Source: Eledone cirrhosa
Taxonomy: Eukaryota
Length of the DNA stretch: 64,000 nucleotides
Direction: 5' to 3'
Assembly (NCBI GenBank): GCA_964016885.1
Contig: OZ024741.1
Location: 140,864,001-140,928,000, forward strand
Shown: piece after piece, positions 1 through 64,000 of the stretch
Layout: each line of letters starts with the position of its first letter
Numbering within the stretch: position 1 is the first letter of the stretch
Notes under the pieces: generated by a model
What the model was told of the DNA's origin: nothing
What the model saw: only the letters and a program-made list of their open reading frames with translations
Database searches by the model: none
Position numbers and translations under genes: made by a program

Positions 1-1367
1 TATGTACAATAACTGCAGTATTTATTGTAAATAATCGTTCGTCATTGCAGTGAGGAAATTGCTACAATTATATCATGAAAATCTCTTGCACATTAATCTA
101 TCTACATTCTGCAAATTGTTTCGTGATTTTAGGAGAATCAAATTAGATTATTTGACGGTCCTTCACAATTGTTACATCACTGATACAGCTGCGGATAATT
201 ATATGAATGCCCATTTTTTCTATTTATATTAAAATAAATATTACATATCAGAACGGGTGACCTAATGATTCCGTTGTTGAAGTCACAATAGCATCGTACA
301 GAGCATTGAATTCTTGAGTTAGACGCTTCATTTCACGTTACATCTCAAGATAGGAATGGATGCCGGATTAAGAAATTGAACTCTAGAAAATTCCCTCTAA
401 GTTAGTTACAATCGTGTGGAAAATATAGATAACGGTCTTGTACCATAACATCTCATTTTATAAGTGAGTTAGAGTAATTTGGTATTTCCTACAACTGTGT
501 AAATATTCATGCATGTGGATGCACGCATACATATATCAGTTTCGTATACATATAGGTGATGATCAATTTTAACGTATTGTTATGAATTTTTCTTGCACTA
601 CTTGCAAGCTATCGAAATGTACAGACAGAAATGTAATCGTCACTTGGATATTGAACGGAAAAAGGATCGGTAATCGTAAGGCTAAGTGTCCCAGCTGAAT
701 CGCAGGAGAATATAAAAAAATATTTTGTGCCTTTTGTGAGAATATCGGTACTGCGAATTTACTACTTCATCACCTTTTGCTATTTCCTAAACTAATGACC
801 ATACATATGTCATTGTATTAGTCCATTTCAGGTAATAAACATTTTTACAATGTATTTGCTATTATGAATTCAGGCAAGGTGAATTGCTGTGTGCTTGAGA
901 AAAGCACACTGCGTCATTTTGAATCTCCCTGAAAAATATGTTAATGGTACAGGTGTCAGTGAAATGCTCAGCTTTTCACAATTTAATTTCATCAGCCGAT
1001 TATTCCATTTTGCGTGAAACTTTAATATTCATTGCTAAATTGAACCTGTAATCAAAAGGGTCAGCAATGTCATAAAATGGCTTCAAGGTGAATACCCCTG
1101 AGAATTATGTAAATAGTCCATCTGTTTGGGGAATGCTCAGTCACTCGCTCGCTAATTTCATAAGTAGTAGTTTCCAATGTTTAAACACCATTGTACGAAT
1201 TAACGGGGGTACTATGCATACACCAATACACACAGTGTTTACATTCAAACTATTATCGCAAAAATAAATTATAAAAGAGAGTTTATATTTTATATTTAGT
1301 TAAGTCGTTCCTCCATCAACTGTCTGAATCTGATCCTTATTTTTCATTGTTATTTATGTATAGTCAA

Positions 1368-1560
1368 GGGCGGTGGATTGGCAGTATCGGTAGAGGGTCT
1401 GACGCCATGTTTTACAGCTAAGAGTTACATCCCTTTATTGTCTGAGTTCAAATCTCGCCGAGGTTAAGTGCGCCTTTCATCCTTACGGGGTCGATAAAAT
1501 AAAGTACCAGTAACGCACTGGGATAATTGCTGGCCTTCTGCCAAAAGTAGAAACAATTAT
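1368..1560 (+). mobile_element. tRNA-derived SINE (family A, full-length)
   Basis: A-box-like TGGCAGTATCGG, B-box-like GAGTTCAAATC, central motif GCCTTTCATCCTTACGGGGTCGATAAAATAAAGTACCAG and tail GCTGGCCTT..AAAGTAGAAACAATTAT; the same sequence recurs many times in the window. Confidence 0.8.
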
Positions 1561-2105
1561 TTCTGTATAATGACATTTCTCTCTATTTCTCAGTAGTTGC
1601 ACAAAATCTAAAATGAAGCTGTACATTAATGATGTCTTTTAAAACAGTTTCTCGATAACGGTGATGCGATCATGTAAGTATAACCAGCTTTCTAAAGTAT
1701 AACGTATTTCTATGTATAACCTGTTTCAACGTATTGCGAATACATTGAAACAGAACAATAAAACAAGAAGTTTGGTTTGTTCAATTAATGCTAAAACAAC
1801 ATTGTGCACATCAAAGATTAGAATATTGATTTCATTTACAAGGAAATATATTTCGAAATCATTTCCAGTTAATGGTTATGATTTCATATTTGAATTACTG
1901 CCTACTGAACAAGAAAATTTTGACTCGAAACCAAATGCCGAAACACAAACAATTGTTGAATTGTTTTCTGAACATGAATAATTCACACTGAGACCACTTT
2001 GTTGTGGTTTCATTAGAAATTATCAAACGGGACCACAAGTGTCAAGAGCCATTAAAAATTTCATGTTTGACACGAGACAATATATTTTCAATTAATCTCT
2101 TTCTT

Positions 2106-2153
<48 letters not shown>

Positions 2154-2449
2154 TATGTGTGTGTGTGTGTTTGTGGTGGGGCTGTATGCATGCATTTATA
2201 TACATTTTGGTCAACCACTATATTCTGGTCTAGGTGATTAGATCTGTAAATAACCCAACTTTTTATCTTTTGATAGTTATCCATCCACCTACCAGTTCTA
2301 TATGGGTGAATCTTTCCTATAAACGATTCTATATGATGTGCTTCGTAACCCAAGTCACTCAATCTGCCTAAAGTAGTTTATAGAAGGCTGGATCGGTAAA
2401 TTGCGTTGGCTTTTCTGCCTCTGACATTAAATCGATCTAATTATTCAAA

Positions 2450-2499
<50 letters not shown>

Positions 2500-4099
2500 A
2501 TTTGATACCAAAATAACAATGAATAGACAAAATATATGGCACCATTTTAGAAATAGATAAAGTAAAATGTTGATTAGTTATTGTTATTAATCGTCCCATT
2601 ATAAGAAACCATTATTTATATAAGAAACCGTTATTATTCGTCACATTCGAATGAGAAGGACCACCATCACTTTCGATGACTGTGGCTGAGAATGTGTATA
2701 ACTAACCTTTTCGGGGAGATTTTGCGAAAAGTAGTGTGTCACGTCTGACCGTGTGATTTACATTTAAAGTCCATCTGTCGGGCTTCTAAGCAGTATATGT
2801 CCACCTAATTTCGCTAGCTAGGATTAGGGCGCCTCATGGGTAAAGTAAATGACACTTGACCAAGATGACACCTGCTGGTATAGATCCATAAACCTAATTG
2901 TTACAGAGCTCACTTCTGATATATTTGGCCAGGCTGCGTCTACCATGGGCTCATTTTATCACTTGTAATGCCTTGGAACCTGTTGGAATATAGTCAGTAG
3001 TTAGAAACTTTGATAAGGTAAACTGATATGTATTAGCATGGAAATGCATCATTAATATAAGATTGATATAACAGTTAAACTGGTTTCATTTTACCATGGA
3101 ATCTTTGCCGTCAATGGATGTAAAATATAGCCATATCAAGTAAACTAAGTACATACACATACTTTACTTTTTCTTCAACAAAATTCTAAAATTAAAATCG
3201 ATTATATATATTTTTCTACTTGCTAAAGATTTCTTCTGTACAAATTGTTTTCTAAAATATGTCATGAACTGCATTCTGTCGTCGAGTACTTTTTTGCTAC
3301 TGAATACTGTCTAATGCGCGGTTAATTATTCAGATTTACCGGGATTACCAGGCTTCTGCCTGACATAAAGGAAGGGAATTCGAATGGAATGGCAGCCGTC
3401 TAAAATGCTTTAGAGCTGAGATTTCGAAATATTTTTACTACCAAGTTTGTAATTCCCTCCAGACTCCCTTTTACGATAAAATGATTATCCTCCAGAATTG
3501 TTATATGATGTGAATAACAATCACAAGGAAAAGAAAAACGGTGGATACCCAATGTCGTGTGCATAATTTACTTTTAACAAATACGGGAAAATTGTATTGT
3601 AGCATACAGACCCTAGGTTGGGAATAACTGCTGTAGAACCTTCTAGACTAATTTATTGCGAATAACGATCACTTATTATATAGCAAGATTATTTTATATT
3701 AGGTGAAATTATGTTATTATCCTGAGATTCTCGCTTAAAGGAACAACAGAAATTGAATATTTCCATGTGGTTTTGAGGGCTATATTCGTTTATAACCTAT
3801 AACACATTACAGGATAAACAAATATTTGAACTACATAAATTTACCCAAATCTATCAATTAACTACACAATAAATAAAAACAAATACTAATAAAATTATTA
3901 TAAGATAAATAATCTTAGTTTACTGAATATTAGAGGTACGTGGGTTAACAACGACAGAAATATGACCAATAAACTACGCCCGGTGCGATTCGAAATCAAA
4001 AAGCAAAGGGAGAAAATTAAAAGCTGAACAATCTCTTCTACACGCAAATGTAATTCACAAATTTCTCAACAAAATATATGTGAAACACTTAGCACTTGT

Positions 4100-4345
4100 A
4101 TTTGGCGATTTCATTAGTTTCAATGGTGGGCGTTTCAAATTCTTAACCAATGGATTTTCCTAGTCATATAGTTAATGTGCAAGGTTAGTCTTAAGAAATA
4201 TAGGCACAACTCATTTTTTACCAGCTGAGTGCACTGGAGAAGCCTGATATAATGAGCATTGTTCAAGAACACAACGCACTCCCTGACTGGAAATCAACCT
4301 TAAATTTTATGAGCTAAACAGCTTATAGACTAAATTACGCACATT
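4100..4345 (-). mobile_element. degenerate SINE (family B, CORE-like)
   Basis: Reverse complement resembles the GTGTTCTTGAACAA..TCCAGTGCACTCAGCTGG motif shared with copies at ~5.4, 6.8, 34 and 38.7 kb; ends approximate. Confidence 0.45.
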
Positions 4346-5354
4346 TACATGAAAATGTACAGCTATTAAACGAAAGATATCTTAAGATGAAGACCAGCTA
4401 CAACGTTTCTTATAGTTGACAAGGAAACGCACCCACGCAAAAGATTTTATGGCATTGTGACAGAACGTTAAATATAATCAATATGGTCTGAGAGGATTAG
4501 TATTAGTTAGCGTCACCTAGAATTAGTAGAGTGAAAGCGAATAAGTGGGATGTTGATGGATCCTACGTCGGTTTTAGCGATGAGCCTTATGTCATTCGAT
4601 CAACTGTAAATCGACTTGTGTGTGAATATTCCATAGTCACGTGTACCATTTATGTAATTCTATGGCATAATCAGCTTGACATATGTAACAAAGCTAGACT
4701 GTTTAAATACCTGTATAATACACACTGAACCCCCCCCCCCCCCCCCAACTTAATTTCACTCACAAAGCTTGCCTCGAGACTATAAAAAATATCACGTGCT
4801 ACGTTGTTGTGTCGAACTCGGGACTACCTGTTTTCCAGGTGAACGTCTTACCCACACAGACATTCAAAATATATAATAGTGAGGTTAACGTATGTTTTTC
4901 GATATAAAATCCTCCCACACAAAATGTTACATTGATTCTCTTTGCTTCTTCTGAGATATGAACCCATGCCATTTTCTAAAAATATCTGTATAACAAAACG
5001 GGGTATTGCTGAATGCCATTTCAACCTCACATCACATGCACTGGTGAATTTTTAGAGTCGATTGAGCATCGGATAGAATGCCTTACGTCAATTATTCCCC
5101 TCACTGCACTTCAATTTTAAATACCACTGAGAACAACCCACGCATTTCATCCTTCAGGGAAAATAAAATTGATCTAATTTATTTACTTTCTACTTGCTCT
5201 TTCTGCTTTCACTTATTTTATACTATTAGGCTGTTCTTTGAGATTATCTGTAAGATTGTGCCACTCAGCATTCATAAATAGTTAGGTTGATAATGGAGCG
5301 AGCAGAAAGCAACCTTTATAGAAAATATATGCTCCTAAAACCGCTGTGATGCCG

Positions 5355-5630
5355 TGTGACTTAGTAGTAAGGGTGTTTGTCTCTCAGTTGAAAGTTCCTG
5401 AGTTTGAATCACGGTGGCGTTTTGTCTTCCAGCTAAATACTATTTTACGTTACTTCTATCCACTCAGTTAACACAAACTAGCCAAACGTGACACACACTG
5501 CCACGCTGAATCATCCTGAGAATAGCAATAAGAGAGAAGTAGACATCTTGCACTCTATATTGATAAGCGGGCTGTTCCGTTGTTAGAACAAACGAGTCAC
5601 ATGTTGAGACCGAAAAGAGTCAAACATAAT
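5355..5630 (+). mobile_element. degenerate SINE (family B, CORE-like)
   Basis: tRNA-like head (GTGTGACTTAGTAGTAAGG..GAGTTTGAATC) followed by a body similar to 880-1010 and 24910-25095(-); ends approximate. Confidence 0.45.
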
Positions 5631-6173
5631 CTCAGAATGTTAAAACCGTATATGCTATGTATCTTCAGGAAAATTTAAATATAACACTAAATAATGTCTT
5701 TATAAATTGTAATTATTTGACGAGTTCAATTCTGATTCACCCCTATATTTTCATTATAGTCTTAACCTTGTGGCACACTGAGTTTCCGTATTGTTATATT
5801 TCATTGTCTTTGTTTTTTTGTTTTTTTTCAGTATTGTCTGGCTCTCACAATCGGTGCGACGATGGTTCTGGAAAAATCTATATTGATTTAATTAATTGTG
5901 TCTAGTCCCATAAAATAATTTCCCTAAGCTAACTTACTAATCGCTATTTCTTTCAGAGGTGAAGAAGATGAAATCGTGATGAAGATGAGTGCACTAAGAG
6001 TAAACAAACAATAAATTATTATAAAACTCAGCCATCGGCTACTGATATCCACATCAATCATGATCTTTTAAAGATTAATTTTTTATTGAATAAAAACTGC
6101 GAAGCTACTTACAATTTTCACAAATAGCAAGCACTTGTATGGGATTCGGCATGTGTTCTTCCATCTCTCTCTC

Positions 6174-6213
<40 letters not shown>

Positions 6214-6819
6214 AATCAGTGTTAGTTGAGCCAATCAATCGAGCAACAATGGTATAATCAGATGGAAACTCGCCGCGTCATGGTCACCATATATGGTATC
6301 AGACGACGTATTATTATTACGAAAAGGAAACGAAAAGGTATCGCATATTCAACATCATTTTGTTTCTATTACATCATCACGTTATACACATTTCAAAAGC
6401 ACCAATATGTCGTTATTCAACGACTAATCAATGGATTGTAGTCAGATAGTAAGATCAAATGTAAATAAAAATGTTGTTTTTTTTTGTTTTTGATATGTCA
6501 ACAATTGAAGATATGTTTACATATCAATGTTCAGCACGCATATATTTGTGGTCTGGGGGTGCACTTTGAGTTGTTCGTGTGTGTGTGCTCGGTATATTAA
6601 TGTTTGTTAGACTTGAACTGTACAGGACCAGATACAATGAATTTGTCGGACTGATTGGGAGATAATTAAAGACACCCTTCTATGAATTGTACATTGGTCT
6701 AATTTCAAGATTCAATATTTCATCAGAAATTCCTATTTGGTCTATTTTCCTTTAATAGAAAAAACAGAAATTGTCGAGATATTTATTTCTGTAATTGTAC
6801 ATTATAGATAGGAAATTCG

Positions 6820-6950
6820 TGTGGCTTGTTGGTGGTTAGCTCATGATCGTAAGCACATCAGTTCAAATCTAGGCGGTGTGCTGCGTTCCTGAGTAAGATA
6901 CGTTATTTCCCGTTTTCCTACACTGCTCAATCTTGAGCAAGACACTAAAC
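6820..6950 (+). mobile_element. degenerate SINE (family B) 5' part
   Basis: GTGTGGCTTGTTGGTGGTTAG..AGTTCAAATC head plus CTTGAGCAAGACACT CORE-like motif. Confidence 0.45.
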
Positions 6951-6999
6951 TGAATTTGGTGGTGAGGCTACAGTTATAGAGAGCTGGGGTTCTGGGGAG

Positions 7000-9500
7000 T
7001 ATGGGGATTCTCCTTAGTCATTTTTACTCATATGTCCGTTCTGGCCTGCGGCGGGAACCCTGTTAGGGACCCACTTATGGGTTAAATAGTCCTACTGGCA
7101 AGGTTCGACCTTCCAACACCGTGAATCTACCGACATATTTAGTAGCATCCAGCAGCCTGGAAAACTGTGCCCGATCTTCTGAGGGAGGTTTTTAAACCAG
7201 CGGCTAAGAGAAGGGCCCTCTGATGTAAAGCCTACGACCCGAGGGGCTTACTGTCACCGTCCCAGCTTGCTAGGCCAAAAGAGATTAACGCCGATGAAAA
7301 GGTTGAGGTCAGTTCAGCTGACATTGCCCTTCACATAAACTCTCCACTGCGCAGACTCAAAGGACATGTCCATGACCATCAACCACTTCAAGCCCTGTAA
7401 CGATGGAAAATGGTGAAATGGAATGTGTAAGATGATACTGGAAACTGTAGTTCCAAACCTGCATGCAATTGGTTTAGGGGTTTGGTCATCTGATGTTGAA
7501 CACAACCGACTAAGGAGCATTATCTAGGGACACTACTGCTTGCTCCTCATTGGAAGAGTTCTGGAAAAGGTGGCCTAAACAAAGCCCGTCCTTTACACCT
7601 ACCAATTGGCAAGCAGCAGACAACGAAAACCATCAAAGGAGAAAACTATACACCCAACTGCAAGAGTGTGAATGGATTGAAAATCGCATTCTGCAACATC
7701 ATAACCATGCTAGTCACATTCGACAGGAGTCGGCCAGTACCTGTATCTATTCTAGTTGCACACGAGCTTTAAGACAGAATGTTGATATTGCTGCTCTTAC
7801 TGAAGTGTCCTGTCAAGGGGAGACAGCCTACAAGAGTATGGCTCCGAATACGCTCACTACTGGTCAGGCAAACAGGCAGCATTCTGACCGCCACATCTCT
7901 ATGCGCCTCACAATAAGTAATCAAACATATAACAAACTCTTCAATGTGTACTCGTCAAGCAGATCTTACGGAAAAGAACACGTTTTACTCAGAGCACTCC
8001 TGTGGAGGGGAAGGTCATAATCGTTGACAATTTAAACTCCAGATTAGACGGAAATTCTGTAACTTGAGAGACATGGCGTTAGTAACTGCAATGAGAATGG
8101 ATACTTGCTGATGGAGTTTTGCGCAGAACATCATCGTCTAGCAGCAGGACAGTTTGAAAATATCCTAGATGCGTGCTTGTTCCAAATACTGGTACCCTAT
8201 TGATTATGTCCTGGTGCGCCGGTGTTACCTGAAAAACGTATTGTATACTTGAATGATGCCCAGTGCAGAATGCCCCCACCAACCATCGTCTCGTACACTG
8301 CAAACTCAAGCCCTACTTTAAACTCGAATCAAAGAAAGGCGTCCCTCTGCCCGATCCCCAAGAAAAGTTCTGAAATGAAAGCTGACTTCCAGACAGCTTT
8401 TCAATTGAGGCTTGAAAATGTGAGCATTTGCACAGATGACTCTTATGGAAGATCCGAAAAATACCATTCTACATACATTTGGAGAAATTCATGGGCTTAC
8501 CACAAAGAAGAACAAAGACTGGTTTGATGAAAACAACGAAGAATTTCAATAATTTCTGGTGAAGCAGAGATGCACCAGGCTCACCTACCTCAGCCGTCTT
8601 CTCCTGTGAAGACAGCTGCATTCTTCCGCAAGGTGTATAGGACCTGCATGTCAGGTCCAACGTCCTTTGAGAGGTGCAGAGAGCCAGACTCTCCTTACAG
8701 ACAGGACGTCCACATTAGGCCGTTGCTCAGAACATGTCCAGGCCCTATTCAGCACTAATCGCACTGTCCAACAACCAGTAAACGTGAAGATCGATGAGTC
8801 TTCCACCATTGATAAAACCACCAAAGTCATAGAGCAGCTGAGTAGTGGCAAGGCAGCAGGACTCGATGGAATTCCAGGCGAGATTTGGAAGCATGGGGGC
8901 CCACCACTACACGCAAAACACCACGAGCTCTTCGTATGTTGATAGGAGCAGGGCTATTTGCCACATGATTTCCGTGATGCAGTCATCATAACCTTGGGAA
9001 AGGACAAGGGGAGAAAGTCAAACTGTCGCGGGAAGAGTCCTCGCAACGATGTTACTAAAGAAATTGGTAACTACAATCGCAGAAGAACACTTCCTAGAGG
9101 GCAAATGTGACTTCAGAATCAACAGGAGCACCACAGACATGGGGGTTCTTTTAGGCAGCTCCAAGAGATGTGCCGAGAAGAAAATAAAAGGATGTACGTG
9201 GTATTTGTTGACTTGACTAAAGCATTTGATACAAGGAGCAGAAAAGGAATGTGGCAGATCATGGTAAGACTTGCCTGTCCCCCAAAGTTCCTGAACAGGT
9301 TCATCTAGCTACACGAAGTCCAGTGTATCCAAATCAAACTCAACAATGATCTCTCATAAACCTTGCCGATAATCAACGGAGTCATGCAGGGTCGCGTCTT
9401 GGCATCAGCTTTCTTAACCATTTTCGTCAGCTCATGCAGGCCACAGAAGATCTTAATACCGAGGACGGAGTCTACATCAGATATCGTTTGAAAATATCCC
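7000..9500 (+). mobile_element. decayed RTE-clade LINE (APE endonuclease + RT remnants, many frameshifts and stops)
   Basis: Translated fragments: NVDIAALTEV (APE start, ~7775), KVIEQLSSGKAAGLDGIPGEIWKHGG (8667-8942 ORF) and YVVFVDLTKAFD (~9195-9230), typical of RTE/BovB-like ORFs; boundaries approximate. Confidence 0.8.
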
Positions 9501-10121
9501 TTGGTGCCTGTCACATCGACCATCGCTGCTTGCCTATCCTAGCTGGGGTCACAGTGTCTGACACAAGCCAAAGGGTTGTCCAATGAAGTTATAGACAAGA
9601 CCAAATTTTAAGTTATAGCAATTAAGCTATAACAAGTACACATAGAATTATAATTGTATGTCACCTTAGTTTAAAAGTGTGGTGTTGTTTAAAACACGAG
9701 AGTCTCATGAATGAAATAAAGGAAAAGAAAGGAAGAAAAGTAAAGGAATTTTTTAAAAAGCAAGAAGAAAGGAAGATATCTTGTTAAAATATCTAAGCAA
9801 TTCAAGTTAAAGGAGGGAGAATACGTTCGTCACAGATTAGCAATGATAAATGTAGGAAAATTAACAGAGAGGATAGGCCAAACGAACGAAAGCAAGGCAA
9901 AACGAAAACCAATTTTTTAAATGGAAAATACAACCGAATATATATATATATATAAAGTATTAAGGATACTATTTATGGTTATGTATATAATAAAACCTTT
10001 TATAGTTATATATATTTTAAACTCTAAATAGTGAAAGACAGTAATTCATTACTATCTTATTACCAGTAAGATAAATAGCTGAATGTAATAACATCAGTTG
10101 TTTTACAGAGCAGTTATATAT

Positions 10122-11497
10122 AAATTACATGAATCAAAGTTCAGTTTAAATCATTTATTTGCTTACAATTGTTTCCTCCAAACCGAGGTTTGGATTCTTC
10201 GGAGATACTATTTAGTGATTTTTTTACATACTTGACCTCCTTTTCAACACAAGAGACATATAAAAACATATGTATATATTGACCCACAGTGGGTTGACAT
10301 TCATCATAATAATAGAGCATGGCAATTTACATACAAAGGTTACAGTCATATTAAAGGACAAAATTAAAGTTAAAATTAAAATTAAAATTAAAATAAAACA
10401 TTCGCAGTTTATGAAGATAAAGCAAGAGGAAAGTTTAGAGTAGTCAGTGTATGAAACAGTCTCACGTGTGGCATGCACGCGTGTCTTATTTATACAGGAT
10501 TATAGTGCGGCAGATTGTTACATGTAGAACAAGCAGTTAAAGCAGGCAATCAATAGCATCATGGGGGCTGTATTGTTAAAGCATTTTTCACACACACCTG
10601 TACGATATATAAGCCCGTTTGTAGAGAAACACCAAAAATATCAAAATTATAACAAATGAGAAGCAAAACAGCACCACTGTCCTCGCACCCACCATCACTC
10701 ACACAATCTAGGAAACGCAATTTATAGACTACATGTCCATCACACAATCCACGATGATTCAACACTGGCTGCCTGGTGAATCATGTTATAAATCATAGCT
10801 TGTCGTTCCTTATTTCGATTCATAGATCAGGTTGTTTTTGTTGTGAGAGATGACATAGTATTATATTCCGGAAGTGTGTGTGTGATTAAGGGGAGTTAAT
10901 GCATAAGGGGAGTTAATGCGTAAGGGGAGGTAACTAGCTGATTTTCATAGTTAAATTTATTATCTTAAAGTACATAAATGGTGTTTCAAATGAGTCCCTA
11001 TCATATAAGGTTATAAACAATTTGTAAATTTAAGAATCTTATCTATAAATTACAGTGTAGTCTATCAAGAAGTGCTAAAGGTGTTCATATCAGGATGGTT
11101 ACCTTCTATCATGGAGTGCCACAACAGAAGAGTCAGACCTCCAAATCAATGATCTATGTAAGTGTAGTCCACCCGCAGAACCTGGCAGGGTCTTATTACG
11201 ATATATGACTTCAGCTAAGCTCTGGGTCATTGTATGTCTGAATGCATGGCAAAGTTAAATATCACCAGGGTGGTCGAGAGATCAATTATCTCATACAAAG
11301 ACACTAATCTGGCCATCAAGCCATACATATACTCATAACTCGTATATCACTTGTACATAATTCATTGTACTCAGCATATAGAATATATAGCCCTTTTAAT
11401 AAATTAATTACTTAATCTTATATCTATCCCATGGTGGCACTCCATGCACAGGACAATGTTAGCACAACCAATTCAGTGCCTACAGTTTACATTAATT
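10122..11497 (-). repeat. left arm (3' pseudo-LTR) of ~1.38-kb inverted repeat
   Basis: Near-identical reverse complement of 13986-15374; the ORF track shows mirrored peptides (10224-10478 vs 15007-15273; 10559-10765 vs 14720-14926). Confidence 0.95.
10160..10205 (-). ncRNA. minimal type I hammerhead-like motif, CCGAAGA core variant (stem I weakened)
   Basis: Minus strand reads CT-CCGAAGA-a-TCCAAAC-ctcg-GTTTGGA-g-GAAA-CAATTG-TA-AG. Confidence 0.6.
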
Positions 11498-11697
11498 ATA
11501 TATTAGGGCAATGTAGTCCAAGTAATTCAAGGCAAATATACCAAAAGTAGAAGTACATGGTGATATCTCTATGGTAAAAGGTACTATGAGGGTGTCACTA
11601 TTTGCGTTGAAGTGGATTAATGGGTGTGGAGATGAGGTGTAAGGAGTGCCCCTGATGCTAGTTGCTAGAGGTGGTGTGGGGTTCAAGTCTGACATTG

Positions 11698-13985
11698 TTA
11701 TATATTGGGTTTAAAGTTTTGGAAAGAGTCTCGGAAGCGGTGTTGGCAAGACGCGCACACTTCTGATTTTTTATTAAGGAGGTTATGGTTAGAGAAGATG
11801 ATAGTATGGGTCTCTAGTAGACAGAGGTTACAAAATGTATTAGGTGGTTTGTACGATGTCGCGTTACCTATCACTTCCCATTTAAGTGTATATAGTTTAT
11901 TTTTAGTTTTTAGATAGTGTATGTAGCTAGATAGTGAAGTGGAGTTGGCTAGACTATGTTTTTTAAAAGAGTGGTGGTGCGAATTGTATCTAGTTTTGAA
12001 GCAGTTAGAAGTAGAGCCTATATAGGTTTCAGAAGAGTTGATAGTTGTGACTGTGCATGAGTATATGATATCCTTGATTAAGCATATTTTATCTAAAGGG
12101 CAGGTTCTATTTGATCTACAGTTACAATTATTCTGGATGTTAGTCTGCCGGTTATTATGTTGTGTAGAAGTCTGGATGGTAGCTATAGGGTTATGGTTAT
12201 TTGGGTTGTCGTTCCCGGCGTTAGTGTTTACACTAGTGCTATTACTATTATTTCTATTGATATTAGGGTTAGTTGTTATAATGTTATTTTGAAGGTTTAT
12301 CGTCTGTTGTGATTTAGTTTGTTGGACGTAAGAATTAATTTTTCTTTTATTGCTACTAGCTATGTAGTATGCTATGTTAGGCGTAGTAGAGTAGGAGATT
12401 TTAATAGTGTTTTTTGTTTAAAAGGCTATGGTACTTGTGGCCGGGTGGGAAGTATTTATCTTGTAGTGAGAAGAAAGCCCTAGGTAGGTTGGTAGAGACG
12501 TTTAGATTGAAAGGAGCGTTGAAAAATGTATTATTTCTACTTCTATTTTTGTTTTTTATGTCTGGTGAGTTGTTTCCTTTTCTGGTAATTTCTGTGGTGT
12601 GGGTTACTTTTGTTGGTATCATCCCTATTAGTGTGTGTGTGGTTGTTATTCTTATTACTAAATTTTCTCATGGACATGTGCGAAATAATGTTGTAGCTAT
12701 GTGTTTTTGTAGGTAGGAACTCGATCTCTATATTATGTCCTGATCTAGCTAATGCCTGATTATAATATTGTGAGTTTTTGTTAAATATGTTTACGTCATA
12801 GGATAGATTAGAGGTTCTATTAGATACTCCCTTAGAGATACAGTTTAATATAATTCTAGGGTGGTTAGACTTGGTATCTACGTAAATGAGTTTTTCATTA
12901 GGTTTGTGGAAAGGTGCATATATCATTGAGTCTAGGTAGAGGGTGGCGTCTAGGAAGTTAACGTTTTTAATGTTTTTGTCCATGGTAATACTAAGGTTAT
13001 AGTTTTTGAATGTATTGTGCAATAGTTTTCTAGTTCTTTCTATATTGAATCTTTTATAATCTATAAGTAGAAGTGCATCATCGCGGTACAAACCACCGTT
13101 GAGGTATGGAAGGTCCTTATGGATTTCGTTAAGTAAATATTGGCCGACTAAATCAGTGACCTGCGCCGAGTCACTAGACCCCATGGTTATGTCGAAGTTG
13201 TTTTGCGTATCTTTGCGGGTCCATAATTCGTCTTCAAAGGTGATTAGTGTTTTACGGGCCGCAAGTATGACATCAATCTGTGGTCTAGTCAGGTCACTAT
13301 TGTCCATGGCCATGATAAGTGCCTTATTTAATAGGATAGGGGAAATAGAGGTGTAGTAAGAATTGATATCAAATCGAATAAATTTGTTATCCTTGTTATC
13401 CTTGATATCTTTGAACCATTCAATCACTTCACCCCTATTTCCCCATTGTTTAAGGTATATCTTGTGTTTAATCTGTGGGATGATTTTATCTAAAATTTTC
13501 TCACTGATAATGCCAATGTCAGACTTGGAAGGGCAGATGAGTCTAATCGAGGGGTTGCTAATGAAGTCCTCCTTATGGTCCTTCAGAGAGAATCTAGGGG
13601 GGGGGTTAGGGTATATGGTTGTGTATGTCTATGGAGTCCTAGTTTGGACACTATATTATAGCCTTCCATATTAATATCTTCTAAGTTTTTCATAGTGGTT
13701 TTCTTGTAGCTTTTCTGTAGTTCATTATATATAAACTTTCTATAAGTATTATAATCTAGGCTGTATATGTTATTAGTTTTGTCCGCATGTACAATATTTT
13801 TATTACTAGTTTTGAAATCATTAATAGAGGTGCTAAGTTTGTTTAAGAAGGTGTTGTTTTTATTACGGTGCTTTTTGTATTTAATATTCTTAACTAGTTT
13901 TATTAGGTCATTTTCAAAGGGGTTTAGTAGTGTGTTATGAGGGGGGCTTTTAAAGGTTTTAAAGCCGAAGTAGTCAAATTTGTCA
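11698..13985 (-). pseudogene. PLE reverse transcriptase + GIY-YIG endonuclease ORF, frameshifted
   Basis: Minus-strand translation gives FDYFGFK..PFENDL, HADKTNNIY, KDHKEDF..RLICPSKSDIG, FDINSYYTSI, ITMGSSDS, GGLYRDD, then CNCRSNRTCPLDKIC..IIYSC..TYIGST..CNLCLLE..LLNKKSE..CQHR; stop at 11698-11700. Confidence 0.9.
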
Positions 13986-15374
13986 AATTAATGTAAACTG
14001 TAGTCACTGAATTGGTTGTGCTAACATTGTCCTGTGCATGGAGTGCCACCATGGGATAGATACAAGATTAAGTAATTAATTTATTAAAAGGGCTATATAT
14101 TCTATATGCTGAGTACAATGAATTATGTACAGGTGATATACGAGTTATTAGTATATGTATGGCTTGATGGCCAGATTAGTGTCTTTGTATGAGAGAATAG
14201 ATCTCTCGACCACCCTGGTGATATTTAACTTTGCCATGCATTCAGACATACAATGACGCAGAGCTTACCTGGAGTCATATATAGTAATAAGACCCTGCCA
14301 GGTTCTGCGGGTGGACTACACTTACATAGATCATTGATTTGGAGGTCTGACTCTTCTTGTAGAATGTTCTGTTGTGGCACTCCATGATAGAAGTAGAAGG
14401 TAATCATCCTGATATGAACACCTTTAGTACTTCTTGATAGACTACACTGTAATTTATAGATAAGATACTTAAATTTAGAAATTGTTTATAACCTTATATG
14501 ATAGGGACTCATTTGAAACACCATTTATGTACTTTAGGATAATAAATTTAACTATGAAAATGAGCTAGTTACCTCCCCTTACGCATTAACTCCCCTTAAT
14601 CACACACCCACTTCCGGAATATAATTCAATGTCATCTCTCACAACAAAAACAACCTGATCTATGAATCGAAATAAGGAACGACAAGCTATGATTTATAAC
14701 ATGATTCACCAGGCACCCAATGTTGAATCATCGTGGATTGTGTGATGGACATGTAGTCTATAAATTGCGTTTCCTAGATTGTGTGAGTGATGGTGGGTGC
14801 GAGGAGAGTGGTGCTGTTTTGCTTCTCATTTGTAATATTTTTGATATTTTTGGTGTTTCTCTACAAACGGGCTTATATATCGTACAGGTGTGTGTGAACA
14901 ATGCTTTAACAATACAGCCCCCATGATGCTATTGATTGCCTGCTTTAACTGCTTGTTCTACATGTAACAATCTGCCGCACTATAATCCTGTATAAATAAG
15001 ACACGCGTGCATGCCACACGTGAGACTGTTTCATACACTGACTACTCTAAACTTTCCTCTTACTTTATCTTCATAAATTGCCAATGTTTTATTTTAATTT
15101 TAATTTTAATTTTAATTTTAATTTTAACTTTAATTTTGTCCTTTAATATGACTGTAACCTTTGTATGTAAATTGCCATGCTCTATTATTATGATGGATGT
15201 CAACCCACAGTGGGTCAATATATACATATGTTTTTATATGTCTCTTGTGTTGAAAAGGAGGTCAAGTATGTAAGAAATCACTAAATAGTTGCTCCGAAGA
15301 AACCAAACCTCGGTTTGGAGGAAACAACTGTAAGCAAATAAATGATTTAAACTGAACTTTGATTCATGTAATTT
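13986..15374 (+). repeat. right arm (inverted 5' pseudo-LTR copy)
   Basis: Reverse complement of 10122-11497; joins directly to the truncated ORF. Confidence 0.95.
15289..15337 (+). ncRNA. minimal type I hammerhead-like motif, CCGAAGA core variant
   Basis: TTGCT-CCGAAGA-aa-CCAAAC-ctcg-GTTTGG-ag-GAAA-CAACTG-TA-AGCAA; stem I TTGCT/AGCAA. Confidence 0.65.
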
Positions 15375-15729
15375 CTATAATTTCTATATATATATAGTTG
15401 GGTGCGGATGCATTCATGTATATATGTGTGTGTCCGCATGTATCTGTGTGTTTCTAAATATATTGTTAATAACTCCCTCTGGTCGAGCAATCTTTGAAGT
15501 CTGGGGACAGCTGGAAAGCTTCCATTACTCATACTTCTCGCCTTCTTCACCCCCTCTTCTGCGGCCTCGATATAAATACCCCCTCCGCCTCCGTGGTATT
15601 TTCTTCGGGGTTATAAGAGGCTTAGCTCTGTTTCTCGACCGTTATATCGCGTGACTGTCTCCCCCTCCGCCTTTTGGGATTCTTTCTCACGTCGTGTAGA
15701 CGCGTTCTTGAGACTAGTAAAATGAGGTA

Positions 15730-15819
15730 TCCTCTTGATAAGTCGGCAGACCTCGCAAGGACTCTATATCTTTATGATATATTGTTTTTGTTTATGCCAC
15801 GAAACTACGTAGTCGAGGA
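15730..15819 (+). ncRNA. type I hammerhead ribozyme, U3-A8 variant
   Basis: TCCTC-TTGATAA-GTcGGCA..TGCCAC-GAAAC-TACGTA-GTC-GAGGA; predicted cleavage after C15814. Confidence 0.8.
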
Positions 15820-16324
15820 ATTTAGGAGCAGTTTAGGTATGATACATTTTATTACTAATTATATCTAAATGTTTCTTCTCTCTTCATAATGTATTTTTAA
15901 CTCTGATACTGGTTCAGTCTAGTTCAACTGAATTGGTCTGTCCCAGTCATTCATTGAGCAACATCGGTGAAGTTGGCACCCTTAACTCACAGTTGGGTGC
16001 GGATGCATTCATGTATATATGTGTGTGTCCGCATGTATCTGTGTGTTTCTAAATATATTGTTAATAACTCCCTCTGGTCGAGCAATCTTTGAAGTCTGGG
16101 GACAGCTGGAAAGCTTCCATTACTCATACTTCTCGCCTTCTTCACCCCCTCTTCTGCGGCCTCGATATAAATACCCCCTCCGCCTCCGTGGTATTTTCTT
16201 CGGGGTTATAAGAGGCTTAGCTCTGTTTCTCGACCGTTATATCGCGTGACTGTCTCCCCCTCCGCCTTTTGGGATTCTTTCTCACGTCGTGTAGACGCGT
16301 TCTTGAGACTAGTAAAATGAGGTA

Positions 16325-16414
16325 TCCTCTTGATAAGTCGGCAGACCTCGCAAGGACTCTATATCTTTATGATATATTGTTTTTGTTTATGCCACGAAAC
16401 TACGTAGTCGAGGA
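16325..16414 (+). ncRNA. type I hammerhead ribozyme, U3-A8 variant (second tandem copy)
   Basis: Same motif 595 bp downstream; predicted cleavage after C16409. Confidence 0.8.
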
Positions 16415-16532
16415 ATTTAGGAGCAGTTTAGGTATGATACATTTTATTACTAATTATATCTAAATGTTTCTTCTCTCTTCATAATGTATATATATATATA
16501 TATAAATTCGGAACAAAATAATATTTGGTTTC

Positions 16533-16680
16533 ATAATTGTTTCTACTTTTGGCACAAGGCCAGCAATTAGCCAGTACATCACTGGTACTTTATTTTATCG
16601 ACCCCGTAAGGATGAAAGGCAAAGTTAACCTCGGCGGGATTTGAACTCAGAATGGCAAGGGCCGTAACTCTATGCGTCAA
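16533..16680 (-). mobile_element. tRNA-derived SINE (family A)
   Basis: Reverse complement of the 1368-1560 element (CTGGTACTTTATTTTATCGACCCCGTAAGGATGAAAGGC..GATTTGAACTC). Confidence 0.8.
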
Positions 16681-17749
16681 TGCCGTCTTAACTAGTTAGA
16701 TATATATCTATTTCATATTGCTTCAAGTATCCCAGATGGTTTACGTTAAATGTTCTACAGTCTTGTATCTGTCTAATATCTATTAGCACAACCCTACGTC
16801 ACAATACAATTTCATTTCTTCCGTACGGTTGTCAAAATTATATTGATGATATTTTTCTTTTTGTTTTGTATTCTGACCTTATTACTTTTTACGTTTCAAA
16901 GTGTGTTTCTGAATCTTCCATAGAATTACGTTAAATGCACGTATTCCTGTGGAAGCCTTACCGATTTACACGTTAATTTTATGAGCAGACTCTTCCATTG
17001 GTCGCAAAACTAGTATTTACTTTATACCCGACGGAGGTTCATTCCATACATTCAAACGATAATCATCTCCGCCGAATGCAGTCTACTGTAATGTTTCCAA
17101 TAAACAACTTGCTATCTGTTACTGTTAATACATTTCATTTTCATCACCATCTCTATTTCATTATCACCAGATACTTTATCCTCGTTAGGCACATTTATTC
17201 ATATCTTGATTGAGATTCACTATTGTGTGTAATTTTTGTCTTTTTTTTCCTTTTCAGCAGCGATTCATAATTACATCTCTGTCGATTCCATTTTCTTTTA
17301 GAGATACACACAACTATAATACTCGTTAATGTTTGAAATTATAAAAATTCGGAACTGAATTCGTTGACTTTTTTTATTCGGCGATATCTAACGTTAATAT
17401 AATTATGTGCCGTCAAATCCCCGTTACTAGAGAACTATGTATCGATATATGTTTGATAACAAAAAGCGTAATAGAATATATATGCGATTCAATCAATAAT
17501 GCATATAATTATTAGCATTTTATAGTAAGAATTTTCCAATGAATCTCTGATATAAATCTATATCTTGACGAAAGGCTTTGTATTTTTTGTGTGATTTGCA
17601 TGTGCTTTATTTAATTCTTATGGGTGATGTCTACGTAATTTAATTATTAAGATATACTAGATATCTTTATGTGAAATCCAACAATTAAAGTTCCATAAAA
17701 TATTTTATATTAGAGCAATCCTTTCAATACACTGTATATGCTTGAAAAT

Positions 17750-17947
17750 TGGTTTCTAATTTAGGCACATGACCAGGAATTAGAGAGAAAGGGAAGTCAA
17801 GTAGATCGACTCTAGCACTTGACTAATACTTTATTTTATTGACCAGCAAAGTTGATCTCATCGGCACTTAAACGCAGTATGTAAATAGCCGGAAAATAAC
17901 GCAAAATATTTCGTCCGACGCTCTAGCGCTTCCACCAATCCACTGCC
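17750..17947 (-). mobile_element. diverged SINE (family A-related)
   Basis: TTTCTAATTTAGGCACA..TACTTTATTTTATTGAC..CTCATCGGCACTTAAAC..CAATCCACTGCC. Confidence 0.55.
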
Positions 17948-18131
17948 AAAAATACTTTGGAATGCTGATATCTAATTTAAGCAAAAGGCTAGTAATTTAA
18001 GCCCAGAATGTAAAGAGCTAGAACAAACATTGCAATGGCATTTTATCAGATGCTCTGTTAACTTTGCCAATCCAACACCTATGAATTTAAATAATGATTA
18101 CCATATCGTCTGTCTCTATTGAATAATATTA

Positions 18132-18185
18132 AAATGCCAAGCTATATTCATAAATCATTTTATTTATGAATATAGCTTGGCATTT
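18132..18185. repeat. perfect 24-bp inverted repeat with 6-nt loop
   Basis: AAATGCCAAGCTATATTCATAAAT-catttt-ATTTATGAATATAGCTTGGCATTT. Confidence 0.9.
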
Positions 18186-19283
18186 ATCATGACCATTATG
18201 TCGCCTCCATTTTTCGATCGCTAAGGACTCTATAAAACAATATAAAACGGTTATGTCTTAATGTCACTTTAATCAGACTGGCTCCAAAGTTTCACATTCG
18301 ACCGATTAAAATAATTCCTTATATGAATAAGTTGGGCAAGGGGGTATAAGGAAATAGAGCACAGAGAATAGAAAATATTCCAATCGATCCTTTCATTGCT
18401 GATACTATCTTTCAATGACATCTCCCAGCAGAAACGTCATCGCTTATTTGGTGAGACGTGGGCGTGAGGATTTGAACTCAAAAGGCACAGAACTAGACCA
18501 AATACTGCAAATCATCATGTCTTACTCATTACAAATTTCGCAAGTGCTTCGCCCATGGTCTATTATTGTATTTATAGATTTCGAAAATTATTAACAATGT
18601 TTCAGGACTCTGTCCCCATGCCCTTCAAGAAGAAGAAGAAGAAATAATGGAAAGGAAGTTGGAATCGATAGAATTTGATCGAAGAAAGCAAGGAATTGGA
18701 ACAAAGTAACATGTATTCGGATATGAATGCATTAGCAGTAGAGTAGATTTTGTTATTGTCTAATGCAGCTACCATTGGTTTTCATACATGTACACATATT
18801 AGCAAATCACTCATTCCTTCAAACAAGATTAATATTCAAACGTTTGTATTCTAAATATATGTTGTCTTCTGTTAGCATATGCCAGTTATTTCGGTTATTA
18901 GAACCTCTCTCCGGAGAAATACGTGAGATATTTCAGTACCTCATGAAAATATGTTCTAGAATGACGACGTAGAGTAAATCAACAAAACGACAGGCAATTT
19001 GTAAAAACAAAAACACGTCAAAAGTTAATTATAGAACATTTAGAAGATGAGAGAATACAATTTAAGAAATCTTGATAGAATGAAATTGAAGTGTGGTATC
19101 ATGTGATTAAAAAACGTAACTAAAAGATGTAATTACTTGAAAAACGACCACCACTAAAAAGTGTGAGAATTGAAGCAATTGCGGCAGTATCATGGGAGCG
19201 TCATATCGAATGCATTTGTTTATGCGTGTTAGCTTTCTGAGGTCTGCGTTCAAATCCTGTCGAGGCTAACCTCGCATTTTGTC

Positions 19284-19325
<42 letters not shown>

Positions 19326-19457
19326 CAGATTAAAGTTTAAGCAAATAATCGCTGCTTTCACCCTTAACGGGAACTTAAGAAGTTCTACAGTTTTCTATAT
19401 TTTTATATATATATTATCCTTATCAAGTCCTCTTCGGATTTTAGTCTTCACAGTTAT

Positions 19458-19459
<2 letters not shown>

Positions 19460-19514
<55 letters not shown>

Positions 19515-19550
19515 TGTATATGTATATATATATATATATATAATGATATA

Positions 19551-19636
<86 letters not shown>

Positions 19637-19670
19637 TATATATATATATAATTATATATATATATATATA

Positions 19671-19706
<36 letters not shown>

Positions 19707-19707
19707 C

Positions 19708-19746
<39 letters not shown>

Positions 19747-19892
19747 ATTATATATATATATATAATTATATATATATATATAATTATATATATATATATA
19801 TATATATAATTATATATATATATATAATTATATATATATATATATAATTATATATATATATATATAATTATATATATAATTATATATATATA

Positions 19893-19952
<60 letters not shown>

Positions 19953-20070
19953 TATATATATATATAATTTTATATATATAATTATATATATATATAATTA
20001 TATATATATATATATAATTATATATATATAATTATATATATATACATATAATTATATATATATATATAAT

Positions 20071-20101
<31 letters not shown>

Positions 20102-20277
20102 TTATATATATATATATATATAATTATATATATATATAATTATATATATATATAATTATATATATATATAATTATATATATATATATAATTATATATATA
20201 TATATAATTATATATATATAATTATATATATATATATATAATTATATATATATAATTATATATATATATATATAATT
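19460..20277. repeat. (TA)n microsatellite with periodic AATT interruptions
   Basis: Direct inspection. Confidence 0.95.
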
Positions 20278-20326
20278 ATGAAATATATGAAATATAAGAA
20301 TTAAAGAACTGTTCAAAACATGTTTG

Positions 20327-20373
20327 TGCTTACAGCTGTTTCCTCCAAACCGATGTTTGGATTCTTCGGAGCA
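20327..20373 (-). ncRNA. minimal type I hammerhead-like motif, CCGAAGA core variant
   Basis: Minus strand: TGCT-CCGAAGA-a-TCCAAAC-atcg-GTTTGGA-g-GAAA-CAGCTG-TA-AGCA. Confidence 0.65.
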
Positions 20374-20604
20374 ATTTATTAATGAATGGACAGTTATATG
20401 ACCTCCTTTCAGCCAAGAGACATACAGATACATATGCAAATATTGTGGGTCAACATTCACTACAGCATTTAGAGTGGCAGTACACACTTCGAGATTACAT
20501 TCATATTAAAAGGTACAATCAAAAATCAAAAATACAGGTTAAAATACAACATGAAAATAAGCGGTTATATAGTGCAAATGTTATATGTGCATTCATTAAT
20601 AAAT

Positions 20605-20651
20605 TGCTCCGAAGAATCCAAACCTCGGTTTGGAGGAAACAGCTGTAAGCA
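20605..20651 (+). ncRNA. minimal type I hammerhead-like motif, CCGAAGA core variant
   Basis: TGCT-CCGAAGA-a-TCCAAAC-ctcg-GTTTGGA-g-GAAA-CAGCTG-TA-AGCA. Confidence 0.65.
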
Positions 20652-20856
20652 TAAAAATGTTTTGAACAGTTCTTTGATTCTTATATTTCATATAACTGCT
20701 CTGTAAATCATCTGATGTTTTTTTACATTGAGCTACTTAACTTACTGGTAATGCCTACCACTATTTAGGGTTTGTATAAAAAAAATACATATAACTGCAA
20801 AAGGATTTTGTATTTACATAACCATAAATAGTATAATTAATACTATATATATAATT

Positions 20857-20916
<60 letters not shown>

Positions 20917-20919
<3 letters not shown>

Positions 20920-21054
20920 TCCAGAATTAGCCGTCGAAACGGCTTGAGCTCAGCTGTCGGGGTCTTACTGGTTCCTATTACCCACTCTACTACCTCAAGT
21001 ATTGAGTACTTTGGTGCGTTATGGTCCACCTGGTTCCTTACCACATTTCCTTCG

Positions 21055-21057
<3 letters not shown>
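20917..21057 (+). mobile_element. ~140-bp interspersed repeat in (TA)n containing a 3' half-hammerhead (probable PLE end)
   Basis: Nearly identical to 56284-56422; contains GAAAC-GGCT-TGAGCTCA-GCT-GTC. Confidence 0.6.
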
Positions 21058-21109
<52 letters not shown>

Positions 21110-21124
21110 TCTATCTATCTCTAT

Positions 21125-21375
21125 CTAAGGCGGGTAAAATTCCCGAGATCCACGGACGAGTTCTCTCCAGCGGTCTCTGTCCCTCATTATCACTGCCATG
21201 TCCTGCACCTCCAACAGACCAGTGTCTGTCCTTAGGGCATCAACATACGTTAACCTTGGTCTTCCTCTTCTAGTGTGTCCATGTAGGGGCTCCCAAAGGA
21301 GCACTGAGTGCAATGTCAACTCTGGATGTCGGTGAGCATGTCCAGCCAACCTCAGTCTCCTCTGTTGGTGACAAC
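21125..21375 (-). mobile_element. 3' fragment of an RTE/RTE-X-like LINE
   Basis: ORF 21125-21349: AGHAHRHPE..VLLWEP.HG.TRRGRPRLTYVD..MRDRDRWRELV is a typical RTE C-terminus; adjacent (GATA)n-like tail. Confidence 0.75.
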
Positions 21376-21384
21376 ATATAGAAT

Positions 21385-21484
<100 letters not shown>

Positions 21485-24400
21485 AATATGTTTCTCTATT
21501 TCTTTAAATACGCTATCGAATGCTGTAAGGATGCAAATATATTGAAATTGTTTTGTTTTATTCGTGTCTATAAGTTTAAAATCTCTTGCAAGATGAGATG
21601 ATTACTTCTCCAGGAAAATTAAATACGGATTTGTGTCTATCTAAGACACAAGTGGCAAAACTGAAATCGATTTCTAAACTTCAAAGTCAATTTAATATAT
21701 TTTAATCTCACTAATCCTAACTATATTAAGAATTGAAAGGTGTTGTATTTTCTGATAGGAATAATTCATAGTGTATAATTTTCCTAGATTCATGGACAGA
21801 TGTATAAGATGCGTAGATAGTGTTCGGTCTAGAGTTACTTCTTAACGGTTTAGTATTGTAAATAGATAAAACTGACTAGACGTGTCTATATGTAAAATAT
21901 AGTCAGATGATTAAACAGATTTAAACGAATGTATTTGCAAAACCATAATGACAATATGAAACAAATAAAAGGAAAGGAAAAAGAAAATGGTGGGGAGGGG
22001 GAGTGAAAAGAATGAAGGCCAAATCCACACTGTTAATTTGTGTATCTCAGCTGTGCCTCACAGTAGACAAGATGACAAGATTGTCACGGAGATTAGCTCG
22101 CTTTATCTGATGCCGGAGCCGCTCCCTCAACCGTAAGGTGCAATTTAAACATTTCCGGGGTGTGTGAAAAATCTGTTGATGTAAAACGTTTCATTTGATA
22201 GGAGAATCTCTGTTGAAAGGTTAGTAAAATGCACTTGGTTGACAGGGATTATTCATTGAGGTCACGGTGCATTTAAATAACATCTATCATATTATCTACG
22301 TTAATTTGATAAGGATGTATATTTCAGTTGTGCTCCTCAGTGGACAAGATAACAAGAACATTGTCGCGGGGAATAACCTGTGCTATCAGCTCTCTAAAGC
22401 ATTCTATCTCATGTGCTTCCTTCTTCAGGCGTACTATCCTCTTCGCAATTTGGCAAAAGAAATTGACAGTTCGATCAGGTGATGTACCAGTCAAATAAAT
22501 GGGTTGATGTAATCGACTAACTGGCCCATCATGATCAAAATGTATAATGTCATTAACATATTATTATGCTACTGTTTTGAGATATTTATATTGGTTTTAT
22601 TCGACACAAGTAAAGAAAGATTTTCCTCTGACTGATGATGGATTATCCGATTATTTCAATGATGCGCATCCGTGTGTTCGGTCGACTGAGCATTTGGTTC
22701 GTGAATGCATGTTTAAATGGTTGAGTATTTCAGAGTGACTCGTACCCAAAACATAATCATTCAGGCAGAATCAAATTGACACAGTGTGTAATAAAGCTGG
22801 ACTTGTGAATTATAGGTACAATCTATACGACTCGCTTCTAAGAAGTTTGCGGCTACCTAGTTACACTCACGGGTGTTGGGTCGAACCAAGGCTATAGAAA
22901 AGAATATTTACCTGAGATGCAGAGTTTCCGAACTCAGGAATTTCTGATTCCCAGTCAAACATTTTTACCATTTGGTCATGATACGTCCAGTTAACTGCAA
23001 GAAAATGAAAAGATTTTGAAGTCGCAAATCTTCCATTACCATGCACTTTAAGCGATTTAACATCCAAATCATTATAAAGCGAAATGAAAAATATATTTTC
23101 AATATCCCACTTTATTTTCATCTATTGTAGATTATATGATTCATGCAATATACTAAATCTCACGTTCAAACACATATATCTTTGTGGCAACAAAATTATT
23201 TCTTCAGCAAATCTGTATATAAATGTGTTTATATGTTGAAGATCTCGTTACTGAAATAAGTTTTGCCTGTACCCAATGGGGATTATCCTGTTATTTAATT
23301 TATTGTATACATCTTATTTTATGTAAAACGCTAGGAAAATATTAATAATTTAAAGTGTACAATTCATTTCCGGGGGATTTAAATTATTTGAAATATCATA
23401 CTTACCATATTTCTATCAATATTAAATATTCGTGTCATGCCATTTACAAATATAATGCTTTCATCAATTTCTATTAATGTTAAAGGGTTTAAATTGTTCT
23501 CTATGAAATAGACATATATAAGCGTATCTTTTGCTGTGTTTCTTAATATGAATCTCTATAGCAAGTTGAATACCAATTCCTCATAGAAGAACCCCTCTAC
23601 TTATACAAGTGTTTGTATTCTATCACATTCATGGTTCCTGGGTGCGTTTGTGCTAATATTCAGCAGTTGTGTGTAAGATAATTCAGCTCTATTAGCATTA
23701 TTTTTTGTCCCTCCATGGCCACATCTAGCTGGAACAATTTTTAGCTGCTCCTGTCATTTTCTTTATTCCTCTTCAAGGACTATTACTTGTAACTGTGAGG
23801 GTTATTTTTAATATAAATCAAACGCAGATGTATATATTTTGTGTTAGTAAATAAACAAAATCCAAGGAAAGTAGTTAAAGCCTTTGTAGGTAATTGAAAC
23901 AGTGACGATAGTCAAACGCCTTTGCGTTTTCTGTGTTATTTCTAGTATATATGCATCTAGACGTATCTAAATATACGTCTTCATCAATAAAGCCACGTTG
24001 CTTCAGCTTTATAATATGAAAACATATAACTCATACAACTGAGAACCGCAATCCAATCATATATACATTTAACATACTTTGTCTATAGAGACAGTGCCGT
24101 TTCGTGTATGTTTAAAATATGTATGAAATTATGTAGACAGGAAGATAATCACAAATTAGACAAACCTAAACAGTTAAACAAACTTATATTAAATTACAAT
24201 GCATTCTTAATACTGAAACGTTCTGTTACAGTTATGAATACTTTGTTATAAAAACAATTCTTCTTTGTATATAAACATTTCTCTCTTTTGATTGTTATTG
24301 TCAATATATATTAATGTCAAATAATTTGTTAAAATACAATAAACACAATCATTTATAATTATAAACATTTTTCACTTTCGATTACCATTTCACCGCATAT

Positions 24401-24490
24401 AGGGGGAGTGATTTTATCAGGAATCCGTGGAAAATTCATATATATAAAATGAGTCCCCGGAAATGAAAATCTTGGAAACAACTGGTATAT

Positions 24491-24580
24491 ATAATTGTTT
24501 CTACTTTTGGCACAAGGCCATCAATTACCCAGTACATTACTGGTACTTTATTTTATCGACCCCGTAGGGATGAAAGGCAA
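24491..24580 (-). mobile_element. SINE family A, 3' fragment
   Basis: Near-identical to 16533-16620. Confidence 0.75.
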
Positions 24581-27500
24581 GAATTAGTTTTTGCTCAGTT
24601 GTATTTTGTACCCAGTATATATTATGAAAACCATTTGTTCATTGAATTGGGTGTTCTATCAAATTCCATTTGCAGCTTGGTTGTTTTATAGAAATATATC
24701 GACCTTAGTACTTGAATAGCTTTAATGTTTTGGGTCGATGGAATAATTTGCTAAAACTGATATCGGCAATATTTGAAGGAGAAGGTTCAGATTTTGAACG
24801 CATGTATTTCTTCCGACACCCTACCGATTAGGATAATCCACCATCACTATCATACTATCAAGTTTTGAAGGTTAATAAACTGTTTAATGTTAATAAACTG
24901 TTTACTGTATCTCCGTCGGATCCGACTATGAATGTTCCATTTGCGTGATCAATGGAACAGCATATCCGTTGAAATAATGTGCAAGTTGGTGAACAATCCA
25001 CACACATGCACCTTTCAGGTGGTTTTCGGGGTGTGATAATTAGCGTGACATAATGTGTGACAAGACTGGTCCTTTGGTCTACAGATACAACTCACTGCAG
25101 TTATCTGAAATACATTATTCTCCTGCTCACTGACTCAATTCCCCACCGAACAGATACTGAACTCACAATTATATAACCGAGGGATGAACACTCCTACCTA
25201 CGCATTTTCACAAGGAAGGATTTTAGTATTCAGCGTAGATAAGCCAATATATTGTAGGTATAAATTTGCCATGAAACCAAATATTTATCTTGCAACACGA
25301 CTGGAAAGTAAAATCAAGGAGATTCTCTGTTATTTTGTAAACTATAAATCTCCTAATCTTCTATTCTTTTACTACAAATTGACTGTAAATTTGGTTCTGA
25401 TTAGTATTCCAGTTTGGAATATGTTCTAGGGATGATTGCTTAACCATTATTTACCTCCTGGAAACCGCAGTTTCTCCTTTTACAATACGTAATAAGTAAT
25501 CATAGTAAGAAATTACTGTGAAAAGCGTTTAAACATATATAAATATAATTATAGGAGGCATTAGGTTTTGTCTAGTTTTGATTGATGTATTCTAAAACAA
25601 TCTTGGGTGCTTTTTACTATTATGAAAACCTCATGATAGATATGTTTCGCACTCATAGTGCATAAACAGGTATTGCTTTATACCTTGTATTAAATGGAAT
25701 GGGACTCCCCCAGTCTCCCTAATGAGACCTTCAGTCGTTAGATCAAGAGAACTGCATGCTCGGGAAATTAAGGAGCAAGCAGAAGTTGCTTTCAATGAGA
25801 TTAAGCATAACACTTCAAGGGACAAAACTGGTCCTTTAAATTACAGGCACAGTATACAGTATACCCGAGTAGCTTCAAAACAGTTTCCATTTACACATTT
25901 ACACACAGTGATTGAATGGAAACTAAAATAGGGTAAATGTCCCTTGCACGAAATACCAAATCATAGTATCGCGCACGTGACTTAATCATTGTGAAAAGAA
26001 CTTCTTAATCCTTGTACTTTGTATAATACATGATCCGTTATAAAGTATTGCTTCTAAAACCAAGGTCCCTATAAAAGTATTGGAGAGTAATTATGAAAAG
26101 CTCCTAAAGTAACTTACGCGTTTGATAAGAAAAATCCATATCATATTATTTTAGGATGTTTATATAGAAAGAGAAAGAAGAGCTATGTTCTGTGACTGCA
26201 AACAAGACTTCATACAAAGCGACATGAATGCGCTTCTGTTTCAATAAAATAACTCATTTTGTTTTAACCCTTTTGATAGCTTGAAACCTGCTGGGCTTTT
26301 TATACAACGCTATTCATTTTTAAATGTTTATCCTTGTATCATAATTTTATTTCGGAAATATTTGTTAAATAATGTTCGAAATATTGACTCGAAGGTAAAA
26401 GGTATTTTCAAAGTTACTTGAGACGTATAGGCGGTATATTTCATTGGAAATACAGTAATGAAATTGTTAGTTTTATATAAACATATAAACATTAACATAA
26501 CTTAAAATTGCGATGGAGGGTTATTTGATACTGTTTATATAGGTCCCTATCACAATTTTATGTAAGCAATTTTAAGTTATTTTCCAAACCGAATTTATTT
26601 ATTAGAATGCTAGTTGCATTACCGTAACCCCCTAAACATTCTTTGATCTTCAACATTATTTGAGATTCATAGACACTGCCTTTCATGAAAAATATGGTAA
26701 AGAAAGGATTACTATATAATATCAAAGTAAATTGTATGATGCAGTACTTCGACATTTTCAAAGACATTGAACTGTGACGGAAATACTTTATTTTCAAGGA
26801 GGAATCGAACCTAGATACCTGATGCAGATTATTTATTAACGGGTTTCTATTTTTAACTTTTTTTATATTTCCATACAGACTTAATATTTAGAATTTTTAG
26901 TGGATATTATATGTTTCCGTAATATATTTACTTTTCCCTCAAGGCACTAACTATTATACAAATTCTGTAAAACTATATTATCCAATTGCGTGACATATAT
27001 TATACCAAAAAATGTTAGTATTAAAGCAAATATCAATTAATCTTAAGATACACATTTTTATGTTTTTATCTAAGGTTGTGCTTTCATTTATTTTGCAATT
27101 CTGAAAAAAAGTCAGATACTCTTCACTAAAACTAAGTAACATGAACACTTGCAACATTTTTCATATGATCTGCCATTGCCTTGCTTTCTCCGTTATGGAT
27201 ATTCTCTATAGCCATGGCTTAGAAAAAAAGAGACAAACTTAACGACGACAGATTTATTTCATTTCTTCGCTGTATTTTCTCTAGAGAAATTCAATGAAAG
27301 CATATATTTGAAAGCTAACATCTCTCAAATCCACATATTCATCCTTTCTATTTCCGATTGCATATACTGTGTTATTTTCCGGAGAATATAATACTTTTTT
27401 TCTTTATTTCATCAATCTTAGTAATGCTGTTTCATTTTTTCAAAGTATCATATATTTTCTATTCTTAATATCTGAATGATAACCTAAATGTATTTGAGCC

Positions 27501-29084
27501 ATAAATATATTGTGTATTCAGTACTGGCACGTCTTCTCTATGAACAAATGCATAATCTATTCAATAGGTAATCCCAAAACAGAGATCCGAAACGATGAAA
27601 CCGATGTCCTTTCTTCGTCCAAGGAACTATCCATTCATGGGCTTTTAACTCATGATGGAATTGCCTCTAATGATGAAAGGAAAAGTTGAACTGGATAGGA
27701 TTTGAAAACAGAGTCCAGATAGTCGAATAGAGTACCATAAGGCATTCTATCTGACATTTGAACGATTCTGCCACTTGGACGCCTTTGAAATAACTGTACA
27801 AAGAATGTTGCAAATTTAATAGAAATGTAAATAAAGCCGGCGGAAGATGACATTCATTTAAACAGCTTCGATATGTTGAAATAACATAATTTTAAATATG
27901 GTATATAATTCCCCACCTTCTCGTTTATATAGATAAATATAAGCTATCTTCTGCAGTTTCAATTGACAAAATGGCAAATAAATATTAACAAAATCTCACT
28001 CGTAAATTATACTTTCTTTACCTGTTATCTCTTAACAACATCTATATTTTCAGCTTTATGCGTTATGAATATTCTCTCTTTCAATATATAATACAAATAT
28101 TGAAACATTCCTAATTCAATCCTTCCACAATTCTAATCTTGACCATCTATTCGTCTGCTAGGAAATAATGTATTCTCATAATCTCTAATGTGTACAATAA
28201 TCAATCATAAATGCAAAGATATAGCAGGATGGGATATATTCTTCAAAATATTTGATGTAAAGTATGACGTTGTTTTGTCATTTTTTCAATGCCTATTTGA
28301 TGGAATTTATTGAACATCGATTTAGATTACGTGCATGTTCAAACAGCGAATAATAGCGCAAAAGTATCTATTTTCACAGGTTCTTCCGGTGCACGCCATA
28401 CATTTAAAAAATATACACTCAAGACTCTCTCTCTCTCTTATTCTCTTTATATATATATATATATATATATTCACTCATACACACACACACACACTCGCAT
28501 ATATATAGCGAGAGAGAGAGAGACATAAATGTATGGCGGATTCTTGAATTATTGATAGTTCTAATAATAATTCTTCCCCATATGAGACCATGATAGGGAG
28601 ATCTATACATACAAGAGAAGTTCGAAAGATGTTTTAGTCTATATATTTTATAATCCCAGAATTAGAGTTTTTCTTTATTTAATATTAATGTATGATATTG
28701 CTTCTCTGAGAGATTTCTTTCATCGAGATGTTTGGGTATTAGAGACTAATTAACGTTTAATAAATATCACACTCCTCCAAGATTTGTCGAGCTGTACCAT
28801 ACGTCATTAGGCATTATAAGCCTCTATAGACATTATAAGCCTGTCAACTAGTCAAAATATCTTAAGAGATTTGGGAATGCTGCCTCGGCTTTTGGAAATA
28901 GTATGTATTATATCGCATTCCATATCTCTTGGACTTGAAGAATTGTATTCACCTGAAGAGTATGGCGGATGCTTGAATTATTGGTAGTTCCAATTATAAT
29001 TCTTCCCCATATGAAACCATGGCAGGAAGATCTATATATAAGCGAAGTAGGATAGAAATATTTATATGTGACAAAATGTCAAAG

Positions 29085-29242
29085 TTTGCGAGGCATTGGA
29101 TTGAATGACACGTTACTTGTTCCTGCTCTCAAATCCCGCCGAGGTTGACTTTGCCTTTCATCCTTACGGGGTCGATAAAATAAAGTACCAGTAATTCACT
29201 GGGTAATTTGCTGGCCTTGTGCCTAAAGTAGAAACAATTATA
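29085..29242 (+). mobile_element. SINE family A
   Basis: CAAATCCCGCCGAGGTTGACTTTGCCTTTCATCCTTACGGGGTCGATAAAATAAAGTACCAG..AGTAGAAACAATTAT. Confidence 0.8.
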
Positions 29243-32011
29243 TTCTGATTTCAACCCCCCCCCCCCCACGTTAAATTTGTTTTGCATCTTTTCGTCTTCC
29301 ATAAATAGTAGAATTATTACAGTCGAACCAGATGGTCTGCAGCATCTGATCTCGTTCTGTGAGTTTAAATCTCACCCTCCTCTTCCAGGAGTTGTGACTG
29401 TATTCTATTAAATGACAATATCTGCCTGAACCACAGTTCTGGATTGGAAGTATTGGTAAAGCGTCGAATAAAATGTCATTGTGGGAGTTGTTCTAGCCTT
29501 TTATATTCTGAATTTATATCACACCTATATCAATGTTGCCTCCATCCGAACTTGCTGGCCTCCGCCTAATTTAGAAATCGATATATGCCTGTTTACATAG
29601 AAATATCACAAAATATACTTGGATATATTGAGAAATTTAGTTCAATGTGCGTTCACACTGAAATCCAATGTTAAAATATATAGATTTTCTTTTTTTTATT
29701 AAGTGCCAAGATGTGTTGAGATATATTCCATCAATACTACTACAAATTCTGCAGAACAGTGCCAATATAGAAACCACAAGCCATTCTTCTCTAACAGATT
29801 TGTCATGACAATCCCACCTTACTGCCAGATGTATTTCATAAAGAACCATGTTATCTAATATATTATTCCGCTTTTGGTTTGAAGTGTACTTGACTACTAT
29901 TTCTAGTTGATCTATAGACCAATTAAAGGCTCCCACGTAAATTCGGACGCATTTAAGTTTAACGAACACATTTCTAATACGGTGGATAAAAATACATTTC
30001 TTTCGTTAACACACATTCATTGTTTTTCTAATTAAAGGCACTGCCAATGATTTTCAAATAACATTGACAGTAATCATCGATTAACACGGACATCGTAATA
30101 TACGTATTTCTCATATTTTTAAGTTGGTGTTAGTAGTAGAACATAATTGTTTTGTATTATTGAAACAAGGGATGGGGAGGGTCAGGCGTTTTGGGTCAAA
30201 TGTATTCATGGATTTCTCTTCTATGTTGTGATATAACACCAAAAGGAAACCATTTGAATTGTTCCTGTTGATTATAGTATCCATGAGACCATAGCTCATT
30301 ATAAAGTCGTAGGGTCACCGACGTCGCATGTTAAGCCTATAGAAGCCCATTTCCCTTCCTGAGTGAGCACAACAAATTTTTCAGTGAGCGAGAGGGAGGG
30401 CGCGAAAAAGAAATGTAGAGACAGAATCGACCCTCGTGCTGAATTGGTACCTAATCTAGCAACCTCTAACGGCATTTGAACTCAGAGCACAGATAACTGG
30501 GAGAAATACTTCAAAGTATTCTATCAAACATTCTAGTTACTGCATATTTACTGCCTGCGTTGTTTCTATAATATTCCAAATTAACGTTTTACTGTGATTG
30601 GGGACTGCGTGATTCATATTATGTAAATAAATGTAAATAACTGTAATGTATATAGCAACTAAGCGCCGAATATTTTACAGATTACAATATTCCCAGAATG
30701 CAATGATAGGCGAGTTTAAAGTGCCTGCGAACGTGTATATACATTACCTGCTTAAATAGAAAGATTACGTATCTTCCAGAAGCTACTCAGTAGTGAAGAG
30801 GTTCCCCTTCCCCAGCCCTTATCTGCAGTATAATATTTCTTGCATACCTAAGAGAATGATGGACTGTTTTGAAATATATCCACATAATTAGAACTTTTTT
30901 ACAAAATTTTATAATGACGAAACTTAGTCATAATTTGCTCTGATCCCTTTGAAATTTACTGCAATATACCCGCTTGATGTCAGCACCCTTCTCTTGTTTC
31001 TATTTCAAAGCAATTGTAAGTATATGTTTAAGTCATTAAGAATTACTCGCTTGTTTTAAAAGATAGGTTAGTTGTAGAGTATCATATAAATCAAATATTT
31101 TAAATGAATTCTAGTGTTTGTTGCACACATATCACTTAAATTTATAACATTATAATTAATTGGGAAATTACTAGGAACCTACACTTATTTCGAACTTCCG
31201 AAAAAAAAAATCAAATAATCACAAAAACTGAGAACTATCCTGTATTTGTTGTAGGGTTAACCGTTTGATTTTGTCGTTTAGCAAGTTGGCTTCATAAAAT
31301 GTGTAACGTCAAAGGAATCACATAGATAATAAACAATAAGCACAAAAAGCGATTTAGATCTATAAATGAATATAATCATTCAACTGGGGCACCATTTACA
31401 AACATTTAGTCGACCATATTCATCCCTATACCTATTTCAATATGGTTCATATTTTACACTAATCGATACGCAGGTTCTAGATAACGAAAAAATATTTAAG
31501 TCAATGAGCTAGCTATATTTTCCCAATAGGTTAAAGAAAGTTAAACGCATTGCCTCGCATGCAAATTAATAGATACAAGCCGTGGAACTTCCCTTTACCA
31601 TTGCATGGTCTGAAATAACCTCTGTTCCTCTCCAACAGATTTATAGCCAGTTTCTTTTTTATTTAATAGACAGGTTGATATGTTACTTGATAAAATACTA
31701 TGTAGCCTTTAATTGAGTCCATCAATTTCTGTGTGTATTAACTGTAACATAACTTTTCGACAAATATGTATCGATGAAATATGTACCAGGTCTGACGTAA
31801 GAAGGTATTTAGTCGATATAATTAATTTCAATGTGATGTTTCATCACAAATACAAACTGATGACTGATACAACTAAAAGGATAACGAAAATATGGAGAGT
31901 TTTATGAAAATACATACCATCACTGGAAAACTAGAAACCTCAGTAATTTCAACCCACTAATGATTCTGGCAATTCATGCCTTACTAGTAATAACATCAAT
32001 TATGTCTATAG

Positions 32012-32460
32012 TGAATTGGCTATATCGGTAGAGGGTCGAACGCCATGCTTTACAGCATAGAGTTACGGCCCTTTATGATCTGAGTTCAAATCCCGTCGAG
32101 GTTAACTTTGCCTTTCATCCTTACGGGATCGATAAAATAAAGTACTAGTCACGTACTGAGGTTGATTTAATTGCTGGCCTATATCAGAAATAATTATTCG
32201 CAGTATCGGTGGAGGGTGTGACGCCATGCTTTCCAGCATAGTTACGTCCCTTTACGATCTGAGTTCAAATCCCGCCGAGGTTGACTTTGCCTTTCATCCT
32301 TACGGGGTCGATAAAATAAAGTACCAGTAATGCACTGGGTAATTGCTGGCCTTGTGCCTGAAGTAGAAACAACTATTTCTATAGTCGATAAAATAAAGTA
32401 CCGGTAATGCGCTGGGATAATTGTCGGCCTTGTGCCAAAAGTAGAAATAATTATTTCTAT
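32012..32460 (+). mobile_element. two tandem SINE family A copies plus a duplicated 3' tail
   Basis: Copies at ~32012-32198 and ~32199-32383; tail repeated at 32384-32460. Confidence 0.85.
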
Positions 32461-32524
32461 AGTCCTCCTTAACAGCACTATTTAAGGTAAAGCTGAAAAT
32501 CTTCTGTGAAATAGTATTTATTAT

Positions 32525-32715
32525 ATAGGTACAAGACCAGCACTTCTTAGCAATCGGAACGCCTATTATATCACTCCTAAAACTTGATTGGCACTTTATT
32601 TTATCAACCTCAGATGATAAATTTCAAACATGACCTCGGTGGGATTTGAACTACAAAGTAAATAATTGTAACTAGATATCTCAATGTATTTCGACCGTAG
32701 CTCTAATGATTCTAC
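32525..32715 (-). mobile_element. diverged SINE (family A-related)
   Basis: ACTTTATTTTATCAACC..GACCTCGGTGGGATTTGAACT. Confidence 0.55.
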
Positions 32716-35699
32716 CTCTCCATTCTCTTAACATTCCTTGAAATATGAATTTAATAATAACGAGCGCTATTAAACTTCTTAACAAACTGTATTTGAATGT
32801 CATTTAAATTAATTATATACGTATTAAATAAAAATATTTCTGCCTTTGGGTTTATTTTCCATTAAGTATATGAAAACAAAAATAAGAAATTGAAAATAAA
32901 ATAAATACTGTATTTTTGCTTTGCGAAATAAAAAGAAAATAGATAAAAATGGTGAATTACAGACAGCACCCTCAGAAACTTCTCATTGAAATATATACAC
33001 TACGCAGGTCGCAGGAAGCCATACGAATATCACTTTACGTATTTTTAACACAAACAAATAATGAATCTGTGAATTTTTGATAGATTCATTGCTGATAGTC
33101 AACACCGGATTTAATGATAGAAACATAAGAGGTATTTTAAAATGTTTCCGCTCGTTATAGTAATACAATCAAAACACTGAATAGGAACTGCGCTACAGTT
33201 GAAAACCGCGAATATTTGTAAACAGAGGTTTGTATAACAGCACAAACTGCTAACGGATGTAGCATTAGAAAATACTGATGTTTAAAACTTTACCAGACTA
33301 AGAATATTGCTTCCTTTATCTTCTGCAATTTTGTGACAACGTTAAAAATATAAACTTTTCTTTCTTTTTTACGCTGAACAAGGAGATGTTTGTTTCATAG
33401 AGTACCAGTTGATAAAAATTGACCCAGAAATTACTGTTAGGAATTATATCGAGACAAAACAGGCTTAATGCAAACACAAATGTATTTTGTAGAGAAATAA
33501 ATAGATATAATCTAGATTTGGGAGTATTCATCCACAGAAACATTCACCTACGGTCTTTTGATTGAATACTGCAGTAGTCTTTGCATAGTTAACAGTAGCG
33601 CACGATCAGTCACTTAAAACCACCTAAATGCCGTTTGTATGAAAGCGTGTTTGGCTGAAGGAACATAATAACCAGGCATACAGCGGATAAAATGTAAGCG
33701 AATACCCATATAAAATCGGGTCACGGTAGGCAATAGTCAGAGCCTTCGCTGTGATTTGGCCAACTAGACCTAGAACAGTCGTCAGATGATCGCATTACTG
33801 ATACTTTGATACTTAAAGGATGACAATGTTATACATGCTTTTATAGTCAGCTTATAGAATCAATTGACAAAATAACAGACCTCATTCGGTTATGGAGTGG
33901 AGCTCATGAAATCGTATAATGAAAATAATGCTGGTCTTTCCATTCATGATACTATCTACCGGTCGCAACTGCTGGTAGAAGGAGCAACGTGAAATAAATG
34001 TCTTCCTCATGGACATAACTCATCACTCGGTTCGGGTACCGAAATTACAACCTCTCGATTATGAATCCAATTCTCTAACCACTAAGCCATAATTTTCTGC
34101 GATCAATAAATATACCACTAAACATTGTTGCCGAGTAGCAATGCTGTGGGAAATTGATAGAGATGTGTAAATGTCCGTATGTTGTTATGACATGCATCAT
34201 GATTTGATGTGGTTGAGTCATAAAATAGAATGGTAAATACCGGGAGGCTGGCTCTAGATGTAATCTGTCACGATGTAGATTCGGGATCGTTTGTATTTAC
34301 TTAGTAGGGACAGATTAAATAGACAGACATCTTTCAATTTTGAGAAAATGTTGAAAATTGAGCTGTATTCCATTTTATGTTGTGCCCTACAATAGGTAAG
34401 TGAATTGTAGCAGAGTTCTTGATATTATGCGTTGAAGTAGCTAGGTCGTTAGAAGAGCGATGACAATGCTCTGTGTCATTCGTTCAAATGCAGCTAAGCT
34501 GAGTTTTGACGTTTATCTTTCCGGGTTTGATAGAGTTCAAGGGGGGGTTAGATTCTCTATCACCCCCTCCTCTCTCTCCCCCACACTCTCTTCACCTCTC
34601 CCTCTCTTTCTTTCACTATCTCTATCTCTCTTGGCTGTGCGCGCGCGCGTATGTGTGTGCGTTTGTGTCTGAACCTGTGTGTAACAGTTTTTAGTATAAA
34701 AGAAGTGTAGAGATATAAACTATTATGAATATCATTATCCTAAATATATCACAAATAATGTAAATAACACCTGGTCTAGGTACCGCTAGAACAAATGGAA
34801 TGCAGGCGAATGCATGTGGATATCTGGAGATCAAAGGCGATTTCAGAGAATATTCAGAAATATTTATAGTGGAGGATAAGGGAAAAACAGAGTGAAGGTA
34901 AATCATGTTTGCGAAATAAATTCACCTAAGATAGTGTTAGGAAATTTCAATAAGCAACTGGGTTGTGTTAAATATGTGTCACCGTAAAAGAATTGTATTC
35001 ACAGAGGAATTACCAGTTGAATTAGGAAGTTAACTGCTGTCTCAGGTGAATATTGATTTCTATTACAATCACAAACGAAAAGTGGAATTACATCATGGGA
35101 TTTGTTTTCCGTTCCTAAGTGTATTATATAGATGCAATGAATCAACAACCAATTTTCCGTATCTATAGATTTTTAGCATTCGTAGAAGACAGAATTGAGA
35201 GAAGTAATGATATCGACTGAAATCCAGTATATTACCGGTATTACAATTTACAAAATGGGCGACGGAGTGGCGGAATCGCTTGAGCCTCGAGCAGAATTCT
35301 TTATGGTAACTAGCATAAAAATCGCCCTTCGGGTGGTTTTCTGCTAACATATGTAAGGTGCATATTGGTATTATACGCAATAGATATATGTAAATTGAAA
35401 AGTAAATTGACAATATCTTCTTCGCCCACTTAATACTGAGAGGGTCGTGAGGGCAGTCCTTCTCAAACACTCCTTCCAGTGAGTCTGTCAAGCAAACATC
35501 TGTAACTGATCCAGGTCGATCCCAAAGCGTGACCAGCCAAGCTCATGGATGTTATACAACTATCTTGCTCAGTCTACATCTGGATCTCTTGCCGGTTGGT
35601 TTTGCTTGTAAAATCTGCCCAGCGATTCTTTACTGAGACGTTGTAACCACATGCTCATAATATCGCAGTTGTGATGACTCAATTCGGAGAAGTAACAGC

Positions 35700-36340
35700 T
35701 CTACCAGGAGCTGGTCTCTGAGCTATGCTCTTTATCGAGTAACGTTACTCCAAAAACCCTTTGGTTAATCGCAGACCGCACCAGATAACGGCTGCAGAAA
35801 GTGTCGGTGCAAGTGGCATCCCAGACGAGGGAAGATGGTCATGCCAGCTGGCCTTTTGCCGTCCCCTCGGTCCAGCCCCACCGGCTCGAGCTGGGAAGGG
35901 AAGCCTGCAGCGTCCAATCCATGCTTTATGACCTCGCTGAGGGCAGCGTGGCGAGGAAGGCGGCCGGCACTGTGGCGACAGGAAAGCGGGTGCAGACCGA
36001 AAGGGTCCACGGTGGATCCGCAGAACATTGGTGTGGCTCGCAGATCCGGAAGCCGAGCCTCAAGGAAACGCCGATGCGTAGGCTAATATTGTCTAGCTGC
36101 GTGCCAGTGGAGACGGAGGGCAGGGCATGGAGCTATGCACCACTGTGGGATTTGGAGGCCGCACGAAATCTGGCAAGGCAGTGCTGGTCGAGCTGGCGCG
36201 TGAGCCTGTCTGAGGCCAGGCTGCACTGGATGGCATCCCAACTACTTTGTGGGGACTTAACGTCAACAGAGGGAGAATGAGGAGGGACGTCTACTGGGCT
36301 AAGTCCCAGCCGGTTCCACGTCTCACAGGCGGCCTCACGT
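35700..36340 (-). mobile_element. fragment of CRE-like non-LTR retrotransposon (Zn-knuckle + restriction-like endonuclease)
   Basis: GC-rich island; ORF 35765-36028 reads [45 protein letters not shown] (CCHC remnant, RH, E and RP[D] motifs); upstream S..HSGA motif. Confidence 0.8.
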
Positions 36341-36974
36341 TCTCTGAACACAGAGAGTTCTATTGTTTAGAAGAAACCTGCTGACGAGGACGCGGCACGA
36401 GGTTACCGACGAAAGATAGGCCGGAAAAGCGATTATAGTTATATACTCATACATATAGATGTATGTATGTATGTGCACATACACACTCATACGTATCAGC
36501 GTTTTGAAAAAAATCCTAATCGCTTCATCTATGTCTTTCACTCTCTCTCTCTCTATATATATATTTTACATAATCACTCTATCTATCTGTATCTCTCTTG
36601 TCACACGCTCTCTCTTTCTGTATATATATGGTAGTTGAAGTGGCGGTGGTGGCGGCGATATACTGGAAGTGTAGAAATTTGAAACTTTGAAAAGAAGTCA
36701 ATTTTAAATATATACTAAAATTATTTATATTTAATCAAGTTTCGAAATTTAGTACATAAATTATGTAATATTCATTCATTATTCAAAGTAATCCAACTTA
36801 TATTACTAACTGGATTAAAAGAAATAAAGCGTACGCTGTCCCGCACTCCTCCCATTATTATAGTATAGATTTGTTGGGGTCCCTTACGAAAATGTTTGGG
36901 GCATAGGAGCGTCATATGTTTATAGAATGAAACCAACACAAGTTATTGTGAACATTTGAATTGCTGATATATAG

Positions 36975-37152
36975 AAGGTGGTGCTTTATTCGTGTCAACT
37001 CTCTACGGCCCGAGTTAAAATCTCACCAAACTCATCATTACCTTACACCATTCCAGATTTGATAAATTAAAGTGAGAGTCGAATTGTGGGGTTAATTTAA
37101 TCGATTTATCGCCTCTCCCTATATTGCTGGACTTACATCTAGATTAGAAACT
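36975..37152 (+). mobile_element. diverged SINE (family A-related)
   Basis: GAGTTAAAATCTC..TTGATAAATTAAAGT..GCTGGACTT..TTAGAAACTATT. Confidence 0.5.
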
Positions 37153-39519
37153 ATTGATTACTATTCACAGTTGTATTGATGGCATCTTCATATATTGGAC
37201 CTCCATCAGCTCGGACGACGAGTGGTCTATTCGTTCGAATAATGGAATATCCTGCTCGTAACATCAACATGCACGTGACTGAGCATTCAACAGATTCAGC
37301 GTAACCGAGTGGGTGGTATCGTTGAGACTATGAATCACAGTTGCGTGGAATAATTCAACGTTAAATAATATTTTCCTAAAGGAGACAATGCGTTGGCGGG
37401 AAACAAACTCACGGCCTATGCATTATGAGCCAAACGCCCTCACATCTAAGCCACGCATCTTCAATTTGTAATTTACGCATCAAGTAAATCAATGCTTTCA
37501 TTTAATCATGAAAATAAAAGCCAATTTGCCTTTAATTTTAAGGTTACTCTGCATAAGCCATACAATAATTGATGTTATTCAAATAATGACTGCAGAATAT
37601 TATGAAAGAGACTCAATATAATATATACAGATGTTATGGCTAATAGACTAATTAAAATAAATTGATTCACAATTTATTCAAATAATCGGAATTGATTTTG
37701 ATGTTTTATTTTGAACGATTTACAGTTCGTATAACCTCATATCAACACACACATATACACACTCAAACAGGCTTACACTCAGACATACACTCCTACAAAC
37801 ACACACACACACTCATTGATACAATCGCACTATTATCTACACATATATACGGAACAAACACATGTTCATGCACAGCCACATATTCATGCTGATAAAAAAA
37901 TCCCACAGTTACTTTCACGCAATCAAATACTCATATACTCTCGCTCACACCTAACACATTAACATTCCCAACAGTTATATGTAAATGACGCAGAAACCCA
38001 CGCATGAATCTCTCACGCACACAAAATCCCTATTTCTCACACATAATCCATAACTCTCACACACAAACTTCTTGTCTCACACACATGGGCAATTTCTTTC
38101 TTTCACAAACGCTCAATCTCTCTCTCTATCTATCTATCTCTTTCTCTCTCTCTCTCATACACAAGCAAACACACATTCATGCATTCACACATATTCACAA
38201 ACACACAAAAACATACACATTCCTCCATACAAAAACACACGTTCATCCATCACACACCCCACACACAGAAAAACGCTTAAGATGAAAAGCACTGATCTCT
38301 ACTTCCAAGTCACACAATCATTTTACAAAGATGACATTGTTCAAATGTCTAATCAATTATTACCATTTTGACATCGGATTTTGACATTCCTTAAATATTT
38401 TAACACCAGACTTGATCAGGTCAAAGACATTGGCATGTACTCTAATGCTAAAAACATATTTTCAACATTAGAGGAAAACAACTTGTTTTACGAAATGAAT
38501 TTGTACTCATAATTTCCTTTATTGGTTCGTCAGCTGATGAGAACGAAAGGCTTTGACCATATAGTGTTTCCATATCGGTTAATTCATTGTCTGGTGTTCA
38601 ATTTGATCTTCTATGTGCTAATTTGGATGTTTAGGATTTAGGACGTGCAACTCACGATCGTAAGTTTATGTATTCGATTTAGGCTGGGGGTTTTTATCCG
38701 CGAGCAAGACTCTTTATTTCATGCGACATCAAATGATCGGAAATTGATATGGTTGGTTTTCACCTTTAAAAGTAAAATTCTGTATGCTAATATGAAGATG
38801 TATATTTTAGAGTTTAGGATGTGAGTTGGATTCTCAGTAGTATATCGTCTATTTTGGCATGACACATTGTTACAACCTGCTTCAGCCCATTTGTTATTCA
38901 ATTGTCCAGACTTGTCAAGCACTGATTGGCGCTGAACATCGCTAATAATTGAGTTAAGCATCCCGTTGATCAAGCGACTCAAACACTTCTCGTTCAAAAG
39001 GTACGAGTGTCTAGATAAACTATAGAGAAATGCCTACAATGTTTGTCTGTGTTTCCATACATTTGAGGTCGATGTTTCGGTCCACAACTGTATTTGTTGG
39101 ACCTCTTACCGATCATCCGGCTAGTGTTTCAGTTCCACCAAAGGAGTGAATTTATGCTGACATCCGAGCATACTACAGCTGAACGAAGTGCAAGATATGG
39201 AATCGAAGGAAGCAGGGTTATTTAGAGGAAGGACATAAATTCAAGCCAAGTGTTATCTGGGCCTGTTTACACTGAAGGGACAAGTTAAGAGTCTGTTTTG
39301 CCGCTGTTTGACGATCATCAGAGCCACGCACTCCCTGCTTGAAACAGCGTGAAACAGACTGTGAGCTTCTTTCCCCTTTTTCGCCGACAAAGTCACTACT
39401 TTAAAACTGATAGCGTATGGTCTTCAAAATGTTTTTAATTAAACATACGGTATGTTGCCAAATATACTATACATACATTCATGTATACATCGCTATTTCA
39501 GAGCACCAATCCTAATAGC

Positions 39520-39580
39520 ATATATATGTATGTATGTATATATATATATGTATGTATATATATATGTATGTATATGTATA

Positions 39581-39617
<37 letters not shown>

Positions 39618-39642
39618 ATGTATGTATGTATATGTATGTATG

Positions 39643-39674
<32 letters not shown>

Positions 39675-39808
39675 TGTATATGTATGTATGTATATGTATG
39701 TATATGTATGTATATATGTATGTATATGTATGTATATATGTATGTATATGTATGTATATATGTATGTATATGTATGTATGTATATATATATGTATGTATA
39801 TATATATG
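39520..39808. repeat. (TATG)n/(TA)n microsatellite
   Basis: Direct inspection. Confidence 0.95.
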
Positions 39809-40218
39809 GGAGAGATGACCCCTTAGCCTTTGTCAAGGCAGAATTCTAGGAGAAGGAAAACTCTGATATAACACCTGCAACCCTGATGGTATCCAATGAT
39901 GTTGACTTGTTCTTCTTTTTGGTAAATATCATCTTGGTTAAGAGAGTGGGACTGGCTTTGTGCAGTGCCTTTGCTCACTATAAAAGCTTCACGGCACAGG
40001 CATTGCTTTATATCTGGAGATCTCTCTGCACTTGTCGTCACATGGTACCATGGGCCCAGCACTATGTGTCAGTAATTGTCACAAGTGTAGTGTTTGTACC
40101 AGAGTTTTCAAGTCGCTGGCTGGACTAAAAAGTCACACTCGTTCAGCGCATCGGTAGGGGTTCTCCTACATGGATATAAAGTAGTGGCCGTACTCGAAAA
40201 CGAGTTGGCAGCCACCAT
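39809..40218 (-). mobile_element. probable decayed PLE 3' fragment
   Basis: Minus ORF contains REAFI..SLNQDD, resembling a GIY-YIG C-terminus (EA..I..LN.D), followed by CC-TTGACAA-AGGC (U3-A8 hammerhead 5' core-like); lies between microsatellites. Confidence 0.35.
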
Positions 40219-47483
<7,265 letters not shown>

Positions 47484-50400
47484 ATTCTCTTTTACTCTTT
47501 TACCTGTTTCAGCCATCCGGCTGAGGCCATGCTGGGGCACCGCCCTTGTTGCTACACATTTTATCTCCAGCCTCTATAATTTGGCCACTGGTGTAAGAGG
47601 GAGTTTGTTGCTGCTGACCTTTGGTTTCCCTCGTGTCTTGTTGTGGGCTCATCCGGGATCCTGGATAACAAGTTGTCGAGATGTTTCTTAAAGACCTCCA
47701 CCTCCATGTCATGCAAGTCTCTATGATGCCTCGGCAGCATGTTGAAGAGTTGAGGGCCCTTGAATCCCAGGCTATTGCAATACCTGCTCCTTATTCTAGA
47801 TGTGGAAGACGGGATCTTTGGCACCACACAGTGACGTCCTGTTCGACGGTTGGTCCAGCTCCCAATGCAAAAGTTTGGTGCTAGTCTCTCCAGGATTTTC
47901 CACATGTAGATCACTGCGTATCACTCCCGTCTTCGCACCAAGGAGTAGAGGTTCAGTTCCTTTAGCCTCTCCCAGTAGCTTGTCTCCCTCATCTTGGCAA
48001 TCCTCTTGGTGTAGCTTCGCTGGATTGCCTCAAGCTCCGTGGTTAGTTTGACACTATGGAGTGACCACAACTGGGAGCAGTAGTCCAGGCGGCTTAGGAC
48101 AAAAGTCCTCCACAGTATCAACATGGTATCTCGATCTCTTGTCCGGAAAGTCCTCAAGATCCAGCCAGCAAGTCGTCTGCACGTTGTCGCCACTTTCATG
48201 ATGTGTGAAGAAAAAGATGCATCATCGTTCATGTCTATGCCCAGGTCTCGTATCGATTTTGACACGGGGATATCGGTCCCTCCTGGTCCTGTGTAGCTGT
48301 GTTCCACTATATTTGTCTTTGCAGGTTTGTATTGTAGGGCTTGGAATTTGCCAGCATTAAACTGCATGTTGTTTTCTTCCGCCCATCTGTATATGGCATC
48401 CAGATCCTGCTGTAAAAGGGCAGCGTCAGCCGGGTTTTTGATTGCCTGTGCTACCTTAGTGTCATCAGCATAGCTAGTGAGGGATGTTGTTGCATGCACC
48501 ACAGAGGGCATGTCCGAGAGAGCCACCAAAAACAGTAGTGGTCCCAGGACTGTCCCCTGGGGCACCCCACTTGTTATCGGTGTTTCCTTCGAGAGGGCCC
48601 CATTTGCTGCGACTGCCTGGCTTCTCTCCCTTAGGAAGCCATGCAGCCACTCACCTACTTTTCCAGTTATGCCGAGTCCGTGTAGTTTGTGACATATCAT
48701 TCCGTGGTCGACCTTGTCAAAGGCCTTCGCAAAGTCAAGATATATCACGTCCACATGTGAGCTGTCTAGTAGTTGTCTCAGTACCCAGTTGTAGTGATGT
48801 AGCAGCTATGTAAGGCAGCTTCTTCCTGGGCGGAAGCCATGTTGCGTGTTAGTCAGGCGGTCATTTTCTTCGAGGAAAGTGATTAGTTTCTTTCTGACGA
48901 CTCGCTCCATGACCTTACTGATATGCGACGTCAGGGAGACTGGCCTATAGTACTTGGCCTCCGCTCTACTACCTCCTTTATGGATAGGGCATATTATGCC
49001 TTCTTTCAGCTCCCTGGTTAGTACACCGCTAGCCAAGGAGCTTCTGAAGAGCATCTTCAGTTGAGTTGATAAGGCCCGCTTACATATTTTTAAGAGAACT
49101 GCTGGGAATCCATCAGGTCCAGCAGCCGAGTCTGTTCTAATTTCATCAATGGCGTACACCACATCCTCCTCCGTTATGTCTATGTGGTTGATGGTTGCCA
49201 TTTCTTGATGTAGTGTTGTGGCATCAAAGAACTCCTCTGGCTTCGTTATTTGCATGTGCCTCAGTGGACATGTGAAGACACTTTTGTACTGTTCGTTCAG
49301 TATTTCACATATCTCTTGGGGGTTTTCGGTTAATGAACCGTCCGTGTGGAAGAGTGGCCCAATCTTGCAGAGTACGGAGGCAGTTTCTTTTGCAAATTTA
49401 AAGAAGGCCTTAGGGTTTGTTATAATGTTTTCTATGGCCCTGTTCTCTTTCTTTGCCCTCTCATTCTCATGTGAAAGTTTGAGTGCAATCTCGGTGTCAA
49501 GTAGTGCACGTTTCAAATAGGATTCATTCTTGTTTTTGTTTTGTTGACTATTCAACTGGTTTGAGAGTTTAGTTCTACGTCTCATAAGGATTTTCCTATC
49601 TCTGGGAATAAGATTTTTGTGTCTGTTTGCCTCTTTCTCCGGGACAAACCTTTTGCATATAGCGTGTATCATTGTCATGAAGTGTTGAAATTGTGTGTTA
49701 GTGTCTTGTGTGGCGGTGTTTTCACTCCATGTTTGCTTCCAGATTTCACTCTTAATCTTTTTCCAGTTAGCCTTGTAGAAGTTAAGGCTGGATAGCGTCC
49801 CGGAGCTTCTTGGTGGTTTTGTCTCTGTTGGTTCTCTTGGACCACATATCATTAGCTCTACTAAGTTATGATTCGAGAGAATTGTTGGTGTCACCTTTAC
49901 ATTGTGAATGAGCCCTTCGTTGTTTGTAAAACAGAGGAGTATTGCTTGCTCCATGAACAGCCTGTGTGTGAGGGCCAGCAGGGATTCCGTCTGTCTCTGT
50001 TCTATTGACGTCGTTCCAGGGAGGAGGTGGCCCTCAGGCCATTTGACCTTTGGTAGGTTGAAGTCTCCCAGCAGTAGGATGTTGAGACCCTGGTCCAGTT
50101 TGTCAAGGACCTCTTCTATCCTACTTAGGCTATCCTCAAATTTACCCTCATGACTGGGGGCATCGGGCGGCCGATATGTGACACATATTACTGTCTGTAG
50201 TTGCTTCATATGTATTATCAGTGTGTCACAGACTGAGTTTGAATGTGTCAACAGTACAATTGGTGTGACATCTTCACGGATATAGAGAGCAACCCCACCA
50301 TGAGTTCTCTCCTTCCTGTCCGAACGAAATACAGTATATTTCGGTATATGTATTTCTGCATCTGCTATACTGTTTGTCAGGTGCGTTTGGGTTAGTGCCA

Positions 50401-50567
50401 TGCATAGTGCTTGATTGCTTATGGCTAAGTCTCTCAGGTAGGACATTTTACTCATGTTACTGAGTTTCACCAGGCCTCTGACATTCAGCAGCAGCACTGT
50501 TGTGACTTTTGGGGTGCCAGTAATGGCTGTCGGTATGACACCTGGTCTGGTGTCAGCGCGGCCACTT
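47484..50567 (-). mobile_element. CR1-group LINE, 5'-truncated just upstream of ORF2, inserted in (TA)n
   Basis: APE and RT domains, short 3' UTR ending TGGCTGAAACAGGTAAAAGAGTAAAAGAGAAT, (TA)n on both sides. Confidence 0.9.
47561..50497 (-). pseudogene. LINE ORF2 (APE endonuclease + reverse transcriptase) with two in-frame stops
   Basis: ORFs 48806-50497, 47921-48754 and 47561-47914 share one frame; motifs LNVRGL, GGVALY, YRPP, GDFN, YRPVSLTS, QHGFR, YLDFAKAFD, GVPQGTVLGP, YADD, RDLG. Confidence 0.92.
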
Positions 50568-50573
50568 ATATGT

Positions 50574-50612
<39 letters not shown>

Positions 50613-51222
50613 ATATATATTATATATATATATTATATAAATATATTATATATATATATTATATTATATATATATATATTATATATATATTATATATTAT
50701 ATATATATATTATATATATATATATTATATATATATATATTATATATATATATTATATATATATATTATATATATATATATTATATATATATATTATATA
50801 TATATATATTATATATATATATTATATATATATATTATATATATATATATTATATATATATATTATATATATATATTATATATATATATTATAGTAGAAT
50901 AATCGAGTATCGAAAAATCGGCGCACGAGTTCACGATAAACAAAATTCGAGATGAGCGGCAGAGGGCTCTATAATTCAAATAAATTAGAGCTATAACTAT
51001 CGTTAAAATACCGTCACACGTAGAATATGTCTACAATCAACCAAATAACCGAAAAGTTCGATATGGAAGATTCGGGACACTCAGATAAATTATCAATAAA
51101 TCAATAAATGAAATGAATGTAATATATTATATATATATATATTATATATATATTATATATTATATATATTATATATTATATATATTATATATATATATAT
51201 ATTATATATATATATATTATAT

Positions 51223-51456
51223 GCAAATGTTCTATTTAAAATTGTTGGGATACAACAAGTAAATATTTTATAACTGATATAAAGCACTCGACAAGTTTTT
51301 GGATTAGATATACGATATTAATAAATGGAAACTATATTTATAAAACCATATTTATTTCATTATATATATTTCAGGGATACCAAATTAAAATATGGTATGC
51401 CTTCATCAGACAAAATACAATATATAAACAGTTTTATAAATAATTTTGACGTACCC
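51223..51456 (-). mobile_element. ~230-bp hammerhead-bearing interspersed repeat (family C), copy 1
   Basis: Homologous to 52308-52521(+) and 54622-54864(+). Confidence 0.8.
51353..51417 (-). ncRNA. minimal type I hammerhead ribozyme (canonical core)
   Basis: Minus strand: TATTTTGT-CTGATGA-AGGcATACCA..TGGTATcCCT-GAAA-TATATA-TA-ATGAAATA. Confidence 0.75.
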
Positions 51457-51492
51457 TATTAAATGCAACCATTATTTTCGGAAGCTGTCTGG

Positions 51493-51525
<33 letters not shown>

Positions 51526-51531
51526 ATAGAG

Positions 51532-51764
51532 AGAGAAAATTGAGGTTGGTAATGGCACATGGAATATATAAGAGACAGAATACTTCTTTGTGAAAAAACA
51601 TATAATTTTATAAGGTAAGGAAATAATAAAGGGTATAAAAAATGACCGGTTTCGATGGGTCTGCAAAAGCTATTTCCTTACCTTATAAAATTATATGTTT
51701 TTTCACAAAAAAGTATTCTGTCTCTTATATATTCCATGTGCCATTACCAACCACAATTTTCTCT
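51532..51764. repeat. ~94-bp inverted repeat with a half-hammerhead in the spacer (PLE-end remnant)
   Basis: Arms 51532-51625 and 51671-51764; the minus strand of the spacer has GAAACCGGTC (51644-51653). Confidence 0.75.
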
Positions 51765-51795
51765 ATAACCTTCGTTTTGTGTAGAAAATTACACT

Positions 51796-51858
<63 letters not shown>

Positions 51859-51862
51859 ATTA

Positions 51863-51909
<47 letters not shown>

Positions 51910-51995
51910 ATATATATATATTATATTTATATATTATATTATATATATATATATATATTATATATATATATTATATATATTATATATATATATAT

Positions 51996-52027
<32 letters not shown>

Positions 52028-52065
52028 ATATATATTATATATATATATATTATATATATATATAT

Positions 52066-52099
<34 letters not shown>

Positions 52100-52133
52100 A
52101 TATATATATATATATATTATATATATATATATT

Positions 52134-52244
<111 letters not shown>

Positions 52245-52325
52245 ATATTTATCTATATATATATTATCCAACTAGATGTTGTTACGGTATGTCGAATCTA
52301 TTTATCTATAAAACTGTTTATATTG

Positions 52326-52391
52326 TATTTTGTCTGAGGAAGGCATAGCATATTGTTAATATGTTATCCCTGAAATATATATAATGAAATA
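52326..52391 (+). ncRNA. minimal type I hammerhead ribozyme (family C copy 2)
   Basis: TATTTTGT-CTGAGGA-AGGcATAGCATATT-gtt-AATATGTTATcCCT-GAAA-TATATA-TA-ATGAAATA. Confidence 0.75.
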
Positions 52392-52541
52392 AATATGGTT
52401 TTATAAATATAGTTTCCATTTATTTAATATTGTAAATATACTCCAAATATTTGTCGAGTGCTTTTATATCAGTTATAAATATTTACTAGTTGTAACACAA
52501 CAATTTAAATATAACTTTCCATATATTTATATATATATATT

Positions 52542-52592
<51 letters not shown>

Positions 52593-52760
52593 ATTATATT
52601 ATATATATATATATATTATATTATATATATATATATTATATTATATATATATATATATTATATTATTTATATATATATATATTATTTATATATATATATA
52701 TTATTTATATATATATATATTATATTATATATATATTATATTATATATATATATATATAT

Positions 52761-52809
<49 letters not shown>

Positions 52810-53539
52810 ATATATATTATATATATATATTATATATATATATATTATATTATATATATATATATTATATTATATATTTATATATTATATTATATATATA
52901 TATATATATTATATGAAAAACCAAGAGAGAAACATGAGAGGCAAAATCAGATCGACAGATACATAAAACTTCATCATATATAAAGAGAGAGGGAAGAAAG
53001 AGCTATATCTAGAGAGAGGGATGATACAGTTACATCTTTACGTCATGTCCTATCAATTTGAATTATCAATTCATATGAACTGGGTAATATAATGTAAATA
53101 TTAATATTCATGAATGAGACATAGATATATAATGTGAGAAAATAATTTGGCTCAATAATGACCATATGTTTAGTTTAAAACTCTGAGGTCAATGTACCAA
53201 AATCTGAGATAAATCTTCAAAAAAAAAAATTACCCTATTCATAAAAATACGGAGATATATATGTATATATATATATATACGTATATGCACTTTCTGAAAA
53301 AAGAAAAAGAGAAAGTTATGTCAAGCTCTAGTCGATAATATAGACATACACATGACTTTACGTGATCAACTCTATAATTTCTTGTGCCATAAAAAAAATT
53401 TCCTTGTGTTATAAAAAACTTCAGTATATATATATATACATAAAAAATAAACGATTAATATTCATGCCCTCACACATATGATTATCGTTCATGTATATAA
53501 TATTATGCATATCTGTAACATATACAGAACTATAACCTA

Positions 53540-53579
<40 letters not shown>

Positions 53580-54666
53580 TATATAAGATATCTGCGTGAG
53601 TATTCCAGCATCTCTATGCACACATACAGGCACATGAACACATAAAATAGACTCTGTAATCTTTCCATATGCATGTTAATACATATGGCCTTTGTATAGA
53701 GATAACCAGATATCAATATATCAGCACAGAAATATCAAAACGTTAAATTATTTTCAACACACCCTAGAATATCTCAGGCCACAAAACCGTATGCTTCATA
53801 TATTTACCACAGAAATCTATCCTTCCAATCCCTCAGACAATATATTGCAATGTTTTTTTAGAAGCAATCAGAATCAAAAAGCAAATAAAAAACCAAAAAT
53901 TATTTAACAAAAATTATCTAAAGGATTTAGAAGACCCTGTGGTTCTACGGATGCTCTTATATTTAGTATAGAAATTTATCTTGCGTAAAATTTATTTAAT
54001 ACATTGGGAGCATCTACATTTTAGAGTAGTTTAATTACATCATTTGTTTATATTTATGAAGAAGGTTTAAAAGAAAAAGTTGAAGGAATCGAAAGATTTA
54101 TCGTCAGGTTTCATACATAAATTAAATTTCTTAATTAATTATACTACATTTTAAATTTATATTTATATTTAAACGTTGAGTTCAATCTATGTCTACAGCA
54201 ACTGAATAAATTGCTCCTTAGATTAAGGGAATTTTTGGATTTTAATATAAAGAATATCTCCTCCCCACAGAGATCACATGTCTCAGATGAGGAATTAAAA
54301 GGAATCCCTCTTCAGACAATATTCCAAAACATCGAATACCCAACATTATCACGTTTAAGTTGCCAGAGTGAACTTGATAGCGAAGTTGAAGATATTTTGT
54401 TTGGATCTGTGAAAGAATTCTTATGATTATTGAAGCGAAGCTTAAATTCTGTCGAGGCGGAACCAACATAGTTGAAAGAATTTAAGTTAGTTTCTCTCTG
54501 TTTTTCTTTACATACATTTCTTCTTTGTCTCCGTCTTTCTTTCTAACTGTGCTTAACACTATAACTAAATAATTATAAACACTTCACTACCAAGACAGCT
54601 TCCTACCTTAATGGTCGCTTATAATTATGGTACGTCAAAATTATTTATAAAACTGTTTATATATTG

Positions 54667-54732
54667 TATTTTATCTGACGAAGGCATGCCATATTTTTAA
54701 TATGGTATACCTGAAATATGTATAATGAAATA
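54667..54732 (+). ncRNA. minimal type I hammerhead ribozyme (family C copy 3)
   Basis: TATTTTAT-CTGACGA-AGGcATGCCATATT-ttt-AATATGGTATaCCT-GAAA-TATGTA-TA-ATGAAATA. Confidence 0.7.
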
Positions 54733-54864
54733 TATATGGTTTTATAAATATAGTTTCCATTTGTTTAATATCGTATATCTACTCCAAAATCTTGTCGAGT
54801 GCTTTATATCGGTTATAAAATATTTGCTTGTTGTAACCCAAGAATTTTAAATAAAACTTTTGCA

Positions 54865-54949
54865 TATATATATATATATATTATATATATATATTATATA
54901 TATATATATATATTATATATATATATATAGATTATATATATATATATAT

Positions 54950-54981
<32 letters not shown>

Positions 54982-55136
54982 ATTATATATGTATATTATA
55001 TATATATAGATTATATATATATTATATATATATATATATAGATTATATATATATTATATATAAATATATATAGATTATATATATTATATATATATATAAA
55101 TAGATTATATATATATTATATATATATATATATATT

Positions 55137-55180
<44 letters not shown>

Positions 55181-55351
55181 TTATATATATATTATATAAT
55201 ATATATATATATATAGAGAGAGAGATTATATATATATTATATATATATATAATATATATATATATATAGAGAGATTATATATATATTATATAATTATATA
55301 ATATATATATATATATAGAGAGAGAGATTATATATATATTATATATATTAT

Positions 55352-55397
<46 letters not shown>

Positions 55398-56154
55398 TTA
55401 TATATATATTATATATATTATATATATATATAATATATATATATATATAGATTATATATATATTATATATATTATATATATATATAATATATATATATAT
55501 ATATAGATTATATATATATTATATATATTATATATATATATATAATATATATATATATATATAGATTATATATATATTATATATATATTATATATATATT
55601 ATATATATATATAATATATTTATATATATATATATTATATATTATATATATATATTATATATATATGTATATATATAATATATATATATATTATATATAT
55701 ATATATTATATATTATATATATATATTATATATATATATATATAATATATATATATATTATATATATATATATTATATATATATATATATATAATATATA
55801 TATATATTATATATATATATATTATATATATATATTATATATAATATATATATAGATTATATATACATTATATATATTATATATATATATTATATATATA
55901 ATATATATATAGATTATATATACATTATATATAATCTATATATATATATTATATATATATATATTATATATATATTATATATATTATATATATATATTAT
56001 ATATATTATATATATATATATTATATATATATTATATATATTATATATATATATTATATATATTATATATATATTATATATATATATTATATATATATAT
56101 TATATATATATTATATATATATTATATATATATTATATATATATTATATATATA

Positions 56155-56195
<41 letters not shown>

Positions 56196-56227
56196 TATAT
56201 ATATATTTAATATATATATATATATAT
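54865..56227. repeat. (TA)n microsatellite with GATT interruptions
   Basis: Direct inspection. Confidence 0.95.
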
Positions 56228-56344
56228 ATAGGAACCAGTAAGACCCCGACAGCTGAGCTCAAGCCGTGTCGACGGCTAATTCCAGTCCAGAATTAGCCGT
56301 CGAAACGGCTTGAGCTCAGCTGTCGGGGTCTTACTGGTTCCTAT
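56228..56344. repeat. 55-bp-arm fold-back (one mismatch, 7-nt loop)
   Basis: Arms 56228-56282 and 56290-56344; the right arm is part of the repeat also found at 20917-21057. Confidence 0.9.
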
Positions 56345-56421
56345 TACCCACTCTACTACCTCAAGTATTGAGTACTTTGGTGCGTTATGGTCCACCTGGT
56401 TCCTTACCACTTTTCCTTCGT

Positions 56422-56456
<35 letters not shown>

Positions 56457-56464
56457 ATATATAT

Positions 56465-57610
56465 ATGCAATGAAATGTCTATGATCGTTGGCAAATCACT
56501 GATGAGGAACTCATTTTATAACATGTTATCCAGGTGCAACCTGCAGTATTCTTCTCCCCATTTTTTCACATATATTTACCTAAACTGCGATTCTGTTTTT
56601 CTCTCTCTCTCTCTCTCTCTCTCTTACTGCTCCCTCGTTCTCTCTGTTTCTCCTACTTTCTTTCGCCCCATCTGTCATGTCAGTTAACTCTTCCTCACAC
56701 TTCCACTCATTCACTCACTGTTTCTCCCCTTCTCACTTCACCCCGTTCGCGACGAATACATTTTCCTTCTTTCTTACATTTGGATTCAGATCGAAAGGTC
56801 TTTTTTCTAAGCGCTCATATATTCACCTAGCTTATGCTAACAGAATAACTATGTAGCTTGTTCCCTTCCTATCTACGGTTAGCTTTCCTCTTTGTCGTTT
56901 ACTTGTTTCACTCGCTTTACGCGTTTAAATTGTCCTAATAACATAATTAAGTTATTATTGCACCAACGTGAGGTATATGATTTTTTATGCAATGAAATAT
57001 CTATGATCGTTGGCAAATCACTGATGAGGTACTAATTTTACAACATGTTATCCATGTGCAACCTGCAGTATTCTTCTCCCTATTTTTTCACATTTATTTA
57101 CCTAAACTGCGATTCTGTTTTTCTCTCTCTCCCTCTTAGTGCTCTCTCGTTCTCTCTGTTTCTCCTACTTTCTTTCGCCCCCTCTGTCATGTCAGTTAAC
57201 TCTTCCTCACACTTCCACTCACTCACTCACTCACTCACTCTTTCTCCCCGTCTCACTTCACCCCGTTCGCGACGAATACATTCTCCTTCTTTCTTACATT
57301 TGGATTCATCTCGAAAGGTCTTTTTTCTAAGCGCTCATATATTCACCTAGCTTATGCTAACAGAATAACTATGTAGCTTGTTCCCTTCCTATCTACGATT
57401 AGCTTTCCTCTTTGTTGTTTACTTATCTCACTCGCTTTACGCGTTTTAATTGTCCTAATAACTTAATTTAGTTATTATTGCACCAACGTGAGGTATATGA
57501 TATTTAATGCAATGAAATATCTATGATCGTTGGCAAATCACTGATGAGGGACTCATTTGATAACATGTTATCCATGTGCAACCTGCAGTATTCTTCTCCC
57601 CATTTTTTCA
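56465..57610. repeat. ~521-bp tandem repeat (~2.2 copies) within (TA)n
   Basis: Unit starts ATGCAATGAAAT at 56465, 56987 and 57507. Confidence 0.92.
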
Positions 57611-57659
57611 TATATATATTATATATATATATATTATATATATATATATTATATATATA

Positions 57660-57702
<43 letters not shown>

Positions 57703-57714
57703 ATATATTATATA

Positions 57715-57760
<46 letters not shown>

Positions 57761-58304
57761 ATATATATATTATATATATATTATATATATATATTATATA
57801 TATATATATATTATATATATATTATATATATATATTGTATATATATTATATATATATATTATATATATATATTATATATATTATATATATATATTATATA
57901 TATATATTATATATATATTATATATATATATTATATATTATATATTATATATATATTATATATATATATTATATATATATATATATTATATATATATATA
58001 TATTATATATATATAATATATATATATTATATATATATTATATATATATATTATATATATATATATATTATATATATATATTATATATATATTATATATA
58101 TATATTATATATATATATTATATATATATATTATATATATATATTATATATGTATATTATATATATATATTATATATATATATATTATATATATATTATA
58201 TATATATATTATATATATATATAATATATATATATATATTATATATATTAAATATATATATATATACTATATATATTAAATATATATATATATTATATAT
58301 ATAT

Positions 58305-58336
<32 letters not shown>

Positions 58337-58914
58337 ATATATTATATATATATTTATTATATATATAATATTTATATATATTATATATATATTTATTATA
58401 TATATATATTATATTTATATATATTATATATATATATTATATATATATATATATATATACATATATATTATATATAATATATATATATATAATATATATA
58501 TATAATATATATATAATAGATATTATATATATATAATATATATATATAATATATAATATATATATATATATATAATATATATAGATATAATATATATATA
58601 ATATAAATATATATATTATATATATATATACATATATATTATATATATATACATATATATTATATATATATTATATATTATATATATATATATATTATAT
58701 ATATATTATATATATATATATTATATATATATATATATTATTATATATATATATTATATATATATATATGATATATATATATTATATATATATATATGAT
58801 ATATATATATTATATATATATATATTATATATTATATATATATATTATATATATATAATATATATATTATATATATATATATATTATATATTATATATAT
58901 ATATTATATATATA

Positions 58915-58946
<32 letters not shown>

Positions 58947-59409
58947 ATATATATATATTATATATATATATTATATATATGTATTATATATATATATTAT
59001 ATATATATATATTATATATATGTATTATATATATATATTATATATATATATATATTATATATATATAATATATATATATATTATATATATATATATATTA
59101 TATATATATATTATATATATATATTATATATATATATTATATATATATATATATATTATATATAAATATTATATATATATATAATATATATATATATATT
59201 ATATATATATTATATATATATATATTATATATATATATTATATATATATATATATTATATATATATTTATATTATATATATATTATATATATATATTATA
59301 TATATATTTATATTATATATATATATATATTATATATATATTAATTATATATTATATATATTATATATATATAATATATATATAATATATATATAATATA
59401 TATATATAT

Positions 59410-59472
<63 letters not shown>

Positions 59473-59964
59473 ATATATATATATATAATATATATATATA
59501 TAATATATATATAATAATATATATTATATATATATATATATATTATATATATATATATTATATATATATTATATATATATATATTATATATATATATATA
59601 TTATATATATATATTATATATATATTATATATATATTATATATATATTATATATATATATTATATATATATATATATATTATATATATATATTATATATA
59701 TATTATATATATATTATATATATATTATATATATATATTATATATATATATATATATTATATATATATATTGTATATATATATATATTATATATATATAT
59801 ATATTATATATATATATTATATATATATATATATTATATATATATATATATATTATATATATATATATCATATATATATATATATATGTTATATATATAT
59901 ATTATATATATATATTATATATATATATATATTATATATATATATATATTATATATATATATAT

Positions 59965-59996
<32 letters not shown>

Positions 59997-60087
59997 ATAT
60001 ATTATATATATATATATTATATATATATATATATATTATATATATATATATATATTATATATATATATTATATATATATATATATAT

Positions 60088-60132
<45 letters not shown>

Positions 60133-60200
60133 CTATATATATATATATATACTATATATATATATATATTATATATATATATTATATATATTTATATATA

Positions 60201-60239
<39 letters not shown>

Positions 60240-60291
60240 TATATATATATATATATTATATATATTATATATATATATTATATATATATAT

Positions 60292-60323
<32 letters not shown>

Positions 60324-60540
60324 ATATATATATATATAATATATATATATATATAATATATATATATAATATATAATATATATATATATATATTATATAT
60401 ATATATATATTATATATTATATATATATATTATATATATATATATATTATATATATATATATTATATATATATATATTATATATATATATTATATATATA
60501 TATATATATTATATATTATATATATATATATATTATATAT
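57611..60540. repeat. ~2.9-kb (TA)n microsatellite
   Basis: Direct inspection. Confidence 0.95.
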
Positions 60541-60776
60541 ATTTAGAAACACACAGATACATGCGGACACACACATATATACATGAATGCATCCGCACCC
60601 AACTGTGAGTTAAGGGTGCCAACTTCACCGATGTTGCTCAATGAATGACTGGGACAGACCAATTCAGTTTGAACCAGACTGAACCAGTATCAGAGTTAAA
60701 AATACATTATGAAGAGAGAAGAAACATTTAGATATAATTAGTAATAAAATGTATCATACCTAAACTGCTCCTAAAT

Positions 60777-60864
60777 TCCTCGACTACGTAGTTTCGTGGC
60801 ATAAACAAAAACAATATATCAAAGATATAGAGTCCTTGCGAGGTCTGCCAACTTATCAAGAGGA
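60777..60864 (-). ncRNA. type I hammerhead ribozyme, U3-A8 variant
   Basis: Minus strand: TCCTC-TTGATAA-GtTGGCA..TGCCAC-GAAAC-TACGTA-GTC-GAGGA. Confidence 0.8.
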
Positions 60865-61367
60865 TACCTCATTTTACTAGTCTCAAGAACGCGTCTACAC
60901 GACGTGAGAAAGAATCTCAAAAGGCGGAGGGGGAGATAGTCACGCGATATAACGGTCGAGAAACAGAGCTAAGCCTCCTATAACCACGAAGAAAATACCA
61001 CGGAGGCGGAGGGGGTATTCATATCGAGGCCGTAGAAGAGGTAGTGAAGAAGGCGAGAAGTATGAGTAATGGAAGCTTTCCAGTTGTCCCCACACTTCAA
61101 AGATTGCTCGACCAGAGGGAGTTATTAATATATTTAGAAACACACAGATACATGCGGACACACACATATATACATGAATGCATCCGCACCCAACTGTGAG
61201 TTAAGGGTGCCAACTTCACCGATGTTGCTCAATGAATGACTGGGACAGACCAATTCAGTTTGAACCAGACTGAACCAGTATCAGAGTTAAAAATACATTA
61301 TGAAGAGAGAAGAAACATTTAGATATAATTAGTAATAAAATGTATCATACCTAAACTGCTCCTAAAT

Positions 61368-61455
61368 TCCTCGACTACGTAGTTTCGTGGCATAAACAAA
61401 AACAATATATCAAAGATATAGAGTCCTTGCGAGGTCTGCCAACTTATCAAGAGGA
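61368..61455 (-). ncRNA. type I hammerhead ribozyme, U3-A8 variant (tandem copy)
   Basis: Same motif 591 bp away. Confidence 0.8.
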
Positions 61456-61930
61456 TACCTCATTTTACTAGTCTCAAGAACGCGTCTACACGACGTGAGA
61501 AAGAATCTCAAAAGGCGGAGGGGGAGATAGTCACGCGATATAACGGTCGAGAAACAGAGCTAAGCCTCCTATAACCACGAAGAAAATACCACGGAGGCGG
61601 AGGGGGTATTCATATCGAGGCCGTAGAAGAGGTAGTGAAGAAGGCGAGAAGTATGAGTAATGGAAGCTTTCCAGTTGTCCCCACACTTCAAAGATTGCTC
61701 GACCAGAGGGAGTTATTAATATATTTAGAAACACACAGATACATGCGGACACACACATATATACATGAATGCATCCGCACCCAACTGTGAGTTAAGGGTG
61801 CCAACTTCACCGATGTTGCTCAATGAATGACTGGGACAGACCAATTCAGTTTGAACCAGACTGAACCAGTATCAGAGTTAAAAATACATTATGAAGAGAG
61901 AAGAAACATTTAGATATAATTAGTAATAAA

Positions 61931-64000
61931 ATGTCAAAAGTCAACGCACTCTACAGACAAAAACGCATCAACGGTAAGGAAATCCGAAATCTCATCACAG
62001 CAAACGAGAGAGATGACTTCCTGAGCGTCATCCGACGCGAAACGAAATATGCTCAAAACGAATGCTGTAGGCATTTCAAGAAGAAATTAGAATGGATGAA
62101 TAAGAAAAAACTACAAGAAAGGAAAATCGAATATTCTCAAAAATACCCAGATAACATCGACAACATCCGTATGAGTGATGTAAAACTACCGGAAGAATTT
62201 ACCAATGACCACACAGTAAATATCTATGGGAACACTTTAATCAGTGAACAAGAACAACAAATCCTAAAGTTACCACCAAAATTTGCCATCTACAAAAAGA
62301 TTAATCCTATGGAATGCAAAACGGAGCTGGAAAAGTGTTTCACAAAAATACGTTGGAATGCAAAGGTAAACAACAACAACAATAATAACGGTAGTAGTAA
62401 TATAAACAATAACTCTGGGTATAGAAATAACAGCCATAACCATAACAATGGCAGGAAAGTGAGAAATAGTGATAATGGTAATAATACTAGCGATAGACAG
62501 AACAACAACAACCACAATAATAATAATAATAGAAACGTTAACCACAGACACAGCAACAGTGACCACAGTAGTAATAACGGTAACAATACGAACAACAACA
62601 ACAACAATAACCACAGTGGTAATAATGGAAATAGTACATGTAGCAACATCAACAAAAACAAGAAACATAATAATAGTAACAACCACAATGGTAGAAATAG
62701 CAGTAACAACAACAACAATAACGGTGAAGTAAACAACAATACATCTAGCAATCATAACAATAATAATATTAATGCTAAGGATAGAAACAACAACAACCAC
62801 CATGATAACAATAATAGCAACACACACAACTATGACGATAGAAATAACGACAACCCCTTAGAGAAACTATTTTTCAACCCAGCTGACAAAACATATAAGA
62901 TGGGTAATATCTATCCTACGAGGTTACCCTTTAATAAAAGAGTTTGCATACCACAACAAATAGATGACGAGACGGAGGCACAGTTCACCATAGCTAGAAA
63001 TAAGATTAGACAAGTAGTAGACAGGTACACTATGAGACAGAGCAGACCAGAGGCCCAACAACTTGGGATAAAACCTGTAGAAGGCTTGGTTAGCCTCAAG
63101 CAGCGCACAAGGGATGGTGAGGTAGTGTGTCTACCCACAGATAAGTCTGGTAGGATGTCAATAGATAGCATGCCGAACTACATCGAGGCAATGCAACCCC
63201 ACATCACCAACACGAGCGAAGTTGCACAACTAACACACGATGGGAGAGAAAAAATCCTCAACGCTCACATGATGATGTGGACTGACATCCTAAAGCCAAG
63301 CAGACGCACTGCCAACAACTTCCAGGCGTCTAACAATGGCATACCACCCTTGTATGGGCTCCGCAAAGACCACAAGACAGTCGACGACCCGACAATAGGA
63401 CCACCAACAAGACCTGTATGCGGAGCTAATATAGCTAGCAACTACAGGATCTCCTACTTCCTCTCAATGGTTATACGCCCCATAATCAAGATGTCCCCAG
63501 ATGTATGTGAAAGTACAGAGGACCTCCTCAGCAGAATCAGTGAGTGCAACAAAAACAGGAGCCTATCCAACTGCATAATAGGCAGCATGGATGTGGTGTC
63601 ACTGTACCCATCCATTAACATTGATTTTGCTGTGAAAAGATGTGTGGAGATGATCATTGAGAGTGAGGTGGAGTTCTGCGACGTCGACACAGACGAACTG
63701 GGCCTCCTACTTAGACTTACCTACGACACTGACTACCTAGACAGCCATGACCTTAGATGTTTCTGCCCTAGTAGACCTATAAGAGGTAGACCCCCCACCA
63801 TAACCTCAATGGCTAAAAAGACTCCCATAGGAAGGTGGATTGGGTGGACCAAAGCTATACGGACCCCCCAAAACACTGATCAGGTAAGAAAAATGGTCGC
63901 ACATGCAATAGGGGCTAGTATCAAAACTACCCTAAAGGGCCACATATTTAAGTTCAATGAGAAAATCTACACCCAAAATGAGGGAGCAGCCATCGGTGTC
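61931..64000 (+). CDS. Penelope-like retroelement ORF (RT; runs off the window end; clade uncertain, possibly Nematis-like)
   Basis: 690 codons with no stop by my hand translation, absent from the ORF track because it has no stop in the window: MSKVNALYRQ..ILKLPPKFAIY..KIRW..(Asn-rich)..VCLPTDKSGR..LYGLRKDHK..TRPVCGA..GSMDVVSLYPSI..YTQNEGAAIGV. Confidence 0.9.
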   Translation, partial: MSKVNALYRQKRINGKEIRNLITANERDDFLSVIRRETKYAQNECCRHFKKKLEWMNKKKLQERKIEYSQKYPDNIDNIRMSDVKLPEEFTNDHTVNIYGNTLISEQEQQILKLPPKFAIYKKINPMECKTELEKCFTKIRWNAKVNNNNNNNGSSNINNNSGYRNNSHNHNNGRKVRNSDNGNNTSDRQNNNNHNNNNNRNVNHRHSNSDHSSNNGNNTNNNNNNNHSGNNGNSTCSNINKNKKHNNSNNHNGRNSSNNNNNNGEVNNNTSSNHNNNNINAKDRNNNNHHDNNNSNTHNYDDRNNDNPLEKLFFNPADKTYKMGNIYPTRLPFNKRVCIPQQIDDETEAQFTIARNKIRQVVDRYTMRQSRPEAQQLGIKPVEGLVSLKQRTRDGEVVCLPTDKSGRMSIDSMPNYIEAMQPHITNTSEVAQLTHDGREKILNAHMMMWTDILKPSRRTANNFQASNNGIPPLYGLRKDHKTVDDPTIGPPTRPVCGANIASNYRISYFLSMVIRPIIKMSPDVCESTEDLLSRISECNKNRSLSNCIIGSMDVVSLYPSINIDFAVKRCVEMIIESEVEFCDVDTDELGLLLRLTYDTDYLDSHDLRCFCPSRPIRGRPPTITSMAKKTPIGRWIGWTKAIRTPQNTDQVRKMVAHAIGASIKTTLKGHIFKFNEKIYTQNEGAAIGV

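What the first reader, a model, noticed from the sequence alone, without database searches (positions are those of the whole stretch)
10160..20651. Four hammerhead-like motifs with a non-canonical CCGAAGA core and a co-varying palindrome
Seen: copies at 10160-10205(-), 15289-15337(+), 20327-20373(-) and 20605-20651(+) all read CCGAAGA instead of CUGANGA (U4 to C). They have an A/G apposition at the base of stem II, then GAAA-C-NNNN-G-UA. The stem III segment is CAGCTG in two copies and CAATTG in another, a double change that keeps the palindrome (the 15.3-kb copy has CAACTG). Flanks of the 10/15-kb and 20-kb subfamilies have diverged visibly while the motif is kept. Established: U4 is normally highly conserved. 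Inference: a conserved, possibly dimer-dependent hammerhead variant that standard descriptors would miss. I cannot verify whether it has been described.
Basis: partly seen in the sequence, partly recalled or inferred. Interest (0 to 1): 0.75.

Follow-up and report, generated by a model that had tools for sequence, protein, structure and literature searches.

The report
Penelope retroelement hammerhead with C4 core
The four motifs are the ends of two insertions of a jumping gene whose hammerhead-shaped RNA motif carries C instead of the textbook U at one core position in thousands of copies, so it is an inherited variant rather than decay and likely cuts itself only slowly and in pairs, which is untested.

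Summary
The four motifs exist as described. They are the mirror-image arms of two insertions of a Hydra-clade Penelope-like retrotransposon (PLE), not four independent sites. C4 is the family state: 3,909 of 3,938 exact genomic matches read CCGAAGA. The 29 CTG copies are fewer than the 49 CpG-mirror mutants. Intact 4.2-kb copies carry the motif in both pLTRs. Related elements elsewhere have U4 (39 of 77 loci; C4 in 1), so C4 is derived. The palindrome forms AAUU, AGUU (599 copies) and AGCU (1,991) spread, while AACU did not (12). That fits pairing possible only in a dimer. The usual G10.1-C11.1 pair is also lost. Dimeric hammerheads in PLE ends are published, and U4C is published as a slowed viroid variant. 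I found no paper on a C4-fixed PLE family, but could not read the most relevant one. This scan has noted C4 hammerheads before, in this genome and in others (at least 5 in all). Cleavage is untested. Selection for C over U is not shown: one old subfamily spread with both. Verdict: new variant of a known kind, moderate interest.

The parts
10160..10206 (-). Minimal type I hammerhead motif, C4 core, loop III AAUU; stem I damaged; predicted cut after 10164
15290..15336 (+). Hammerhead motif in the inverted arm, C4 core, private AACU loop III and a broken first stem II pair; predicted cut after 15332
   Evidence: AACT form has 12 genomic matches
20327..20373 (-). Hammerhead motif, C4 core, loop III AGCU; predicted cut after 20331
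20605..20651 (+). Hammerhead motif, C4 core, loop III AGCU, core identical to the youngest subfamily; predicted cut after 20647
9956..13985 (-). Insertion A, main arm: 5'-truncated Hydra-clade Penelope-like element with 3' UTR, hammerhead and long tail, ending in (TA)n
   Evidence: 85% identity over 2415 bases to the intact copy L086, 78% over the pLTR; tail ends 209 nt past the predicted cut
11698..13987 (-). Broken ORF of insertion A (RT followed by GIY-YIG endonuclease), residues 58-819 of the intact protein in three frames, with a gap
   Evidence: (GIY-YIG E 0.0087, below the Pfam cut-off)
13986..15380 (+). Insertion A, inverted 5'-truncated arm with the short end (about 48 nt past the predicted cut)
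   Evidence: 94-96% identity to 10117-11497
20284..20589 (-). Insertion B, short-ended arm of a fold-back stub inside (TA)n
20586..20846 (+). Insertion B, long-tailed arm
20698..20733 (+). Tail hairpin about 50 nt downstream of the predicted cut, kept across subfamilies
   Evidence: read; the matching hairpin folds in L086 and L047; tails

Best explanation
The motifs are the hammerhead motifs in the terminal repeats (pLTRs) of a Hydra-clade Penelope-like retrotransposon lineage that inherited a U4-to-C core change and likely still self-cleaves, slowly and only as a dimer. Shown: the element, the C4 consensus, the young intact copies with two same-sense motifs about 4.2 kb apart, and the palindrome changes. 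Inferred: in a read-through transcript of a tandem copy the two 8-nt palindromes pair with each other and complete stem III, and the RNA is cut after GUA (GUC in older subfamilies), probably with help from the element's protein. Inferred: C4 and the lost G10.1-C11.1 pair slow the cut, and this is tolerated because new copies are made from RNA not cut at this site. The four window copies are inverted arms, two of them decayed, and are probably not where cleavage happens.
For: Element: intact 832-codon frames (819 aa from the first Met) flanked by the motif at 4.17-4.20 kb spacing in L085, L086 and L087; Hydra-clade motifs present. C4 inherited: 3,909 of 3,938 matches are CCG; CTG 29 against CpG-mirror CCA 49; older subfamilies CCG 965, CTG 142, CCA 39; U4 rows are scattered over the copy tree (23 changes for 27 rows, 130 of 500 shuffles as low). 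Dimer: loop III AGCT 1,991, AGTT 599, AACT 12; AGTT and AACT are mirror images as DNA but only AGUU pairs as RNA; the tree nests AGCT inside AGTT inside AATT; the co-fold minimum for AGCU copies is the intermolecular 8-bp stem III (-35.3 against -23.6 kcal/mol for two monomers). Cleavage signature: N17 is A in 61, C in 53, T in 1 and G in 0 of 115 copies, with any base allowed; stem II shows an A-U/G-C double change. Uncut template: 0 of 115 copies run into a simple repeat within 20 nt of the cut; 64 do so 40-79 nt and 41 do so 140-239 nt beyond it. PMC11167929 (section 3) reports a PLE hammerhead that cleaves only with protein and is not needed for insertion in vitro. PMC3088659 reports that U4C lowers activity in vitro yet permits viroid infectivity.
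Against: No cleavage data. A mutational scan of a type III hammerhead reports low activity for changes in the CUGA turn other than the C3/G8 swap (PMC9901934, passage; I did not see a U4C value). Two departures together (C4, and A.G, C.A or U-A instead of G10.1-C11.1) may abolish cleavage. Covariation rests on two pairs only; on 14 distinct rows, pairs with a double change were 2 against a shuffled 2.2 (410 of 500 as high), though cells with one were 7 against 3.1 (4 of 500). The 599:12 contrast reflects one or a few founder events, not 611 independent ones. Core invariance across my 11 subfamilies is partly circular, because copies were found with patterns that demand the core. For the AAUU and AACU window copies the co-fold minimum is not the full dimer hammerhead.
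Confidence: 0.65

Rival explanations
1. The fold is kept but no longer cuts. The palindrome and stems serve RNA dimerisation or protein binding during reverse transcription, and C4 is a catalytic loss that does not matter.
For: Two core departures at once; copies include the whole motif and 45-230 nt beyond it; cleavage was dispensable for insertion in vitro in another PLE; Naiad PLEs spread without canonical hammerheads (PMC8557442).
Against: N17 switches between C and A and is never G in 115 copies; G5A mutants stay at background while U4 copies spread in one old subfamily (1 against 21 of 57); summed contig depth in two DNA runs peaks over the motif, so it is the most shared part of the pLTR.
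Confidence: 0.25
2. C4 is actively favoured as a brake: a fast U4 ribozyme would destroy the template, so selection keeps C4 although it sits in a CpG whose decay restores U4.
For: C4 is the commoner state in every subfamily counted genome-wide across flanks about 65% alike; other hammerhead families in the same genome keep U4 (94 of the first 100 listed of 15,088 matches); earlier scan notes report C4 families in at least 5 genomes (unchecked).
Against: One old subfamily spread with both states (35 C4, 21 U4, 1 G5A of 57; both inverted U4 pairs have U4 on both arms). A flank column is invariant across the 11 subfamilies 25-43% of the time (20 of 79 upstream, 17 of 40 downstream), so persistence of one base needs no selection.
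Confidence: 0.2
3. The four motifs are decayed copies of a canonical CUGA hammerhead.
For: Two of the four window copies do carry private damage elsewhere in the motif.
Against: 99% of exact matches and all intact young elements examined have C4.
Confidence: 0.01

Closest known systems
Minimal type I hammerheads (min-HHR) in pLTRs of metazoan Penelope-like elements (Cervera and De la Pena 2014, PMC4209133; read parts 1-2 of 4 and supplement file 2, part 2 of 3)
   Same: Place in both pLTRs, short stem I, 7-bp stem II, short palindromic stem III, predicted dimer, inverted pairs 100-700 bp apart, low expected activity.
   Different: C4 instead of U4 (no CCGA core in the supplement text searched; its descriptor is cuganga); no G10.1-C11.1 pair, which that paper calls highly conserved.
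Hydra clade of C-terminal-endonuclease PLEs (Craig et al. 2021, PMC8557442; read section 11, passages, supplement parts 52-53 of 59)
   Same: RWR (RWK there), DKT, CxCX5C linker, CxxC and CxH in the endonuclease, (TA)n targets, hammerhead near the 3' end. Three of the 6 consensus sequences I read also have U opposite U at the base of stem II.
   Different: All 6 of 6 consensus sequences I read there have a CTGA core; this family is longer (4.2 kb against under 3 kb) and has C4.
U4C hammerhead variant of a viroid (Ambros and Flores 1998; not held, seen only as a title and through PMC3088659)
   Same: Same core change; reported to lower activity in vitro but to suffice in vivo.
   Different: There a sequence variant in a viroid hammerhead (recalled: peach latent mosaic viroid); here the consensus of a retrotransposon lineage, in a minimal dimer-type motif.
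Protein-assisted hammerhead of the Anolis Poseidon element PAc (PMC11167929; read section 3 part 2 and passages)
   Same: PLE hammerhead; two fixed copy ends defining a tail; copies made from uncut RNA.
   Different: Other PLE clade; there the motif overlaps the ORF start, here it lies about 255 nt upstream of the first Met; the tail here is about 160 nt, not 30-40; no C4 reported in what I read.

Membership tests
Penelope-like element, EN+ | Single ORF with RT followed by GIY-YIG endonuclease | tested here: met
   819-aa ORF with YRDD at 354 and IY..YVG at 698; Pfam support is weak (GIY-YIG E 0.0087 below cut-off; none for the whole protein); 285 relatives at E<=1e-10, none of the 120 listed named as PLE
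Penelope-like element, EN+ | pLTRs from partial tandems, inverted 5'-truncated arm, optional tail | tested here: met
Hydra clade of PLEs | RWK, DKT, CxCX5C linker, CxxC and CxH motifs, (TA)n target | tested here: met
   RWR 38, ADKT 122, CNCRANRTC 678, CNLC 776, CQH 804 against section 11; (TA)n flanks
Hydra clade of PLEs | Placement in the Hydra clade of an RT tree | not tested
   No tree with reference PLE proteins was built; assignment rests on motifs
Hammerhead ribozyme (type I, minimal) | Three-stem junction with C3-G8, G5, A6, A9, G12, A13, A14, A15.1-U16.1, H17 | tested here: met
Hammerhead ribozyme (type I, minimal) | U4 in the CUGA turn | tested here: not met
   C in 3,909 of 3,938 exact matches
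Hammerhead ribozyme (type I, minimal) | G10.1-C11.1 first pair of stem II | tested here: not met
   A.G in 5, U-A in 5, C.A in 1 of 11 subfamily majorities
Hammerhead ribozyme (type I, minimal) | Palindromic stem III that pairs in a dimer | tested here: met
   by sequence and folding only
Hammerhead ribozyme (type I, minimal) | Site-specific self-cleavage after NUH | not testable with these tools
   needs an in vitro assay or raw RNA reads
Rfam hammerhead families | Match to a covariance model | tested here: not met
   no hammerhead family among 12 matches (9900-19200) and 5 matches (20280-20840) up to E 10

The most novel reading that the evidence does not exclude
C4, together with the loss of G10.1-C11.1, is a selected brake: Penelope-like elements repeatedly evolve a throttled, dimer- and protein-gated hammerhead so that their RNA stays uncut long enough to be copied. 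The old subfamily that spread with both U4 and C4 would then be a natural paired test of what PLE hammerheads are for.
Probability: 0.2. Interest if true: 0.7.

Novelty: new variant of a known kind. Interest (0 to 1): 0.42.

Why it matters
Why Penelope-like elements carry hammerheads is still open (PMC8557442; PMC11167929). A young, successful family with a supposedly fixed core base changed shows that fast canonical cleavage is not needed to spread. It offers ready natural pairs (C4 against U4; AAUU, AGUU, AGCU against AACU) to measure how much cleavage and dimer pairing matter. It also shows a blind spot: at least 4,870 C4 matches here (3,909 plus 965) are invisible to Rfam and to the descriptors I read.

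Tried and rejected
No RNA holder was listed, so expression and cut ends were not examined. Contigs of four runs show no listed change at position 4; the two runs labelled as other organisms are thin (X4) or have no listed piece over that base (X6), so they say nothing on other species. A single-protein scan of metagenomes found no relative; the alignment scan did. No solved structure matched the ORF by sequence. My first assignment to the Neptune clade was dropped after reading the Hydra criteria. The Pfam hit of one ORF fragment to a delta-endotoxin domain (below cut-off) is taken as chance. The probability computed for core invariance is not used as evidence because the search patterns demanded the core. 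Papers not held: Lunse et al. 2017 and Ambros and Flores 1998. Searches for the variant in print: hammerhead + U4C, 1 paper; hammerhead, CCGA, uridine turn, at least two terms, 11 papers; CCGANGA, CYGANGA, CCGAUGA, CCGAAGA, hammerhead, at least two terms, 29 papers, 20 listed; none of the listings showed a C4 PLE family. A search of earlier findings by this sequence found nothing.
Full report
Observation. The four motifs are in the sequence as described. Each reads stem I, CCGAAGA, A, a 7-bp stem II, G, GAAA, C-NNNN-G-U, A, stem I. The predicted cut follows 10164 (-), 15332 (+), 20331 (-) and 20647 (+). My strict descriptor gives 0 hits in the reversed and in the complemented window. Rfam lists no hammerhead up to E 10 in either region.

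Context. Self-comparison of the window shows two insertions. Insertion A has a main arm on the minus strand (9956-13985) with a broken RT plus GIY-YIG frame (11698-13987) and an inverted arm (13986-15380) that is 94-96% identical to it. Insertion B is a fold-back stub (20284-20846) inside (TA)n. In both, the two motifs face opposite ways. A single transcript therefore holds one sense motif only, and the arms would pair with each other as a long hairpin (inference). The window is part of a 3.0-Gb assembly, an animal by its repeats (inference).

The element. Of 10 genomic stretches fetched, 3 (L085-L087) hold an unbroken 832-codon frame (819 aa from the first Met) with the motif in both flanking repeats, 4.17-4.20 kb apart on the same strand, and repeats 98-100% alike. 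The family is young. The protein has RWR, ADKT, YRDD, CNCRANRTC, IY..YVG, CNLC and CQH, which matches the Hydra clade as defined in PMC8557442 section 11. I first took it for Neptune; earlier scan notes pointed to Hydra and I tested that on motifs. No reference tree was built.

Is C4 inherited or decay? Exact 32-nt pattern with C or T at position 4: 3,938 matches, of which 29 have T. The mirror CpG change (G5A) has 49, so the T copies are background. Older subfamilies, found with a looser pattern: 965 C4, 142 U4, 39 G5A. On a tree of 107 of 113 copies with positions 4-5 masked, U4 rows need 23 changes for 27 rows and are no more clustered than shuffles (130 of 500; U4 rows were sampled on purpose and the bootstrap had not settled). 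One result cuts against a simple story: U4 is in excess over G5A in the older set (142 against 39, p 6e-15), and one subfamily has 35 C4, 21 U4 and 1 G5A of 57 with both inverted U4 pairs concordant (tallied by eye). U4 sources existed there. Another old subfamily shows only background (91, 6, 3 in the first 100 of 354).

Is C4 derived? Among 77 metagenome loci encoding relatives at 30-42% identity, a strict descriptor blind to position 4 found 16 sense-strand hits in 15 loci, all U4, with 0 in controls. A relaxed one found 47 U4 hits in 39 loci, 1 C4 hit, 2 other hits, and 1 hit in controls of twice the length. All 6 Hydra consensus sequences that I read in the supplement of PMC8557442 have CTGA. 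Other hammerhead families in this genome keep U4 (94 of the first 100 of 15,088). So C4 arose in this lineage.

Dimer. In one molecule the four middle bases of the 8-nt palindrome can only be a loop; the central two can pair only between two motifs. Counts with the same 31-nt frame: AGCT 1,991, AGTT 599, AACT 12; AATT was not counted genome-wide but is the majority in 9 of 11 subfamilies. AGTT and AACT are reverse complements, so DNA-level mutation should not favour one, but only AGUU pairs as sense RNA (self-duplex -3.4 against -1.0 kcal/mol; AGCU -11.1, AAUU -6.4). The tree nests AGCT inside AGTT inside AATT, the usual path through a G.U step. This is one path, not many events, and the pair count on 14 rows is modest.

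Second departure. The first pair of stem II is A.G, U-A or C.A in the 11 subfamily majorities, never G-C. PMC4209133 calls G10.1-C11.1 highly conserved; PMC3088659 notes a tolerated U-U there, and 3 of the 6 Hydra consensus ends have U opposite U. The cuganga descriptor fails on C4. The CYGANGA descriptor in PMC13481778 allows C4 but demands GNN-NNC next, so it fails too.

Mechanism. Shown: structure, inheritance, spacing and copy ends. Of 115 copies, none runs into a simple repeat within 20 nt of the cut; 64 do so 40-79 nt and 41 do so 140-239 nt beyond it. So the copied RNA was intact across the motif (inference), as reported in vitro for PAc, whose hammerhead cleaves only with protein and is dispensable for insertion (PMC11167929). 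Inferred: tandem copies give transcripts with two motifs that pair through the palindrome and cut slowly after GUA or GUC. N17 is A, C or once T and never G, and contig depth peaks over the motif, which favours kept catalysis over a relic. I put slow dimer cleavage at 0.65 and a non-cleaving fold at 0.25. Selection for C over U, which is compatible with slow cleavage, I put at 0.2, since flank columns are often invariant by chance (20 of 79 and 17 of 40) and U4 also spread.

Novelty. Minimal palindromic dimer hammerheads in pLTRs are known (PMC4209133; review PMC6765202, passages). U4C is known from a viroid (PMC3088659; the original paper was not held). Three searches showed no C4-fixed PLE family, but Lunse et al. 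2017 on PLE hammerhead variants could not be read, nor supplement file 1 of PMC4209133, and either may bear on this. The scan itself has 11 notes with these words in at least 5 genomes, one from this genome; they are unchecked and are not counted as support. Verdict: new variant of a known kind, interest 0.42.

Noticed in passing
window 20698-20733 (+); L086 about 8856-8889; L047: A hairpin about 50 nt downstream of the predicted cut (GCTC...GAGC closing) is kept in young and old subfamilies with changes that keep pairing; similar letters follow the hammerhead in published Hydra consensus ends. It may be the protein-binding or RT start signal. A second depth peak lies just after it (L086 8892-8923).
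   Followed up: partly
G000, old subfamily counted: 35 C4, 21 U4 and 1 G5A among 57 matches, and both inverted U4 pairs agree on both arms: U4 source elements existed beside C4 ones. Another old subfamily shows 91, 6 and 3 in the first 100 of 354.
   Followed up: partly
G000 genome-wide: 15,088 matches (141 for the reversed control) to other minimal hammerhead families ending CGAAACGTH; 94 of the first 100 listed have U4. Their elements were not examined.
   Followed up: no
L107, near 2928: One metagenome relative carries a well-paired CCGAAGA hammerhead: a possible independent C4, single copy seen.
   Followed up: no
window 47921-50572 (-): Fragments of a non-LTR retrotransposon: endonuclease/phosphatase and RT domains in two frames.
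   Followed up: no
window 15397-16489 and 60537-61934: A roughly 600-base unit in tandem at both places, 97-100% alike, inserted right after the short end of insertion A.
   Followed up: no
window 1373-1567, 16533-16675, 24489-24580, 29129-29247, 32011-32464: A short interspersed repeat family with at least six copies, 80-96% alike.
   Followed up: no
window 51223-54863 and 51532-51764: Nested inverted repeats around (TA)n tracts, including a 230-base fold-back; possibly another fold-back element.
   Followed up: no
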